Shown one piece after another: positions 1 to 64,000 of a DNA stretch of 64,000 nucleotides. A model generated the notes under the pieces. That model did no database searches. It saw only the letters and a program-made list of their open reading frames with translations, and had not been told where the DNA came from. Numbering within the stretch: the first letter of the stretch is position 1; each line of letters begins with the position of its first letter. This stretch comes from Frankiaceae bacterium. Lineage in GTDB: Bacteria > Actinomycetota > Actinomycetes > BP-191. A program made the position numbers and the translations under genes. Where the stretch lies: the NCBI GenBank assembly GCA_035940575.1, contig DASZER010000067.1, positions 7,729 through 71,728 of the forward strand, in the 5' to 3' direction.

Positions 1-656
1 ACGCGGCGCAGGTACCGGCCGTCGGTGAGCAGCCGCTCCGGGTCGGAGACGACGACGGCGCGGGCCCACTCCCTCCACTCGCGCAGCAGCGCGCGGGCGG
101 CGGAGGTCTTGCCGGTGCCGGGCTCGCCGTACCAGACCATCAGGCGCCGTGACTCGTCCACGGACGCCCGGTGCGCCATGAGCGCGGAGAGCGCGTCACG
201 GACGCGGGCCGGGTACAGGCCGGCCACGTCGCCCCACGGCGGCGCGACGATGCGCACCTCGCGGTCGGGGACGTCGGCGTCGACGAACGTCACAGGCAGC
301 CGCCCGTCATCGGGCGGAGGCGGGGGGACGCGGTCGAGGACACGCCGCGTCGCGGCGTTCGCGGCGGCCGCGGTCGGCGCGGTGACGACGACCTCGCCGC
401 CCCACGGGAACAGGCGGGCGAGGACGACGACGCGGCCGGACCTGGCGAGGACGAACGTGCCCGCGCCACCGAGGTCGCCGCGCTGGAGGACGCGGAAGTC
501 GCCGGGTACGACGTCGGGCCCGGCCGCGGCCTGGAAGCCGCGCCGGACGAGGTGGCCGTTGCGGGACGCGTCGTGCTCGCGCAGGAACAGCAGGACGCCG
601 AGGTCGGTGTCCAGACCGAGCGGGACGTGCCCGACGAGGCGGGTCTGGAAGGTCAT
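1..656 (-). CDS. P-loop AAA-type ATPase, N-terminal ~218 aa (3' end lies outside the window)
   Basis: Not in the ORF track because no stop lies in the window. My reverse translation from ATG 656..654 reads MTFQTRLVGHVPLG...MVWYGEPGTGKTSAARALL, with Walker A encoded at ~105-140. GC3-rich and divergent from the helicase gene. Confidence 0.75.
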   Translation of the reverse strand, partial: MTFQTRLVGHVPLGLDTDLGVLLFLREHDASRNGHLVRRGFQAAAGPDVVPGDFRVLQRGDLGGAGTFVLARSGRVVVLARLFPWGGEVVVTAPTAAAANAATRRVLDRVPPPPPDDGRLPVTFVDADVPDREVRIVAPPWGDVAGLYPARVRDALSALMAHRASVDESRRLMVWYGEPGTGKTSAARALLREWREWARAVVVSDPERLLTDGRYLRR

Positions 657-896
657 GGCTGTCTCGGGATGTCGGGGCGCCGCGTCGCGCCCCGCGAGAT
701 CAGGACGTACGCCGCACCGGGTTCTCGGAAGGCACGGGTGGTGCTCCTTCGGTGGAGGTGGCCGCCGCATGGCCGGGAGCGAGGGTGACAGCGAGGTGGC
801 GCGGTGTCGACGGAGTTTCCCGCGCGTCCCTCGGCGTGTCGGCGGGGCGGCTGGGTTAGCGTCGGGGTCCGTTCCTCGGCACCAGGAAAGCGGCAC

Positions 897-2597
897 GTGA
901 CCCTCGCGTTCGACCCGGCCCCGTCGGCCGCCACCGGCCCCCCGCTCCGCGCGTGGCAGCGCCGCGCCCTCGTGGCGTACCTCCAGCGCCGCCCCCAGGA
1001 CTTCCTCGCCGTGGCGACGCCCGGCGCGGGCAAGACGACGTTCGCGCTCAAGGTCGCGGCCGAGCTGCTCGCCGACCACACGGTCCAGGCGGTGACGGTC
1101 GTGACGCCGACCGAGCACCTCAAGGGGCAGTGGGCGGACGCGGCGGCGCGGGCCGGGATCGCGCTCGACCCGACGTTCAGCAACGCCGTCGCGCGGACGA
1201 GCCGCGACTTCACGGGCGTCGCGGTGACGTACGCGCAGGTGGCCGCCCACCCGATGCTGCACCGCGCGCGCACCGAGGCGCGGCGGACGCTGGTGATCCT
1301 CGACGAGATCCACCACGCTGGCGACGCGCGGTCGTGGGGCGACGCGGTGCGCGAGGCGTTCGCCCCGGCGGCGCGGCGGCTGGCGCTGACGGGCACGCCG
1401 TTCCGCAGCGACACCAACGCGATCCCGTTCGTGACGTACGAGGCCGGCGCGGACGGCGTGCGGCGCTCGCGGTCGGACCACTCCTACGGCTACGCGGACG
1501 CGTTGCGCGACAGGGTCGTGCGGCCCGTGCTGTTCCTCGCGTACAGCGGCGAGATGCGCTGGCGCACGTCCGCCGGCGACGAGGTCGCGGCGACGCTCGG
1601 CGAGGACCTGACGCCCGACGCGGTCGCGCAGGCGTGGCGTACGGCGCTCGACCCGAAGGGCGAGTGGATCCCGACGGTGCTCGCGGCGGCCGACGCGCGG
1701 CTGACAGCGAAGCGGCGCGCGATGCCCGACGCGGGCGGGCTCGTCATCGCGAGCGACCACGAGTCGGCGCGGGCGTACGCCGCGCTGCTCAAGGGGATCA
1801 CCGACAAGGCGCCGACGGTCGTGCTGTCGGACGACCCGAAGGCGTCGAAGAAGATCGGCGCGTTCGCGGCGTCCGACGAGCGCTGGCTCGTCGCGGTGCG
1901 GATGGTGTCGGAGGGCGTCGACGTGCCGCGCCTCGCGGTCGGCGTCTACGCGACGAACGCGTCGACGCCGCTGTTCTTCGCCCAGGCCGTCGGGCGCTTC
2001 GTCCGCGCGCGGTCGCCGCGCGAGACGGCGAGCGTGTTCCTGCCGAGCGTGCCGACGCTGATGGCGCTCGCGGCCGAGATGGAGGTCGAGCGCGACCACG
2101 CGCTGCAACGCCCGCTGCGCGACGGCGAGTGGGACGACGACCTGCTCGCCGACGCCAACCGCACGAAGACCGAGCCGGACTTCGACGCGCCGCGGTGGGA
2201 GGCGCTCGGCGCGTCGGCGCACCTCGACCGCGTCATCTTCGACGGCGCCGACTACGGCTCCGCCGCCGCGCCCGGCACGCCCGAGGAGGAGGACTTCCTG
2301 GGGCTGCCTGGCCTGCTCGACGCCGACCAGGTCGCGGTGCTGCTGCAACGCCGCCAGGCCGAGCAGCAGCGGGCGTTGCGGGGCGGGGGGGTGCCCGCCG
2401 AGCGGGCGCTGTCGCCGCACGAGGAGCTGGCCGGCCTGCGCCGCGAGCTCAACGCGCTCGTCAACGCGAAGTCGATGTCGACCGGGCGCACGCAGGCGGT
2501 CATCCACGCGGAGCTGCGCCGGGTGCTCGGCGGGCCGCAGACGAAGGAGGCGAGCGCGGAGGAGATCCGCGCCCGCATCGCGTACCTCCGCGGCTAG
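897..2597 (+). CDS. SF2 DEAD/DEAH-box (type III restriction Res-like) helicase
   Basis: ORF 804..2597. Motifs ATPGAGKT (Walker A), DEIHH (motif II) and LALTGTPFRSD, plus a helicase C-terminal region. GTG 897 follows GGAAAG and is in frame; the start could also be 804. Confidence 0.85.
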   Translation: MTLAFDPAPSAATGPPLRAWQRRALVAYLQRRPQDFLAVATPGAGKTTFALKVAAELLADHTVQAVTVVTPTEHLKGQWADAAARAGIALDPTFSNAVARTSRDFTGVAVTYAQVAAHPMLHRARTEARRTLVILDEIHHAGDARSWGDAVREAFAPAARRLALTGTPFRSDTNAIPFVTYEAGADGVRRSRSDHSYGYADALRDRVVRPVLFLAYSGEMRWRTSAGDEVAATLGEDLTPDAVAQAWRTALDPKGEWIPTVLAAADARLTAKRRAMPDAGGLVIASDHESARAYAALLKGITDKAPTVVLSDDPKASKKIGAFAASDERWLVAVRMVSEGVDVPRLAVGVYATNASTPLFFAQAVGRFVRARSPRETASVFLPSVPTLMALAAEMEVERDHALQRPLRDGEWDDDLLADANRTKTEPDFDAPRWEALGASAHLDRVIFDGADYGSAAAPGTPEEEDFLGLPGLLDADQVAVLLQRRQAEQQRALRGGGVPAERALSPHEELAGLRRELNALVNAKSMSTGRTQAVIHAELRRVLGGPQTKEASAEEIRARIAYLRG

Positions 2598-3436
2598 GCC
2601 ACGACGCCCTTCGCCCACCACGCGACGTTCGTCAGGGTGAACGCTCCCTCGGGAGCGCCGAGCGAGCGCCACGCGGCGTCGCGCAGGGCGGCGGCGTGGC
2701 CGGCGTCGAGCGAGGCGAGGTACGCCCCGACGGGGCCCACGCCCTGGGTGAACCCGCTCCACCAGTCGTCGGCGCCGTCGTACGTCGAGGTCGCGGTCAG
2801 CCTGCCGCCCGTGACGTCCGTCGCGCCGGCGGCGGCGAGCCATCCGGTGAGGTCGCCCTCCTCGGTGCCGAAGCGGATGCCGTCGCCCTGGACCGACGGG
2901 TCGAGGCTCGCGGCGGCGGCCCAGAACGTCCGCAGCGCGGGCATGCCGTCGCTGCTCCAGAAGCACGCGGCGACGGTGCCGCCGGGGCGGGTGACGCGCA
3001 GCATCTCGCGCGCGCCGGCCTCGCGGTCGGCGAGGAAGCCGACGACGAGCGAGGACAGCGTGAGGTCGAACGCGCCGTCGTCGAACGGCAGCCGCTCGGC
3101 CGCGGCCTCGCGCACGTCGATGCCGGGGAGGCGGTCGCGGCACGCGGCGACGAACGGCGGCGACGGGTCGGCCGCGGCGACGTTCGCGACGCCGAGGCGC
3201 GCGACGAGCTCGCGGGTGAACCCGCCGGGGCCGCAGCCGACGTCGAGCGCGGTGAGCCCGGCGACGACGCCGGCGGCGTCGGCGAACGCGGGCGCGAGCG
3301 ACGGCAGGTAGCGGCCCATGAGGCGGTCGTAGCCGTCGGCCGAGGCGACGAACGACGGGCAGCGGGCGGCGGCGGCCGCGGCGGCGGTGGCGGTCGGGTC
3401 GGCGGTGGTCCGGTGGGTGGTGTCGGTGGTCGTCAT
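2594..3436 (-). CDS. class I SAM-dependent methyltransferase
   Basis: C-terminal 280 aa of ORF 2594..3607. SAM motif I is LDVGCGPGGF. Start set at ATG 3436 (MTTTDTTHR). Confidence 0.85.
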   Translation of the reverse strand: MTTTDTTHRTTADPTATAAAAAAARCPSFVASADGYDRLMGRYLPSLAPAFADAAGVVAGLTALDVGCGPGGFTRELVARLGVANVAAADPSPPFVAACRDRLPGIDVREAAAERLPFDDGAFDLTLSSLVVGFLADREAGAREMLRVTRPGGTVAACFWSSDGMPALRTFWAAAASLDPSVQGDGIRFGTEEGDLTGWLAAAGATDVTGGRLTATSTYDGADDWWSGFTQGVGPVGAYLASLDAGHAAALRDAAWRSLGAPEGAFTLTNVAWWAKGVVA

Positions 3437-3524
3437 GCCGCGCAGCATCGCGGCGGGCGATGTGGGCGCGCATGGGTGGTACCACCCATTCCGTCCCGGG
3501 GTCGCGTACCGGAGGATGTCGCGC

Positions 3525-5135
3525 ATGGACCTCGCCGCGCTGCTCGACGCCGGGCGCCTCGCGCTCGCCGAGGGCGACTGGGCGGCGGCGCGGGAGGCGT
3601 ACGGCAAGGCGGCCGCGACCGGCAGCGCCGAGGCCGCGCAGGGGCTCGCCGAGGCGTTGCTGGCCCTCGGCGACTACGACGGCGCGATCGCGCGCGGCGA
3701 AGAGGCGTACACGGGCTTCCGCGCGCGCGGCGAGGACGTCGCGGCCGCGTCGTCGGCGCGGCTCGTCGGCTACCTGTACGGCGTCGTGCACGGCAACGGC
3801 GCCGTCATGAGCGGCTGGATGGGGCGCGCCGCGAGCCTGCTGGAGTCGGCGGGCGACTGCCGCGAGCGCGCCCGCCTGGAGCTGACGCGCGCGACGCTCG
3901 CGGGCGACGACGAGACCCGCGAGCGCCACCTCGAGGCCGCCGTGGCGATCGCGCGGCGCAGCGGCGACGAGGACCTGGTCTTCGACGCGATGAGCGTGCG
4001 CGGGCTCCACCGCGTGGTGGCCGGCGACGTCGGGGCGGGCATGGCGCTGCTGGACGAGGCGCTCGCGGCGGTGGCGGCGGGCGAGGTGCGCGACGCGACG
4101 TCGGTCGGCGCCATGTACTGCAAGATGCTGCACGCCTGCGAGGTCACCTCCGACGTGCGGCGCGCCGAGGAGTGGCTCGGGCTCGCGGACCGGTGGGTGG
4201 AGCGCAGCGGCCGCGTGCCCATCCGCGCGATCTGCCGTACGCACTACGGCGGCGTGCTCACGGCCGCCGGCCGGTGGGACGAGGCCGAGGCCGAGCTGCG
4301 CGAGTCGGTCGAGCTCTACGACCGCAGCTACCGCGCGCTGCGCGGCGCGGCGGTCGTGCGCCTCGGCGCGCTGCGCGTCCGGCAGGGCCGGCTCGCCGAG
4401 GCCGGCGAGCTGCTCGCGGAGGCCGAGCACGACGCGTACGCCGTCCGCCCGCTCGTCGAGCTGCACGTCGCGCGCGGCGAGCCCGACCTCGCGGTGGCGC
4501 GGGTCGAGCGGTTCCTGCGCGAGCACGCGCGCGACGACGGCGCGCTGCTGCTGCTCGCGGTCCGCGCGCACCTCGCGCGCGGCGACCGTACGGCCGCCGT
4601 CGCCGCGTCGGCCCGCCTCGACGCGCTCGCGGCGGCGACCGACCACCCTGCCGTCGCGGCGACCGCGTGCCACGCGCGCGGGCTCGTCGGCGAGGACGCC
4701 GTACGCCACCTGGAGGCGGCCGTGGCGGCGTTCGCCGCGCAACGCCTCCCGCTCGAGGAGGCGCGGGCGCGGCTCGACCTCGCGTCCGTCCTCGCGGCGG
4801 ACGGCTCGGCGATGGCGGTCGTGGAGGCGCGGGGGGCGCTGGCGACGTTCCAGGCGCTACGCGCGGCGCGCGACGCCGACGCGGCCACGAGCCTGCTGCG
4901 CCGGCTCGGCGTGCGCGGGCACTCGGGGCCGCGCGGGTCGGGCGTGCTGACGCCGCGCGAGGAGGAGGTGCTCGCGCTGCTCGGCGACGGCCTGTCGAAC
5001 GCCGACATCGCGGCGCGGCTGTTCGTGAGTCCGCGCACCGCCGAGCACCACGTCTCGAACATCCTCGCCAAGCTCGGTCTCGGCAGCCGCGCCGAGGCGA
5101 CGGCGTACGCCGTCCGCAACGGCGTGTCAGGGTGA
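3525..5135 (+). CDS. LuxR-family transcriptional regulator (TPR-like helical repeats plus C-terminal GerE/LuxR HTH)
   Basis: ORF 3387..5135. The C-terminus LTPREEEVLALLGDGLSNADIAARLFVSPRTAEHHVSNILAKLG is a LuxR HTH. ATG 3525 lies 9 nt after GGAGG; ATG 3516 is an alternative. Confidence 0.85.
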   Translation: MDLAALLDAGRLALAEGDWAAAREAYGKAAATGSAEAAQGLAEALLALGDYDGAIARGEEAYTGFRARGEDVAAASSARLVGYLYGVVHGNGAVMSGWMGRAASLLESAGDCRERARLELTRATLAGDDETRERHLEAAVAIARRSGDEDLVFDAMSVRGLHRVVAGDVGAGMALLDEALAAVAAGEVRDATSVGAMYCKMLHACEVTSDVRRAEEWLGLADRWVERSGRVPIRAICRTHYGGVLTAAGRWDEAEAELRESVELYDRSYRALRGAAVVRLGALRVRQGRLAEAGELLAEAEHDAYAVRPLVELHVARGEPDLAVARVERFLREHARDDGALLLLAVRAHLARGDRTAAVAASARLDALAAATDHPAVAATACHARGLVGEDAVRHLEAAVAAFAAQRLPLEEARARLDLASVLAADGSAMAVVEARGALATFQALRAARDADAATSLLRRLGVRGHSGPRGSGVLTPREEEVLALLGDGLSNADIAARLFVSPRTAEHHVSNILAKLGLGSRAEATAYAVRNGVSG

Positions 5136-5139
5136 GCGC

Positions 5140-5877
5140 GTGAAGGACTTCGACCCGCGAACGCACACGTTCCGCGAAGGCACCGCCGCGATCTACGACG
5201 ACCACCCGCGCGGCGACGAGGCGGAGACGGTGGCGTTCCTCGCGGACCTGGCCGGGGACGGGGCGGTGCTGGAGCTCGCCATCGGCACCGGCCGCATCGC
5301 GGTGCCGCTCGCGGAGCGAGGCGTGCGCGTGGACGGCATCGACTTCTCGGAGCCGATGGTCGAGCGCCTGCGCGCCAAGCGCGACGACCTCGCCGTCACG
5401 ATCGGCGACTTCGCGGACGTCGCGGTCGACGGGACGTACCGGCTCGTCTACCTCGTCTACAACACGCTGTTCAACCTGCTCACGCAGGACGACCAGGTGC
5501 GCTGCTTCGTCAACGTCGCCGCGCACCTGGAGGACGGCGGCGCGTTCGTCGTGGAGGCGTTCACGCCCGGCTACCTGTACGCGCTGCGCGACGGCCAGTA
5601 CGTCGACGCGGAGCGCATCGAGGTGGACGCCGTGACGTTCGACGTGGGCAGGCACGACCCGGTCGCGCAGATCCTCGACGAGAGCCACGTGACGCTGTCG
5701 GCGGCGGGCATCCGCGTCGCGCCGATCGTGTGCCGCTACGCGTGGCCGAGCGAGCTCGACCTGATGGCGCGGGTCGCGGGGCTGCGGCTGCGGGCGCGCT
5801 ACGGCGGGTGGCTCGGGGAGCCGTTCGAGGCGGACAGTCGCAGGCACGTGTCGGTGTACGAGAAGGCCGGGGCATGA
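5140..5877 (+). CDS. class I SAM-dependent methyltransferase
   Basis: ORF 5140..5877 (GTG start). Motif I is VLELAIGTGRIAVPLA, and the overall pattern matches Methyltransf_11/25-like proteins. Confidence 0.85.
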   Translation: MKDFDPRTHTFREGTAAIYDDHPRGDEAETVAFLADLAGDGAVLELAIGTGRIAVPLAERGVRVDGIDFSEPMVERLRAKRDDLAVTIGDFADVAVDGTYRLVYLVYNTLFNLLTQDDQVRCFVNVAAHLEDGGAFVVEAFTPGYLYALRDGQYVDAERIEVDAVTFDVGRHDPVAQILDESHVTLSAAGIRVAPIVCRYAWPSELDLMARVAGLRLRARYGGWLGEPFEADSRRHVSVYEKAGA

Positions 5878-6404
5878 ACCGATACCCACCCATGGCGGGC
5901 ACCGAGGTCGAGACGCTGCTCGGCTCGCTGGAACGCCAGCGCGCGACGTTCGCCTGGAAGTGCGGCGGCCTGGACGCCGAGGGCCTGCGCGCGACGGTCG
6001 GCGTCTCCGCGATCACGATCGGCGGGCTGCTCAAGCACATGGCGCAGGTCGAGGACGACTACGCGTACCGGCGCATCCGCGGGCAGCGGCCGCCCGAGCC
6101 GTGGGACCCGTGGGACTGGGACTCGGCGTGGACGACCGCGAGGGACGACGCGCCGGAGGACCTGATGGCGCTGTGGCGCGGGGCCGCCGACCGCAACCGC
6201 GCCGCGACGGCCGAGCTGCTCGAACGCGGCGGCGACCTCGGCGCGCTGAGCGAGCCGATCCCGCCGGAGGGCGACCGGCTGTCGTTGCGCCGCCTGCTCG
6301 TGGACCTGGTCGAGGAGTACGCGCGCCACGTCGGCCACGCCGACCTGATCCGCGAGACCGTGGACGGCCTCGTCGGCGAGGACCCGCCCGACCTGGAGGC
6401 GTAG
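5874..6404 (+). CDS. DinB/DUF664-family (mycothiol-transferase-like four-helix bundle) protein
   Basis: In-frame ATG 5874 inside ORF 5730..6404, making an ATGA overlap with the upstream stop. Motifs MAGTEVETLLGSLERQRATF and LVDLVEEYARHVGHADLIRE are typical of DUF664/DinB_2. Confidence 0.8.
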   Translation: MNRYPPMAGTEVETLLGSLERQRATFAWKCGGLDAEGLRATVGVSAITIGGLLKHMAQVEDDYAYRRIRGQRPPEPWDPWDWDSAWTTARDDAPEDLMALWRGAADRNRAATAELLERGGDLGALSEPIPPEGDRLSLRRLLVDLVEEYARHVGHADLIRETVDGLVGEDPPDLEA

Positions 6405-6501
6405 GAGCGCGACCGGCGGGCACGCCGCTCGTTGAGAGGAACGGCGCCTCCCCGCGTCGAACACGAAGGTAAGCAGCCCGTCACCTCCTTGGAGTGCCCG
6501 C

Positions 6502-9090
6502 ATGCTCGTGCGCCCCCGGCGTCTCCTCGTCCTCCTCGCCGCCTCCGGCGTCGTCGCCACCGCGGCGGCAGGCGCGGCGGGCCCGCGCGCCAAGACCGCG
6601 ACGCTGGCGGACGCGTTGAAGCGCAGGACCGTGGCCGCCGAGCCCCGTGCCCGAGCCGCGACGCCCGAGGACCGCTACGCCCCGGCCGGCGGCTGCTACG
6701 TCGCCAAGTCCGCCGCCAGCGGCAAGTACGTCACCCGCGCGGGCGACGCGTGGGCCGCGACCGCGACGCGCGACAAGGCCGAGCCGATCCACTTCCAGGC
6801 CTACGACCTCGGCAAGTACCTGCTCTTCGCCAGCCAGAAGGACTACGTCGCCGTCGAGGCCGACCCGACGAACGGCGGCCCGCCGACCGTCGCGCGCGTC
6901 GCCACCGGCTACGTGAAGGGCACCGGCGACGAGAACCTCGACCCGGTCCGCGACCCCGCCGTAGGCGCGGTCGACACGCTCGCGAGCACCGCCGACGGCC
7001 CGAGCGACGCGGTCGCCGAGCAGGCGCGCGGCGAGGGCGTCGTCGTCGCGGCGGCGCCGAGCGCGGCGGCGGAGTGGGTGCTCAAGTCCCTCGACGGCGG
7101 CGGCTTCACGCTGCAGAACCCCGTGGACGACTCCGAGCCGGAGAACCCGGGCCCGCTCGACCCGGCGATCCGCGCGACGCTGACCGCGACCAAGGACGGC
7201 GCGCTCGCCGCGACCGACGGCGCGGTGACCGGCGACCCGGCGCGGTTCACGTTCGAGCTCGCGACCGGCTGCGCGACGTTCCCCGAGATCACGACGAACG
7301 TCTCCGGCCCCGTCGCGGCCGGCGCGACGCCGTACGGCGAGACGCAGGGCTACTTCGACGCGCACCTGCACGCGATGGCGTTCGAGTTCATCGGCGGCAA
7401 GTCGCGCTGCGGCAGGCCGTGGCACCCGTACGGCGTGGCGTACGCGCTCGTCGACTGCCCCGACCACGAGCCCGGCGGTCACGGCGCGGTCCTCGAGGCG
7501 GCGCTGTCCGGCTCCAACCCCGCCGAGGGCCACGACACGGTCGGCTGGCCGACGTTCGGCTACTGGCCGAAGTACTCCTCGCTCACCCACGAGCAGGTCT
7601 ACTACAAGTGGCTCGAGCGCTCGTGGCAGGGCGGCCTGCGGATGTTCACCAACCTGCTGGTGGACAACAACGTGCTCTGCGAGCTGTACCCGTACAAGAA
7701 GAACTCCTGCAACGAGATGGACGGCGTGCGCCTCCAGGCGCAGCGCCTCCACGAGCTGGAGCGCTACGTCGACGCGCAGAGCGGCGGCCCCGGCCGCGGC
7801 TGGTTCAGGATCGTCAAGGACCCGTTCGAGGCGCGCCGCGTCATCAACGACGGCAAGCTCGCGGTCGTCATGGGCATCGAGGTGTCGGTGCCGTTCGACT
7901 GCGGCGAGTACCTCAACGTCACCCGCCCCGGCTGCGACGCGGCCGCCATCAAGTCGCGCCTGCAGGAGGTCTACGACCTCGGCGTCCGCCAGATGGAGCT
8001 GACGAACAAGTTCGACAACGCGCTCACCGGCGTCACCGGCGACAACACCGAGCAGGGCGTCATCGTCAACGCCGGCAACAAGTACGAGACCGGCCACAAC
8101 TGGCAGATGGAGACCTGCGACCACCCGGAGAACGGGCGCACGGACCGCTACCAGTACAACGTCTCCGACGGCGTCGACGGCAACGCGCCGCCGGAGGAGA
8201 TCGGCCGCGACGCGATCTTCTCGGCGGTGCTCGAGCAGTTCGGCAAGACCGGCGCCGCGCCCGTGTACTCGGCCGGCCCGCACTGCAACGTCGTCGGCCT
8301 CTCCGACCTCGGCCGCGACGCGATCCGCGGCATGTCCGAGCTCGGCATGGTGTTCGACCCCGACCACATGAGCGCGAAGGCGCGCGAGCAGGCGATGGAC
8401 TACCTCGCCAACACGCTGCACTACGGCGGCATCGTCTCGTCGCACTCGTGGGCGGACGACCCGACGTACCAGGCGATCCTCAAGCTCGGCGGCGTCGTGA
8501 CGCCGCACGCCGGCCGCACGACGACGTTCGTGGAGAAGTGGCGCAAGCTGCGCGAGTGGTCCGACGACCGCTACCTCTACGGCATCGGCTTCGGCTCCGA
8601 CGTCAACGGCTTCTCGACGCAGGGCTCGCCGCGCAACCCGTCCGAGGCGAACGACGTGGACTACCCGTTCACCGGCCTCGGCGGCGTCACCGTCGACATG
8701 CAGCGCAGCGGCGAGAAGACGTACGACTACAACAAGACCGGCACCGACCACTACGGCCTCTACCCGGACTGGGTCGAGGACGCGCGGCTCGTCGCGGGCG
8801 CCGACGGCGCGCAGCTCGTCGCGGACCTCGCGCGGGGCGCGGAGGCGTACCTGCAGATGTGGGAGCGGGCCATCGGCATCCGCCCGAACGCCTGCCGTGC
8901 CGACGTCACCGACCTGACGAAGGCACAGATGAAGGCGCTGCCGAAGTCGGCGACGCCGGAGCAGGTGCTCGCGGCCGTGGGCCAGCCCGACACGCGGGTG
9001 GGGGAGACGTTCACCTACTGTGTCGAGGGTGGCAAGGCGACGGTCACGTTCGACAAGAAGGGCACGCTGCGCAACGTCGCGCTGCCGTAG
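6502..9090 (+). CDS. large secreted protein with a C-terminal metal-hydrolase-like (amidohydrolase/M19 dipeptidase-like) region; function unknown
   Basis: ORF 6502..9090. N-terminal signal peptide MLVRPRRLLVLLAASGVVATAAAGAAG. FDAHLHAM and FDPDHMS motifs suggest a metal-binding TIM-barrel hydrolase. The product call is from memory only. Confidence 0.8.
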   Translation: MLVRPRRLLVLLAASGVVATAAAGAAGPRAKTATLADALKRRTVAAEPRARAATPEDRYAPAGGCYVAKSAASGKYVTRAGDAWAATATRDKAEPIHFQAYDLGKYLLFASQKDYVAVEADPTNGGPPTVARVATGYVKGTGDENLDPVRDPAVGAVDTLASTADGPSDAVAEQARGEGVVVAAAPSAAAEWVLKSLDGGGFTLQNPVDDSEPENPGPLDPAIRATLTATKDGALAATDGAVTGDPARFTFELATGCATFPEITTNVSGPVAAGATPYGETQGYFDAHLHAMAFEFIGGKSRCGRPWHPYGVAYALVDCPDHEPGGHGAVLEAALSGSNPAEGHDTVGWPTFGYWPKYSSLTHEQVYYKWLERSWQGGLRMFTNLLVDNNVLCELYPYKKNSCNEMDGVRLQAQRLHELERYVDAQSGGPGRGWFRIVKDPFEARRVINDGKLAVVMGIEVSVPFDCGEYLNVTRPGCDAAAIKSRLQEVYDLGVRQMELTNKFDNALTGVTGDNTEQGVIVNAGNKYETGHNWQMETCDHPENGRTDRYQYNVSDGVDGNAPPEEIGRDAIFSAVLEQFGKTGAAPVYSAGPHCNVVGLSDLGRDAIRGMSELGMVFDPDHMSAKAREQAMDYLANTLHYGGIVSSHSWADDPTYQAILKLGGVVTPHAGRTTTFVEKWRKLREWSDDRYLYGIGFGSDVNGFSTQGSPRNPSEANDVDYPFTGLGGVTVDMQRSGEKTYDYNKTGTDHYGLYPDWVEDARLVAGADGAQLVADLARGAEAYLQMWERAIGIRPNACRADVTDLTKAQMKALPKSATPEQVLAAVGQPDTRVGETFTYCVEGGKATVTFDKKGTLRNVALP

Positions 9091-9303
9091 CGCGGCCGTA
9101 GCGCTCCTGCTCCTCGCGGTGGTTCCCCGGGATCGACGACGCCGCCCTGCGTGACCCGCGCGGCTGGCAGCGGGCCGGGTTCCGGCTCCTCTGCTCGCCC
9201 GCGCCAGGACCTGCCGATCCCGCCGGCGTACGAGCCCTGACGTTCCGGCCCGGGCGGTCCTTCCGAGGGCTACCGTGGGCTCACGTCCAGTGGGGGGTCC
9301 ACC

Positions 9304-12300
9304 ATGCGTTCGTTCCGGCTGTCCTTCGTCACCGCCGCGGCCACCGCCGCGGCCGTGCTCGTCCCGCTCGCGCCACCCGCCGCCGCCGTCACGGCGTTCG
9401 TGCCCGACGGGGTCGCCGTCGTCGTCGGCCAGGGCAACGGCGACGGCCGGGTCGCGACCGAGGCGCGGATCGACCCGAAGAAGCTCGTCTACGCCCCGAA
9501 CGGCGACCTGCTCGTCGTCGAGGCGACGCGCCTGCGGCGGATCGACGCCGAGAGCAAGGTCATCACGACGATCGCGGGCACGGGCGTGCGCGGCCTCTCC
9601 GGCGACGGCGGCCCGGCGACGGCGGCGACGTTCGCCTCGATGCGCGACGTGGCGGTCGCGGACGACGGGACGATGTACATCGCCGAGAACGGCAACTCCC
9701 GCATCCGCCGCATCGCCCCCGACGGCACCGTCTCGACGCTCGTCACGGTCGCCTCGCCGGTCGCGGTCGAGCTGTCGCCGTCGGGCGTGCTGTACGTCGC
9801 GCAGAGCGGCGCCGTCTCCCGCTGGACGGGCACGGCGCTCGAACGCGTCGCGGGCGGCGGCAGCACCAACGCCGCGACCGTCGGCGACGCGCGCAACGCG
9901 CTGCTCTACCTCGTCACCGACATCGCGTTCACGCCGAACGGCCACCTGATCCTCAGCGAGACGTACACGCACCGCGTCCGCCGCGTCCTCGGCGGCGTGC
10001 CGGGCGCCTCGATCACGACGCTGCTGGGCAACCCGCCGATCTTCGAGCCGTGGGGTCTCGCGAGCCGCCCCGACGGCTCCGTCGCGATCCTGTCGCACGA
10101 CGCGATCCGCGTCCTCGCCAACGCCGGCGGCGCCACGCCGGGCCCGCTGACGACGGTAGGGACGAGCTTCTCGTTCGAGGGGGTCGCGGCCGACGCCGCC
10201 GGCCACCTCGTGGAGATGAGCCACGGCTACCCGGACGGCTGGACCGTCCGGACGCTGCCCGGCGGCGAGCGCGTGGCGGGCGCGAGGTTCGCGGCGGACG
10301 GCGCGCCGGTCGAGGGCGCGTGGTTCCAGTGGCTGCGCGACGTCGCGGTCGGCGCGGACGGCACGGCGTACGTCGTCGACGACAGCCTGCTGCGCACCGT
10401 CTCGCCCGGGGGCGTGCTCGGCACGCTCGCCGGCAGCGGCGCCGTGGGCCCGCGCTCCGGCATCGGCGGGCCCGCGAAGGACGCGGTGTTCGAGGACCTG
10501 CGCCAGGCCGCGCCCGCGCCGGGTGGCGACGTCTACGTCGCCGACGGCCCGTACGTCCGCAAGGTCGTGCCCGGCGGGGCGATCACGGCGTTCGCCCAGC
10601 TCGACAGCGCGGTCACGGGGCTCGCGGTCGCCGCGGACGGCGCCGTCCACGCGGTCACGGCGTGCCACGCGTACACGATCCAGCCCGACGGCACGACGTC
10701 GGAGCTCGCGACGCCCGCGGCCTGCACGCTGCAGGAGAGCGACTCGACGGGCGCGCACCGCTCGCCGACGTCGCTGCTCGACGTCACCCTCGACGCGGAC
10801 GGCCGTCCGCTCCTGACGCGGAACGTCAGCGGCGAGATGCTGCTGCACCGCGTCGAGCCCGACGGCACGCTCACGCTGCTCGAGAAGGCCCCGCTCGGCA
10901 CCGGCGTGGCGGTGCGCCCCGACGGCACGGTCGAGCTGGCCGCGGAGGGCCTGCTGCCCGACGGCGGGGTCGTCCGCAGGTCGTACGTCGTGGACGGGAC
11001 CGAGCGCCGGGCGCTGCGCCTCGCGGCGGAGCCCTCGGGGACGCTGCTCGCGATCCACGAGGACCGCACGCTGCTGCGGCTGACCCCGCGCGACCAGGCG
11101 ATGCCTCCGGCCGTCACCGGCCTCCAGGTGACGCCGGGCCCGGGGTCGCTGACGCTGTCGTGGGACGCCGTCGCCTCCGACGAGCTCACCGGCTACGTCG
11201 TCGCGATCCGGCGCGGCACGACGCCGCCCGCCACGCCGCGCCTCGGCGAGGGGTCGGGCGTGGTCGTCCCCGTCGGCACGACGACCGTCACGCTCACGCG
11301 CGCCGGCCTCGTCGACGGCTACCCCGGCCTGAACGACGAGCCGTACTCCGTGGCGGTGTTCGCGCGCGGCGGGTCCGGCGTGGCCGCGCCCGCCGTCGCG
11401 ACCGCGACGCCGCTGCCCGAGACCGTGCCGCCGGGGACCGGCTCCGACCTCGCGTTCACGGTGGAGGACGGGCTGCTCAAGGCGACGTGGACGAAGCCGG
11501 GCGACGCCGACCTCTACCGCGCCGTCGCGCGGCTCGCGCCGACGACGCCGCCCGCCACGGCGGACGCGGGAACGGGGTCGACCGACGTCGGCCTCGGCGT
11601 CGCGTACTGGAGCATCGCGTCGCTGCCGCAGGGCACGTACGGCGTCTCGGTGTTCCACGAGGACCTCTACGGCAACAGGAGCGCGCCGCTGTCGGGGACG
11701 GTGTTCGTCGACAGGACGCCGCCCGCGCCGGTGACCGGCCTCACCGCGTCGCAGGTCATCAGCGGCGCGTGGGTCAAGGCGGCGTGGACCGCGCCGGGCG
11801 CCGACGTGAAGTACGTCCGCGCGCGGCTGCTGACCGGCTACACGTACCCGGCCACGCCCGACCAGGGCCTCGAGCCGACGACGTCCTCGCGCGGCGAGGC
11901 GCTCTGGCCGATCACGTACTACGGCGCCCAGCACCGCATCGCGGTGTTCACGACCGACACAGCCGGCAACACGTCGCGGGCGACCTACCTGTTCGTCCCG
12001 CGCCGCCCGGTCCGCCTGACGATCGCGGTGCCCGCGACGGTGCGGTACGGCGAGGAGGTGCTGGTGCGCGGCTCGATCGTGAAGCCCGACACCGGCAGCG
12101 GCTACAACGGCCAGCGGGTCGAGCTGTGGGCGCGGCCGAGGTTCGGGACGGCGCCGTTCCGGTTCGTGAGCGCGCTGACGAGCAACCAGTACGGCCGCGT
12201 GGCGTACCGGCACGCGCCGTCGGTCGAGATGCAGTACCAGCTACGGCACCCGGCCTCGACGGTCGCCGCCGCGACGAGCGGGACCGCGGTCGTCGGCGTC

Positions 12301-12591
12301 GTTCCCGAGGTGCTCTCCAACCCGAGGCCGTCGCGGCTCGCGCGCAACGCGCCGTTCACGATGTACGCCGGGCTCGACCCGGGCCACGTCGGCGTCGCGC
12401 TGACGCTCCAGCGGTACTACGGCGGCGCGTGGCACGACGTCGTGACGCGGTACACCGCGAGCGACGGCATCGCGCGGCTGCCCGGAGCCGCGCCGGGGAC
12501 GGCGGGCACGCACTACTTCAGGGTCGTGTTCCGCGGGGACCGCGACCACCGGCCGGCCGTCGGCTTCCACTACGGGCTGCTCGTGTCGTGA
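9304..12591 (+). CDS. secreted NHL-repeat beta-propeller protein with FN3/Ig-like C-terminal modules
   Basis: ORF 9304..12591 with a signal peptide. Repeated NHL-like blades (IAGTGVRGLSGDGGPATAATF..., DVAVADDGTMYIAENGNSRIRRI). Three internally repeated modules each carry a TPPAT/YPATP motif. Confidence 0.9.
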   Translation: MRSFRLSFVTAAATAAAVLVPLAPPAAAVTAFVPDGVAVVVGQGNGDGRVATEARIDPKKLVYAPNGDLLVVEATRLRRIDAESKVITTIAGTGVRGLSGDGGPATAATFASMRDVAVADDGTMYIAENGNSRIRRIAPDGTVSTLVTVASPVAVELSPSGVLYVAQSGAVSRWTGTALERVAGGGSTNAATVGDARNALLYLVTDIAFTPNGHLILSETYTHRVRRVLGGVPGASITTLLGNPPIFEPWGLASRPDGSVAILSHDAIRVLANAGGATPGPLTTVGTSFSFEGVAADAAGHLVEMSHGYPDGWTVRTLPGGERVAGARFAADGAPVEGAWFQWLRDVAVGADGTAYVVDDSLLRTVSPGGVLGTLAGSGAVGPRSGIGGPAKDAVFEDLRQAAPAPGGDVYVADGPYVRKVVPGGAITAFAQLDSAVTGLAVAADGAVHAVTACHAYTIQPDGTTSELATPAACTLQESDSTGAHRSPTSLLDVTLDADGRPLLTRNVSGEMLLHRVEPDGTLTLLEKAPLGTGVAVRPDGTVELAAEGLLPDGGVVRRSYVVDGTERRALRLAAEPSGTLLAIHEDRTLLRLTPRDQAMPPAVTGLQVTPGPGSLTLSWDAVASDELTGYVVAIRRGTTPPATPRLGEGSGVVVPVGTTTVTLTRAGLVDGYPGLNDEPYSVAVFARGGSGVAAPAVATATPLPETVPPGTGSDLAFTVEDGLLKATWTKPGDADLYRAVARLAPTTPPATADAGTGSTDVGLGVAYWSIASLPQGTYGVSVFHEDLYGNRSAPLSGTVFVDRTPPAPVTGLTASQVISGAWVKAAWTAPGADVKYVRARLLTGYTYPATPDQGLEPTTSSRGEALWPITYYGAQHRIAVFTTDTAGNTSRATYLFVPRRPVRLTIAVPATVRYGEEVLVRGSIVKPDTGSGYNGQRVELWARPRFGTAPFRFVSALTSNQYGRVAYRHAPSVEMQYQLRHPASTVAAATSGTAVVGVVPEVLSNPRPSRLARNAPFTMYAGLDPGHVGVALTLQRYYGGAWHDVVTRYTASDGIARLPGAAPGTAGTHYFRVVFRGDRDHRPAVGFHYGLLVS

Positions 12592-13574
12592 TCGCGCCGC
12601 GACGCTGGACGCCGCCGCCGGCGCCTCCGCGCGCGCGGCGGGAGACGGGGGAGACGCCGTTCCCGCCGATGGACCTCCTGCCGCTGCCGGGGGAGGGGCC
12701 CGAGGACGTCGTCGTCGCGGCCGACGGGGCGTTGCTGACCGGCCTGTCCGGCGGGCGGATCGTCCGCGTCGACCCGGCGTCAGGCGCGACCTCGGTCGTC
12801 GGCGACACGGGCGGGCGGCCGCTCGGCCTGGAGGCGCTGCCCGACGGGCGGGTGCTCGTCTGCGACAGCCACAGGGGGCTGCTGCGGCTCGACCCCACGA
12901 CGGGCGCGGTCGAGACGCTCGTGCGCGAGGTGGGCGGGGTGCCGCTGGTGTTCTGCTCGAACGCCGTCGCGCAGGCGGACGGCACGGTGTGGTTCAGCGA
13001 GTCGACGCGCCGCCACCGCTTCGAGGACTGGCGCGACGACATCGTGGAGCACTCCGCGACCGGCCGCGTCTTCAGGCTCGACCCGGACGGCACGGTCGAG
13101 ACGGTGGTGGACGGGCTGCGGTTCGCGAACGGCCTCGCGCTGGCCGCCGACGAGTCGTACCTCGTCGTCGCCGAGACGGCCGGGTACTCGTTGAGCCGCC
13201 TGTGGCTGACGGGGGAGCGGGCCGGGACGTACGAGCCGTGGGTGACGAACCTGCCCGGCTTCCCCGACAACATCGCGCGCGGCCCGAGCGGCCTGGTGTG
13301 GGTGACGTTGCCGAACGCCCGCAACGCCGTCCTCGACCGGGCGCTGCCGCGGTCGCCGTGGATCCGCGTCGTCACGCACGCGCTGCCGCAGCGGCTCCAG
13401 CCGCAGCCGAAGCGGACGGTGTGGGTGCTCGGCGTCTCGCCCTCGGGGGAGGTCGTCCGCGACTACCAGGCGCCGGGCGAGCGGTGGGCGTTCGCGACGG
13501 GCGTCGCGGAGCACGAGGGGCGGCTGTACCTCGCGAGCATCTCGGAGCGTTCGCTCGCGGTGCTCGCGACATGA
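12588..13574 (+). CDS. strictosidine synthase-like / SMP-30-gluconolactonase-type six-bladed beta-propeller protein (no signal peptide)
   Basis: Terminal part of ORF 10050..13574. GTG 12588 makes a GTGA overlap with the upstream stop. Motifs GPEDVVV, GRPLGLEA, FSESTRRH, RFANGLAL and GFPDNI fit the Str_synth/SGL family. Confidence 0.85.
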   Translation: MIAPRRWTPPPAPPRARRETGETPFPPMDLLPLPGEGPEDVVVAADGALLTGLSGGRIVRVDPASGATSVVGDTGGRPLGLEALPDGRVLVCDSHRGLLRLDPTTGAVETLVREVGGVPLVFCSNAVAQADGTVWFSESTRRHRFEDWRDDIVEHSATGRVFRLDPDGTVETVVDGLRFANGLALAADESYLVVAETAGYSLSRLWLTGERAGTYEPWVTNLPGFPDNIARGPSGLVWVTLPNARNAVLDRALPRSPWIRVVTHALPQRLQPQPKRTVWVLGVSPSGEVVRDYQAPGERWAFATGVAEHEGRLYLASISERSLAVLAT

Positions 13575-13575
13575 C

Positions 13576-13601
13576 GAAGGGGCGCCCGGAGGCGCCCCTT
13601 C
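13576..13601. terminator. perfect 11-bp stem / 4-nt loop hairpin between convergent genes (bidirectional, I-shaped terminator candidate)
   Basis: GAAGGGGCGCC-CGGA-GGCGCCCCTTC read directly. It sits 1 nt after the + strand stop (13572-74) and 13 nt after the - strand stop (13615-17). There is no U-tract. Confidence 0.55.
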
Positions 13602-13614
13602 GCTCGCACGTCGT

Positions 13615-13800
13615 TCAGCAGCCGGTGACCGAGAGGCAGCGGACGCCGGTGATGCACTGCTGGAAGTCGCTGTTGCAACCGCCGGCGCAGGTGAGCGTGT
13701 TGTTCGGACAGTTCGGCGTGATGGCGCCGCCGGCCACCGCGCCGAGCTCGACGTCCGTGAGCTCCGCGAGGGTCTCCTTGTTGAGGCTGAGCTTGCGCAT
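13615..13800 (-). CDS. 61-aa precursor-like peptide: double-glycine-type leader plus six-Cys, Ser/Thr-rich core (RiPP/bacteriocin candidate)
   Basis: ORF 13615..13800: MRKLSLNKETLAELTDVELGAVAGG | AITPNCPNNTLTCAGGCNSDFQQCITGVRCLSVTGC. AAGGAG lies 5 nt upstream of the ATG, GC3 is high, and a hairpin terminator lies downstream. Confidence 0.7.
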   Translation of the reverse strand: MRKLSLNKETLAELTDVELGAVAGGAITPNCPNNTLTCAGGCNSDFQQCITGVRCLSVTGC

Positions 13801-13847
13801 GCGCGCTCCTTGGGGGGTGAGGGACTCGGGCGGACATCATCACCCTC

Positions 13848-14330
13848 CTAATGGCTCTCGAGCCACTCCTCCGCGAAGTCCATCTCCTGCTCGATGAGCT
13901 TCACGACCTGCTCCTCGGCCTCCTTGCCGATGCGGCCGCCGATCAGCGGGACGTTCACCTTGACGGTCGCGGTCACGCGGTAGAGCGCGCCGTCGCCGTC
14001 GTGGACGACCTCGAACGTTCCGCTGACCTTGCCCGGCAGCCTCGACTCCGACTCCCACTCGGCGGTGCAGCGGTCGTCGGTCACCGACGTCCACCGCTCG
14101 ACCTGCGTCACGTGGCCGTTGCCGGCGAGCTTGCGGAGCTGCGAGGGCAGGTGCTCCAGCGGCAGCCGGCGCGGCCAGCGTACGGTCGCGAGGTCGCCGT
14201 TCCTCTCGATGGTCGCGGGGGAGATGCCGCCGAGCGCGGCGCCCCTGTCGCGCTGGTACTCCTCCGACACCATCCCCTCGACGAGCTCGCGGGGGGTGCG
14301 GTCGTAGCGGCGTTCGACGGTGCGGGTCAT
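13848..14330 (-). CDS. DUF2505 / SRPBCC (START/polyketide-cyclase-like) family protein
   Basis: Last 160 aa of ORF 13848..15434, from ATG 14330 (MTRTVERRYDRTPRELVEGM...). The general pattern matches DUF2505 as I remember it. Confidence 0.75.
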   Translation of the reverse strand: MTRTVERRYDRTPRELVEGMVSEEYQRDRGAALGGISPATIERNGDLATVRWPRRLPLEHLPSQLRKLAGNGHVTQVERWTSVTDDRCTAEWESESRLPGKVSGTFEVVHDGDGALYRVTATVKVNVPLIGGRIGKEAEEQVVKLIEQEMDFAEEWLESH

Positions 14331-14412
14331 GCCTCGGGACCGTAGCGGAATGCGGCTTGACGGCGCTGCGTTGAGGTAGTTGTCTATGCAACAACATGTG
14401 AAGGAGCGCACC

Positions 14413-15362
14413 ATGCCCGCCGTCACCGCGGACACCCTCTCCCTGCCCCGCGTGCCGTCGCCGACCCTCGGTGACGTGCCGCGCCGCGTGAAGGCGGTCA
14501 CGACCGCGCCGTCGTCGTACGAGGGCGAGGGCTTCCCGGTCCGCCGCGCGTTCGCGGGCGTGGACCTGCGCGACCTCGACCCGTTCATCCACATGGACGA
14601 GATGGGCTCGGTCGAGTACGGCCCGGGCGAGCCGAAGGGCACGTCGTGGCACCCGCACCGCGGGTTCGAGACCGTGACGTACATCCTGGAGGGCACGTTC
14701 CAGCACCAGGACAGCCACGGCGGCGGCGGGCTCATCGCGAACGGCGCCACGCAGTGGATGACCGCCGCGCGCGGCATCCTGCACATCGAGACGCCGCCGG
14801 AGGAGCTGGTCGTCTCGGGCGGGCTGTTCCACGGCTTCCAGCTCTGGGTGAACCTCCCGCGCGCGACAAGATGCGCGACCCGGCGTACCAGAACCTCGAG
14901 GGCTCCCACGTCACGCTGCTGTCGTCGGCCGACGGCGGGGCGTTGCTCCGCGTCATCGCCGGCTCGGTCGCGGGCCACGCCGGCCCCGGCTCGACGCACA
15001 CGCCGATCACGATGGTGCACGCGACGATCGCGCCAGGCGCGTCGCTCTCGCTGCCGTGGCAGGCCGACTTCAACGCGCTGGCGTACGTGTTCTCCGGTGA
15101 CGGGACGGTCGGCGTGCCTGCCGCGCCGGTGCGTTCGGGCCAGCTCGCGGTGCTCGGAGCGGGCGACTCGCTCACGCTGACCGCGACCACGGCGATGGAC
15201 GTGCTGCTGCTGGGCGGGCAGCCGATCCGCGAGCCGATCGCGGCGTACGGGCCGTTCGTGATGAACACCAAGGCCGAGCTCGCGCAGGCCGTGGACGACT
15301 ACCGCGCGGGCCGCCTCGGCGTCATCCCGCCGAACGCCCTCATGCCCCACGTCGTGCGGTAG
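14413..15362 (+). pseudogene. pirin-family protein interrupted by a 1-nt deletion (frameshift at ~14859)
   Basis: The N-terminal half is in the frame of ORF 14380..15180 (..HPHRGFETVTYILEG..GFQLWVNLP). The C-terminal half is in the frame of ORF 14646..15362 (ARDKMRDPAYQNLEG...). AAGGAG precedes ATG 14413. Confidence 0.8.
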
Positions 15363-15468
15363 GGGCTCGGGGGCGCCGCCGCTGCGCTCGTTCCTTGACG
15401 GCGGTGGCGCGCCCGCCCGCGTGGCGATCTTCAATGTTGGGGAACGGCGGACGCGCGGGCGGGGTCCG

Positions 15469-16254
15469 TCAGGCGGCGGCGAGGGCTCCGTACTCCGCCG
15501 CTGCCTTGCGGACGATGCCGAGGCCGTCGAGGCCGGGGAGGCGGTGCACGTTCGCGTCGAGACGGTCGGCGACGGTGCCGTCGACGAGGTGGCGCAGCAG
15601 GAACGCCGTCTCCTCGCGCGGCATCACCGACGACCCGACGGGTGCCCACCGCGTACGCAGCAGCAGCCGCACGAGGCGCCGGGCGCGCGGGCTCGCGGCG
15701 AGGCGGCGGCGCGCCTCGGTGGCATAGAACGCCACGTGCCGCGCCTCCTGCCGCTGGATGCGGTCGAGCAGCTCGGTCAGCATGGGGTGGCCCTCGCGCT
15801 CGGCGAGGCGGGCGTAGCCGGCCTGCGTGGACCACTCGTTCACCGCGCCCCACGTCATGTGCACCGCGACGAACGCGTCGCCGAGCAGCGCGCCGCCGAG
15901 GGCGTTGACGACGGGCGACACGCGGTCGCCGAGGCCCTGCCGCGCGCGCATCGGTTCGACGCGGGCGGCGCCCGAAGCCTCGCCGTGCGCCGCGAGCACG
16001 CGGCCGAGCGCCTCGCCGTGCCAGTGCTCCTCGTAGTTCCACATCGTGAGGAACGCCGTCACGCGCGGGTCGCGGTGCGACGGCGTGACGAGCAGGTCCC
16101 GCAGGTAGCAGACGGTGTGCGACTCGACGTCGTGCATGTACCGCAGGCAGCGCAACGCCTCGGGCGACAGCGGGCGGGCACGGAACGCCGCGAGGTCGAT
16201 CCCGTCGAGCGAGACAGGGGAGACCTGGCGGGCGTAGGCGTCGATGTCGAACAC
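15469..16254 (-). CDS. ferritin-like diiron-carboxylate protein (two ExxH motifs)
   Basis: Last 261 aa of ORF 15469..18405, from GTG 16254 (VFDIDAYARQ). NYEEHWHGEAL and QEARHVAFY look like paired diiron ligand motifs. Confidence 0.75.
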   Translation of the reverse strand: MFDIDAYARQVSPVSLDGIDLAAFRARPLSPEALRCLRYMHDVESHTVCYLRDLLVTPSHRDPRVTAFLTMWNYEEHWHGEALGRVLAAHGEASGAARVEPMRARQGLGDRVSPVVNALGGALLGDAFVAVHMTWGAVNEWSTQAGYARLAEREGHPMLTELLDRIQRQEARHVAFYATEARRRLAASPRARRLVRLLLRTRWAPVGSSVMPREETAFLLRHLVDGTVADRLDANVHRLPGLDGLGIVRKAAAEYGALAAA

Positions 16255-16256
16255 GC

Positions 16257-18665
16257 CTACCCTTCGCGCGGGCGCCGCCTCCGGTTCATCAGCACGGTCG
16301 CGGCGACGAGGCCGAGGATCGTCAGGAACGCCAGCAGCAGGCCGCGCTTGTGCGCCGAGTCCTCGTAGCGGAACTCCACCGTGTGCGTGCCGCCGGGGAC
16401 GCGTACGCCGCGGAACGCGTGGTCGACGCGCAGCAGCTCGGCGCTCTCGCCGTCGACGTAGACCCGCCACTGCGGGTACCACGGGTCGGACAGCACGAGC
16501 AGCGTCGGCGCGGCGGCGTCGACGGTCGCGCGGACGGTGGTGTTGCCGACGCGCACGTCGCGGACGGTCCCGGTGCCGCTCACGTCGACCGGCTTCTCCA
16601 CGACCGCGCGGGTCTGGAGCGGGAACTCGTCGAGCACCTTCAGCCGCTCGGCCTCGCCGGGGACGACCTGCACCGACCCGACGGCGCGGACGATCGGCGG
16701 CGCGGGGCGCCCCCACAGCTCGGCGAACGCGAACTGCTCGACCCGCGTGAAGCCGTGCGCGGTGAGGACCGCCTGCTCGGCCGGCGGCAGGGCGTTGGTC
16801 ACGAACCACCGCACCCCGAGGAAGTCGAGCGTCTCCCACGACCACCCCGACGGCGGCGTGACGTGGACGCCGCGGTGCACGGCGCCGGAGACGTTCATCG
16901 AGACCTCGAAGAACTCCTTGTAGAGCTTGAACGGCATCAGGCCGCCGTCGCGGCCGATGACGGTCTCGACGTGCTTGCCGACGTGGACGTTCGGGCGCGC
17001 GATGACGCGGTAGCCGAAGCCCGCGCGGAAGTAGTCGCTCTCGATGCCCGGCTCGACGCCGGCGGGGATCGGGATGGGGTTGCCGGTCGCGCCCTCGCTC
17101 GGCATCTTCGCGTTCGTCACGAAGCGCCCGCCCTCGCGGGCCATCCGCTCGATGATCGCGCCGTAGTCGTCGTAGGTCTCGTTCGGGGCGACCTGCCGGT
17201 ACTCCGCGCGCGGCCGGGCGGCGTTGAGCTCGTAGCCGGTCGTCACGACGAGCACCGCGGCGAGCAGCAGGCGCGGCACCCGCGGGAACGCCGCCGCCAC
17301 CCAGACGAGCGCGCCGAGCAGCGCGACGACGCCCCACTCGGTGAGCGAGCCGAGCGGCTTCGTGAGGTCGCCGAGCGCGAACACGAACACCCCGCCCGCG
17401 ACGAGCAGCAACGCGGCCCGCCCCGCGTCGACGAGCCGCGCGCGCCAGGTGCCAGAGCGCAGCAGCGCGTCGACGCCGTACGCCGCCGCCGCAGACAGCG
17501 CGAACGTCGGCAGCATCAGGTACCGCGACGGGACGCGGAAGCCGCGCACGATGGAGACGTTGTCGTAGAGGAAGCCGTAGAGCGGGGTCGCGTGGCCGAG
17601 CGCCATCGTGAAGCCGAACGCCGCCAGCACGACGAAGAACGCGCGCAGCCAGCGCTGCTCCCGCGTCCCGCGGACCGCGAGCCCGAGGATCGCGAGCGCG
17701 AGGGCGAGCAGGCCGATGTGGGACGGGTTCTCGCCGTAGACGACGCGGCCGAAGTCGGGCAGCAGCGCGTTGACCGCGATGGACTTCGGGAGCGGGTACT
17801 GCTCGCGGAAGTTCGCCGCCTGGCGGTAGCCCTGCGAGCGCAGCGTGAGCGTCGGGAAGAGCTGCCAGCCGAACAGCAGCACGAACAGCACGACCGCGCC
17901 GCCGAGCCGCGCGATCGACCGCCACGCCCGTCCCGGCCAGGCGCGGAGCCCGTCGCCGAACGTCCACACGGTGCCGTAGAGCGCGAGCGCGCCGACCGTG
18001 TAGACCCACTCCTCGGGGTGGCCCGCGAGGAACTGCATGCCGATCGCCACCGCGGTCGCGACGACCCACCGGAGGCGGCCGCGTTCGAGCGCGAGGTGGC
18101 CGAACAGCAGCACCAGCGGCATCCACGAGATGGCCTGGAGCTGGTTGGTGAGGATGACGTGCTGCAGGCTGACGCCGCTGAACCCGAACGCGAGCCCGCC
18201 GAGCACCGACGCCGCCATCGACGCGCGCAGCGCGAAGCGGCAGTAGCACCACATCGAGAACGCCGCGAACGCCACTGTCGTCGCGACGACGACCTCGAGC
18301 GCGGTCGACGTCGGGAGGAACAGCCAGGGCGCGTTGCCTATGTAGTAGACGGCGTGCTGGATGTTCGCGATGAACGGCACGCCGCCGTACAGGTCGCGCG
18401 TCCACGTCGGGAGGAAGCCGTCGCGCAGGTAGTCCGCGGCGGCCTGGCGGTCGGGGCCGATGCCGTTGATGAGGACGTCCTGGAAGAACGTCGCGCCGGA
18501 GACGCGCAGGGCCTTGAGGACGACGACCGTGAAGAGCTGGTAGGCGGCGTAGACGCCGGCGCCCTCGAGCCAGAGCCGCCGGCGGCGGGGGAGCGGAGCC
18601 TCGGCGGTCGCGGGCGTCTCGCGCACCGCCGTCTCCGTCGTGGCGGGGTCGTGCGTGTCGGTCAC
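16257..18665 (-). CDS. YfhO-like polytopic membrane protein (GT-C-type glycosyltransferase candidate)
   Basis: Last 802 aa of ORF 16257..19271, from GTG 18665 (GTGA overlap with the upstream stop). It has many hydrophobic helices followed by a large extracytoplasmic C-terminal region and a final TM segment, as in YfhO. Confidence 0.75.
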   Translation of the reverse strand: MTDTHDPATTETAVRETPATAEAPLPRRRRLWLEGAGVYAAYQLFTVVVLKALRVSGATFFQDVLINGIGPDRQAAADYLRDGFLPTWTRDLYGGVPFIANIQHAVYYIGNAPWLFLPTSTALEVVVATTVAFAAFSMWCYCRFALRASMAASVLGGLAFGFSGVSLQHVILTNQLQAISWMPLVLLFGHLALERGRLRWVVATAVAIGMQFLAGHPEEWVYTVGALALYGTVWTFGDGLRAWPGRAWRSIARLGGAVVLFVLLFGWQLFPTLTLRSQGYRQAANFREQYPLPKSIAVNALLPDFGRVVYGENPSHIGLLALALAILGLAVRGTREQRWLRAFFVVLAAFGFTMALGHATPLYGFLYDNVSIVRGFRVPSRYLMLPTFALSAAAAYGVDALLRSGTWRARLVDAGRAALLLVAGGVFVFALGDLTKPLGSLTEWGVVALLGALVWVAAAFPRVPRLLLAAVLVVTTGYELNAARPRAEYRQVAPNETYDDYGAIIERMAREGGRFVTNAKMPSEGATGNPIPIPAGVEPGIESDYFRAGFGYRVIARPNVHVGKHVETVIGRDGGLMPFKLYKEFFEVSMNVSGAVHRGVHVTPPSGWSWETLDFLGVRWFVTNALPPAEQAVLTAHGFTRVEQFAFAELWGRPAPPIVRAVGSVQVVPGEAERLKVLDEFPLQTRAVVEKPVDVSGTGTVRDVRVGNTTVRATVDAAAPTLLVLSDPWYPQWRVYVDGESAELLRVDHAFRGVRVPGGTHTVEFRYEDSAHKRGLLLAFLTILGLVAATVLMNRRRRPREG

Positions 18666-19384
18666 GGCTTCCTCGCGGCGAGCATGTAGCCGAGGCTGAC
18701 GCGCGTCGCGCTGCCCTTCACGCGGCGCGGCGTGCGGCGGACGCGGATGAACCCCTCCTGCGGCAGCGCGAGCAGCGCGCGCAGCGGCCCGCGCCGGGCG
18801 AGCGGCCCGAGCGCGGCGACGAGGAACAGCACGACGTAGTGCGCGAGCAGACGCCCCGCGCCCCCCTTCGCCTCGACGTCGAGCACCTCGAAGCCGTGCC
18901 GCTCCATGAGGTCGCGCAGGCCGTAGTGGGTGAAGCGGCGCATGTCGTACGGCGGCTCGTGGGTCGGGTAGAGGTACGGGACCGTGACGAGCACGGTGCC
19001 GCCGGAGCGCGTCACGCGGAACAGCTCCGACGCCGCCCGCTCCGCGTCCTGCACGTGCTCGAGGACCTCGGTGCAGAGCACCGTGTCGAACGTCCCCGTC
19101 GCGAACGGCAGCCGGTCCGCGTAGCCGACGACGTCGACGCCTTCGAGCGGCGCGGCGTCGAGGGCGTACGACGACTCGACGAGCGGGGCGTACCACGGCT
19201 CGTACGGGCGGTTGCCGCAGCCGGCGTCGAGCAGCCGCCCGCCGACGAGGGCGCGGTGCTCGTGCAGCCACTCGCCGACCGCCGCGCCCGGGATGAGCGA
19301 GAGCGTCGTGTCGCGGTTGGAGTACGGGATGCCGTTGACGAGGCGGACGGGGCCGCGGCGCTCGCGGAGGCGGGCGTCGTTCAC
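18662..19384 (-). CDS. class I SAM-dependent methyltransferase (Methyltransf_11-like)
   Basis: ORF 18662..19384. Motif I is LLDAGCGNRPY and the post-I motif is DTVLCTEVLEHV. Confidence 0.85.
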   Translation of the reverse strand: MNDARLRERRGPVRLVNGIPYSNRDTTLSLIPGAAVGEWLHEHRALVGGRLLDAGCGNRPYEPWYAPLVESSYALDAAPLEGVDVVGYADRLPFATGTFDTVLCTEVLEHVQDAERAASELFRVTRSGGTVLVTVPYLYPTHEPPYDMRRFTHYGLRDLMERHGFEVLDVEAKGGAGRLLAHYVVLFLVAALGPLARRGPLRALLALPQEGFIRVRRTPRRVKGSATRVSLGYMLAARKP

Positions 19385-20319
19385 GAATCGACCGTATCGC
19401 GGCGGAGGCGTTCGAGCCCTTCGCGCAACGACACGTTCGGGGACCAGCCGAGCGCCTCGCGGGCGAGCGTGACGTCGAGCCAGTTGTGCGGCACGTCGAA
19501 GCCTCGGTCGGGCTCGCGCACGATCTCGACGCCGCCGAACACCTCGTCCACGAGGTCCGCCAGCTCGCCGAGCGAGGTCGCGACGCCGGAGCCGACGTTG
19601 ACGACGGGCGGCGAGCCGGGCGTGACGAGCAGCGCGGCGCGCGCGACGTCCTCGACGTGCACGAAGTCGCGGACGACGTGCGGGTCGCCGAACAGCGTGA
19701 TCGGCCTCCCCTGCGAGGCCGCCTCGACCCAGTGCGCGACCACGCCCTGGCCGCTGCCGGTGCGCTGCCCGGGGCCGTAGACGTTGCTGATCCGCAGCAC
19801 CGTCGCGGGGCCCGCGGCGAGCAGCGCGCGCTCCATCGCGAGCCGCGCGGTGCCGTAGCGGCCGCGCGGCTTCACGGGCGAGGACTCCGTGTACGGTGGC
19901 GGCACGTCGGTGTCGTAGGCCGTGCCGCCGGACCCGGGGAACACCACGTACGGGCGGCGCGGCGCCCGGGCCAGCACGTCGAGGAACGCGTCGAACGACG
20001 CCTGCTCGTCGGCGAGCAGCTCGGGGCGCGACTCGGCGGTGGCCGGGTTGGCGGCGCTGGCGAGGTAGTAGACGACGTCCGCGCCGGCCGCGGAGACGAA
20101 CGGAGCGTCACGGGTGTACGGGTCGTACGGCACGTCCGCGGCACGGAGGGCGGCGCAGACGGCGCCGCCGAGGAAGCCGCTCGCCCCGACTACCGCCGCG
20201 CGAACTGTGCACCCCGCGGCATGAGTCGGCTCCTCGTCGTCGCGTCGACGTTCCCGGCGCGGGCGGGCGACGGTACGCCCGGGTTCGTCCGCGACCTCGC
20301 GCAGTACGAGGCGCGTCAT
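19381..20319 (-). CDS. NAD-dependent epimerase/dehydratase (SDR); true start uncertain
   Basis: Part of ORF 19381..20781. Rossmann motif VVGASGFLG at ~20170-20196. Family-like text GRYGTARLAMERAL and ISNVYGPGQ. The only upstream canonical start is ATG 20319, which overlaps the divergent GT4 gene. Confidence 0.75.
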   Translation of the reverse strand: MTRLVLREVADEPGRTVARPRRERRRDDEEPTHAAGCTVRAAVVGASGFLGGAVCAALRAADVPYDPYTRDAPFVSAAGADVVYYLASAANPATAESRPELLADEQASFDAFLDVLARAPRRPYVVFPGSGGTAYDTDVPPPYTESSPVKPRGRYGTARLAMERALLAAGPATVLRISNVYGPGQRTGSGQGVVAHWVEAASQGRPITLFGDPHVVRDFVHVEDVARAALLVTPGSPPVVNVGSGVATSLGELADLVDEVFGGVEIVREPDRGFDVPHNWLDVTLAREALGWSPNVSLREGLERLRRDTVDS

Positions 20320-21384
20320 TTTGACACGCTCGTGCTCGTGCCAAGGACACCCGGCGCGCCCGCGCGCGAGCGTGTCTCGGACTCGCTGACGATCGAGTGG
20401 TTCCCGTACTTCCCGCGCAGGTGGGAGGCGCTCGCGCACGGCGCGATGGTCGAGAACATGCGCAAGTCCAAGGGCATGCTCGCGCAGGTGCCGTTCTTCC
20501 TCGGCGCGGAGCTGGCCGCGATCCGCAAGGCGGTGCGCCGGTTCAGGCCGGACGTCATCCACGCGCACTGGGTCGTGCCGCAGGGGGCGGCGGTGCTGAT
20601 GGCGGCGCGCGGGGTGCCGTTCGTCCTCACGACGCTCGGCGGCGACCTCTACGCCCTCAACGGCGCGCTGCCCACGCGCCTCAAGCGCGCGGTGGTCGAG
20701 AAGGCGTCGTCGCTGACGACCATGAACACCGACATGCGCGAGCGCCTGCTCGCGCTCGGCGCGGACCCGGAGCGCACGCACGTCGTCCCGATGGGCGCCG
20801 ACCTCGACGCGCTGCGCAAGACGGGCGAGGGAGTCGAACGCGTGCCCGGCCGGATGCTGTTCGCCGGGCGGCTCGTGGAGAAGAAGGGCGGCGCCGTCCT
20901 CCTCGAGGCGCTGCGCTCGCTGCCGTCCGGCTGGTCGCTCGACGTCGTCGGCGACGGCCCGCTGCGCGCGGACCTCGAGCGCGCGGCGGCGGGGATGCCG
21001 GTGCGCTTCCTAGGCCAGCTCTCGCGGGTCGAGCTCGCGAAGGCGATGTACGCCGCCGAGGTCGTCGTCGTGCCCTCGGTGCCCGCCGCCTCCGGCGACC
21101 AGGACGGCCTGCCCGTCGTGCTGCTCGAAGCCATGGGCGCGGGCAGCGCGATCGTCGCGTCGCGCCTCGCCGGCATCGACGAGGCGGTCGTGGACGGCGA
21201 GAGCGGGCTGCTCGTACCGCCGGGCGACGTGGCGGCGTTGCGCGACGCGCTGGCGGGGCTGCTGGCCGACCCTGGCCGCCGCGCGGCGCTCGGCGCGGCG
21301 GCGGCGGAGCGGGCCGAGTCGTTCTCGGTCGAGGCGATCGGCGAGCGCTACGTCGCGCTGCTGAACGACGCCCTGCGCCGCTAG
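20221..21384 (+). CDS. GT4-family (GT-B) glycosyltransferase
   Basis: In-frame ATG 20221 inside ORF 19486..21384 (MSRLLVVASTFPARAGDG...). The C-terminal EAMGAGSAIVASRLAGIDEAVVDGESGLLVPPGD is the GT4 E-x7-E region. Confidence 0.85.
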   Translation: MSRLLVVASTFPARAGDGTPGFVRDLAQYEARHFDTLVLVPRTPGAPARERVSDSLTIEWFPYFPRRWEALAHGAMVENMRKSKGMLAQVPFFLGAELAAIRKAVRRFRPDVIHAHWVVPQGAAVLMAARGVPFVLTTLGGDLYALNGALPTRLKRAVVEKASSLTTMNTDMRERLLALGADPERTHVVPMGADLDALRKTGEGVERVPGRMLFAGRLVEKKGGAVLLEALRSLPSGWSLDVVGDGPLRADLERAAAGMPVRFLGQLSRVELAKAMYAAEVVVVPSVPAASGDQDGLPVVLLEAMGAGSAIVASRLAGIDEAVVDGESGLLVPPGDVAALRDALAGLLADPGRRAALGAAAAERAESFSVEAIGERYVALLNDALRR

Positions 21385-21388
21385 CGGG

Positions 21389-22294
21389 CTACAGCTCGCC
21401 CGGGCGGCGCTCGGAGAGGAAGCGTTCGAGCTCGGCGCCGAGCTCCTCGCCGGTCGGCAGCCGCTGGCCGTCGAGCAGCCCGCCGCGCGCGGTGACGAAC
21501 GAGTCGTACTGCTCCTCCAGCGCGCGTACGACGGCGGCGACCTCGGCGTTGTCGTCGACCTGCTCGTCGATGAGCCGCCGCGTCTCCTCCGCCGCCCGCA
21601 GCAGGCCCTCCGTCGGCAGCGACAGGCCCGAGACGCGCGCGATCGCGTCGACCAGCGCGGCGGACGCGGCGGGGTACTCCGCCTGCGCGACGTAGTGCGG
21701 CACGTGGACCGCGAACCCGCACGCGTCGTGCCCCCACTGCCCGAGCCGGTACTCCAGCAGGTGGCCCGCCGCACCGGGCACCTGCACGGTCGCCACCCAC
21801 GGGTCGAAGCCCTCGGTCAGGTCGCGCCGCGAGCCGTGCGCGATGAGCCCGGCCGGGCGCGTGTGCGGCACGGCCATCGGGATGGCATTGAGGCCGACGT
21901 AGAGGCGCACGCCGAGCCGTTCCACGAGCACCCGCACGGCCGCGGTGAACCGCTCCCACTGCACGTCCGGCTCCGGCCCGGCGAGCAGGAGGTACGGCGT
22001 GCCGTGCGCGTCGCGCAGGGCCGTGAGCGTCAGGGCCGGCGCGTCGTAGGACTCCCAGTGGTCCTCCACGAACAGCATCACCGGACGCCGCGCGCGGTAG
22101 TCGTGGAGCTGGTCGACGTCGAACGTCGCTACCACCCGCGCCTCCGGCGACGACGCGACGAGGTGCTCGCGGGCGAGCCGCCGCGCCGCGCCCGCGTCCA
22201 CGAAGCCGTCGAGCGCCTGGACCAGCACCGGCCGGCCCAGGTCGCCGCCGGCGAAGGCGGGGTCGAGCGTGAACAGGCCCTCCGGATCGAGCAT
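21389..22294 (-). CDS. PAC2 (proteasome assembly chaperone 2-like) family protein
   Basis: ORF 21389..22294. PVLVQALDGFVDAGAA and LLLAGPEPDVQWERF are typical of actinobacterial PAC2 proteins. Confidence 0.8.
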   Translation of the reverse strand: MLDPEGLFTLDPAFAGGDLGRPVLVQALDGFVDAGAARRLAREHLVASSPEARVVATFDVDQLHDYRARRPVMLFVEDHWESYDAPALTLTALRDAHGTPYLLLAGPEPDVQWERFTAAVRVLVERLGVRLYVGLNAIPMAVPHTRPAGLIAHGSRRDLTEGFDPWVATVQVPGAAGHLLEYRLGQWGHDACGFAVHVPHYVAQAEYPAASAALVDAIARVSGLSLPTEGLLRAAEETRRLIDEQVDDNAEVAAVVRALEEQYDSFVTARGGLLDGQRLPTGEELGAELERFLSERRPGEL

Positions 22295-22344
22295 CCGCCC
22301 ATCCTGCCGCAGGAGATTCGCCCGCGCGCCGCGAATCGGGCGCC

Positions 22345-23715
22345 GTGACCCCTCGCCTCGCGTTCCTGCCGCTCGCCGCCCTGCTCGCCCTCGCCGTCCC
22401 CGCGACCGCCGCCCCGAACGGCGGCACGTGGGAGACGGCGTTCACGGCGACGGAGTGCGGCGCCAAGGTGGCGCTGCCCGTCGAGCCGGGGGAGACCTCG
22501 CTCGCCGTCACCGCCGCCGCGACCGTCCCGGCCAACGACATCGTGCTGAACGTCTTCCGCAACGGCACCCTCCTCGCCGCCACCGACAGCGCGACGAGCC
22601 CCGAGGCGTACGTCGCGCAGCGCCTCGACCCGCCCGCCGCGGCGGGCGACACCGTCGAGGCGCAGGTCTGCCCGTACGCCGACCCGGAGGTGCCGCTCAC
22701 GGCGCCGTACACGGCGACCGGCACGTACGCGTGGGCGTCCGCGCCGTCCGCGCCGTCGGTGGGCGGCGGCGGCGAGCCGGCCGAGCCGGGCAGGAAGGAC
22801 GTCGTCGTGCACGCGCTCGACGACGTCCTGATCCCGTGGGGCGCGCCGGGCGCGAGCGCCGACGTGGCGTTCCCCGAGGGGACGTACGACAAGGCGGAGC
22901 TCGTGTTCTCCGACCACCCGGACGGCGACGCGTTCGACCGGCTCATCACGGTCGAGGTCGACGGCGTGGAGATGTTCCGCGCGACCGGCCCGCGCGTCGA
23001 CTACTCGGTGCGGTGGGACGTGACGCCGTACCTGTCGCTGCTGTCCGGCGGGACGCACAAGGTCATGGTGCGCGAGGAGTCCTACCTCGGCCGCGGCCAC
23101 TGGGTGACGCTGGACTTCGTGCTGCACGAGGCGAAGCGGACGCCGCCGTCGGTCGCCGACTCCATCAGCGCGCCGTGGAGCTACGCGGGCCTGGCGCCCA
23201 AGTCCGGCGGCGGCTGCGCCGGCAACCTCGGCGACGTCAACCCGGCCTACGCCGCGCACATCGACGACACCCGCGCGTTCACCCGCCCCGAGGGCGAGGT
23301 GCGCAGCGCGACGTTCTACGGCTACCTCACCGCGCACGGCTGCGAGGAGTTCTGGTACTCGACCGTCCGCCCGACGCCCGTGCGCCAGGTGCACCTCGCG
23401 ATCGACGGCGCGTCGTTCGCCGACTTCGTGCCGTTCCCGTACACGTACGCGTTCGTCGGCGGCTACCCCGAGGACCCGGTGTGGAGCGCCGCCGACCAGG
23501 CCGCGTGGAACACCGCGCAGCCGGTCCTCGCGGACAACGGCGTCTACACGGGGACGGGCGTGATCCCGCCGTACACGTTCGACGTGACCGACGTCGTGAA
23601 GGGCCTCGCGCCCGGCGAGCACTCGCTGTCGATCCGCATCGACAACGGCAACGGCACGTGGTTCCTCTCCGGTCAGGTGCTCGTCTCGTCGGGCAAGGGC
23701 AAGCCCTCCCGCTGA
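22345..23715 (+). CDS. secreted protein, peptide-N-glycosidase (PNGase A-like) family candidate
   Basis: ORF 22345..23715 with a signal peptide. FDRLITVEVDGVEMFRATGPRVDYSVRWDVTPYLSLL resembles the PNGase A core as I recall it. Confidence 0.7.
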   Translation: MTPRLAFLPLAALLALAVPATAAPNGGTWETAFTATECGAKVALPVEPGETSLAVTAAATVPANDIVLNVFRNGTLLAATDSATSPEAYVAQRLDPPAAAGDTVEAQVCPYADPEVPLTAPYTATGTYAWASAPSAPSVGGGGEPAEPGRKDVVVHALDDVLIPWGAPGASADVAFPEGTYDKAELVFSDHPDGDAFDRLITVEVDGVEMFRATGPRVDYSVRWDVTPYLSLLSGGTHKVMVREESYLGRGHWVTLDFVLHEAKRTPPSVADSISAPWSYAGLAPKSGGGCAGNLGDVNPAYAAHIDDTRAFTRPEGEVRSATFYGYLTAHGCEEFWYSTVRPTPVRQVHLAIDGASFADFVPFPYTYAFVGGYPEDPVWSAADQAAWNTAQPVLADNGVYTGTGVIPPYTFDVTDVVKGLAPGEHSLSIRIDNGNGTWFLSGQVLVSSGKGKPSR

Positions 23716-23771
23716 GCCCGGTGACGCATTCGTGGCGAGGCCGCTAGCCGGGTCGCGGGTACGGGGACGGC

Positions 23772-24365
23772 GTGGCCGACGACGTGACGTTCTGGTTCGA
23801 CCCCGGCTGCCCGTGGACGTGGGCGACGTCGCGCTGGCTGGTCGACGCCGCGCGCGAGCGCGACCTGCGCGTCCGCTGGCGGCCGATGTCGCTGGCGATC
23901 CTCAACGCCGACCGCGAGCTCGAGCCGTGGCTGCGCGAGCGGCTTGAGCTCGGCGCGCGGGTGCTGCGGGTCGTCGCGGCGGTGCGCGACAACGACGCGC
24001 GCGAGCGGTTCTTCGAGACGTACGCGACGCGCGTCCACGAGCGCAAGGAGCCGTTCGAGGCCGCGACGGTCGAGGCGGCGTTGCGCGACGCGCACCTCGA
24101 CCCCGCGCTGGTCGCCGCGATGGACGACGACACGTGGGACGTCGTCGTGCGGGCCGAGCACGAGGCGGCCCAGGAGGCGGCGGGCGGCGAGTCAGGCAGC
24201 CCGGTCATGGAGTACCGGGGCGTCGGCTGGTTCGGGCCGGTGCTCTCGCCCGCGCCGCGCGGCGCCGAGGCGGGCGAGGTGTGGGACGACCTGACGCGGT
24301 TCATCACGCGCGACGAGGTCTTCGAGGTCAAGCGCGGCCGCACCCGGGGCCCCGCCGTCGCGTAG
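23772..24365 (+). CDS. DsbA-fold thiol oxidoreductase, Rv2466c-like (mycothiol-dependent reductase family), with a CPWT active-site variant
   Basis: ORF 23772..24365. FWFDPGCPWTWATSRW, MSLAILN and FGPVLSPAPRGAEAGEVWD resemble Rv2466c-type proteins. Confidence 0.75.
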   Translation: MADDVTFWFDPGCPWTWATSRWLVDAARERDLRVRWRPMSLAILNADRELEPWLRERLELGARVLRVVAAVRDNDARERFFETYATRVHERKEPFEAATVEAALRDAHLDPALVAAMDDDTWDVVVRAEHEAAQEAAGGESGSPVMEYRGVGWFGPVLSPAPRGAEAGEVWDDLTRFITRDEVFEVKRGRTRGPAVA

Positions 24366-25679
24366 CTACCCGTAGAGCGGCTCGTCGTTGCCGCCGTGGT
24401 GCGAGCACGACCCCTGGCGCCCGCCCGAGTGGCTGTACATCCCGTCGTCGCAGCGCATGACGTAGCCGTTCGTGCTCTCCCAGAACGACGGGATGCAGTC
24501 GAAGTAGGAGCAGAAGCTCGACGGCGGGCTGCTGATGTACGAGCCCCGCCCGCAGTGGTTGTAGCCCCACGGGTTCGCGGCGGCGCCGCACGTGGAGACC
24601 GCGGGCTTCGGAGCGGGCGGGCGCGTCGTCGCCCGGACGACGACCTGCGCCCGCGTCGGCCGCGCGGCGGGCCGCGCCGTGGTCGGGCGCGGGGCGGGCG
24701 GCGCGGTCGTCGGCCGCGGCGCGGGAGCCGTGGTCGGCGGGGGAGCGGCGACGGCCGGCTCGGCGGTGGGCTCGGGCGTGGGCTCGGCGCTCGGCGTCGT
24801 CACGACGGCCGGCGGCGCGGACTCCGCGGCGACCGTGCGGCTCGCCGCCTTCTCCGCCGGCGGCTCCGGCAGCACCGCGCCGAGCGCGCCGAGGGTGAGC
24901 GTCCCGACTATCACGCCCTGGGTGACCTTGCGTGCGAGCGAGTGGCCCGGCCGCCCGATGTACGCCACGCGCAGCGCGTGGAGCACGGGCCGCCCCGGCG
25001 CGTCCTCCGGCGTCACCACCGGCGGCGGGACGGGACGCGCGGCGGCGTGCGCGGCGCGCTCGGCCTCCAGCGCCGCGAGCAGCGGGGCGGTCTCGCCCTG
25101 GAACGCCGCGAGCGCCAGCGCGAGGGCGAAGTGGACGTACGGCGCCGCCGCCGGCTCGTAGAGCAGCCCGGAGACGTTCTGCCGGTTCGTCACGTGCAGC
25201 GCGGTGTACGGCGACGTCTCGTCGTGGGCGTAGCCGACGAGCTTGCCGAACGCCCACTCCCGCGTCTTGAGCCCGCCCTGGAACACCACGCGCTGCGTCG
25301 TCACGACCGCGACGCCGCTGTCCTTGACCTTGAGCACCTCGGGTCCGGGGACGTACGTGCCGCGCGAGCCACCCATCGAGTAGCGGAGGTTCTTCGTGAC
25401 GCGGTACGAGAACCCGGCGTAGCCGCGGACGTAGTGGCCCGGCGTGCGCGCGCACTCGACGAGGCGGATGCCGGAGAGCACCTGGACGAGGTGCTCGCCG
25501 CGCTTGAGCACGACGCCGGGCGGTGCCTCACCGGACGGTCCGGAGCGCACGCGGTCGGCGAAGCCGGCGAGGACGGCGTCGTCGGAGGCCCAGGCCTCGT
25601 GGGCGCGGCGGTACGCGGCGTGGCGGCGCGCGTTCTCGCGCTCCGCCCAGCGGACGGCGTGGCGAGCGGGCTCGGTCAT
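24366..25679 (-). CDS. membrane-anchored protein with a Pro/Thr/Ala linker and a C-terminal Cys-rich DUF3761-like domain
   Basis: Last 437 aa of ORF 24366..28730, from ATG 25679 (MTEPARHAV). There is one TM segment (VIVGTLTLGALGAVL). The C-terminus reads NPWGYN...YVMRCDDGMYSHSGGRQGSCSHHGG. Confidence 0.8.
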   Translation of the reverse strand: MTEPARHAVRWAERENARRHAAYRRAHEAWASDDAVLAGFADRVRSGPSGEAPPGVVLKRGEHLVQVLSGIRLVECARTPGHYVRGYAGFSYRVTKNLRYSMGGSRGTYVPGPEVLKVKDSGVAVVTTQRVVFQGGLKTREWAFGKLVGYAHDETSPYTALHVTNRQNVSGLLYEPAAAPYVHFALALALAAFQGETAPLLAALEAERAAHAAARPVPPPVVTPEDAPGRPVLHALRVAYIGRPGHSLARKVTQGVIVGTLTLGALGAVLPEPPAEKAASRTVAAESAPPAVVTTPSAEPTPEPTAEPAVAAPPPTTAPAPRPTTAPPAPRPTTARPAARPTRAQVVVRATTRPPAPKPAVSTCGAAANPWGYNHCGRGSYISSPPSSFCSYFDCIPSFWESTNGYVMRCDDGMYSHSGGRQGSCSHHGGNDEPLYG

Positions 25680-25832
25680 GGTTCCCCCGTGGCGGCGTGG
25701 CTGGAGGCCCCATCGTCGCCCGGGGGCGCGGCGCCGGTCCGCCGAACGGCCGAACTTGTCCCGATGCGGTCCCGGCGCGGCCTTCGCGCCGCTAGCCTGC
25801 CGGCACCGACTCAGTGGGGGGTTGTCTCGTTG

Positions 25833-28800
25833 ATGCGCCTTGCCAGGGCGGCGGCCGCGTGTGCCGTGGCCCTCTCCGTGGCCGCCGTCCCGGCGCTGCC
25901 CGCCTCCGCCGAGGAGCCCGTCGCGCCGGCCGCGCCGCCCACGATCGAGGTCGTCCCGACCCCGGAGGGCCCGCGCCTCGCGTGGGGTACCGCGCCCACC
26001 GGCGGCGGCACCGGCTACGCCGTCTACCGGCAGCGCACCGGCGACGCCGCGCCCGCGAAGGTCACGACCGTCCCGGCGAGCACCGAGTCGTACGTCGACG
26101 CCGACCTCGCGCGCGGCGAGCAGGCCGTCTACTCCGTCGCCACCGTCCAGGGCGACGTCGAGAGCACGCCGCGCACCGCGCCGTCGTTCACCCGGCTCGC
26201 CGCCGACCCGGCCGTCGGCACGACCGACGCGCACGTCGACGACACCGGCGCGGGCGTCGTCGTGAACGCCGGCCTCGCCCGCACCGGCGACCGCGTCCAC
26301 TCCGACACGACCACCGTCACGCTGCCGCGCGTCGGCGGCCCCGGCACGTACGACGCCACCGGCCTCGCCGTGACCCGCGCCGGCTCGCTCTGCACCGCCA
26401 CGTCCGGCTCCATCGCCGTGGACGAGGTCCTCTACGACGCCGCCGGCGCGCTGCTGACGTACGCCGCGTCCTGGAACGTCGACTGCGCCGGCACGCCCAC
26501 GCACGGCCTCGTGCGCTGGCACTCGGCGCGGCCGTACCAGGGCGTGCGCGGCACGGTGCCGGCGGGCGAGTGGCGCGTGCCGTCGGGCTCGTACGGCGAC
26601 CGCACGCTGACGTTCGCCTCGGTCGGCGACGCGCCGGTGACGTTCGGCGCGGCGACGCTCTCCGGCGCCGACGCGGCGTCGTTCGCGATCCAGGGCAACG
26701 CCTGCGAGGGCCAGTCGCTCGCCGGCGGCGCGACCTGCGACGTCGTCGTCCGCGCGACCGTCTCCGGCGCCACGACCCGCACGGCGACCGTCGCGCTCGC
26801 CGACGACACCGCGCGCGGCACCCGCGGCGCGACGCTGTCCGCGATCCCGTCCTCGGTGCCCGGCGCGCCGGCGAACGTCGGCCTGTTCGGCCTGCGCATC
26901 GGCGTGGTGTCGACCGGCTGGCAGGCGCCGGCATCCGACGGCAACTCGCCGGTGACGGCGTACCGGGTCTACCGCCGGGTCGGCGACGGCGAGCCCGAGG
27001 CGCTCGCGCAGGTGCCGGCGAGCTCCGTGGCGTACGACGACGCCCGCCCGCCCGGCTCGACGCAGCGCTACGGCGTCTCGGCCGTCAACGCGATGGGCGA
27101 GGGCCCGGTCGCGTGGCTGCCGCACGACGTGGACACCCCTGGCACCAGCGTGATCCACGGCGTCGGCGACGCCAGCCCGTACGGCATGGCGGAGACCGTG
27201 CCGTACGGCGTCGTCGCCAGCCCCTACGACGTCGGCGGCGCCGACGTGCGGCACGCCGCCGTGTCGCCCGACGGCACGAAGATCGCGTACGCGAGGGCCG
27301 TTGCCGTGGCGGACGGCGACCACACGAGCTACGACCTGTACCTGCGCAACGCCGACGGCACCGGCACGCCGGTCAACCTCACCGGCGGCCGGATGGGCGG
27401 GCAGAGCGAGGAGTACTGGCCGGCGTTCAGCAACGACGGCAGGTGGATCGCGTTCACCCGCGAGTTCGACGACACCATCTCGGTGTGGCACGTCTCGGTG
27501 AACGGCGGCGTGCCGGTCCACCGCGGCGACAACGTCGCCGACCCGACGTGGCTCCCAGACTCGCGCTCGCTCGTCGTCACCGACTACACGTCGGCGACCG
27601 CGCCGCTCGTGCGCATCGCGCCGAACAACGCGCGCACCGCCGTCCCGGGCACGACCGCCGGCGAGTACCCGGACGTCTCGCCCGACGGGAGGTGGCTCGC
27701 GTTCGCGAAGTACAACGAGTGGTACGACGTCTACGCGATCGGCGTCCTGCCGGTCACAGGCGGCACGCCGAAGTGGATGCCGCTCGGCCCCGGTGCCCCC
27801 GACAGGCTCGCGCCGGCGTGGGACGGCACGGGACGGCGGCTCGCGTACACCCTCGTCAACAACGACCTCGAGCGGATCGCCGTCGGGCTCGCCGACTGGG
27901 ACGGCTCGACGCTCTCCGCGGCGGGGCTCGTGGTCGAGCACCCGTCGTTCGAGCCCGCGTGGCGCTCGGTCGGCATGCGGTTCACGTCGGCGCCGTACGC
28001 CGTCGCGGGCTCTGTCACCGTCGGCATCGCGCTGTCGTCGCCGTTTCCGTCGGCGACCTGCACGCTCGACGCGCAGGCGGGCGTGCCGTGCACGACGTCG
28101 TTTTCGAGGTCGGGCCTGACCGCGGGGACGCACACGCTCGTCGTGCGCGCGACGTACGGCGCCTACTCGCGCGTGCTCTCGCACACGTTCACCGTCGACC
28201 GGGCCGGCCCCGTCATCACGATGCTCACGCCCACCGCGCTGTTCCACCTCGGGACGAGCGTCGGGTTCCGCTGGTCGGCCACGGACGCGACCGGCGTGGT
28301 GGCCTACGACGTGCGCTACCGCCGCGCGCCGTACAACGGCGGCTTCGGCGGGTACACCACGTCGAGCAACCGCCCGGGCCCGGGGTACTCGATCCCGACG
28401 ACGCGCGGCTCGACGTACTGCCTGTCGGTACGCGCCCGCGACACGCTCGGGAACTACTCCGGATGGACCGCGGAGCGGTGCAGCACGATGCCGCTCGACG
28501 ACAGGTCGCTGTCGGTGTCGTCCGGCTGGAGCCGGGGCTCCATGACCGGCTACTACGCCTCGACGTACACCGCGTCGAGCCGCCTCGGCGCGACGATGAC
28601 GCTCGGCAACGTCTCCGCGAAGCGGCTCGCGGTCGTCGCGACCCGCTGCTACGGGTGCGGCTCCGTCGCGGTCTACATCGGGACGTCGTACGTCGGCACG
28701 GTCAACCTCTCGGCGAGCACGACGCAGCACTCCTACGTGGCCGTGCTGCCGGCGTTCGCGTCCGTCAGGACGGGCACCGTGACGCTGCGCGTCACGACGT

Positions 28801-28847
28801 CGGGACGCGCCGTGCAGGTCGACGGCCTCGGGGTGTCGAAGGCCTGA
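25833..28847 (+). CDS. secreted multidomain protein: FN3 modules, TolB/PD40-like beta-propeller repeats and a C-terminal ~75-aa beta domain
   Basis: In-frame ATG 25833 inside ORF 24396..28847, with a signal peptide. PD40-like repeats are SPDGTKIAY, SNDGRWIAF and SPDGRWLAF. Confidence 0.85.
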   Translation: MRLARAAAACAVALSVAAVPALPASAEEPVAPAAPPTIEVVPTPEGPRLAWGTAPTGGGTGYAVYRQRTGDAAPAKVTTVPASTESYVDADLARGEQAVYSVATVQGDVESTPRTAPSFTRLAADPAVGTTDAHVDDTGAGVVVNAGLARTGDRVHSDTTTVTLPRVGGPGTYDATGLAVTRAGSLCTATSGSIAVDEVLYDAAGALLTYAASWNVDCAGTPTHGLVRWHSARPYQGVRGTVPAGEWRVPSGSYGDRTLTFASVGDAPVTFGAATLSGADAASFAIQGNACEGQSLAGGATCDVVVRATVSGATTRTATVALADDTARGTRGATLSAIPSSVPGAPANVGLFGLRIGVVSTGWQAPASDGNSPVTAYRVYRRVGDGEPEALAQVPASSVAYDDARPPGSTQRYGVSAVNAMGEGPVAWLPHDVDTPGTSVIHGVGDASPYGMAETVPYGVVASPYDVGGADVRHAAVSPDGTKIAYARAVAVADGDHTSYDLYLRNADGTGTPVNLTGGRMGGQSEEYWPAFSNDGRWIAFTREFDDTISVWHVSVNGGVPVHRGDNVADPTWLPDSRSLVVTDYTSATAPLVRIAPNNARTAVPGTTAGEYPDVSPDGRWLAFAKYNEWYDVYAIGVLPVTGGTPKWMPLGPGAPDRLAPAWDGTGRRLAYTLVNNDLERIAVGLADWDGSTLSAAGLVVEHPSFEPAWRSVGMRFTSAPYAVAGSVTVGIALSSPFPSATCTLDAQAGVPCTTSFSRSGLTAGTHTLVVRATYGAYSRVLSHTFTVDRAGPVITMLTPTALFHLGTSVGFRWSATDATGVVAYDVRYRRAPYNGGFGGYTTSSNRPGPGYSIPTTRGSTYCLSVRARDTLGNYSGWTAERCSTMPLDDRSLSVSSGWSRGSMTGYYASTYTASSRLGATMTLGNVSAKRLAVVATRCYGCGSVAVYIGTSYVGTVNLSASTTQHSYVAVLPAFASVRTGTVTLRVTTSGRAVQVDGLGVSKA

Positions 28848-28849
28848 GC

Positions 28850-29815
28850 ATGCGCAGGACGGTCGCCGCCGTGCTCGCGGCGAGCGTCCTCGCCGCGGGG
28901 CTCGCGGGCGCGTCCTCGGCCGCTCCGGCCCGCCCGCCGCTGCGCTGCACGGGCACCGGACGCGTGCGGTCGTGCACGGTCTTCACGACGCTGAAGGTCC
29001 GCAGCAACGCCGTGCGCGTCGTGTTGCCCGCGTCGTACCGGCCTGGCCGGCGCTACCCCGTGGTCTACGTCCTGCACGGCGTGGGCGACGACGAGACGTC
29101 CTGGACCGACCCGAAGCGCGGCGACCTCGCGGCCCTGACCGCGACGTGCGAGGCCATCTTCGTGACGCCCGACGGCGGGAGCGGGCGCGTCGCCGGCTGG
29201 TACTCCGACTGGCAGGACGGCTCCTACGACTGGGAGCGCTACCACGTCGAGGACCTGCGGCTCGGCGTCGAGGCGACGTTCGGCACGACGGGCAGGCGCG
29301 CGGTCGCGGGCCTGTCGATGGGCGGCTTCGGCGCGATGTCGTACGCCGCCCGCAACCCGTCGCTCTACCGCGCCGCCGCGTCGTACTCCGGCTTCCTCGA
29401 CACGATGTTCGCCGCGCCGGCGACGGGCGCGTTCTACGACGCGAGCGGCCAGAACGACGTCTACTCGACCGGCGCGCCGAGCCGCGGCGTCTGGGGCGAC
29501 CAGCAGGCGGACGCGGCGACGTGGCGCGCGCACAACCCGTGGGACCTCGTGCCGAGCCTGCGCCACACCGCGCTCTACGTCTCCGGCGGCACCGGCGTCG
29601 CGGCGCCGTCGGCGCCGGCCACCGCGCCCATGAACGCCGTCGAGGCGTACACGCGGACGCTCACCGACCGCTTCGTCGCGCGGCTCGACGAGGCCGGGAT
29701 CCCCTACACCGACGGCCGCTACGACGGCGGCTCGCACGAGTGGCCGTACTGGCGCGCGGCGTTCACCGACAGCCTGCGCGTGCTGATGCCCGCCGTCGGC
29801 GCCCGTCCCTGCTGA
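28850..29815 (+). CDS. secreted esterase (esterase D / mycolyltransferase-like alpha/beta hydrolase)
   Basis: In-frame ATG 28850 inside ORF 25814..29815, with a signal peptide. YPVVYVLHG and the nucleophile elbow GLSMGG are present. Confidence 0.85.
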   Translation: MRRTVAAVLAASVLAAGLAGASSAAPARPPLRCTGTGRVRSCTVFTTLKVRSNAVRVVLPASYRPGRRYPVVYVLHGVGDDETSWTDPKRGDLAALTATCEAIFVTPDGGSGRVAGWYSDWQDGSYDWERYHVEDLRLGVEATFGTTGRRAVAGLSMGGFGAMSYAARNPSLYRAAASYSGFLDTMFAAPATGAFYDASGQNDVYSTGAPSRGVWGDQQADAATWRAHNPWDLVPSLRHTALYVSGGTGVAAPSAPATAPMNAVEAYTRTLTDRFVARLDEAGIPYTDGRYDGGSHEWPYWRAAFTDSLRVLMPAVGARPC

Positions 29816-29886
29816 CCTTTCGCGACCCCGCACGGCGGCGTCGTCGCGCGTAGCGTCGAGGCAACCGTCCGATTGGGGGGGTCCTC

Positions 29887-30223
29887 GTGCTCCGTCGTCT
29901 GTCCGTCGTCGCCGCGACCGCGACCGTCGCGCCCGCCTAGGCCACCGACTCCGTCCCCGGCGCCCGGCGTCCAGGCGCGGCGCCTCGCGCTCGTCGGCAC
30001 GCGCTGCCCGTCGTGCGGCGTGGTGGACCTGTTCATGGGCACCTCGCGCGTCGCCCGGATCGACATGGCGGGCACCCTGCTGAACAAGGCGCAGTGGGTG
30101 ATCCCGGCGTTCGCGTCGGTGCGTTCGGGCTCGGTCAGCCTGCGGGTCGTGTCGACCGGCAAGACCGTCCAGATCGACGGGATCGGCGTCAGCCGCGTGG
30201 CCTACGTCAGGCTGCCGTTCTGA
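29887..30223 (+). pseudogene. decayed mini-paralog: signal-peptide codons, in-frame TAG, frame change, then a copy of the C-terminal domain of the 25833..28847 protein
   Basis: GTG 29887 encodes VLRRLSVVAATATVAPA, then TAG at 29938-40. Another frame (ORF 29873..30223) encodes RRLALVGTRCPSCG...PAFASVRSGSVSLRVVSTGKTVQIDGIGVS, homologous to residues near 28620-28847. Confidence 0.45.
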
Positions 30224-31568
30224 ACCAGCCGACCCCGGTCGTCGCGCAGAGGCCCGCGGCGTTGCAGGCCCGCAGCGCGAACTCGTACGTCGTCGCGGGC
30301 CGCAGCCTCCCCGCCTCGACCCGGTAGTACGCGCGGCTGCCCGCGGCGACCGACGTCGTGAAGCCGTTCGTGACGTTCCACGTGCTCGCGCCCTTGGTGC
30401 GCACGTAGAACAGCGCGCGGTCCACCCCCGGCACGCGGTCGGTGACCACGGCGCTCATCGTGCCGGTGACGGGCATCGTCTGGGAGCCGCTCGTCGGGCG
30501 GATCGACGACGGGACCCCGGGCGCGTTGACGACGCGCTTCGCGGCGAGCACCCGCCGGACGCTCGCGATCGCGCTCGCGCGCGGGTACGTCCCCGCGTCG
30601 ATCGCCGCCCGGATCCTCGACATCACGGGGAGCGGGTCGCTCGTCACGAGCGCCATGTCCGCGCCCGCGCGCAGCGCGCGCACGGCGGCGTCGGCGGGGG
30701 ACAGGCCCATGTTCGTGATGGCCGCCATCGACAGCGAGTCGGTGAGGATCAGCCGCGCGCCGCCGAGGCGCCGGCGGAGGTAACGCATCGCGTTCGGCGA
30801 CAGGCTCGCGGGGACGCCGCTCTCGGTGAGGCCCGGCACCTTGAGGTGGCCGACCATGACGCTCGGGACGCCGTTCGCCATGACCGTGTCGAACGGCACC
30901 ATGTCGCGGCTCTGCATCGTCGACAGCGGCGGCGTCGTGGCGCCGCCCGCGTGCGTGTCGGTCGCCTGGCCGTGGCCCGGCCAGTGCTTCGCGCTCGTCA
31001 GCACGCGCGCGGAGCGCATGCCCCGCAACCACGCCGTCGTGAACGCGCCCACGGTGCTCGGGCTCGTCGCGAACGCGCGGTCGCTGCGTTCCATGTAGTA
31101 GCCGTCGATCTTCAGGTCCGCGACCGGCGCGAGGTCGAGGTCGACGCCGAGCGCGCGCATCCTGCGGCCGTAGTCGTAGGCGATCGCCTGCACCTGGCTC
31201 GTCGTACGCGTCGCGCCCATCGTCTCCGCGCTCGGCAGCGCGTAGATGACGCTCTCGAGCCGCTGGACCTGCCCGCCCTCCTCGTCGGAGGCGACGAACG
31301 GCACCACCGGCCCGGCCGCGCGCACCGACGCGAGCTGCGCTCCGAGGTTCGACGGCGGCGTGCCGAGCAGCACGATGCCGCCGATGCCGTTCGCGACCCA
31401 GGTCCTTGCCGTGGACAGGCTCGACATCGGCACGCCCGCCATCACGAGCTGGCCGGCGAGCTGCGTGCTCGTCCAGTTGTTCGGGTCGTTCGAGTACGCG
31501 GCGTGCGCCGGCGCCGGGATCGCGACGAGGACGAGGGCGGTGGCGGCTACGAACGCGCGTCCGGACAC
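30207..31568 (-). CDS. secreted glycoside hydrolase family 3 (NagZ-like beta-N-acetylhexosaminidase) with a C-terminal FN3-like domain
   Basis: ORF 30207..31568 with a signal peptide. VASDEEGGQVQRL, the KHWPGHG motif and LAPVADL are present. Confidence 0.85.
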   Translation of the reverse strand: MSGRAFVAATALVLVAIPAPAHAAYSNDPNNWTSTQLAGQLVMAGVPMSSLSTARTWVANGIGGIVLLGTPPSNLGAQLASVRAAGPVVPFVASDEEGGQVQRLESVIYALPSAETMGATRTTSQVQAIAYDYGRRMRALGVDLDLAPVADLKIDGYYMERSDRAFATSPSTVGAFTTAWLRGMRSARVLTSAKHWPGHGQATDTHAGGATTPPLSTMQSRDMVPFDTVMANGVPSVMVGHLKVPGLTESGVPASLSPNAMRYLRRRLGGARLILTDSLSMAAITNMGLSPADAAVRALRAGADMALVTSDPLPVMSRIRAAIDAGTYPRASAIASVRRVLAAKRVVNAPGVPSSIRPTSGSQTMPVTGTMSAVVTDRVPGVDRALFYVRTKGASTWNVTNGFTTSVAAGSRAYYRVEAGRLRPATTYEFALRACNAAGLCATTGVGWFRTAA

Positions 31569-32437
31569 GCGGCTGACGATAGCGACAGCACCCCGGCGAA
31601 CCTGTCACCTTCGGCGGCCACCGTGTCGAGCGCGCGTTGCGGGTCATACGTGAGCTCCTCGGCGTCGGCGCGTTCGACGGCATCCCACGGCACCGGCATC
31701 GAGACCGTAGGGACGCGCAGCGCGCGCAGGGAGTACGGCGCCACGGTCGACTTGCCCCTGTCGTTCTGGCTCCAGTCGACGAGCACCTTGCCGGGCCGCA
31801 GCGACCGCGTCATGCGGTCCACGACGCGTTCGGGCGTCTCGCGGGCGAGCGCGGCGGCGAGGCGCTTGGCGTAGCCCTTGGTGGCGTCGTACGTCGCGTC
31901 GCGCAGCGGGACGTAGACGTGGATGCCCTTGGCGCCGCTCGTCTTGGCGTAGGCCGCCAGGCCGTCGGCGTCGAGCCGCTCCCTCACTCGGAGCGCCACC
32001 TCGCACGCCTCGCGCAGGCCGGCGGGCGGGCCCGGGTCGAGGTCGAACACCATCACCAGCGGCCGTTCCTGCGCCTCCGCGAGCCCGAGGAACGGGTGGA
32101 TCTCGACGGTCGACAGGTTGCCCGCCCAGACGAGGCTCGGGAGGTCGTCGAGGACCGGCGACTCGAACGTCTTGCCGCTGCGCTCGTACGCCATCCGCGC
32201 CGTGCGCACCCACGGCGGGTGCGGAGGCGTCCGCGTCTGGAAGAAGTGCGGCCCGCCGACCCCCTCGGGGAAGCGGTGCAGCGTCACGGGCCGTCCCGCG
32301 ACGTGGGGGAGGAGCACGTGCGCGACGCGGACGTAGTAGTCGATGACCTCGGCCTTGGTCGTGCCCGTCGCCGGGTAGAGGACGCGGTCGAGGCTCGACA
32401 CGGCGACGTCGCGGTCGAGCACCCGCAGCGTCGTCAC
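31547..32437 (-). CDS. stand-alone LigD-type primase-polymerase (Prim-Pol) domain protein
   Basis: Last 296 aa of ORF 31547..33484, from GTG 32437 (GTGA overlap with the ligase stop). Motifs LVMVFDLDPG, KTSGAKGIHVYVPL and VLVDWSQN. Confidence 0.85.
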   Translation of the reverse strand: MTTLRVLDRDVAVSSLDRVLYPATGTTKAEVIDYYVRVAHVLLPHVAGRPVTLHRFPEGVGGPHFFQTRTPPHPPWVRTARMAYERSGKTFESPVLDDLPSLVWAGNLSTVEIHPFLGLAEAQERPLVMVFDLDPGPPAGLREACEVALRVRERLDADGLAAYAKTSGAKGIHVYVPLRDATYDATKGYAKRLAAALARETPERVVDRMTRSLRPGKVLVDWSQNDRGKSTVAPYSLRALRVPTVSMPVPWDAVERADAEELTYDPQRALDTVAAEGDRFAGVLSLSSAACPDARS

Positions 32438-33402
32438 GCGAGCTGCTCCACCGTGCACGAGCGCGGGTCGCGGTCGGGGCGCCAGCGCACCAGGCGCGCG
32501 GGGTGGCGGAAGCGGATGCCGTCGAGCACGGTGTACGCGACCTCGGCGACGAGCTCGGGGCGCAGGGGCACCCAGTCCATCGACATGCCCGGGGCCCAGC
32601 GTCCGGACGAGCCCTTGAGGCGCCCCATGTGCCCGCCCTCCAGCGCGAACCCGTTCTCCCAGGGATGCCCGCGCAACGGCGTGACGTACCTCGCGAGGTC
32701 GTCGGGCGCGGGGCCGCTCGTCACGACGCCGACGTGGCGCAGCGCGTCGCCCTCCCACACGCCGAGCAGCAGGCTCGCCACCCTCGGCGCGTCGGGCGTC
32801 CCGCCGAGGCGCATCCCGGCGACGACGCAGTCGACGGTCCGGACCCGCTTCACCTTGACCATCGCGCGCCTGCCCTGCTGGTACGGCAGGTCGGCGCGCT
32901 TCGCGACGACGCCGTCGAGCGCGCCGCCGGGCGGCGCGTCGAGCCAGCGCCGCGCCTCGTCCGGGTCCGTCGTCGTGGGGGTGGCGCAGACGTTCGGTGG
33001 CGCGCCGGCGAGGAGGCGTTCGAGCCGGGCGCGGCGGTCGGCGAACGGCTCGCCGGTCACCACGTCGAACGCGACGTAGCTCGCCGGCGTCTCCGCGCTC
33101 AGCCGCGCGACGCGCGAGGCGGCCGGGTGCAGCCGCGCCATCAGCGCGCCGAAGTCCGCGCGGCCGTCGCGCCACGCGAGCAGCTCGCCGTCGAGGACGT
33201 ACGCCCGCTCGGGCAGCGCGAGCAGCGACGCGACGACCTCGGGGAAGTAGCGGGCGAGCGGCTTGCCGTGCCGGCTGCGCAGGTCGACCGTGTCGCCGTC
33301 GCGCGTCGCGACGCAGCGGAACCCGTCCCACTTCGGCTCGTACGTCCAGCCCTCGCCGACCGGCAGGTCGTCCGCGGACTTCGCGAGCATCGGCACGATC
33401 AC
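32434..33402 (-). CDS. ATP-dependent DNA ligase, short LigC/LigD-ligase-domain type
   Basis: ORF 32434..33402. Adenylation motif I is EPKWDGFR. Also DGELLAW and MVKVKR (motif V-like). Confidence 0.85.
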   Translation of the reverse strand: MIVPMLAKSADDLPVGEGWTYEPKWDGFRCVATRDGDTVDLRSRHGKPLARYFPEVVASLLALPERAYVLDGELLAWRDGRADFGALMARLHPAASRVARLSAETPASYVAFDVVTGEPFADRRARLERLLAGAPPNVCATPTTTDPDEARRWLDAPPGGALDGVVAKRADLPYQQGRRAMVKVKRVRTVDCVVAGMRLGGTPDAPRVASLLLGVWEGDALRHVGVVTSGPAPDDLARYVTPLRGHPWENGFALEGGHMGRLKGSSGRWAPGMSMDWVPLRPELVAEVAYTVLDGIRFRHPARLVRWRPDRDPRSCTVEQLA

Positions 33403-33538
33403 GCCATACGACGTACCCGTGCCACCTCGCGCACAGTCGCCGCGTCAGCGAGGAACGGTTGAACCCGCGGTGCCGCGAACCCACTCATCAAGGACATGCC
33501 GGGCGCCAGGCCCGGTCCCAGATTGGGGGGTTACCACC

Positions 33539-33937
33539 ATGCGTCTCGTCTCCGCGTTACCGCTCGTCGCGCTCGCGGCCGTCACGCTCGCCGCGCCCGC
33601 GGCGTCGGCCGAGCCGATCTGCACCGGCACCGCCGAGGACGCGAAGGTCTGCGTCGACCCGGCGGGCACGCCCGGCGCGAGCCTCGAAGGATCGCTGTTC
33701 TCGCGCTGCCTGTTCGTGCCCACCATCCCCGAGTGCACGACCGTCTCCGTGCCCGGCGTGCGGATCACGTCGGGCGACGTGCCGCTCGTCACGTGCGAGG
33801 GCCCGCAGTGCCCGCCGCAGGGCGACCCGGTCCCCGACACCGGCCCGCTGCCGGGCGGCGGCGGCTGCGGCGACCCGACGCAGCGCGGCCCGGTCATCCC
33901 GAGGATCGTGGTCTGCATCCAGGAGGGCCACCTCTGA
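33539..33937 (+). CDS. small secreted Cys-rich protein (paralog of 35312..35836)
   Basis: In-frame ATG 33539 inside ORF 33263..33937. Signal peptide MRLVSALPLVALAAVTLAAPAASA. The mature part has 8 Cys. A TGGGGGGT leader motif lies upstream. Confidence 0.75.
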   Translation: MRLVSALPLVALAAVTLAAPAASAEPICTGTAEDAKVCVDPAGTPGASLEGSLFSRCLFVPTIPECTTVSVPGVRITSGDVPLVTCEGPQCPPQGDPVPDTGPLPGGGGCGDPTQRGPVIPRIVVCIQEGHL

Positions 33938-33974
33938 GTCGCGAGGGGGTCCTGCCGCGCCCGCGGCAGGGCCC

Positions 33975-34658
33975 CTACCCGCGCCGGGACCTCGCGTCGC
34001 CGTTCTCCCTCCTGGGGACCGGCGGGACGGCGCGGGCGGTGCGGAGGAAGATCCCGGGCACCTCGACCAGGGTCGCGGCCGCGAGGACGTTCTCGAGGTT
34101 GCCGAGCAGCGGCGCGACGCCGCCCCCGAGGAAGTACGCCGCCGTCAACCCCGCCGCCGTGCCGCTGGCGTACTCCAGACGCGGCTTCGCGAGGAACCAG
34201 TCCAGCACCCGCCCGAGCCGCCGGCCCGCGTCGCGGGCGCGCATCCTCACGGCCGCCACCACGAACCCCACGCCGTGCCGGAGCTGCGCGCGCCCCGGCT
34301 CGCCCCGCGCCTCGGCGAGCACCCGCCGGTACTCCTCGCGGCGGAACGCGCGCTTGCGCCCGCCGATCAGCGCGGCGAGGTCGGCGAGCCGCCACGCCGC
34401 CGCCGGCCCGATCCGCCGCATCGCGCGGCCGCGGCGTACGAGCTCGCGGGCGAGCCGTTCGGGGGCGCCCGACGTGACGAGGTCGATCACGAAGAAGGTC
34501 GTGCCCATCCCCATGAGCGCCCAGCGGAATGAGTCCCACCCGGACTCCCCGTCGATCCAGACCCCCGCGACTGCCGCGGTGGTGGCCGAGAGCGCGGCGG
34601 CGAGGACGAGCGGCGCCCACCACGGCAGCGGTCGGTTCCGGTCGCGGCGCGGGCTCAC
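33975..34658 (-). CDS. membrane protein co-transcribed with PadR
   Basis: Last 227 aa of ORF 33975..37493, from GTG 34658 (GTGA overlap with the padR stop). Hydrophobic segments include WWAPLVLAAALSATTAAVAGVW and MGMGTTFFVIDLV. Confidence 0.7.
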   Translation of the reverse strand: MSPRRDRNRPLPWWAPLVLAAALSATTAAVAGVWIDGESGWDSFRWALMGMGTTFFVIDLVTSGAPERLARELVRRGRAMRRIGPAAAWRLADLAALIGGRKRAFRREEYRRVLAEARGEPGRAQLRHGVGFVVAAVRMRARDAGRRLGRVLDWFLAKPRLEYASGTAAGLTAAYFLGGGVAPLLGNLENVLAAATLVEVPGIFLRTARAVPPVPRRENGDARSRRG

Positions 34659-34954
34659 GGGGTCACCCCGCGCGGGGCGAACGACCGGCGCGTACGGCCG
34701 CGCGAGTGCTGCTCGTACCAGACCCGCCCCGCGCCCGTCACCGTGTAGAAGCGGCGGCGGGGCCGGTCGTCGGGCTGCGCCGCCTCCCACTCGCCCACGA
34801 TCAGCCCGGCCTCCTCGAGCCGGTCGACGATCGGGTAGACCGTGCCGGAGCCGAGGCCCGACTCGTCGATGATCCGGTAGCCCCATGCCGGGTCCTCCGG
34901 CGGCGCGCCCATGATCACGTCGAGCACCAGCCGGGTGGCGGTCGTGAAGCGCAT
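34655..34954 (-). CDS. PadR-family transcriptional regulator
   Basis: ORF 34655..34954. GYRIIDESGLGSGTVYPIVDRLEEAGLI...RRFYTVTGAG is the PadR winged-HTH signature. Confidence 0.9.
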   Translation of the reverse strand: MRFTTATRLVLDVIMGAPPEDPAWGYRIIDESGLGSGTVYPIVDRLEEAGLIVGEWEAAQPDDRPRRRFYTVTGAGRVWYEQHSRGRTRRSFAPRGVTP

Positions 34955-34971
34955 GCGCTCCCTCTACCCCT

Positions 34972-34987
34972 ATGTCGAGGACGACAC
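34972..34987. promoter_or_regulatory. PadR-operator-like ATGT-N8-ACAC element
   Basis: ATGTcgaggacgACAC read directly, 18 nt upstream of the padR start in the divergent intergenic region. It is one base off the ATGT-N8-ACAT consensus described for PadR regulators. Confidence 0.3.
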
Positions 34988-35057
34988 ACACCCTGTAATC
35001 ACCGGCACGACCGCGCGTGTGTCGTGCACCAGGTACCCACTCCCGAGAGGCGCCGCC

Positions 35058-35315
35058 ATGCTCCGTACGACTCGCCGTGCCGCCGCGCTGATGGCGGTCG
35101 CGGCCGCCGCGGCGCCCGCCCTGCTCGCCGCGCCCGCCGAGGCCGCGATCACCTGCGTGGGCAGGGTCGTCGTCGAGGGCTGGACGGGCGTCTGCGTCAA
35201 CGCCGACGGCACCGGCGGCTCCTGGCTCGTCTGCGCCCGCGACGGCAGGAACTTCCCGGCGAACGAGGTCTACCTCCCCAGGCACGGGACGACCGACCAC
35301 GCCTGCCGCCCGTGA
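35058..35315 (+). CDS. small secreted 4-Cys protein
   Basis: In-frame ATG 35058 inside ORF 34911..35315. Signal peptide MLRTTRRAAALMAVAAAAAPALLAAPAEA. The stop overlaps the next gene's start (GTGA). Confidence 0.65.
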   Translation: MLRTTRRAAALMAVAAAAAPALLAAPAEAAITCVGRVVVEGWTGVCVNADGTGGSWLVCARDGRNFPANEVYLPRHGTTDHACRP

Positions 35316-35836
35316 CGCGTCCCGCGCGTCCCCGCGTCGGAGCCTCCCTGGCCCTCGCCTTCCTGGTCGCGACCGCGCCCGCCGCGTCGGCCGCCCCGAG
35401 CTGCGCGGGCACCGAGGAGGACCTCGTCGTCTGCGTGGACGCCGAGGGCGGCCCGTCGCGGGGCACCCGCGGAGAGCTCCTCTCGCGCTGCCTCTACCTG
35501 CCGACCGACCCCGCCTGCCGGGAGGTGACCGTGCCGAACGTCGTCCTGTACGACGGCGAGGGACGGCTCGTGTCGTGTGGCGGATTCGTGTGCGACAACG
35601 TGCTCTGTACGGCGGACCCGACGAGGGACCACGTCCTCTGCTGGCTACCCCCGGTGCAGCGCGAGCACCGAGTCGATCGTGTCCGCCTCGTCGGGCCGCT
35701 TGTCCTCGCGGTAGCGCAGCACCCGCGCGAACCGCAGCGCCACGCCGCCGGGGTAGCGCGGCGAGGCCTGCACGCCGTCGAACGCGATCTCCACGACCAG
35801 CTCGGGACGCACGAACACCTGCCACTCGTTGCGTGA
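35312..35836 (+). CDS. small secreted Cys-rich protein (paralog of 33539..33937) with a 3' extension overlapping the convergent ligase gene
   Basis: GTG 35312 in the frame of ORF 34529..35836. Signal peptide ...ASLALAFLVATAPAASA. A gapless hand alignment to the paralog gives 32/67 identities with six Cys aligned. The first stop comes only at 35836. Confidence 0.65.
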   Translation: MTRPARPRVGASLALAFLVATAPAASAAPSCAGTEEDLVVCVDAEGGPSRGTRGELLSRCLYLPTDPACREVTVPNVVLYDGEGRLVSCGGFVCDNVLCTADPTRDHVLCWLPPVQREHRVDRVRLVGPLVLAVAQHPREPQRHAAGVARRGLHAVERDLHDQLGTHEHLPLVA

Positions 35837-37180
35837 CGCCTCCAGCGCGAGCAGGCGTTCGGTCTGCCACGCGAGCAGCTCGTCGGTGAGCCCCTTGAAC
35901 GTCTTCCCCAGCATCACGAACGACCCCGACGCCGGGTCGCGCGCGCCGAGGTGGAGGTTCGAGAGCCAGCCGCGCCGCCGCCCGTGCCCCCACTCGGCCG
36001 CGAGCACGACGAGGTCGAGCGTGTGCCTCGGCTTCACCTTGAGCCACGCCGCGCCGCGGCGGCCCGCCTCGTACGCCGCGTCGAGCGACTTGGCGACGGC
36101 GCCCTCGTGCCCGCGCGCGACCGCGCCGTCGAAGAACGCCCGCGCCTCGTCGGCGGAGCCGGTCACCAGGCGCGGCACGGCCGCGTCCCCGGCGACGGAC
36201 GCCAGCGCGTCCCACCGCGCACGGGCCGGCGCGCCGAGCAGGTCGGTGCCGTCGAGGTGCAGCACGTCGAACCAGAACGGCGTCAGCGGCACGTCGCCGC
36301 GCGCCCCCCGCGTGGCGACCCGCGAGCCCGTGACCTGGAACGGGCGCGGCCGCCCGTCGTCGTGCAACGCGATCGCCTCGCCGTCGAGCACCACCTCGCC
36401 GGCGGGCAGCGCCAGCGCCGCCGCGACGAGCTCGGGCACCCGCGCCGTCACGTCGTCCAGCGTCCGCGTGAACACGCCGACCTCGCCGCCGCGCCGGTGG
36501 ACCTGCACGCGAACGCCGTCGAGCTTCCACTCCCACGCGGCCTCGCCGAGGCGCGCGACGGCGTCGTCCACGTCCACCGCGGGCGAGGCGAGCATCGGCT
36601 GGACCGGCCGGCCCATCTCGAGCCGGAACGACGCGAGCGCCGCGACGCCGTCGCGCCACAACGCCTCCGCCACCGGCGCCAGCGCCCCGCGCAGCATCGC
36701 CGCGCGGCGCACGTCGTCGGCCGCCGCGCCCGCCGCGCGGGCCACCGCGTCGGTGACCAGCGACTCCAGCGCGCCCTGCCGCAGCTCGCCCGCGACGAGC
36801 CCGACGAGCAGGCGCCGTTCCGTCGCGGTCGCGCGCTCGAACAGCGAGCCGAGCAGCCGCCGCCGCTCGGCCACCGAGCCCGCGCCCGCGCACGCCGCGA
36901 TGCGGTCGAACGTCTCGTCCACCTCGCGCACCGTCAGCACCGGCTCCTCGCACGGGCCGGGCAGGTCGGCCAGCGAGCGGTACGCCACGCCGGTGCGCCG
37001 CTGCGTCAGCTCGCCCGACAGGTACGACACGACGACCGCGACGTCGTCTGCCGAGGCCGCGCGCAGGCAGCCGGCGAGCAGCGCGACCTTGGCCGACCGC
37101 GACCGCGTCGCGGCCACCTCGTCGGAGGTCCGCGCGACCTCGCTCAGCAGCACCCGCCCATTCTCGTAGGGTCTGCCCAT
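35645..37180 (-). CDS. ATP-dependent DNA ligase, long LigB-type (N-terminal DNA-binding domain, adenylation domain and OB fold)
   Basis: ORF 35645..37180. Motif I is EWKLDGVR. Also DGEAIAL, EGAVAKS and WLKVKP. GTG 37153 (VLLSEVARTS) is an alternative start. Confidence 0.9.
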   Translation of the reverse strand: MGRPYENGRVLLSEVARTSDEVAATRSRSAKVALLAGCLRAASADDVAVVVSYLSGELTQRRTGVAYRSLADLPGPCEEPVLTVREVDETFDRIAACAGAGSVAERRRLLGSLFERATATERRLLVGLVAGELRQGALESLVTDAVARAAGAAADDVRRAAMLRGALAPVAEALWRDGVAALASFRLEMGRPVQPMLASPAVDVDDAVARLGEAAWEWKLDGVRVQVHRRGGEVGVFTRTLDDVTARVPELVAAALALPAGEVVLDGEAIALHDDGRPRPFQVTGSRVATRGARGDVPLTPFWFDVLHLDGTDLLGAPARARWDALASVAGDAAVPRLVTGSADEARAFFDGAVARGHEGAVAKSLDAAYEAGRRGAAWLKVKPRHTLDLVVLAAEWGHGRRRGWLSNLHLGARDPASGSFVMLGKTFKGLTDELLAWQTERLLALEASRNEWQVFVRPELVVEIAFDGVQASPRYPGGVALRFARVLRYREDKRPDEADTIDSVLALHRG

Positions 37181-37553
37181 GGCGTTCGTGCGGCGGGTCG
37201 GTCAGGCGTGTCTCGCGACGGTGTTCGTCAGCGGCGGGCTCGACGCGCTGCGCGACCCGGGCTCCCGCGCCGGGAAGGCGAAGCCGGTCGCGGACGCCCT
37301 CGGCGTCGACGGCACGACGCTCGTCCGGGCCAACGCCGCCGCGATGGTCGCGGGCGGCCTCGCCCTCGCCACCGACCACCTGCCGCGCACCGCCGCCGCG
37401 GGGCTCGCCGCGAGCCTCGTGCCGACGACGCTCACGGGGCACCCGTTCTGGACGGAGAAGGACCGCGACCGCAGGCGCGATCAGCGCGTGCACTTCGCCA
37501 AGAACGTCAGCCTGTTCGGCGCGTGCGTGATCCTCGCCACGTCGAAGCGGTGA
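37179..37553 (+). CDS. DoxX-family membrane protein
   Basis: ORF 37179..37553. It is small and hydrophobic, with FVSGGLDAL and HFAKNVSLFGA patterns. Confidence 0.75.
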   Translation: MAFVRRVGQACLATVFVSGGLDALRDPGSRAGKAKPVADALGVDGTTLVRANAAAMVAGGLALATDHLPRTAAAGLAASLVPTTLTGHPFWTEKDRDRRRDQRVHFAKNVSLFGACVILATSKR

Positions 37554-38305
37554 TCGGCGACCCCGACGACCCGCGGCTCGCGGACTACCGCGCCCTGCGC
37601 GACCCCGCGACGCGGGTGGCGTACGAGCGCGAGCACGGCGTGTTCGTGGTCGAGGGGACGCTCGCCATCGCCAACCTGCTGGCGTCGCCGTACGAGGTCC
37701 GCTCGCTGCTCGTCACGCCCGCGATGCGCGAGCGCCTCCCCGCCACCGACGCGCCCGTCTACGTCGCCGAGCGCGAGGTGATGGCGGCGGTCGCGGGGTT
37801 CGACGTGCACCGCGGCGCGCTGGCGATCGCGACCCGCCCGCCGCCGCGCGAGGCCGCCGACGTCCTGCGCGACGCGCGCACCGTCCTCGCGCTCGAACGC
37901 CTCAACGACCACGAGAACGTCGGCGTGCTGTTCCGCGTCGCCCGCGCGCTCGGCGCCGACGCGGTGCTGCTCGACGGCGAGACGTGCGACCCGCTGTACC
38001 GCCGCGCCGTCCGCGTCTCGCTCGGCCACGTGCTGCACGTGCCGTTCGCGCGGACCGACGACCTGCTCGGCGCGCTGGCGTCGTTCACGACGGTCGCGCT
38101 CACACCGTCGGCGGAGACGCGCCTCGAGGACGTACCGCCGCCCGAACGCGTCGCGCTCCTGCTCGGCGCCGAGGGGCCAGGCCTGCGCCGGGAGACGATC
38201 GAGCGAGCCGGCGTCCGCGCGCGGATCGCGATGCGCGCGGGCGTCGACTCGCTCAACGTCGCGACCGCCGCGGCGATCGCGCTGCACAGGCTCGGGCGCG
38301 TCTAG
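37550..38305 (+). CDS. TrmH/SpoU-family RNA 2'-O-methyltransferase
   Basis: GTG 37550 (GTGA overlap) in the frame of ORF 35951..38305. Motifs NDHENVGVLFRVARALG, LLLGAEGPGL and DSLNVATAAAIALH. Confidence 0.85.
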   Translation: MIGDPDDPRLADYRALRDPATRVAYEREHGVFVVEGTLAIANLLASPYEVRSLLVTPAMRERLPATDAPVYVAEREVMAAVAGFDVHRGALAIATRPPPREAADVLRDARTVLALERLNDHENVGVLFRVARALGADAVLLDGETCDPLYRRAVRVSLGHVLHVPFARTDDLLGALASFTTVALTPSAETRLEDVPPPERVALLLGAEGPGLRRETIERAGVRARIAMRAGVDSLNVATAAAIALHRLGRV

Positions 38306-38307
38306 AC

Positions 38308-38457
38308 CTAGCGCACGCAGGGGGAGTCGCGCACGACCTCGCAGACGGCGTTGACGGCGTCGCACGGCAGGCCGACGCAGGCCGACGCGGGCGGGGCGAA
38401 CGACAGGGCGGCCGCCGCGGTGAGGGCGGCGAGGGCGAGGACGCGGGCACGGCGCAC
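38308..38457 (-). CDS. 49-aa secreted micro-protein with a 4-Cys mature peptide (hypothetical)
   Basis: GTG 38457 inside ORF 38308..38496, preceded by GGAGAA 4 nt upstream. Signal peptide VRRARVLALAALTAAAALSFAPPASA followed by CVGLPCDAVNAVCEVVRDSPCVR. Confidence 0.5.
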   Translation of the reverse strand: MRRARVLALAALTAAAALSFAPPASACVGLPCDAVNAVCEVVRDSPCVR

Positions 38458-38564
38458 GGGGTTCTCCGGGGGGTGAGTGGACGCGGGCGGCGCCAAGTGT
38501 GCTTCAGTCGCAGCGCTTGGACCAGACGAACCAGTGCATTTCCACCATCACAGGGGGTTCCCTC

Positions 38565-39767
38565 ATGCACGGAGCACGGTCCGCACTACTCGCCGCCGCG
38601 GCGCTCGCCGTCACCGCCCTCACGGTGCCGGCCCGCGCGGACGGGCCCGGCGTCGGCACGCCGTGGGTCGTCACGGTCGGCGACTCGTACATCTCCGGCG
38701 AGGCCGGCCGCTGGGCCGGCAACACGAACGACGGCGAGCAGTACCACGACGCGCTCGGCTCGACCGCGTACTTCGACAACGCCTCCCGCACCGCCGAGAC
38801 CATCGACCGCTGCCACCGCTCGTGGGCGGCGGAGGCGTTCGTCGGAGGCGGGATCAACGGCGCCAACCTCGCGTGCTCCGGCGCGCGCACGTCGACGTTC
38901 ACCGACGGCGACGGCAGGTTCAAGCCGGGCCTGGACTTCTACCTCGACTCGTACGGCCAGCAGGGGCAGGCGCGCGCGCTCCAGGCGTTCGCGACGACCC
39001 ACAACGTCAAGCTCGTCGTCGTCTCGATCGGCGGCAACAACTTCAACTTCGGCTCGGTCGTGAGCCGCTGCGTCGAGGACTTCCTCGCCTCGCCGTCGTG
39101 GTGGCCGGACTACTGCAAGGACGACTCCGACGTCACCGCCAACTTCACGTCGACCAACGTCAGCGCGCAGACCACCGCCATCAGGAACGCGCTGCTCAAC
39201 GTCCGCCAGGCGATGACCAACGCCGGCTACGGCTCGGCGGCGTACACGATCCTCGTGCAGAACTACATGAGCCCGATCCCGCGCGGCAGCGGCTTCCGCT
39301 ACTCGCAGTCGGGCTACACGCGCCAGTCCACCGGCGGCTGCGGCTTCTGGAACGCCGACGCCGACTGGGCCAACGACTCCGCGCTGCCGACCATCAACAA
39401 CGCCGTCGCCAACGCCGTCACGGCCAGCGGCATCACGAACATCAGGACGCTCAACCTGTCGACGGCGTTCAACGGCCGCCGCCTCTGCGAGAGCACGGTC
39501 GGGCTGATCGAGGAGAAGGGCCTGTGGGACTGGCGTTCCGCGGGCGCGGTCGACCAGACGGAGTGGGTCAACCAGATCCGCACGGTCACGACGTGCTGCG
39601 GCAACTACTACCTGCAGGAGTCGCTGCACCCGAACTACTGGGGCCAGCTCGCGCTGCGCTCCTGCGTGCGGCTCGCGTACAACGCGGGCACGCCGCGCGG
39701 CGGCTCGTGCCGGATCTACTCGACCGGCCTGAGCTCGCGCGGCGAGCCCGTGATGACGCTGGTCTAG
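38565..39767 (+). CDS. secreted SGNH/GDSL-family hydrolase (lipase/esterase)
   Basis: ATG 38565 inside ORF 38499..39767, with a signal peptide. Block I is VTVGDSYISGE, block III is SIGGNNF, and the C-terminal LHPN carries the catalytic His context. Confidence 0.85.
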   Translation: MHGARSALLAAAALAVTALTVPARADGPGVGTPWVVTVGDSYISGEAGRWAGNTNDGEQYHDALGSTAYFDNASRTAETIDRCHRSWAAEAFVGGGINGANLACSGARTSTFTDGDGRFKPGLDFYLDSYGQQGQARALQAFATTHNVKLVVVSIGGNNFNFGSVVSRCVEDFLASPSWWPDYCKDDSDVTANFTSTNVSAQTTAIRNALLNVRQAMTNAGYGSAAYTILVQNYMSPIPRGSGFRYSQSGYTRQSTGGCGFWNADADWANDSALPTINNAVANAVTASGITNIRTLNLSTAFNGRRLCESTVGLIEEKGLWDWRSAGAVDQTEWVNQIRTVTTCCGNYYLQESLHPNYWGQLALRSCVRLAYNAGTPRGGSCRIYSTGLSSRGEPVMTLV

Positions 39768-40552
39768 GGCTCCGTCGGGGTGGCGGTCTCCGGCTTGAAG
39801 AGGCCGAAGGCCGCCCCCTGCGGGTCCCGCAGGATCGCGAACGTCCCGCCCGGGATCGGCGACGGCGGCACCATCACGGTCGCGCCGAGCGCCGCGGCCT
39901 CGCCGACCAGCTTGTCGATGTCGGCGGGCTGGAAGTACGGCATCCAGTACGGCGGCACGTCGGCCGGCATGTCGGGCGACTTCGCCATCATCCCGGCGAC
40001 GCTGCGCCCGCCCTGCTTGAACTCCGTGTACGGCATCGGGCCGCCGGCCTCGGACGTCTCCTCGCCCCAGCCGAACACCTCGCCGTAGAAGCGCTTCGCG
40101 CCCTCGACGTCGGTCGTCGTCAGCTCCACCCACGTCAGCGCGCCGGCCTCGTCCTGCACCTGCGCGCCCTTGTGGTCCCCGGCCTCCCACAGCGAGAAGA
40201 ACGCGCCCGCCGGGTCCTGGAGCACGGCCATGCGCCCCGACGTGTACACGTCCACGGGACCGGCGACGACGGTGCCGCCCGCGCCGCGGACCGTGTCGAG
40301 CATCGCGTCGAGGTCGTCGGTCGCGAAGTACACCGACCACGCGGTGGCGCCGGGCATCTGCGCGGGGCCGTAGCCGCCGACGTAGCGGCCGTCGAGGGTG
40401 AACATGCCGTAGCCGCCGGCGTCGTCCATCGGCACGTCGTCGGCCCGCCAGCCGAGCAGCGTGGCGTAGAACGTCCGCGTCGCCGGGACGTCCGACGAGC
40501 TGACGTCGACCCAGCTCGGCTCGCCCTGCGCGTATCCGGACTTCTCGGTCAT
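39764..40552 (-). CDS. two-domain VOC (glyoxalase/bleomycin-resistance/dioxygenase) family protein
   Basis: ORF 39764..40552. It contains a duplicated FYxxxxGW...GxxAxLxDPxGAxFxLW module. Confidence 0.85.
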   Translation of the reverse strand: MTEKSGYAQGEPSWVDVSSSDVPATRTFYATLLGWRADDVPMDDAGGYGMFTLDGRYVGGYGPAQMPGATAWSVYFATDDLDAMLDTVRGAGGTVVAGPVDVYTSGRMAVLQDPAGAFFSLWEAGDHKGAQVQDEAGALTWVELTTTDVEGAKRFYGEVFGWGEETSEAGGPMPYTEFKQGGRSVAGMMAKSPDMPADVPPYWMPYFQPADIDKLVGEAAALGATVMVPPSPIPGGTFAILRDPQGAAFGLFKPETATPTEP

Positions 40553-40763
40553 CGCGTCCTCCGTGCACTCGTCACCTGGCGTCGGCGCGACGGTAACAGT
40601 CCCGGTTCCCTCGCTTGGCGCGGGGGGCGAGGGGTACCGTCAACGGCGGCGCCGGCTCGATCCATGGCCCCCGGTCCCAACCTTGTCGCTACGAGCGACA
40701 CACCGCCGAGAGGCGACCTGGCGGGCCGGCGCCGTTCGTCTGCCGTTCCCCGAAGGAGTCCGC

Positions 40764-41120
40764 TTGCCCGAGGCACCGCGCCCGCGGCGTCCCGTCCTGC
40801 TTTCGCCCGACGTCGTGGCGATGGTCAGCGACGCGAGCCTGGACACGACGCCCAGGGCCGAGCTGCTCGAACGCCTCGAGTCCGCGCTGCGCCTGCTGCC
40901 GCCGGCCGAGCGGCGCGCGGTGCTGACCGCGCACGCCTCCGACGACGGCCTCGACCACGTCGCCGGCGACATGGGCCTGTCCGCCGAGGAGGCCGACGCG
41001 CTGACCCGCAACGCCGTCCAGCTCCTGCGCGGCGCGCTCGCCGACCTCGAGCCCGAGCCCACCCCGGACTTCCCGAGGCTGGCCCCGCCGGACGTCATGC
41101 CGACGCACCGCCCGGAGTAG
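40764..41120 (+). CDS. small sigma-70 region-4-like HTH protein
   Basis: TTG 40764 lies 5 nt after GAAGGAG, in the frame of ORF 40563..41120. LPPAERRAVLTAH...GLSAEEADALTRNAVQLLR resembles sigma region 4. Confidence 0.55.
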   Translation: MPEAPRPRRPVLLSPDVVAMVSDASLDTTPRAELLERLESALRLLPPAERRAVLTAHASDDGLDHVAGDMGLSAEEADALTRNAVQLLRGALADLEPEPTPDFPRLAPPDVMPTHRPE

Positions 41121-41124
41121 CGCC

Positions 41125-42525
41125 CTACGCCACCGCCGCCGTCGCGGCCGCGACGAGCTCGTCGCGCGTCGGCAGCGGCGGGAGCGGCGGCTCCCACCCG
41201 TCCGCCGTGGCCGCGCGGATGCGCCCGGCCTCGGTCGCCAGGATCTCGTCGGGCGTACGCAGCAGGTTCGCCCCGCGCACCAGCGCGTCGAACAGGTCGC
41301 GCTCCCGCATCGCCCCCGCGAACAGGTCCTCCCACAGCACCCGCTCCGGACGCGGGGGAGCGGGCTCGCCGTAGAGCGCGGCGCGCCACCGGGCGCGGGT
41401 GCGCGTGTCGACGTCGGCGGCGTTGCGGACGAACGGCGCCACCTCGCGCTCGACCGCCGCGTCCAGCGCGAGCACCTGGTCGCCGGGGTCGGTGTGCGCG
41501 AGCGCGTCGCGCACCAGCGCCGCGGACACCAGGCCGAGCGAGACGCCGCGCCCGTACGACGGGTTGCTCGTCGCCGCCGCGTCGCCCGCGAGCAGCACGC
41601 CGGTCGCGACCGGGCGCCCTTCGCGGACCGCGCGGCGGACGAGGTTGCGCTGCCCGGCCATCACCGACGGGTCGTTGAGCGGCCTCCCCACGGCCACAGG
41701 ACCGGCCGTGACCGGCAGGAGCCGCGCCACCGCGTCGAACGCCGCCGGCTCGCGCAGCACCCGTGCCGGCTCGTCGTCGTCCTCGGTCTGCAGCGGCACC
41801 GAGAACGACCGCCCGTCGCCCTGGAACACCAGCGTGGCGTACGCATCGCCCTCGCCGCCCTGCGTGAACCCGCGCATCAGCGCGGGCGGCTCCTCGCCGG
41901 GCAGGGTCTCGTAGTAGCGCGTGTAGTAGCGGTTGCCGCACTCGTTGCCGCTCTCGGGGAACGCCACGCCCAGCCACCTGGGCGTACGGCTGCGTCGCCC
42001 GCTCGCGTCGACGACGACGTCGGCGGCGTACGCGCTGCCGTCGTCGAGCCCGACGCCCGTCACGTGCGGCACGTCGCCGCCCTCGGTGACCAGGCCGGCC
42101 GCGCCGCGCCGGTCGACGCGCACGCCCTCGCGGACCGCGTGCTCGTGCAGCAGCCGGTCGAACACCGGCCTGCGCACCGACATCGTGACGACCTCGTCGT
42201 CGCTCGGGCGGGGAGCGCGGTCGGCGATCCACGGCGGCAGGTGGTCGGCGGCGCGGAACACGTGCGCGCCCTCGTCGCGCAGCGCGGCGTAGAGGTCCGG
42301 CGCCTCCTCGCGCACCAGGTGGACGGTGCGCGCGAGGAACGCGTGGGACTGGCGGAGCTGCGGCGTCCCCGGCCGCTGCCAGCCGAGCACGGCGCCCGCC
42401 GCGTCGCCGGGGGGAGCGGGGTCGCGTTCGAACACCGTCACCCCGTGCCCCGCCCGCGCGAGGGTCAGCGCGGTCCAGAGGCCGGTGACACTGCCGCCGA
42501 TGATCGCCACGTCCACGCCGCGCAC
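41125..42525 (-). CDS. FAD-dependent oxidoreductase (geranylgeranyl-reductase/monooxygenase-like)
   Basis: ORF 41125..42525. The N-terminal dinucleotide fold is VDVAIIGGSVTGLWTALTLARAGHGVTVFER, and VVDASGRRS is also present. Confidence 0.85.
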   Translation of the reverse strand: MRGVDVAIIGGSVTGLWTALTLARAGHGVTVFERDPAPPGDAAGAVLGWQRPGTPQLRQSHAFLARTVHLVREEAPDLYAALRDEGAHVFRAADHLPPWIADRAPRPSDDEVVTMSVRRPVFDRLLHEHAVREGVRVDRRGAAGLVTEGGDVPHVTGVGLDDGSAYAADVVVDASGRRSRTPRWLGVAFPESGNECGNRYYTRYYETLPGEEPPALMRGFTQGGEGDAYATLVFQGDGRSFSVPLQTEDDDEPARVLREPAAFDAVARLLPVTAGPVAVGRPLNDPSVMAGQRNLVRRAVREGRPVATGVLLAGDAAATSNPSYGRGVSLGLVSAALVRDALAHTDPGDQVLALDAAVEREVAPFVRNAADVDTRTRARWRAALYGEPAPPRPERVLWEDLFAGAMRERDLFDALVRGANLLRTPDEILATEAGRIRAATADGWEPPLPPLPTRDELVAAATAAVA

Positions 42526-42539
42526 GGTAGCGTCGCGCC

Positions 42540-42779
42540 ATGGCAGAACGACAGAGCTATCACGTGGTCCCGTACGTCAACGGGTGGGAGGTCCGCCTCG
42601 GCGGAGCCTCCGAGGAGCACGGTTCGCTGGGCGTCTGGGACCACAAGGACCTGGCGGTCGCCCGCGCCAAGGAGCTGGCGAAGGAGGCCGAGCTCGGCCA
42701 GGTCGTCGTCCACGGCGAGGACGGCAGGATCCAGGACGAGTTCACCTACGGCGAGGACCCGCGCGACATCCCCGGCTGA
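42540..42779 (+). CDS. DUF2188-like small protein
   Basis: ORF 42540..42779. YHVVPYVNGWEVR...AVARAKELAKE matches the DUF2188 pattern as I recall it. Confidence 0.7.
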   Translation: MAERQSYHVVPYVNGWEVRLGGASEEHGSLGVWDHKDLAVARAKELAKEAELGQVVVHGEDGRIQDEFTYGEDPRDIPG

Positions 42780-42848
42780 CCGGGAACGCGCCGCCTCCCG
42801 CCGGTGTTGCGACCGGTACCGAGCAACCCGAGAGGCGGAGGTGGCGCC

Positions 42849-43505
42849 GTGCTGTTCTCGCGCACGAAGACGACGATGGTGACGCCGGAGGAGGCGCTGC
42901 CGGGCCGCGCCGAGCGGCCGTTCGCCGTGCCCGCGACCCACGCCGTCCTCGGCAACCCGATCGAGGGGCCGTACCCCGAGGGGCTCGAGGTCGCGGTGTT
43001 CGGCCTCGGCTGCTTCTGGGGCGCCGAGCGGCGCTTCTGGCAGACCGACGGCGTCTGGTCCACCGCGGCCGGCTACGCGGGCGGCCACACGCCGAACCCG
43101 ACGTACGACGAGGTCTGCTCCGGCCGCACCGGCCACACCGAGGTCGTGCAGGTCGTGTTCGACCCGGCCGTGGTGTCGTACCGCGAGCTGCTCCGCGTCT
43201 TCTGGGAGTCGCACGACCCGACCCAGGGCATGCGCCAGGGCAACGACGTCGGCACGCAGTACCGCTCGGCGATCTACGTCACGTCCGACGAGCAGCGCGA
43301 GGCCGCCGAGGAGACGCGGGAGGCGTTCGAGGCGAGGCTGCGCGCCGCCGGCTACGGAGCCGTCACGACCGACATCGAGAAGGCCGGGCCGTTCTGGTTC
43401 GCCGAGGACTACCACCAGCAGTACCTCTACAAGGTGCCCAACGGCTACTGCGGCGTGGGCGGCACCGGGGTCTCCTGCCCCGTCGGCGTCGCCACGACCG
43501 AGTAG
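42849..43505 (+). CDS. msrA: peptide-methionine (S)-S-oxide reductase
   Basis: GTG 42849 lies 6 nt after GGAGGTG, in the frame of ORF 42804..43505. The catalytic GLGCFWGAE is present, along with [12 protein letters not shown] and YHQQYL. Confidence 0.93.
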
Positions 43506-43527
43506 CCGCGCGTCGTAGCGGCGCCCC

Positions 43528-44523
43528 TCAGCCCTGCGTGACGGCCTCGGCCAGCAGGTCGAGGAGCGCGTCGGGCGCGTCGCTGCCGAGGCGGGTGCCG
43601 TTGGTGACGTACCGGCACCCGTCGTGGCTGACGGCGACGGTGGTGACGCTGCCGTCGGCGCGCTCGGCCAGGACGTTGTAGAGCGTCTCCGAGGTGTTCG
43701 AGCAGTCGCGGGCGCCGTGGCTGAGCCCGACGGCGTTGAGCCCGTCGACGATCCGCGTCGCCGTCGAGTCGGTCACCGTCGCCGTCGCGGCCAGGAGGTA
43801 GCCCTGGTACCGGCAGACGTGGACCGCGACCGTGCCGTCCGGGACCATCGTGTCCACCGGGCCGGGGACGTACGGCGCCGAGGCGGGCCACGAAGGCTCC
43901 GCGAGCGCAGGCCGGGCGCGGCAGCCGTGCGCCGTCGGGGCCAGCGCCTCGTCGAGCAGCGGCGCCACCGAGACCTTCGGGTAGATCGTGCGCCACGTGC
44001 CGTTGTCGATGCCGGCGCACCCGTCGGGGTTCACGGTCACGACCTCGACGTGGTCGTCGTAGCGGAGGGCGACGCCGTAGTCGCCGATCAGGTCGAGCAT
44101 GCAGCCGTGGAGGCCGCTGACCTGGTCCTCCCTGCGCACCGCGCGCAGCGCCGTCACGATCCGCCGCGCGAGCGGGTCGCCGCCGCGCAGCGTCACGGGC
44201 CCGCGTGCGGCCGTCCTGAACGTGCGCTCGCAGACGAGCACCTCGATCGCGCCGTCCGAGACCATGGCGTCGGCCGGGCCGACGCCGGCGGGGGGCCGTT
44301 CGCCGGGGCAGGCGAGCGGGGTCGCGGGGACGACGGGCCGCGGCTCCTGTCTGACGATCGCGAACGCCGCGGCCGCCGCCGCCACCGCCAGCGCGGCACC
44401 GCCCGCCGTCGCGAGCCGCCCGCGCCGCGCGTTACGCGCCGCGCGCTCGCGCAGCGCCGCCGTGTCCAGCGGCCGCACCGGCGCCGAGTCCACCCGGCGC
44501 AGCGCATTCAGTACGTCGTCCAT
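43528..44523 (-). CDS. anti-sigma-like single-pass membrane protein with an internally duplicated 3-Cys extracytoplasmic domain
   Basis: Last 331 aa of ORF 43528..44967, from ATG 44523 (1-nt TGATG overlap with the sigma stop). The TM segment is AGGAALAVAAAAAAFAIV. Confidence 0.75.
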   Translation of the reverse strand: MDDVLNALRRVDSAPVRPLDTAALRERAARNARRGRLATAGGAALAVAAAAAAFAIVRQEPRPVVPATPLACPGERPPAGVGPADAMVSDGAIEVLVCERTFRTAARGPVTLRGGDPLARRIVTALRAVRREDQVSGLHGCMLDLIGDYGVALRYDDHVEVVTVNPDGCAGIDNGTWRTIYPKVSVAPLLDEALAPTAHGCRARPALAEPSWPASAPYVPGPVDTMVPDGTVAVHVCRYQGYLLAATATVTDSTATRIVDGLNAVGLSHGARDCSNTSETLYNVLAERADGSVTTVAVSHDGCRYVTNGTRLGSDAPDALLDLLAEAVTQG

Positions 44524-45008
44524 CACGCCTCCGTCCGTTCCACGCCGTACTCGTCGCGCAGCCGCGCGAGCCCGCGCGACGCCTGCGACTTCACGGTGCC
44601 CTCGGCGCAGCCCATCGCCGCCGCCGCGTCCGCCTCCGACAGGTCCAGGTAGTGCCGCAGGACGACCGCGAGCCGCTGGCCGGGCGGCAGCCGCCGCAGC
44701 GCCCGCACCAGCGCGTCGCGCTCCGCGACGCCGTCGTCCCCGCTCGGCACGACGCCGTCGCCGGTCAACGGCGCCTCCTCGCGCCAGCGACGCCGCGCGC
44801 GGAGGAACTCGTTGACGACGATGCGCCGCACGTAGCGGTCGGGGTCGTCGGCCGTGCAGACGCGGCGCCAGTGGCGCCACGCCTTGGTCAGCGCCACCTG
44901 CGCGACGTCCTCGGCGCGCTGCCAGTCCGCCGTCAGCAGCCACGCGGCGCGCACGAGCCCCGGCCACCGCGTGGCCGCGAACTCGTCGAATCCCTCTGCA
45001 CCGTCCAT
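44523..45008 (-). CDS. ECF (SigE-subfamily-like) RNA polymerase sigma factor
   Basis: ORF 44523..45023. Region 2 is AEDVAQVALTKAW...YVRRIVVNEF. Region 4 is LPPGQRLAVVLRHYLDLSEADAAAAMGCAEGTVKSQASRG. ATG 45008 is preferred; GTG 45023 is possible. Confidence 0.88.
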   Translation of the reverse strand: MDGAEGFDEFAATRWPGLVRAAWLLTADWQRAEDVAQVALTKAWRHWRRVCTADDPDRYVRRIVVNEFLRARRRWREEAPLTGDGVVPSGDDGVAERDALVRALRRLPPGQRLAVVLRHYLDLSEADAAAAMGCAEGTVKSQASRGLARLRDEYGVERTEA

Positions 45009-45051
45009 CACCCGTACCGACACCCGTCAGGCCGGCGGAGGTTGCTTCGCG

Positions 45052-45621
45052 CTACGAGACCGAGCGCGCGATCCGCACGAGCTCCTCGACCGGCACCCCG
45101 CTCGTGCCCTGGGTGACGGTACGCAGCCGCAGCGACGACAGGAGGAACGTCACGCCGTCCGCCGCCCACGACACGCGGTACGTGCCGTAGCCGTCCCTGG
45201 GCGTCACGACCCGCCCGACCGCGTCGCCGATCGTCACGGGCGCCTCGTCGTACGACACGCGGTCGACCGGGCCGAGCATCGTCGGCACGCGCCTCGTCTG
45301 GTACAGGTCGACGTACGTCGCGGGGTGCGCCTCGGACGTGCCGTCGTAGGACGAGATGTCGGTGGGCATCCGGTCCTGGTTCGCCTCGCCGGCGAGGGCG
45401 TAGCGCTGGACGAGGACGCCGTCGCGCTCCCGCTCCGCGACGAGCGTCGCCCCGGCGGGGAGGTACGCGGGACGCGCGTGGCCGGCGTCGTGGCGGTCGG
45501 GCGCGGCCGCAGGAGCCTGCGCCACCGCGGGCGCGGGCGCGACGTCCCGCGCTCCCGCCGCGCCGCCGGCCACCATGCTCACGGCCGCGACGGCGTACCC
45601 GATCCTGGCCCGCGTCGTCAT
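45052..45621 (-). CDS. hypothetical exported protein upstream of the ECF sigma gene
   Basis: Last 189 aa of ORF 45052..45879, from ATG 45621, with GGAGGG upstream. The N-terminal hydrophobic segment is IGYAVAAVSMVAGGAAGA. Confidence 0.7.
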   Translation of the reverse strand: MTTRARIGYAVAAVSMVAGGAAGARDVAPAPAVAQAPAAAPDRHDAGHARPAYLPAGATLVAERERDGVLVQRYALAGEANQDRMPTDISSYDGTSEAHPATYVDLYQTRRVPTMLGPVDRVSYDEAPVTIGDAVGRVVTPRDGYGTYRVSWAADGVTFLLSSLRLRTVTQGTSGVPVEELVRIARSVS

Positions 45622-45707
45622 CGCGCCCTCCGTTTCGGCGGCAGGGGACCCGCCGTCGGAGCATGATGCCGCCGGGAGGGCGTCCGCGCGAGGGAGGTGC
45701 CGGGGGG

Positions 45708-46801
45708 ATGCGTACGCGCGAGCGGCGGGCGCGACGGGCCGCCGCCGTCCTCGCCCTGCTCTGCGCGTGCACCTCCGAGCCCGCGCCCGCCCCGCCGGTC
45801 GCGCGGCCCTCGTCGGCCTCGCCCACCGCGACCCCACCCCGAGCCCGACCCCGAGCCCGACCCCGAGCCCGACCCCCACCCCGACGTTCGCGCCGGTGCT
45901 GCCCGGCGCGCCCGCGGAGTTCTACGGCGTCCTCGGCGCCCGGGTCGCGGCGTTCGACTCGGCGACCGGGCGCCGCCTGCGCTGGCTCACGTCACCGCGC
46001 CGCGGCCTGGCCGACGACCGCCCCGCCGTCGTCACCGGAGGTGCGGGCACGTACGTCGCGTTCGTCCGGGCCGGCACGGGCCAGGGCTGCGGCGGCACCG
46101 TCCTGCGCGTCCCCGCCGCGGGCGGCAGGGAGGAGACCCTGCTCGACCTGGGCGACGCCTACGTCACCGGCTTCGGGATCGACCGCGCCGGCACGACGCT
46201 CGCGTACTCCTTCACCCGCTGCCGCGGCGACGACTCCCACACCTACCTGCGCGTCGTCGACGTCGCGACGAGGCGGACCGTCGTCGACGCGTGGAGCTCG
46301 TTCGAGGGGAACGGCTTCATCGGCGTCTGCTGCTTCGCCGTCCACCGGCGCCGTGTCGTGCTGCACGCCGGCATCCACGACACGAGCTGGCTGGCCGTCC
46401 TCGACGTGCGCCCGAGCCGGCGCCGCGTCGACATCGACGCGCTGCCGCAGGTGCCGTTCGAGGACGGCTGCCGCCCGAGCGCGCCGCTGTGGTCGCGCGG
46501 CGCGATCGTCACCGTCGCCTGGTGCTCGCTGGCCGGCGGCGACGAGCAACGGCTCCTGCGCTTCGCGCCGCCGTTCCGCAGGCCGGAGCGCGGGCGGCTC
46601 GCGGCGCGGCTGCCGGTGTCGTACGACCTCACCGGCTCCGACGGCGAGGGGCGGCTCGTCGGGACGCGGACCTCGGACGCGTTCGACGACGACCCGACGA
46701 CGTACGTCGTGCAGCTCGACGGCACCCGCGAACGCCTCCTCGGCGCCTGCCCCTCACGCGACTCGAAAGCCGACGCGTGCGTGCGCCTGCCGGTCTGGTA
46801 G
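45708..46801 (+). pseudogene. putative lipoprotein/secreted protein split by a 1-nt deletion in a C-run (~45832-45835)
   Basis: A signal/lipobox-like N-terminus (MRTRERRARRAAAVLALLCACTSEP...) is in the frame of ORF 45663... The PTPSPT linker and the body (FAPVLPGAPAEFYGVLG...) are in the frame of ORF 45575..46801. Confidence 0.6.
45839..45874 (+). repeat. three perfect tandem copies of the 12-nt unit CCGAGCCCGACC (encodes a PSPT linker)
   Basis: Read directly from the sequence. It lies immediately downstream of the inferred frameshift. Confidence 0.9.
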
Positions 46802-46802
46802 G

Positions 46803-47159
46803 TCAGCGCGAACGCCACGCGCGCCGGTCGTTCTCGGCCCTGGCGGCGTAGCCCGCGCCGCGCGGCTCGGCCTCGCGCAGCTCCCCCGGCGACACGGTGC
46901 CGTCGTCGCGGGTGACGACCGGCCGCTTCACGAACAGCACCGCGACCCACGTCATCGCCATCGCGACCGGGCCGCTCACCAGCACGACCAGCGCCGCCTC
47001 CGGTCGCGGCGCGGGTCCGCGGCTGGTGACGAGGTTGACCAGGTAGAGGACCGCGCAGTACCAGAGGACGCCGTTGGTGAGGACCCATCCCCGCCAGCCG
47101 TGGGCCTCGGAGAGCCTCGGGCGCGGCCGGTCGCGCCAGCGCGGGCGGGCCGGCGGCAT
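46803..47159 (-). CDS. small two-TM membrane protein
   Basis: Last 118 aa of ORF 46803..47696, from ATG 47159 (1-nt overlap with the upstream stop). Hydrophobic segments are GVLWYCAVLYLVNLV and VVLVSGPVAMAMTWVAVLFV. Confidence 0.65.
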   Translation of the reverse strand: MPPARPRWRDRPRPRLSEAHGWRGWVLTNGVLWYCAVLYLVNLVTSRGPAPRPEAALVVLVSGPVAMAMTWVAVLFVKRPVVTRDDGTVSPGELREAEPRGAGYAARAENDRRAWRSR

Positions 47160-47845
47160 CAGCGGTACGTCACGGCCGCCTCGGGACCCATGATGATCCG
47201 GGGCCGCTTCGACGGGTTGAGCCAGCGCAGGAGCGGGACGACCTGCGACGCGGGCAGCGACACGCAGCCGGCCGTCGCCGAGCCCGTCGTGACGTGGAGG
47301 AAGATGGCCGACCCGCGCCCGGCCCAGCGGTGCGGGTTGTAGCCAACGATCGCCGCGTGCGCGTACGGCACCGGCTGGTACAGCGACTCCGCCGAGCGCC
47401 ACCGGCCGTCGGCGGGCAGCCGCTGGTGGGTGTTGTAGTACGCGCTGCCGGAGTCGTCGACCCACACGTCGTCGCGGCCCACGACGGTGTAGCGGAACCG
47501 CGTGTACGACAGTGCCCGCGTGCCGAAAAGCCCCGTCATCAGGTACGTCCCCACGGGCGTCTGCCCGTCGCCCTCGTACTTCGGCTGCCCGAAGCCGTTG
47601 CGCCCGACCCGCGCCGTCCACGGCCCGTACACCGACCGCCACGTCCCGTCCCCGCGCCGCTCCCAGGCCTGCAACGTCGCGTACGTCGAGGACCACGAAC
47701 GGTTGGTGACCGTGATGACCTGGTGCGCGTCCTCGATGCCGCGGACGCGGTGGATCATCGGCAACGCCGCCTCGGCCGGCGCGGCGACGAGCAGCAGCGG
47801 CAGCGCCACCGACAGCGCCGCGAGCAGCCGCGCCACGCGCCTCAC
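47159..47845 (-). CDS. L,D-transpeptidase (YkuD-domain) family protein, secreted
   Basis: Last 228 aa of ORF 47159..48754, from GTG 47845 (GTGA overlap). It has a signal peptide and the catalytic context GSAIFLHVTTGSATAGCVSL. Confidence 0.8.
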   Translation of the reverse strand: MRRVARLLAALSVALPLLLVAAPAEAALPMIHRVRGIEDAHQVITVTNRSWSSTYATLQAWERRGDGTWRSVYGPWTARVGRNGFGQPKYEGDGQTPVGTYLMTGLFGTRALSYTRFRYTVVGRDDVWVDDSGSAYYNTHQRLPADGRWRSAESLYQPVPYAHAAIVGYNPHRWAGRGSAIFLHVTTGSATAGCVSLPASQVVPLLRWLNPSKRPRIIMGPEAAVTYR

Positions 47846-48714
47846 GAGGTCACCATCGCCATGAGCTGCGCGGCGTTGCGCTGGGCGTAGTCGCGGTGGC
47901 AGTTGTTCATCAGCACGTGCGTCTCCTGTGCCTGCCCGGCGAGCTCCTCGAGGCGAGGCGCCCACTGCCGTAGCTCCTGCTCGGAGTAGAGGTAGGCGAA
48001 CCTCCGCTGCACCGACCCCGACTCCCACTCCGCGTCGTTGTGCCCGTGGAAGCGGACGACCGCGAGGTCCGACGTCGTCGCCGCGACGACCGGCGGGATC
48101 GACGAACGGAACCCCTGCGGCATGTCGACGCAGACGTACGGGATGCCGTAGGAGGAGAGGAAGTCGAGCGTCTCCTTCTGGTTCTCCGGCGTCATCCACG
48201 ACGCGCTGCGGAACTCCACGCAGATCGGCACGGGCTCGCAGCGTGCCTTGCAGTCGAGGACGTACTGCTTGTTCTTCTTCCCGATCGGGAACCACTGCGG
48301 GAACTGGAACAGCAGCGCGCCGAGCTTGCCCGCGTCGGCGAGCGGGTTGAGCGCGGAGAGGAACCGCTCCCACACCTGGTCGACGACGTCGTCGTCGAAG
48401 TCCTTGAGGTAGACGTTCTTCTTGGTGTCCGGGCGCAGGTCCTTGTAGAGGGCGCCTGGCTTGGTCGGGTGCTGGGTCAGCAGCGAGAACGCCTTGACGT
48501 TGAACGTGAACTCCTCCGGCGTCCGCTCGGCCCACAGCCTCGCGGTCTCCTCGGCCGGCGGCGCGTAGTACGTCGCGTCGACCTCGACCAGCGGGAAGCG
48601 CGATGCGTAGAAGCGCAGGCGCTCGTCGGGTGTGTTCGCCTCGGGCGGGTACCAGCCCGACGCGAGCAGCGACTTGTCGGTCCACGACGCGGTGCCGACG
48701 AGGATGCGGCCCAT
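47842..48714 (-). CDS. DUF72-family protein
   Basis: ORF 47842..48714. ILVGTASWTDKSL...FYASRFPLVEVDATYY is the DUF72 N-terminal signature. Confidence 0.85.
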   Translation of the reverse strand: MGRILVGTASWTDKSLLASGWYPPEANTPDERLRFYASRFPLVEVDATYYAPPAEETARLWAERTPEEFTFNVKAFSLLTQHPTKPGALYKDLRPDTKKNVYLKDFDDDVVDQVWERFLSALNPLADAGKLGALLFQFPQWFPIGKKNKQYVLDCKARCEPVPICVEFRSASWMTPENQKETLDFLSSYGIPYVCVDMPQGFRSSIPPVVAATTSDLAVVRFHGHNDAEWESGSVQRRFAYLYSEQELRQWAPRLEELAGQAQETHVLMNNCHRDYAQRNAAQLMAMVTS

Positions 48715-48813
48715 ACGTCGATCTTGCCCCAGCGAGAGCAGGAGAACGCGTCACCAGGCGCGAAAGCCGTCGTTGAGCCTGCTACCAAGCCCCAGCCAAG
48801 CCGGAGGAACCCC

Positions 48814-49260
48814 ATGCGCGTCCGTACCGCGGCGCCGCTCGCCGTCGCCATCGTCCTCGCGGGCGCGGCCGTCGACGCGAACGCCGCTCCCCGCAAGCCG
48901 AAGCCGATCACGAAGACGTACGAGGTCACCGCGGTCCCGCACCCGAACCCGCCGGAGGGCCCCTCGTGCTCCTCCGCGCCCGAGGGCGTGAGCGAGCACC
49001 GCGAGACCATCAAGGTCACCGGCCCCGGCAAGCTCGTGGTCGAGGTCTCCGGCTTCACCGGCGACTGGGACGCCGGCCTCTACGGCCCCAACGAGGTCAA
49101 CCTCACGCAGGGCAGCGGCGCCGACACCCCCAACACGGACGCGGCTCCCAAGGAGACGCTGACGTACAAGTCCAAGAAGGCGCAGACGCTGTTCCTGGAC
49201 GTCTGCAACTTCATCGGCTCGCCGACCGCGACCGTCAAGTACACCTACACGTACTCCTGA
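48814..49260 (+). CDS. small secreted protein (beta-sandwich/PPC-like), hypothetical
   Basis: ATG 48814 follows GGAGG, in the frame of ORF 48040..49260. The signal peptide is MRVRTAAPLAVAIVLAGAAVDANA. Confidence 0.75.
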   Translation: MRVRTAAPLAVAIVLAGAAVDANAAPRKPKPITKTYEVTAVPHPNPPEGPSCSSAPEGVSEHRETIKVTGPGKLVVEVSGFTGDWDAGLYGPNEVNLTQGSGADTPNTDAAPKETLTYKSKKAQTLFLDVCNFIGSPTATVKYTYTYS

Positions 49261-50084
49261 GCACCTCCCCGCTGGTCTCGGCGGCGGACCTCGCCGCCGA
49301 GATCGCGTCGGCCGCACCGCCCGTCCTGCTGGACGTGCGGTGGCGGCTGACCGGGCCACCGGCCGCCGAGTCGTACGCGGCCGGGCACCTTCCCGGCGCC
49401 GTCTTCGTCGACCTCGACGCGGACCTCGCCTCGCCACCCGGCGAGGGAGGCCGCCACCCGCTGCCGTCCGCGGCGGCGTTCGAGGCCACGATGCGGCGCC
49501 TCGGCGTGTCCGGGTCCTCGCGCGTCGTCGCCTACGACGACCGCGACGCCACGACCGCCGCGCGCGCGTGGTGGCTGCTGCGCTACTTCGGCCACGACGA
49601 CGTGCGAGTCCTCGACGGCGGCTACGCCGCCTGGGTCACGGCCGGCCTGCCCGTCTCGACCGACCCCGCGACGCCCGTCCCCGGCGACCTCGTCGCGCGG
49701 CCGGGCGGGATGCCGTTGCTCGACGCCTCGGGTGCCGCGGACGTCGCGGCGGGCGGCGTGCTGCTCGACGCGCGCGCGCCCGAGCGCTACCGCGGCGAGG
49801 CCGAGCCGATCGACCCGGTCGCGGGCCACGTCCCCGGCGCGCTCAACGCCCCCACCTCCGGCAACGTCTCCGAGGCCGGCACGCTGCTGCCGCCCGAGGC
49901 GCTGCGCGAGCGGTTCGCCGCGCTCGGCGCCGACGGCTCGAAGCCCGTCGCGGCGTACTGCGGCTCCGGCGTCACGGCCTGCCAGGTCGTCCTCGCGCTC
50001 GACGTCGCGGGCGTCGAGGCGGCGCTGTACGCGGGCTCGTGGAGCGACTGGGTCCGCCGCGACCTGCCGGTCGAGACGGGCTAG
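49257..50084 (+). CDS. two-domain rhodanese (thiosulfate/3-mercaptopyruvate sulfurtransferase); start codon unresolved
   Basis: Terminal part of ORF 48966..50084. The active-site loop is AYCGSGVTAC, and LLDVRW and HLPGAVF are present. No ATG/GTG/TTG lies between the upstream gene and the conserved N-terminus. CTG 49257 or GTG 49335 are the options. Confidence 0.8.
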   Translation: MSTSPLVSAADLAAEIASAAPPVLLDVRWRLTGPPAAESYAAGHLPGAVFVDLDADLASPPGEGGRHPLPSAAAFEATMRRLGVSGSSRVVAYDDRDATTAARAWWLLRYFGHDDVRVLDGGYAAWVTAGLPVSTDPATPVPGDLVARPGGMPLLDASGAADVAAGGVLLDARAPERYRGEAEPIDPVAGHVPGALNAPTSGNVSEAGTLLPPEALRERFAALGADGSKPVAAYCGSGVTACQVVLALDVAGVEAALYAGSWSDWVRRDLPVETG

Positions 50085-51499
50085 AGGCTCAGGAAGCCGC
50101 GCTCCACCAGGTGCGCCAGCGCGCGCTCCGCGCCCTCGCGCAGCACCGTGGCGTCGATCTCGTACGCCGCCGCCAGCACGTCGGCGAGGTCGCGCACCGT
50201 CCGCGTCCCGTCGCACGCGCCGACGAGCGCGACGCCGACCGGGTCGAGCTCGGCGCGCCAGCGCAGGCCGTGGGCCTGCTGGAGCGCCTGCGTCGCGACC
50301 TCCCAGCCCTCCTCCGCGGCGTACGCCGACTGCTCCAGCGTCACGCCCGCAGCCACGCGCGGCGTCGCGTCGAGCAGGTCCGTGCGGCGCAGCGCGCCGA
50401 CCCGGCGCAGCCAGGCGGCGAGGTGCGGGCCGATCGGCTGGACGACCTGCTGCGGCGCGTCCTCGACCGCCACGCGCGCCTCGGAGGCGCCGGTGCGGCG
50501 CAGCGTCACGATGCCGAAGCCGACCGCCTCGACCCGCTCGCGCTCGAACCACTCCAGCCACGCCTCCGCCGTCTCGCGGCGCTCGTCGCCGGCGTCGCGC
50601 TGCCAGAGGGCGACGTACTCCGCCGGGTCCTGCGCCTCGCGTTGCAGCACGAGCGCGTCCACGCCCTCGGGCACCCACGACGCGACCCGCTCTCGCCAGT
50701 CCTCGCCGTCGCGATGCAGCCAGTTCGCGAGGAGCTGCGCGACGCCGTTAACCGTCAGGACCGACGGCGCCTCGCGGACGAGCCGCTCGCTGATCGCGTC
50801 GCCCGCCGCGCCGCTGTCGCGGTACGCCCAGTCGTCGCGCTCGGGGCCCACGACGAACGGCGGGTTGGCGACGACGAGGTCGAACCGCCGCCCCTCGACC
50901 GGCGCGAGGAGGTCGCCTTCGAGCAGCTCCCACGAGACGCCGTTCAGCAACGCCGTCATCCGCGCGACGGCGAGCGCGCGCGGGTTGCGGTCGGTGGCGA
51001 CGACGGCATCGGCGTGCGTCGACAGGTGGAGCGCCTGGATGCCGCAGCCGGTGCCGACGTCGAGCGCGGTCCGTACGCCGTCGCGGATCGTCGCCTGCGC
51101 GAGCGTCAGCGACGCGCCGCCGACGCCGAGCACGTGGTCGGGGCGCAGCGGGGGAGGGCGCACGTCCGTGCCGAGGTCGGAGACGACCCACCAGGAGTCG
51201 ACGTCGGAGGTGCCGTACGGCCGCACGTCGAGCGCCGCGCGCACGCCGTCGCCGTCGCGTTCGAGGAACGACTCCGGCACGCCCGCCGCGTCCGGCTCGG
51301 TCGTGCCGAGCAGGAACAGCCGGACGAGCGTCTCGAGCGGCGAGCCGCCGCGCGTGGCGCGCAGCGCGGGGACATGGTCGCCGCGCCCCAGGGCGGCGTG
51401 CGCGCGCGGGCCGAGCAGGTCGAGCACGGCGTCGGCGGTGTAGCCGTGCGACGACACGACGTCGCGCAGCCTGCGTACGTCGTCGTCGGAGGGGAGCAC
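50081..51499 (-). CDS. class I SAM-dependent methyltransferase with an NPPF motif (HemK/N6-N5 MTase-like) and an extended C-terminal domain
   Basis: ORF 50081..51595. Motifs ALDVGTGCGIQALHL and VVANPPFVVGP. Start placed at GTG 51499 (GTG 51550 is possible). The 51500-51595 extension is antisense to a duplicated + strand coding repeat. Confidence 0.8.
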   Translation of the reverse strand: MLPSDDDVRRLRDVVSSHGYTADAVLDLLGPRAHAALGRGDHVPALRATRGGSPLETLVRLFLLGTTEPDAAGVPESFLERDGDGVRAALDVRPYGTSDVDSWWVVSDLGTDVRPPPLRPDHVLGVGGASLTLAQATIRDGVRTALDVGTGCGIQALHLSTHADAVVATDRNPRALAVARMTALLNGVSWELLEGDLLAPVEGRRFDLVVANPPFVVGPERDDWAYRDSGAAGDAISERLVREAPSVLTVNGVAQLLANWLHRDGEDWRERVASWVPEGVDALVLQREAQDPAEYVALWQRDAGDERRETAEAWLEWFERERVEAVGFGIVTLRRTGASEARVAVEDAPQQVVQPIGPHLAAWLRRVGALRRTDLLDATPRVAAGVTLEQSAYAAEEGWEVATQALQQAHGLRWRAELDPVGVALVGACDGTRTVRDLADVLAAAYEIDATVLREGAERALAHLVERGFLSL

Positions 51500-51517
51500 G
51501 TACGGGATCCTGCCCGA

Positions 51518-51775
51518 ATGGGACCGGTTCCCGAGCGGAACGACGTCCACGGCACGCTGCGCCACGCCGGCGGCGTCGCGGGCGTCGCGGCGCACCTCGG
51601 CGCGCGGGGCTGGAGCGTCCGCGACGCGTCGCGGACCGGCCGCGAGGCGCGGACCGGGTGGTGCGAGGTGGTCCTCGCGCCGGACGGCGACGCCGTGCTG
51701 CTCTCCGGCGCCGGAGACCCGCGACGCCTCGACGACCTCGCCGCGCTGCTCGCGGAGGCGGACGCGGCGCCGTGA
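51518..51775 (+). CDS. 85-aa protein, a free-standing copy of the N-terminal domain of the next gene
   Basis: ATG 51518 in the frame of ORF 49340..51775: ...GTLRHAGGVAGVAAHLGARGWSV...WCEVVLAPDGDAVLLSG...LDDLAALLAEA. This is paralogous to the 51772.. N-terminus. The stop overlaps the next start (GTGA). Confidence 0.55.
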   Translation: MGPVPERNDVHGTLRHAGGVAGVAAHLGARGWSVRDASRTGREARTGWCEVVLAPDGDAVLLSGAGDPRRLDDLAALLAEADAAP

Positions 51776-52020
51776 CGCGCGCGGAGGTGCGCGGCACGCT
51801 GCGCCACGTCGGCGGCGTCGCGGGCGTCGCGTGGCACTTCGGCAGGCCCGGGTGGAGCGTCGCGGAGACCTCGCGCGGCGACCGCGAGGTGGGCAACGAC
51901 TGGTGCGACGTCCTCCTCACGGCCGACGGCGACGACGTGCTGCTCCTCGGCGAGGTCGAGCCCGACCGCTTCGACGACCTCGTCGCCGCCCTCGCGCGGA
52001 CCGGCGCCGACGTGACGCTC
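51551..52020 (+). repeat. tandem, diverged ~230-nt coding duplication (copy A ~51551-51772, copy B ~51793-52020)
   Basis: The first 39 nt of the two copies differ at one position (GGCACGCTGCGCCACG[C/T]CGGCGGCGTCGCGGGCGTCGCG). Protein-level similarity continues through the domain. Confidence 0.8.
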
Positions 52021-52656
52021 CACGCCGAAGGCCGGGAGGCGACGGTCACCGACGAGAGCCGCGCGGCGGGGGAGGCGGCGAAGCGCGAACGGTTCGAGCG
52101 CGACCTCGCGGCGCTCGTCGGGCTGCGCGTCCTCGACGTGACGTACCGCGACGTCGCCTACGAGGGCGCGCCCGACCCCGACTGGGACCGCGGCGACTGG
52201 CACCACGCGGTCATGGGCGTGGAGCTCACGACCGACGGCGGCGTCGTCTCGCTCACGTCGACCGACACGTTCTTCGCGTACGGCGTCGAGATGTCGCGCG
52301 GGCCGCTCGACCTCTCGCAGGACGGGACTCGGGGCTGGAGCGCCGGCGACCACGCGGAGTGGCGGGCGCGGCGCGACCCCGTGCGCGGCGTCGCGACGCG
52401 CTGGGAGCGCGTCGAGCTCGGCCCCGGCCGCACGTCCGACGGCACCGTCGCGACGCCGGGGCGCGCGTACGACGTCCCGCACGCCGTCCGCCTCGACTTC
52501 GAGGCGGGGCCGGTGTGGTTCGTCGCCGCGATGCCGGAGCCCGACGGGTCGCGGCCGCCGTTCGTCGGCGGCGACGAGGTCATGGTGGTGTTCGGCGCGG
52601 AACGGATGCGCGAGATGGGGTTCGGCGACGGGACGTTCGTGGCGCCGTTGGCCTAG
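51772..52656 (+). CDS. hypothetical protein (N-terminal duplicated domain plus an uncharacterised C-terminal domain)
   Basis: GTG 51772 in the frame of ORF 51658..52656. GC3-rich, with no motif I recognise. Confidence 0.7.
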   Translation: MTRAEVRGTLRHVGGVAGVAWHFGRPGWSVAETSRGDREVGNDWCDVLLTADGDDVLLLGEVEPDRFDDLVAALARTGADVTLHAEGREATVTDESRAAGEAAKRERFERDLAALVGLRVLDVTYRDVAYEGAPDPDWDRGDWHHAVMGVELTTDGGVVSLTSTDTFFAYGVEMSRGPLDLSQDGTRGWSAGDHAEWRARRDPVRGVATRWERVELGPGRTSDGTVATPGRAYDVPHAVRLDFEAGPVWFVAAMPEPDGSRPPFVGGDEVMVVFGAERMREMGFGDGTFVAPLA

Positions 52657-52665
52657 GTTGCGCGT

Positions 52666-53244
52666 ATGCCGAAGACGCTGCGCCTGTCACAGGACGCCAA
52701 CGCCGACGCGCTGCTGACGCGCGACCCGCTCGCGCTGCTCGTCGGGATGGTGCTCGACCAGCAGATCCCGCTGGAGAAGGCGTTCTCCTCGCCGTACGTC
52801 CTCACCCAGCGGCTCGGGCACGACCTCGACGCCCGGGAGATCGCGGACCTCGATCCCGAACGCCTCGCGGAGCTGTTCGCGACGCCGCCCGCGCTGCACC
52901 GCTTCCCCGGCTCGATGGCGGGGCGCGTGCAGGAGCTCTGCCGCACGCTCGTCGAGGACCACGACGGCGACGCCGCGAAGGTCTGGACGGGCGTCAAGAC
53001 CGGCGACGAGCTGCTGAGGCGCGTGAAGGCGCTGCCCGGCTTCGGCGACCAGAAGGCGAAGATCTTCGTGGCGCTGCTCGGCAAGCAGCTCGGCGTCCGC
53101 CCGCGCGGCTGGCGCGAGGCCGCGGGCGTCTACGGCGAGGACGGCTGCAGGCGTTCCGTCGCGGACATCACGGGTACCGACAGCCTGCGCGAGGTGCGCG
53201 AGTACAAGAAGCAGATGAAGGCCGCGGCCAAGGCCGCCGGGTAG
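52666..53244 (+). CDS. HhH-GPD-type base-excision DNA repair protein
   Basis: ORF 52666..53244. LALLVGMVLDQQIPLEKAF and the HhH segment LPGFGDQKAKIFVALL are present. Confidence 0.8.
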   Translation: MPKTLRLSQDANADALLTRDPLALLVGMVLDQQIPLEKAFSSPYVLTQRLGHDLDAREIADLDPERLAELFATPPALHRFPGSMAGRVQELCRTLVEDHDGDAAKVWTGVKTGDELLRRVKALPGFGDQKAKIFVALLGKQLGVRPRGWREAAGVYGEDGCRRSVADITGTDSLREVREYKKQMKAAAKAAG

Positions 53245-53251
53245 AGGAGCG

Positions 53252-54013
53252 GTGTTGGTCATCCCGGTCTGGGACCACAACCCCACCCGTCGCCGCCCCT
53301 ACGTCACCTACGCGCTCATCGCGCTCAACGTCGTCGTCTTCCTGATGCAGCCGATCGTGCGCTCGTCGGTGTCGGGCGACGTCGCGACGGCGCAGGCGTG
53401 CCGGCAGGAGGCGTTCTTCCAGCGGTGGGGCGCGATCCCCAAGGAGCTGCTCACCAACGACCCGCTGGACGAGACGGCGGGGCCGCCCGCGGGCGAGGAC
53501 CAGTGCTACGTCGTGGAGCGCGACTACGACAAGAGCCCGTTCCTGTCGGCGATCAGCGCGATGTTCCTGCACGGCGGGTGGGCGCACCTGCTCGGCAACA
53601 TGCTGTTCCTGTTCGTGTTCGGCAACAACGTCGAGGACCGCTTCGGGCGGCTGAGGTTCCTGCTCGCCTACCTCGTGTGGGGCGTCGTCGCGACGTACGG
53701 CTTCGCGGCCGCCGACGCCGACTCCACGGCCGTCGTGATCGGCGCCTCGGGCGCGATCGCGGGCGTGCTCGGCGCGTACCTGATGATGTTCCCGCGCGCC
53801 AAGGTCGTGAGCCTGGTGCCGATCCTGTTCTTCTTCCCGCTACGGCTGCCCGCCTGGGTCGTGCTCGGGCTGTGGTTCCTGCTGCAGTGGGCGTTCTCCA
53901 GCGGCGCGACGATCACCGAGGGCGGCGGCGTGGCGTACCTCGCGCACGTCGTCGGCTTCGTCGCGGGCGTCGTCGCGGGCCTCTTCTTCCGCGGCAGGCG
54001 CGTCCCCGCGTGA
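53252..54013 (+). CDS. rhomboid-family intramembrane serine protease
   Basis: ORF 53252..54013. FLHGGWAHLLGNMLFLFVFG and the catalytic GASGAIAGVLGAY are present. Confidence 0.9.
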   Translation: MLVIPVWDHNPTRRRPYVTYALIALNVVVFLMQPIVRSSVSGDVATAQACRQEAFFQRWGAIPKELLTNDPLDETAGPPAGEDQCYVVERDYDKSPFLSAISAMFLHGGWAHLLGNMLFLFVFGNNVEDRFGRLRFLLAYLVWGVVATYGFAAADADSTAVVIGASGAIAGVLGAYLMMFPRAKVVSLVPILFFFPLRLPAWVVLGLWFLLQWAFSSGATITEGGGVAYLAHVVGFVAGVVAGLFFRGRRVPA

Positions 54014-54879
54014 GCACGTTCGCCGTCGTCGTCGTCCAGGACGTGCCGTGGCCCGAGTGGCGGCGGCGCGCGGTCGAGGTCGAGGACCTCGGCTACGACA
54101 CCGTGCACGTCTGGGACCACCTCGTGCACCGGACGCTGGACGAGACCGACCCGCTGCTCGACTCGTTCGGCGTGCTGTCCGCCGCCGCGGCCGTCACCTC
54201 GCGGATCAGGCTCGGCACGCTCGTCGCGTCGCCGACGCTGCGTCACCCGGTGCTGCTCGCGAAGCAGGCGCTCACGCTCGACCACGTGAGCGGCGGGCGG
54301 CTCGACCTCGGCATCGGCGCGGCGGGCGTGCTGCGCGACTACGAGGTGCTCGGCATGCAGCCGTGGTCCAAGGCCGAGCAGGTCGAACGCTTCCGCGAGA
54401 CCGTCGAGACGGTCCTCGCGATCTCGAGCGGCGAGCGCCTCGCGAACGTCCCGCCGCCCGCGCAGCGCCCGCTGCCGCTGACGCTCGCGGCGCACGGCCC
54501 GCGCACGCTGCGGATCGCCGCCCGCCACGCCACCCGGTGGAACACCATCGCCCCCCGCGACCTCCCGGCCGAGGAGTCGCTGGCCCGCGCGGCGGCGCTG
54601 AACGCCGACCTCTCCCGCCTCGCCGAGGAGGAGGGGCGCGACCCGGCGTCGATCAGCAGGTCGGTGTTCCTCGGGTCGAGGGACTGGCCGGTGCGCGAGT
54701 CGGCGGCGGCGTTCGCGGACGCCGTACGCCGCTTCCGCGACGCGGGCTTCGACGACTTCGTGCTGATGTACCCGGACCACCCGGCCGACGAGCGGACGGG
54801 CCACGGCGGCGCCGACCCGGACATCGTGAAGCGGGTAGCCGAGGTGCTCCCTGACCTGCGCGCGGAGTCCGTATCCTGA
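54010..54879 (+). CDS. LLM-class (luciferase-like, probably F420-dependent) oxidoreductase
   Basis: GTG 54010 (GTGA overlap) in the frame of ORF 53398..54879. LGYDTVHVWDHL, RIRLGTLVASPTLRHP and GGRLDLGIGAG-like motifs are present. Confidence 0.8.
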   Translation: MSTFAVVVVQDVPWPEWRRRAVEVEDLGYDTVHVWDHLVHRTLDETDPLLDSFGVLSAAAAVTSRIRLGTLVASPTLRHPVLLAKQALTLDHVSGGRLDLGIGAAGVLRDYEVLGMQPWSKAEQVERFRETVETVLAISSGERLANVPPPAQRPLPLTLAAHGPRTLRIAARHATRWNTIAPRDLPAEESLARAAALNADLSRLAEEEGRDPASISRSVFLGSRDWPVRESAAAFADAVRRFRDAGFDDFVLMYPDHPADERTGHGGADPDIVKRVAEVLPDLRAESVS

Positions 54880-54883
54880 CGGC

Positions 54884-55396
54884 ATGCGCCGGTACGCGGG
54901 CCTCGTCGCGCTGCTCGCGCTGACGGGCTGCGCCCAGGAGCGCGCGGGCTCGCTGCCGCCCCCGCCCCCGCCGCCCACCTCGGCGACCGCTGCCCCGACC
55001 GCGACCCCCCCGCGCGCCGGGTCCGAGGTCGAGGTCGCCGCCCGCGCGTACTACGCCGCCCTCGAACGCGCCGGGCGCGACGGCGACGTCGCCGCGCTGC
55101 GCGCGCTGGTCGACCCGGCGTGCGAGTGCTTCCAGCAGGTCGCGACGATGGAGGGGTACCGTCGCGCGCACCGGAGACTCACCACGCGCTACTCCGTCGA
55201 GGGCCTGTCGACCCACGACGTGACGGCGACGGCGGGGTGGGCGACGGTGACGCTGACGTACGGCGCCTCGGAGCTCGTCGGCGCCGACGGGCGCGTCGTG
55301 AGCACGTACCCGGGGAAGACGAAGGTCGGGCGGGACCTGCTGTTCCGGAAGGAGGGGACGACGTGGCGGCTGGTACGGCTCGTGCTGCTCGGCTGA
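54884..55396 (+). CDS. lipoprotein (NTF2/SnoaL-like fold candidate)
   Basis: ORF 54884..55396. The lipobox is LLALTGC, followed by a poly-Pro linker. Confidence 0.8.
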   Translation: MRRYAGLVALLALTGCAQERAGSLPPPPPPPTSATAAPTATPPRAGSEVEVAARAYYAALERAGRDGDVAALRALVDPACECFQQVATMEGYRRAHRRLTTRYSVEGLSTHDVTATAGWATVTLTYGASELVGADGRVVSTYPGKTKVGRDLLFRKEGTTWRLVRLVLLG

Positions 55397-56262
55397 CGCT
55401 CGCCCTCGCGACGCTCTCCGTGGCGGCGGTGGTGGGGACGGCGGCCCCCGCCGCGGGCGCTCCCGGCTGCGGCGGCGACCCCTCGTCCCACGTCGAGGGG
55501 TGCGGCGGCGCGACGGGCGACGGCACGTCGTACAACACGGTCGTCGCGATCCCGGGCCTCTCGGGCGGCCCCGGCGGCTCCGGCGGAGGCGGCTCGTCGG
55601 GCGGCGGCTGCGCCGGCTGCGACTGGTACGTCACCCCCGCCTGCCCGATCAACGGCCCCCCGCCGAACGCCGCCGACGTCATGTGCTCGGGCGCCGCGAT
55701 GGCGTGCCCCCAGGGCGGCATCAGGATGCGGGTGTTCGTCCGCAGGCCGGGCGAGTCGTGGACGGTCGCGGGGACGTACTGCACCGGCAACGGCAACGGC
55801 GTCGTCACCGTCGCCGACGTCGCCGCCGACGCGGGCGCGCTGTACCGCGACCGGATGACGCCGGGCGCCGCGACGATCGGCGTGACCCCGCCGCCCGACC
55901 GCGTGCTCGTGAACGCGCTGACGTACTTCGGCGCGAACGGCGCCGAGCCGATGCGCGGGACGTTCGGGCCCGACGCGCTGACGGTCACGATCGCGGCGGT
56001 GCCGACGTACGTCTGGGACTTCGGCGACGGCACGACGCTCGAGACGACGAGCCCCGGCGGCCCGGCGGGCGACGTGACGCACACCTACCGCGCGCCCGGC
56101 GCGACGACCGTGCGGCTGACGACGCGCTGGCACGCGGAGTTCACGGTGACGAGCGCGCTCGGGACGTTCGGTCCCTACGACGTCGGCGGCACGCCGGTCG
56201 CGCCGTCGAGCACGCGCGCGGTGGACGTGCACGAGGCCCGCGCCGAGCTGGTCGGCGGCTAG
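55363..56262 (+). CDS. secreted Cys/Gly-rich protein with a PKD domain
   Basis: GTG 55363 lies 7 nt after GGAAGGAGG, in the frame of ORF 55120..56262, with a signal peptide. WDFGDGT...HTYRAPGATTVRLT is the PKD signature. Confidence 0.8.
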   Translation: MAAGTARAARLTLALATLSVAAVVGTAAPAAGAPGCGGDPSSHVEGCGGATGDGTSYNTVVAIPGLSGGPGGSGGGGSSGGGCAGCDWYVTPACPINGPPPNAADVMCSGAAMACPQGGIRMRVFVRRPGESWTVAGTYCTGNGNGVVTVADVAADAGALYRDRMTPGAATIGVTPPPDRVLVNALTYFGANGAEPMRGTFGPDALTVTIAAVPTYVWDFGDGTTLETTSPGGPAGDVTHTYRAPGATTVRLTTRWHAEFTVTSALGTFGPYDVGGTPVAPSSTRAVDVHEARAELVGG

Positions 56263-56996
56263 GCCGAGACGAGCGTCCGCGCCTCGCCGAGGCAGTAGAG
56301 CGCGTACGCCTGCCGGATCACCGGCTGCGCGACGTTGCGGACGTGGATGCCGCCCGCGGTGACGCCCTTCTCGGTGCCGGCGTGCGCGTGGCCGTGCAGC
56401 ACGAGGTCCGCGCCTGCCGAGTCCACGGCCTCGGCGAGCAGGTACGACCCGAGGAACGGGTAGATCTCCAGCCGCTCGCCGGCGAGCGTGTCGGGCACGG
56501 GCGCGTAGTGCATCAGCGCGACGCGGTGGTCGCAGCCCTCCAGCGACGCCAGGGCGTGGCAGAGGCGTTCGGCCACGTGCTTGGTGTGGCCGACGAACGC
56601 CTTCATCTCCGCCTCGCCGAAGTCGCTCCCGCACGCGCCCGCGAAGCCGCCGCCGAAGCCCTTGGTCCCCGCGATGCCGAGCCTGCAGCCGCCGGCCTCG
56701 ACCGTTGTCGCCGAGCCCTCGAGGACGGTCACGCCGCCGTCGCGCAGCACGCGCACGACCTCGGGCACCTGGCCCGCGTGGTGGTCGTGGTTGCCGAGGA
56801 CGGCGACGACGGGGACGCCGACGTCGCGCACCTCGTCCACGAACACCCGCATCTCCTCGACGGACCCGCAGCGGGTGAGGTCGCCCGCGAACAGCAGCAC
56901 GTCCGCCGCCTCGCGCAGGTGCCCCAGCGACGCGGAGAGGACGCCGCGCGAGTCCTTGCCGACGTGGACGTCGCCGACGGCCGCGATGCGGATCAC
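56259..56996 (-). CDS. metallophosphoesterase (calcineurin-like)
   Basis: ORF 56259..56996. Motifs GDVHVG, AGDLT, GNHDHH and HGHAH. Confidence 0.9.
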   Translation of the reverse strand: MIRIAAVGDVHVGKDSRGVLSASLGHLREAADVLLFAGDLTRCGSVEEMRVFVDEVRDVGVPVVAVLGNHDHHAGQVPEVVRVLRDGGVTVLEGSATTVEAGGCRLGIAGTKGFGGGFAGACGSDFGEAEMKAFVGHTKHVAERLCHALASLEGCDHRVALMHYAPVPDTLAGERLEIYPFLGSYLLAEAVDSAGADLVLHGHAHAGTEKGVTAGGIHVRNVAQPVIRQAYALYCLGEARTLVSA

Positions 56997-57253
56997 GCCA
57001 GCGACTCCTGCTCGACGGGCTCGGCGTACGACGCCACGGTCACCTCGTTGCAGACGCGGTAGCCGCCGGGCACGAGCTCCCCGGCACGGGCGCCGACGAG
57101 GTCGCGCCGCGCCTCCGTGCCGACGACGCCGGAGAGGAACACCGACGTCCCGGCGACGCGCACGGTGATGCCGAGCTCGTGCAGGTCGCCGTCCTCGGCG
57201 AGGCGCTCGGAGATCCAGCCGCCCAGGTACTCCGGCTGGTCGGGCGGCTGCAC
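56993..57253 (-). CDS. BON-domain protein (86 aa)
   Basis: GTG 57253 in the frame of ORF 56993..57724. GITVRVAGTSVFLSGVVGTEARRD is BON-like. Overlaps: TAGTG with the upstream gene and GTGA with the downstream gene. Confidence 0.7.
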   Translation of the reverse strand: MQPPDQPEYLGGWISERLAEDGDLHELGITVRVAGTSVFLSGVVGTEARRDLVGARAGELVPGGYRVCNEVTVASYAEPVEQESLA

Positions 57254-57825
57254 TACCCGGCCCTCCGCAGCTTCTCCGGCACGATGCCGAGCCGCTCGAC
57301 CAGCGTGAGGAACCCCGCGGCGAACGGCGAGTGGTCGGTCGCCGCCGCGACCTCGACCCAGTCCACCTGCTCGCGCACCGCGCGCGCGACGGCGAGCAGG
57401 CCGAGGTAGTCGAGGTGGTGCTCGTTGTACGAGAGCAGCTTCGTGATGAAGACGTCCTCGAGCCTGAGCACCTTCATCTTCATCGCGGACACGTCGCGGA
57501 CGGGCGCGCGTTCGAGCACCTCGTCGGTGATCGGCATGCCCTCGGGGCGGTAGATCAGGTCGACCAGCACGTCGCCGTCGTAGACCTTGAGCAGCCAGTC
57601 CTCGGGCGGGTCGACGGGCTTCATGCCCTCGTTCGCGAGGACCTCCTGCGCGCGCCTGGCGTCCTCCTCGCGCACCATGAAGTCCACGTCGTGCTGGGAC
57701 TCCGGCGCGCCGTAGCACCAGCACGCGATGCCGCCCCCGACCGCGAACGGGATCTTCGCGTCGAGCAGCACGGCCGCGGCGCGCTTGCAGCTCTCGAGGA
57801 TCTCCTGCGGGTCGTCGGATGCCAC
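57253..57825 (-). CDS. Pol-beta-superfamily nucleotidyltransferase family protein (190 aa)
   Basis: GTG 57825 in the frame of ORF 57253..58410. The NTase signature is GGGIACWCYGAPESQHDVDF (G-G/S ... D-x-D). Confidence 0.75.
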   Translation of the reverse strand: MASDDPQEILESCKRAAAVLLDAKIPFAVGGGIACWCYGAPESQHDVDFMVREEDARRAQEVLANEGMKPVDPPEDWLLKVYDGDVLVDLIYRPEGMPITDEVLERAPVRDVSAMKMKVLRLEDVFITKLLSYNEHHLDYLGLLAVARAVREQVDWVEVAAATDHSPFAAGFLTLVERLGIVPEKLRRAG

Positions 57826-57854
57826 GGCGGGAACGTGCCCCGAAAAATCGCGAA

Positions 57855-57880
57855 GCAACCCCGCGCGCCGCCCGGACGTA
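57855..57880 (+). promoter_or_regulatory. ECF-type promoter candidate (GCAAC-N17-CGTA) upstream of the sigma gene
   Basis: GCAAC at 57855-59 and CGTA at 57877-80, read directly, 27 nt before ATG 57907. This resembles the GGAAC-N16/17-CGTT ECF architecture but is degenerate. Confidence 0.25.
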
Positions 57881-57906
57881 GGAACGTCCTGGACGGGGAG
57901 GGACGG

Positions 57907-58437
57907 ATGACGGCGGTAGAGGTCGTGGTGAGCGCGAAGGCGCGGCCGGTGGCGCCGCCCGGGTTCGACGAACGGTTCCCGCTCCTGTACGCGGCCGCCG
58001 CCGGCACGGCGTGGCGGATCCTCGGCGACCGCGAGGACGCCGCCGACGTGGCGCAGGAGGCCGTGGCGCGCGCGGTCGCGCGGTGGTCCCGCGTGGGCGA
58101 GGACCCGGTGGCGTGGACCGTCACGGTGGCGACGCGGCTCGCGCTGGACGGGCTCCGGCGCAGGCGGCGGGACGCGCGGCGGTTCGCCGAGCTGAGCGGC
58201 GGGTTCGCCGAGGCGGCGGGCGAGCGCGGCTCCGACGCCGCGCTCGACCTGCGGCGCGCGCTGCGCGCGCTGCCGAGGCGGCAGCGCGAGGTCGTGGTCC
58301 TGCGCTACCTCGCCGACCTCACCGAGGCCGACGTCGCCGCCGTCCTCGGAATCTCGCAGGGCGCCGTGAAGAGCGCCGCCTCGCGCGGCGCCGCCGCGCT
58401 CCGCGCGCACCTGACCCCCGAAGGAGAGCAGCGATGA
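57907..58437 (+). CDS. ECF RNA polymerase sigma factor
   Basis: ATG 57907 in the frame of ORF 57331..58437. Region 2 is AADVAQEAVARAVARW. Region 4 is LPRRQREVVVLRYLADLTEADVAAVLGISQGAVKSAASRG. Confidence 0.88.
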   Translation: MTAVEVVVSAKARPVAPPGFDERFPLLYAAAAGTAWRILGDREDAADVAQEAVARAVARWSRVGEDPVAWTVTVATRLALDGLRRRRRDARRFAELSGGFAEAAGERGSDAALDLRRALRALPRRQREVVVLRYLADLTEADVAAVLGISQGAVKSAASRGAAALRAHLTPEGEQR

Positions 58438-59360
58438 GCGAGCGCACCCCCTGGGGCCGCGACCCCGGCGACCCCCCCGACTTCGCGGCGGGTCCCGACG
58501 TACGCGACGCGGTCGTCCGGCGCGGCCGGGGGCTGCGGCACCGGAGGCAGGCGGCGTTGACGTCCGCGGGCGCGGCGCTGCTGCTGACCGGCGTCGTCGC
58601 GGGCGGCACGCTCGCGCGTCCCGACGCCGCGCGGCGCCCCGACGTGCTCGTGCCGGCGACCGCTACGCCGTCGCCGGAGCCGACCGCGTCCGCGTCCGCG
58701 GAGCCCACCGCGTCGCCGGAGCCGACGGCCTCGCCGTCGCCGTCCCCGCTCCGGCCGTCCACGAGGCCGACCGTGGCGCCTGCGCACTCGCCCGCGCCGT
58801 CCCCGGCTCCTCCGGCCCCTCCGTCGCCCTCGCCGACGGCGACGGGCCCGACCGGCCCCGCGCCCGTCGCCTACCCGGACGAGTACACGGACGACCACGG
58901 CACCCGGCGCGCGTACCCGGCGGCGTACGGCGTCTGCGAGTACGACCGCGACCCCGACAGGGCGGCGCTGTTCCCCGACCTCACGGTCACCGCGAGCGGC
59001 GTCCGCGTGCAGGGCACGACCGTCTTCTACACGGTCGCCCTCACGAACACCGGCACCACCCGACTCCAGCTCTCCGAGGAGACGATGGTGCCGATGGAGG
59101 CGCTCGACCAGGGCGGCACGCAGATGACGGGGACGGGGACGTTCGTCGAGAGCACGACGCTGACGCACGAGCTGCGGCCCGGGGAGTCCGTCAGCGCCGA
59201 GCACCGGCTGCACGCGGTCGGCTGCGCGCACAGCCGGGGCGGGCGCACGCCGCTGCCCGCGGGGCAGTACCAGCTCGTCGCGAGCGCCCTCGTCTACCCC
59301 GGCGCGGGTGGCGAGGGCGGTCCGGTCTACGCGGCGCCGGTCACGGTGACGCTGCCGTGA
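58434..59360 (+). CDS. anti-sigma-like single-pass membrane protein with a Pro/Ser/Thr linker and a C-terminal beta domain
   Basis: ATG 58434 (ATGA overlap) in the frame of ORF 58011..59360. The TM segment is AGAALLLTGVVAGG. The linker repeats are PEPTASxSAEPTASPEPTASPSPSP. Confidence 0.75.
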   Translation: MSERTPWGRDPGDPPDFAAGPDVRDAVVRRGRGLRHRRQAALTSAGAALLLTGVVAGGTLARPDAARRPDVLVPATATPSPEPTASASAEPTASPEPTASPSPSPLRPSTRPTVAPAHSPAPSPAPPAPPSPSPTATGPTGPAPVAYPDEYTDDHGTRRAYPAAYGVCEYDRDPDRAALFPDLTVTASGVRVQGTTVFYTVALTNTGTTRLQLSEETMVPMEALDQGGTQMTGTGTFVESTTLTHELRPGESVSAEHRLHAVGCAHSRGGRTPLPAGQYQLVASALVYPGAGGEGGPVYAAPVTVTLP

Positions 59361-60087
59361 CCGTGAGGTCGGCGCCGACCCGGATCGCGTCGACCAGCCG
59401 CTCGCCCGCGCGTACGACGCCGCCGGGCCAGACGACCGAGCGCACCAGCTCGCCCTCCACGACCGCGCCCTCGCCGACGACGGACTCGCCGCCGGAGGCG
59501 TGCAGGTTGGCGTCGAGGTAGTCGCGCGGCGTGCCGCAGTCCACGAACGCGCCCTCCCACGGCACCAGCTCCGGCTCCGTCCGCGACCAGAGCAGCTCGT
59601 AGAGGCCGTTGCGCTCGGCGGGCACGTCCTTGACGACCGACCACGGATGCAGTGACGCGCCGCAGAACAGCCACGGCCCGAAGTCCCCGCGCGCCTCGTC
59701 GCGGACGACGAGCAGCCGTACGCGCTCGCCGTCCCACCCGTCCACGAAGTCCCGCAGCGACCCGGGGCGGTACGCGTCGCCGTTGAGGACGAGCACGTCG
59801 CGCCCGTCGAGCCACGGCCGCAGGTAGCCCAGGGCCCCGGCCGTGCCGAGGTCGAACGGCTCCCGCGAGACGTGGGCGCGGTCGCCCACGTGCGCCTCGA
59901 TCTGGTCACCGAGGTAGCGGGCGTTGACCGCGACGTGCGGCGCGACCTCGGACGCGATCGCGAGGCCGCGGTCGAGGAGGGTGACGTTGCCGACCGGGCA
60001 GAGAGGCTTGGGGCGCAGCAGCGTCAGCGGCCGCAGCCGCGTCCCGCTGCCGGCCGCCAGCACCAGCGCCGCCAGGTCCGCCGCCAC
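59341..60087 (-). CDS. sugar-phosphate nucleotidyltransferase (NTP_transferase family)
   Basis: ORF 59341..60087. The N-terminal LVLAAGSGTRLRPLTLLRPKPL signature is present. Confidence 0.85.
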   Translation of the reverse strand: MAADLAALVLAAGSGTRLRPLTLLRPKPLCPVGNVTLLDRGLAIASEVAPHVAVNARYLGDQIEAHVGDRAHVSREPFDLGTAGALGYLRPWLDGRDVLVLNGDAYRPGSLRDFVDGWDGERVRLLVVRDEARGDFGPWLFCGASLHPWSVVKDVPAERNGLYELLWSRTEPELVPWEGAFVDCGTPRDYLDANLHASGGESVVGEGAVVEGELVRSVVWPGGVVRAGERLVDAIRVGADLTVTAASP

Positions 60088-60104
60088 GCGGGAGACTCAA
60101 GCAC

Positions 60105-60878
60105 ATGCTGCTCGCCACCTGGAACGTCAACTCGCTCACCATGCGCCTGCCGCGCGTCCTGGAGTTCCTCGCCAAGCACCGCCCCGACGCGCTGTGCCTG
60201 CAGGAGACCAAGGTGGGGGAGGCGGCGTTCCCCACCGAGGCGCTCGCCGAGGCGGGCTACGCCGCCGCGCACCTGTCCGGCGGCCGGTGGGCGGGCGTGG
60301 CGATCCTGTCGCCGGTCGAGCGGGCGCCGTACGACGTCGTGCGCGGCCTGCCGGGCGAGGTGCGCGCGGAGGAGGCGCGGTGGGTCGAGGCGACGGTCGG
60401 GGACCTGCGGGTGGCGAGCGTGTACGTCGTCAACGGCCGCGCGCTGGGCACGCCGACGTACGACGAGAAGCTCGCCTTCCTCGACGCGATGCGCGACCGG
60501 CTCGCGGCGCTCGCCGAGGCCGGGCCCGTGTTCGTGGCGGGCGACTTCAACATCGCGCCGGAGGACCGCGACGTGTGGGACCCGGCGCTGTTCGTCGGCG
60601 CGACGCACGTGTCGAGGCCGGAGCGCGACCGGCTGGACCGCATCCTCGCGACCGGGCTCGTCGACGCGTTCCGCGTGGTCGAGCCGGAGGCGGTGGCGTA
60701 CACGTACTGGGACTACCGCGCCGGGATGTTCCACAAGAACCTCGGCATGCGCATCGACCTCGCGCTGCTGTCCGCGCACCTCGCGCCGCGCATCGAGCGG
60801 TGCGGCATCGACCGCGACTTCCGCAAGGGACTGAAGCCGAGCGACCACGCGCCGCTGCTCGTCGCGCTCAAGGACTGA
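60105..60878 (+). CDS. xthA: exodeoxyribonuclease III (AP endonuclease)
   Basis: ORF 60105..60878. Motifs WNVNSL, LCLQETK, GDFNIAP and the C-terminal SDHAPL. Confidence 0.92.
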   Translation: MLLATWNVNSLTMRLPRVLEFLAKHRPDALCLQETKVGEAAFPTEALAEAGYAAAHLSGGRWAGVAILSPVERAPYDVVRGLPGEVRAEEARWVEATVGDLRVASVYVVNGRALGTPTYDEKLAFLDAMRDRLAALAEAGPVFVAGDFNIAPEDRDVWDPALFVGATHVSRPERDRLDRILATGLVDAFRVVEPEAVAYTYWDYRAGMFHKNLGMRIDLALLSAHLAPRIERCGIDRDFRKGLKPSDHAPLLVALKD

Positions 60879-60941
60879 CCCCTCGCGCCCGACGACAAAG
60901 GGGGACAACCGGGGCATAGTGACTACGTGCGGGAGACGCGG

Positions 60942-61793
60942 ATGCGACGCAACGTCACGGCCCTCGCGGCCGTGATCGCCGTGCTGCTCACGACGGCCGG
61001 GTCGACGGCGGTCGGGCGCACGTTGCGCGAGGGCCGCGACGGACCCGGCGGCGTCATGGCCATCGACCCGCCGCCCGTCCTGCTCCGCGTCTCCGACGCC
61101 CCCGCCCCGCGCGTCGCGCCGCCGGCGCCGGCGCCCACCCGCGCCGCGCCCGCGCGCACGCGGACGGTCTGCCCGACGCTGCCGAACGTCTCCGCCAGGC
61201 CCGCCGCGCTCGCCAAGTCCGTCGTGGCGAGGGTGAAGGTGTTCGACCGCCCGGGCGGCAAGGTGCTGCGCGTCCTGAACAGCCCCACGGTCGAGGGCGC
61301 GACCCTCAACACGCTCGTCAAGGAGCGGCGCGGCATGTGGCTGCGCGTGCAGCTCCCCGTCCGCCCGAACCACGCCGAGGGCTGGGTCAGCGTCACCGAC
61401 ATGACGCAGTACGAGGTGGCGTACCGGGTCGTCGTGCAGCGCTGCGCGAAGCGGATCACGGTGTTCAAGAACGGCGTGCAGGTCTGGCAGCGGCCCGCCG
61501 CGGTCGGCAAGCCGAGCACGCCGACGCCGCTCGGGTCGTTCTACGTCGACTTCGTCGCGCCGATGCGCTACGGCGGCGCGTACGGCCCGTACCTCGTGTC
61601 CGTCGCCGGCTTCTCGAACGTGCTCCAGCAGTTCGGCAAGAACGGCATCGGCCAGATCGCGATCCACGGCACCAACAAGCCGTCCTCGGTCGGCAAGGCC
61701 GCGAGCAACGGCTGCGTGCGGCTCTACAACTCCGACCTGGTCGACCTCGTGTCGTTCCTCCCCGAGGGCGCCCCGGTCCTGATCGTCGACTAG
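60942..61793 (+). CDS. L,D-transpeptidase (YkuD domain), secreted/membrane-anchored
   Basis: ATG 60942 lies 6 nt after GGGAG, in the frame of ORF 60927..61793. The catalytic context is IAIHGTNKPSSVGKAASNGCVRL. Confidence 0.88.
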   Translation: MRRNVTALAAVIAVLLTTAGSTAVGRTLREGRDGPGGVMAIDPPPVLLRVSDAPAPRVAPPAPAPTRAAPARTRTVCPTLPNVSARPAALAKSVVARVKVFDRPGGKVLRVLNSPTVEGATLNTLVKERRGMWLRVQLPVRPNHAEGWVSVTDMTQYEVAYRVVVQRCAKRITVFKNGVQVWQRPAAVGKPSTPTPLGSFYVDFVAPMRYGGAYGPYLVSVAGFSNVLQQFGKNGIGQIAIHGTNKPSSVGKAASNGCVRLYNSDLVDLVSFLPEGAPVLIVD

Positions 61794-62686
61794 GCCGCTC
61801 GCGAGCCCCGCAGGAGCGCGAGGCGGCCGGCCTTCTCGGGCCGGGCCAGCAGGTCGAGCGTGGCCTGGCGGGCGGTCTCCTCGATCGCGTCGACGTTCAT
61901 CGCCTTCATCGCGTTGACCCCGAGCGCGCGCAGCGCGTCGCCGCCGGGCTCGATCGCGAGCACGAGCGTCCCCGCCCGCTCCAGCGCGCGGCGCTCGGCG
62001 ACGACGTAGCGGTGCCAGAGCAGCCGCGCGGACAGGTCGAGCTTGGCGCGGATCGCGTGGCGCTCCACCGACATCGGCGACGAGATGACGACGAGGTCGA
62101 GGCCGCGGCCTGCGAGGACGTCGGCGTTCGTGGGGGAGTGGACGCCGCCGTCGACGTACGTCTCGCCCTCGTGCACGAGCGGGCGGAAGTAGCCGGGGAT
62201 CGCGCACGACGCCGCGACCGCCGAGGCGAGGCCGATGCTCGGGGCGTCTGGCTGCCCGAACACCACGCGGCGGCCGTCGCGGCGGCGTACCGCGCAGACG
62301 TACAGCTCGCGCTCGGGCCAGCCGTCGCCGCAGCGCCGCCGCAGCCCGTCCACGATCGCGTCCATCGGCCGCGAGCCGGTCGGCAGCAGGGCCGTCGCGA
62401 GGACGCCGGCACGGGCGTTCCAGGGGCGGCGCAGCGTCGCGATGATCGGGCGCGGGTCGGGGCGGCGCGGGATGCGCTGCTCCTCCACGAGCGCCGCGAC
62501 GGGTCGCGCGGGCATCCCCGAGCAGCGCAGCGACGCGCCGACGAGCGAGCCCGCGGACGTCCCGACGATGACCTCGGCGTCGCGCGCGTCGAACCCTGCG
62601 GCCTCCTTCAGCGCCCACAGGACGCCGCGGTGGAACGCCTCGCCGGTCACGCCGCCGGCGCCGAGGACCAGACCGATCCGGGTCAC
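61790..62686 (-). CDS. patatin-like phospholipase
   Basis: ORF 61790..62686. The oxyanion loop is GAGGVTG, the nucleophile elbow is GTSAG, and a DGG motif is present (YVDGGV). Confidence 0.88.
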   Translation of the reverse strand: MTRIGLVLGAGGVTGEAFHRGVLWALKEAAGFDARDAEVIVGTSAGSLVGASLRCSGMPARPVAALVEEQRIPRRPDPRPIIATLRRPWNARAGVLATALLPTGSRPMDAIVDGLRRRCGDGWPERELYVCAVRRRDGRRVVFGQPDAPSIGLASAVAASCAIPGYFRPLVHEGETYVDGGVHSPTNADVLAGRGLDLVVISSPMSVERHAIRAKLDLSARLLWHRYVVAERRALERAGTLVLAIEPGGDALRALGVNAMKAMNVDAIEETARQATLDLLARPEKAGRLALLRGSRAA

Positions 62687-62705
62687 CCCCGCTATCTGCC
62701 CAAGA

Positions 62706-63656
62706 TCAGCGGGAAGCGAACGTGCGGCGGTACGCGCTCGGGCTCGTCCCCCTGATGCGCCCGAAGTGCTCGCGCAGCGTCGCCGCCGACCCGAAGCCGG
62801 AGCGCCGCGCGACCTCCTCGACGGGCAGGCCGTTCTCGAGCAGGCGCTGGGCGTGCAACGTCCGCTGGTGCAGCAGCCACGCGTACGGCGTCGTCCCCGT
62901 CGCCGCCCGGAACCGCCGCGCGAACGTGCGCGGCGACATGAGCGCCTTCGCCGCCAGGTCCTCGACCGCCAGCGGCTCGTCCAGGTGCTCCAGCGCCCAC
63001 GTGAGGACGTCGGCGAGGCCGTCGTCGCGGCGCGGCTCGGGGACCGGCGCCTCGACGTACTGCGCCTGCCCCCCGTCGCGGTGCGGCGGCACGACCATCC
63101 GGCGGGCGACGGCGTTGGCGACGGCGGGGCCGTGCTCCTCGCGGACGACGTGCAGGCACAGGTCGATGCCCGCGGACGTGCCGGCGGACGTGAGGACCGG
63201 GCCCGCGTCGACGTAGAGGACGTTGGGGTCCATCTCGATGGCGGGGTAGCGCGCGGCGAGGGCGTCGGCGTAGCGCCAGTGGGTCGTCGCGCGGCGGCCG
63301 TCGAGCAGCCCCGCCGCCGCGAGCACGAACGCTCCCGAGCAGACGCTCATCACGCGCCCGCCGCGCGCGACGACGTCGCGCAGCGCCTGGAGCAACGCCT
63401 CGGGCGGGCGTTCGTCGATCGAGCGCCAGTGGGGCACCGCGACGAGGTCGGCCTCGGCGAGGCGTTCGAGGCCGTGGTCGGGCGTCATCGCGAACCCGCC
63501 GCCCGAGCGCAGCGGCGGCGGCTCGGCGGCGCAGACGGCGAAGTCGTACCTCGGCAGCCCGGTGTCGGAGCGGTCGATGCCGAACACCTCGCACACCACG
63601 CCGAGCTCGAACACGCTGACCTCGTCGCAGACCGCGACGGCCACGTTCTCCAGCAT
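62706..63656 (-). CDS. GlxA-family transcriptional regulator (DJ-1/PfpI domain plus AraC-type HTH)
   Basis: ATG 63656 inside ORF 62706..63731. SVCSGAFVLAAAGLLDG is the DJ-1-like part. The C-terminal AraC HTH reads SPRTFARRFRAATGTTPYAWLLHQR. Confidence 0.88.
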   Translation of the reverse strand: MLENVAVAVCDEVSVFELGVVCEVFGIDRSDTGLPRYDFAVCAAEPPPLRSGGGFAMTPDHGLERLAEADLVAVPHWRSIDERPPEALLQALRDVVARGGRVMSVCSGAFVLAAAGLLDGRRATTHWRYADALAARYPAIEMDPNVLYVDAGPVLTSAGTSAGIDLCLHVVREEHGPAVANAVARRMVVPPHRDGGQAQYVEAPVPEPRRDDGLADVLTWALEHLDEPLAVEDLAAKALMSPRTFARRFRAATGTTPYAWLLHQRTLHAQRLLENGLPVEEVARRSGFGSAATLREHFGRIRGTSPSAYRRTFASR

Positions 63657-63823
63657 GGGCAGAGTATGGCAGAAAAGCCGCGCAGCGCGTCGTTCTTGCC
63701 ACTCGTCCCCGCGGCCCGGCCGGCAGAGCATCGACGCATGACGATCTATGTGCTCCTGACGTGGATGGTGGCCATGGCGCTGCTGGCGCCGCGCTTCGGC
63801 GCCGACTCGCGGTGCGGCGGGCC

Positions 63824-64000
63824 GTGCCGCTGACCCCGGACGAGCGGGCGGCGCTCGTCGCCCGCTACCGCGGCGGCTACGCGGCGTTCGCCGAGGCGCT
63901 GGCGGGTTGCGACGACCTCGACGCGGCCGTCGAGGGGTGGACGCCGCGCCAGGTCGCGCACCACCTCGGCGACTCCGAGATGACGTCCGCGATCCGGCTG
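63824..64000 (+). CDS. DinB-family protein, N-terminal fragment (runs off the window)
   Basis: My translation from GTG 63824 reads VPLTPDERAALVARYRGGYAAFAEALAGCDDLDAAVEGWTPRQVAHHLGDSEMTSAIRL. The HHLxDSE motif is typical of DinB_2. It is not in the ORF track because no stop lies in the window. Confidence 0.6.
   Translation, partial: MPLTPDERAALVARYRGGYAAFAEALAGCDDLDAAVEGWTPRQVAHHLGDSEMTSAIRL

Follow-up and report, generated by a model that had tools for sequence, protein, structure and literature searches.

Undescribed small Cys-rich proteins with putative export signals, and a recurring partner gene, in a variable slot beside ligB of a soil actinobacterium

Two genes for small Cys-rich proteins bracket a padR gene and a membrane-protein gene between two DNA ligase loci of a Frankiaceae bacterium (contig DASZER010000067.1), an arrangement that raises the question of whether the block is a single inserted module and of what its Cys-rich proteins might do. 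We analysed the 64,000-nucleotide stretch of DNA that contains the block, referred to here as the window. All of the open reading frames (ORFs) claimed in an earlier note on this DNA were present where it had placed them. We call the two Cys-rich genes A1 and A2, and the small gene upstream of A2 B; the features of the locus are as follows:

~31547–32440, minus strand: LigD-type Prim-Pol gene (context)
32434–33402, minus strand: short ligC-type ligase gene (context)
33539–33937, plus strand: A1, a 132-aa precursor (orthologs; GC3 0.97; dN/dS 0.53)
33946–33975, no strand: 14-bp GC-rich hairpin where A1 and the membrane-protein gene converge
33975–34658, minus strand: membrane ORF, 227 aa, translationally coupled to padR
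34655–34954, minus strand: padR, a 99-aa stand-alone PadR-type winged-helix regulator (PF03551)
34955–35057, no strand: divergent padR/B–A2 control region with a candidate operator and an inverted repeat
35058–35315, plus strand: B, an 85-aa precursor with homologues upstream of A genes
35312–35650, plus strand: conserved part of A2, a putative signal peptide and a further 86 aa that include 8 Cys (orthologs)
35651–35836, plus strand: A2 tail, 62 codons running antisense through the ligB 3' end to the first stop
35645–37180, minus strand: ligB-type ATP-dependent DNA ligase gene (N, M and C domains), the conserved right-hand anchor

The homology of A1 (33539–33937) and A2 (35312–35836) had been proposed from a hand alignment with 32 identities in 67 positions. 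BLASTP with composition-adjusted statistics aligned the two proteins without gaps (41/82 identities, 50%, E = 8e-17), so the similarity survives a proper alignment statistic, and tblastn of the mature cores agreed with the hand count (48.5% over 66 aa). At the DNA level, identity reached 77% over 77 nt and 71% over 65 nt, with a spacing of 1782 nt. Both proteins are Cys-rich and carry putative signal peptides, as had been described; however, the count of six Cys per mature protein has to be corrected, as A1 and A2 each carry eight, with four invariant family-wide. A1 and A2 are old, diverged paralogs of one family, here termed family A. The A1 signal peptide, as read from the sequence, is Ala-rich, 24 aa long and ends in ASA. 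Mature A1 would be an acidic protein of 108 aa (pI 4.3, 8 Cys), in which a conserved core formed by the first 70 aa is followed by a Pro/Gly-rich linker and, at the C-terminus, a conserved RGPVIPRIVVCI tail. Orthologs of A1 in three other genomes share 63–76% identity over the full precursor and 65–79% over the mature part; the A2 orthologs are P0012 and P0013 (clade support 96/97).

High-GC DNA gives many long spurious ORFs, and GC around the block is 72–78%. The ORFs might then be artefacts, with a similarity that stems from chance or composition, and the A2 tail is indeed such a spurious extension. For the genes as a whole we consider this reading refuted, with next to no probability left to it: besides the alignment statistics, GC3 was 0.92–0.97 in the proposed frames (A1 0.97, B 0.96, A2 core 0.92 and membrane ORF 0.97, with 0.98 in padR), orthologs occur in independent metagenomes, the Cys are conserved and dN/dS lies below 1. 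By the same method, dN/dS was 0.3–0.7 for the A and B genes versus 0.26–0.40 for neighbouring genes. On GC3 and dN/dS, the A and B genes are coding and under purifying selection. Past ~35650, the A2 ORF has a GC1 of 0.97 and a GC3 of 0.79, the antisense signature of ligB; no independent sign of coding was seen in this tail, and the orthologs do not conserve it. P0012 also overlaps ligB, but in a different frame and by 70 nt only. An assembly error behind the tail was considered and rejected, as the same run, assembled independently, gave an identical sequence base for base, with no indel, although this support is weak because the second assembly uses the same data. A search for RNA or protein evidence of A or B expression found none, and no RNA run contained the genes.

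Family A proved to be very rare. When 1.84 billion representative proteins were searched exhaustively by HMM, only 10 clusters came back, nearly all from soil metagenomes or metagenome-assembled genomes (MAGs), and a profile search returned 11 proteins; scans of genome, metagenome and viral contigs and tblastn of plasmids yielded no new loci. The core of ~50 aa follows the pattern C-x-G-T-x-E-D-x3-C ... R-C-x7/8-C-x2-V-x-V-P with fixed Cys spacing, and accessory Cys come as pairs 3–8 residues apart. Cys counts were even (4, 6 or 8) in 21/21 mature sequences (16 A and 5 B members), which is consistent with full pairing in both. By eye, all members carry a putative signal peptide, in which a basic n-region leads into an h-region of Ala, Leu and Val, with ASA or AEA just ahead of the mature start. 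The domain had not been assigned to any named family, and we also obtained nothing significant for A in Pfam, NCBIfam, PADLOC or PDB sequences; the sole PHROGs match was weak (E = 0.056). In P0017, the A domain is fused through a Pro/Thr linker to another domain, and we conclude from this fusion that it is an autonomous module. Comparisons of the P0017 C-terminal domain and of 137-aa 'C' proteins from a related MAG with each other, the PDB and Pfam found nothing. AlphaFold models were of low confidence (pLDDT 35.7 for mature A1 with 6 sequences; pLDDT 45.5 for the 70-aa core with 15 sequences), and because neither is usable, fold and function remain inferred. Family A is an undescribed, very rare, lineage-restricted group of small, putatively exported Cys-rich proteins of uncultured soil actinobacteria.

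Gene B encodes a putative signal peptide of 29 aa that contains TRRAAAL, followed by a mature protein of 56 aa with four invariant Cys and the motif CVG..EGWTG.C...W.VC.RD...P...VY.P...C.P. Its proposed coupling to A2 is visible as a GTGA stop/start overlap (35312–35315). Three other sites, on four contigs (L006, L009/L013 and L010), have a B homologue immediately before an A gene, and the adjacency spans both A subtypes and B identities as low as 46–57%. Because B-then-A adjacency is found at the window and at these three sites, we regard it as a conserved two-gene cassette, and B is the most consistent partner of family A. The pairing is not obligatory, since A1 in the window and both A genes of the related MAG have no adjoining B. 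Most related contigs are 0.7–4 kb long, so that the genomic context of A and B homologues is thin. No kinship between A and B was detected (hhalign probability 0.6%); a 40-nt DNA similarity between them (VCVDPAGT versus VCVNADGT) was taken as chance because it is limited to the window's B and a near-identical ortholog. B returned nothing significant in Pfam (even at E ≤ 10), NCBIfam or PADLOC, its best PHROGs match had E = 0.0069, and its best PDB matches, to lectins of the OAAH family (Oscillatoria agardhii agglutinin homologs), were likewise not significant (E = 0.07–0.12). B is a second undescribed family of putatively exported proteins, characterised by four Cys.

The PDB matches bear on the reading that B and A are glycan-binding envelope proteins, with B a miniature, disulfide-stapled relative of one OAAH repeat. 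The profile search returned OAAH lectins and nothing else (4fbo, E = 0.12), and 4fbr (E = 0.07) was the match given by the single sequence. All OAAH repeats can be aligned with B's invariant motif W(T/G)G...GG.W[LV][VL].ARD..N, and B shares with the OAAH lectins (PDB 4fbo, 4fbr and 7dc0) the pattern W-G/T-G ... G-G-x-W-[LV]-[VL]-x-A-R-D-x-x-N, after which comes a hydrophobic strand. The invariant Trp and Tyr of B are compatible with a sugar-binding surface, and the layout of the linker fusion in P0017 is reminiscent of carbohydrate-binding modules. However, apart from the E-values and the empty Pfam search, hhalign against a presumed OAA sequence gave a probability of 0.6%, and the spacing of the two Trp varies among B members and from OAA. 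OAAH repeats have ~66 aa, whereas B has 50–56 aa with two presumed disulfides and would cover roughly three strands where a repeat has five; its four invariant Cys are missing from the OAAH repeats (none in the aligned segments). In OAAH lectins, tandem repeats build a barrel of 10 strands whose WGG/GGxW loops bind sugar, an architecture that is not seen in B. We consider a lectin function unlikely.

The Streptomyces subtilisin inhibitor (SSI), tendamistat and the metalloprotease inhibitor SMPI are Sec-exported, non-enzymatic, disulfide-stabilised proteins of ~8–11 kDa from filamentous or soil actinobacteria, and are probably beta-rich. The A and B products, also small, disulfide-type proteins from actinobacteria with predicted export, resemble them in these respects. 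Family A, with or without B, could accordingly be pictured as a secreted inhibitor of extracellular proteases analogous to SSI or SMPI, which would suit proteins that are small, acidic, putatively exported and disulfide-locked. An A1-type gene at L005 ends 3 nt from a convergent gene for an InhA-like M6 metalloprotease with PKD domains, and dN of these genes is raised relative to their neighbours, as expected for proteins facing a changing target. We judge such an inhibitor to be improbable: Pfam and PDB searches matched no inhibitor family by sequence and found no similarity of family A to SSI, tendamistat or SMPI, the protease neighbour occurs at one of ~8 loci only, and a reactive-site loop is not definable without a structure. 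In addition, the known inhibitors have 4 Cys whereas A1 and A2 have 8, SSI-type inhibitors are encoded singly and not in a two-gene cassette, and, unlike them, family A is limited to a handful of uncultured lineages.

The assignment of padR was confirmed by PF03551 (E = 1.8e-11; 44.3 bits versus a cutoff of 27), with weak profile matches also to the Rv3488 family and PadR models. It was correctly described as coupled to the membrane-protein gene (same strand, GTGA overlap at 34655–34658) and as divergent from the B–A2 operon, from which 103 nt separate it. The membrane ORF has a strong N-terminal transmembrane segment (residues 13–36), weaker hydrophobic segments and an Arg-rich middle, and profile searches found no family match for it. 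With the HAAS–PadR dyad (PMC11237479), the pair shares the order of a stand-alone PadR gene and then a directly adjacent membrane-protein gene in an operon, and a location beside genes whose products belong to the envelope or the extracellular space. It differs from this dyad in that the membrane ORF had no DUF1700, DUF1129 or DUF1048 (HAAS) match at E ≤ 1, and in that it starts with a transmembrane segment, whereas the dyad partner has a soluble three-helix N-terminal domain.

Within the 103-nt control region, 18 nt from the padR start, lies a candidate PadR operator, ATGTcgaggacgACAC (34972–34987), whose ATGT-N8-ACAC is one mismatch from the consensus ATGT-N8-ACAT. Such one-mismatch sites number 4 in 64 kb versus 1.5 expected; from the latter figure, ~0.0025 chance sites would be expected in the control region. 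An inverted repeat has its arms at 34981–34996 and 35010–35025. On the far side of the membrane ORF, the hairpin at 33946–33975 is 93% complementary (-41.7 kcal/mol, z = -4.2; 0/200 shuffles as stable) and looks like a bidirectional terminator without a T-tract. Scans of the locus for sigma-70 promoters and T-tract consensus terminators found nothing, as expected for such an organism.

The block had been pictured as a single 2.2-kb module inserted between ligase loci that might be adjacent elsewhere. In the closest relative, a Mycobacteriales MAG with ~84% nucleotide identity, A1 lies ~1 kb from ligB; two other secreted-protein genes occupy the interval, and the locus has neither the padR–membrane pair nor B or A2. 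Prim-Pol and ligC (31547–33402) fall within a 9.2-kb segment (24365–33560) that is missing from this site in the MAG, where the neighbours are A1 and ligB and not ligC and ligB. Because the MAG keeps A1 near ligB without the padR pair or ligC/Prim-Pol, the block is not one inserted module. In another metagenome, B–A2–ligB is kept, and B is preceded by a second B copy instead of padR. GC is flat across the window, in line with the earlier observation of no compositional anomaly, and we found no flanking direct repeats at the block and no plasmid or viral relatives. The locus lies in a variable slot beside ligB, in which relatives carry other small secreted-protein genes. Co-occurrence of PadR with the Cys-rich domain, which the earlier note had put forward for survey, was seen at no visible A or B locus outside the window; the PadR pair and the DNA ligases are not conserved partners of family A.

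A variable genomic slot and relatively fast evolution would also suit a secreted two-protein, bacteriocin-like antimicrobial encoded by B and A, with the padR–membrane pair as regulated self-protection. A gene with an IS-type transposase HTH follows the cassette in L010, and a membrane protein under putative PadR control adjoins it in the window. Yet most bacteriocins are cationic, which neither mature A1 and A2, both acidic (pI 4.3), nor the neutral B is; a gene dedicated to export or processing is absent, the supposed self-protection pair is confined to the window among the visible loci, and searches of plasmids, viral contigs and defence models gave no matches. An antimicrobial role seems quite unlikely to us.

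We favour, with a rough probability of 0.55, a joint explanation in which A1 and A2 are family A paralogs, B and A form a cassette for an extracellular binding pair, and padR and the membrane gene are a separate pair. Following this logic, A and B would be exported by Sec, cleaved at AxA and folded oxidatively into compact, disulfide-locked domains. They would then serve as non-catalytic extracellular binding proteins, probably acting as a B+A pair, whose target may be an envelope or environmental ligand (for example, a glycan or an extracellular hydrolase). The case for a binding role is built on small size, the export signal, the disulfides and the absence of catalytic motifs. The padR–membrane pair would stand apart from them as a signalling unit of the common 'PadR plus coupled membrane protein' type that shares its control region with B–A2 in this genome only; PadR would probably repress its own operon and B–A2 through the candidate operator until a membrane-linked signal arrives. 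A more elaborate scheme is very unlikely: B as a disulfide-stapled mini-lectin, derived from or convergent with a single OAAH repeat, docked by A as a new disulfide-rich fold, in a two-protein extracellular recognition module of a kind not seen before, diversified within a dedicated slot and switched on by a PadR/membrane sensor when envelope signals arrive.

No long-standing question is opened by this locus, and orphan secreted families like family A are numerous in this genome. If confirmed, A and B would extend the little-explored secretome of uncultured soil actinobacteria by two undescribed families, and probably by a new small disulfide-rich fold beyond the present reach of AlphaFold. 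Among actinomycete proteins, binders that are small, stable and disulfide-locked have found past use as enzyme inhibitors and scaffolds. The conserved B-then-A pairing is the one feature that offers a concrete experimental handle.

Five genes occupy 33.5–35.9 kb of the window, in surrounding actinobacterial DNA of 72–78% GC:

33539–33937, + strand: A1, small exported Cys-rich protein of family A, 132 aa
33975–34658, − strand: membrane ORF, 227 aa
34655–34954, − strand: padR, 99 aa
35058–35315, + strand: B, small four-Cys exported protein of family B, 85 aa
35312–35836, + strand: A2, paralogue of A1, 174 aa
Left flank: LigD-type Prim-Pol gene and short ligC-type ligase
Right flank: full-length ligB-type ligase, DoxX, SpoU methylase

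GTGA overlaps join padR to the membrane ORF and B to A2; padR and B are divergent, with 103 nt between them, and a 14-bp GC hairpin (free energy −41.7 kcal/mol, z = −4.2) lies where A1 and the membrane ORF converge. Third-position GC is 0.92–0.98 in all five proposed frames, the usual coding signature of this genome. The overlaps, divergence and flanks described in the earlier note are all present in the sequence. Its report of no compositional anomaly and no mobility gene also stands, as we found no mobility genes and no local compositional break around the block (GC 72–78%). Beyond the SpoU methylase gene lies a 49-aa secreted four-Cys micro-protein (38308–38457, − strand), which is probably a real gene because it is kept at the same site in the closest relative, a soil Mycobacteriales MAG (locus L001, 12015–12161, − strand; 65% amino-acid identity, dN/dS 0.48).

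A1 and A2 are paralogous, as proposed from a hand alignment: an ungapped BLASTP alignment gives 41/82 identities at E = 8e-17, so the similarity stands under an alignment statistic, and the mature cores share 48.5% identity across 66 residues, in line with that hand alignment. The count of six Cys has to be revised, since mature A1 and A2 carry eight each. Across family A, the signal peptide is rich in Ala and ends in AxA, and the mature start after it reads [DEA]-P-x-C-x-G-T-x-E-D-x3-C-V in every member, followed later by R-C-[VL]-x-[VL]-P-x2-P-x-C-x2-V-x-V-P. Only four Cys, with G6, T7 and P48, are invariant in the whole family (core spacing C-x9-C-x(10-19)-C-x(7-8)-C). Beyond the core, Cys always occur in twos, spaced 3–8 residues, or form a second pair within a variable tail, and this close spacing suggests that accessory Cys bond to their nearest neighbours. 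Cys counts of 4, 6 or 8 in 16/16 A and 5/5 B sequences fit the pattern expected of fully disulfide-bonded extracellular proteins. In the tree, A2 forms a 96/97-supported group with its orthologues P0012 and P0013, and A1 groups with P0005–P0007; because each copy groups with its own orthologues, the duplication predates the divergence of these genomes. The A domain behaves as an autonomous module, since in P0017 (L015, 125–835) a Pro/Thr-rich linker joins it to an unrelated four-Cys domain of 115 aa, a layout similar to the one in which actinobacterial secreted enzymes carry carbohydrate-binding modules.

Conservation in A2 stops at the eighth Cys (...HVLCWLP, about 35650), and this is precisely the position of the ligB stop codon on the opposite strand. 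The frame stays open for a further 62 codons (35651–35836, about 190 nt), antisense to the convergent ligB from its 3' end inward, and the codons of this tail mirror ligB codon bias (GC1 0.97, GC3 0.79). P0012 also enters ligB antisense (L013, 408–477), in another frame and for only 70 nt, and P0013 ends two residues past its last Cys. No indel is seen in the A2 tail in a second, independent assembly from the same run. The likeliest reading of both tails is unconstrained read-through for want of a stop codon, and the domain should not be taken to extend to the annotated end at 35836.

The earlier view that the Cys-rich domain belongs to no named family is borne out. No model in Pfam, NCBIfam or PADLOC matched A or B, the A profile returned nothing from PDB sequences even at E ≤ 10, and PHROGs matches were weak (best E = 0.056 for A and 0.0069 for B). 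For A1, only three relatives emerged from 5.8 billion proteins in a word-indexed search; the family A profile, run by hmmsearch exhaustively over 1.84 billion cluster representatives, gave ten clusters, and a broader profile found eleven proteins. The single named relative is a 'hypothetical protein' of the soil Mycobacteriales MAG; the remainder were assembled from metagenomes, and most of their contigs measure 0.7–4 kb. One distant member, P0019, is flanked by ABC-transporter and RND-adaptor genes in a context that looks Gram-negative. Beside another, P0014, two small secreted Cys-rich ORFs that match no named family (L014, 892–1161 and 1149–1436, both − strand, 13-nt overlap; 89 and 95 aa) point to a further grouping of small, secreted, disulfide-rich proteins. 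Family B is rarer still, with two relatives from the index search and two more from reading neighbouring ORFs.

Outside the window, a B homologue lies directly 5' of an A gene at three sites (four contigs):

L006: B, 180 nt, then A1-type P0007
L009: two B copies, 33 nt, then an A2-type gene
L013: sister assembly that extends the L009 locus into ligB
L010: B homologue P0010, 37 nt, A2-type P0013, then an IS-like transposase HTH gene

Both A subtypes take part in the pairing, in which B identity falls as low as 46–57%, and by gene order B is the conserved partner of A in a conserved B-then-A cassette, the single distinctive trait of both families. A can also occur alone: in the window A1 lacks a neighbouring B, and at the MAG locus, with its two A genes, no B lies within 16 kb. 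The transposase ORF on the 1.1-kb contig L010 (784–1122, an IS-type N-terminal HTH right after the cassette) is the only mobility hint near any family member. A 40-nt stretch, 70% identical, links A1 (33647–33686, KVCVDPAGTPG) to B (35190–35229, GVCVNADGTGG); it is probably chance, because it has no counterpart in other B members and hhalign detects no A–B relationship. The B signal peptide (35058–35144) contains a Tat (twin-arginine)-like T-R-R-A-A-A-L, kept in the orthologue P0009. Since the RR pair is missing from the remaining B homologues, Sec export is kept as the default reading.

The pairing of padR with a membrane protein noted earlier holds in this genome, where the two genes are coupled by GTGA and the 34655–34954 product is a clear PadR by profile match, but does not extend to the families: no padR is visible beside any other A or B gene on these contigs (mostly 0.7–4 kb), and the gene 5' of the cassette is an unrelated ORF in L006 and another B copy in L009. 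PadR thus does not appear to be a conserved partner of A or B. The membrane ORF has one strong N-terminal transmembrane segment and no family match in profile searches. In its arrangement the pair is like the HAAS-PadR dyads, which have been proposed to be an alternative to two-component systems (PMC11237479), but the defining HAAS domain was sought in the membrane ORF and not found, and we therefore do not class the pair as such a dyad. Within the 103 nt between padR and B, 18 nt from the padR start, lies ATGTcgaggacgACAC, which differs from the PadR consensus at one position; a 16-nt inverted repeat overlaps this candidate site. Across all 64 kb, only 1.5 one-mismatch sites would be expected, so its siting here by chance is unlikely. 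It is plausible that in this genome PadR regulates itself and co-regulates B-A2 through this site.

Comparison of the MAG locus with the window by blastn aligned the YfhO, GT4, PAC2, PNGaseA-like and DsbA-like genes at 16.4–24.4 kb, A1 by itself at 33560–33919 (84% identity), and ligB through the downstream genes at 35656–41123. The 9.2 kb at 24365–33560, encoding a large TolB/FN3 protein, a GH3 enzyme, the LigD Prim-Pol and ligC, has no MAG counterpart; a 229-aa ORF and an A paralogue, P0011, take its place, and Cys-protein genes follow the MAG DsbA-like gene within 1 kb. The segment with the membrane gene, padR, B and A2 (33919–35656) is likewise absent, replaced by two paralogous 137-aa secreted four-Cys proteins (L001, 8507–8920 and 8937–9347; 55% identical) that matched nothing in Pfam or PDB sequences. 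Because the 9.2-kb segment is missing from the MAG site, the ligC/Prim-Pol operon, rather than the Cys-protein locus, is the variable element, and A1 next to ligB is the resident arrangement. In the earlier note the block had the look of an inserted accessory module; it is not one insertion, since A1–ligB is resident in the MAG and B-A2-ligB recurs without padR in a third genome. Neither flanking repeats nor mobility genes were found, and no relatives turned up in plasmids or viruses. The locus is best described as a slot beside ligB where small secreted-protein genes are gained, lost and duplicated. The observation in the earlier note is thus confirmed and sharpened, its interpretation only partly right.

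By the Nei–Gojobori method, in which extreme GC3 compresses dS, dN/dS was 0.53 for A1 against its MAG orthologue (dN 0.19), 0.32 for B against P0009 and 0.68 for A2 against P0012, compared with 0.26–0.40 (dN 0.06–0.12) for the neighbours ligB, DoxX, SpoU and SGNH. The Cys proteins are constrained, yet their amino-acid sequences change at about twice the rate of those of their neighbours.

Two AlphaFold runs gave no usable model, and no catalytic motif was seen in the A or B proteins. In their mature form, A1 and A2 are acidic proteins of pI 4.3 and B is a neutral one; this acidic charge, with no exporter and no conserved immunity gene, makes a bacteriocin-like pair improbable. That the proteins inhibit proteases is suggested by one A1-type gene abutting an InhA-like M6 protease gene, and we give this low probability. 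The protease C-terminal region (L005, 682–2154, − strand) converges on P0006 with a 2-nt gap and carries a MAM-like domain, PKD domains and an LPSTG sorting signal. A lectin-like role is similarly unlikely: the best PDB matches of B are OAAH lectins (4fbo, 4fbr, 7dc0), with whose sugar-binding repeats mature B (35145–35312) shares W-T/G-G ... GG-x-W-[LV]-[VL]-x-ARD-x-x-N, but at E 0.07–0.12 these are not significant, hhalign lends no support and Pfam finds nothing. The predicted Sec-type signal, small size, apparently fully paired Cys and lack of a catalytic motif, together with the autonomous A module, conserved B-A cassette, moderately fast evolution and variable locus, fit best with A and B being non-catalytic extracellular binding proteins. 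As judged from sequence, A and B are two new, ordinary-looking orphan families of secreted disulfide proteins from uncultured soil actinobacteria.
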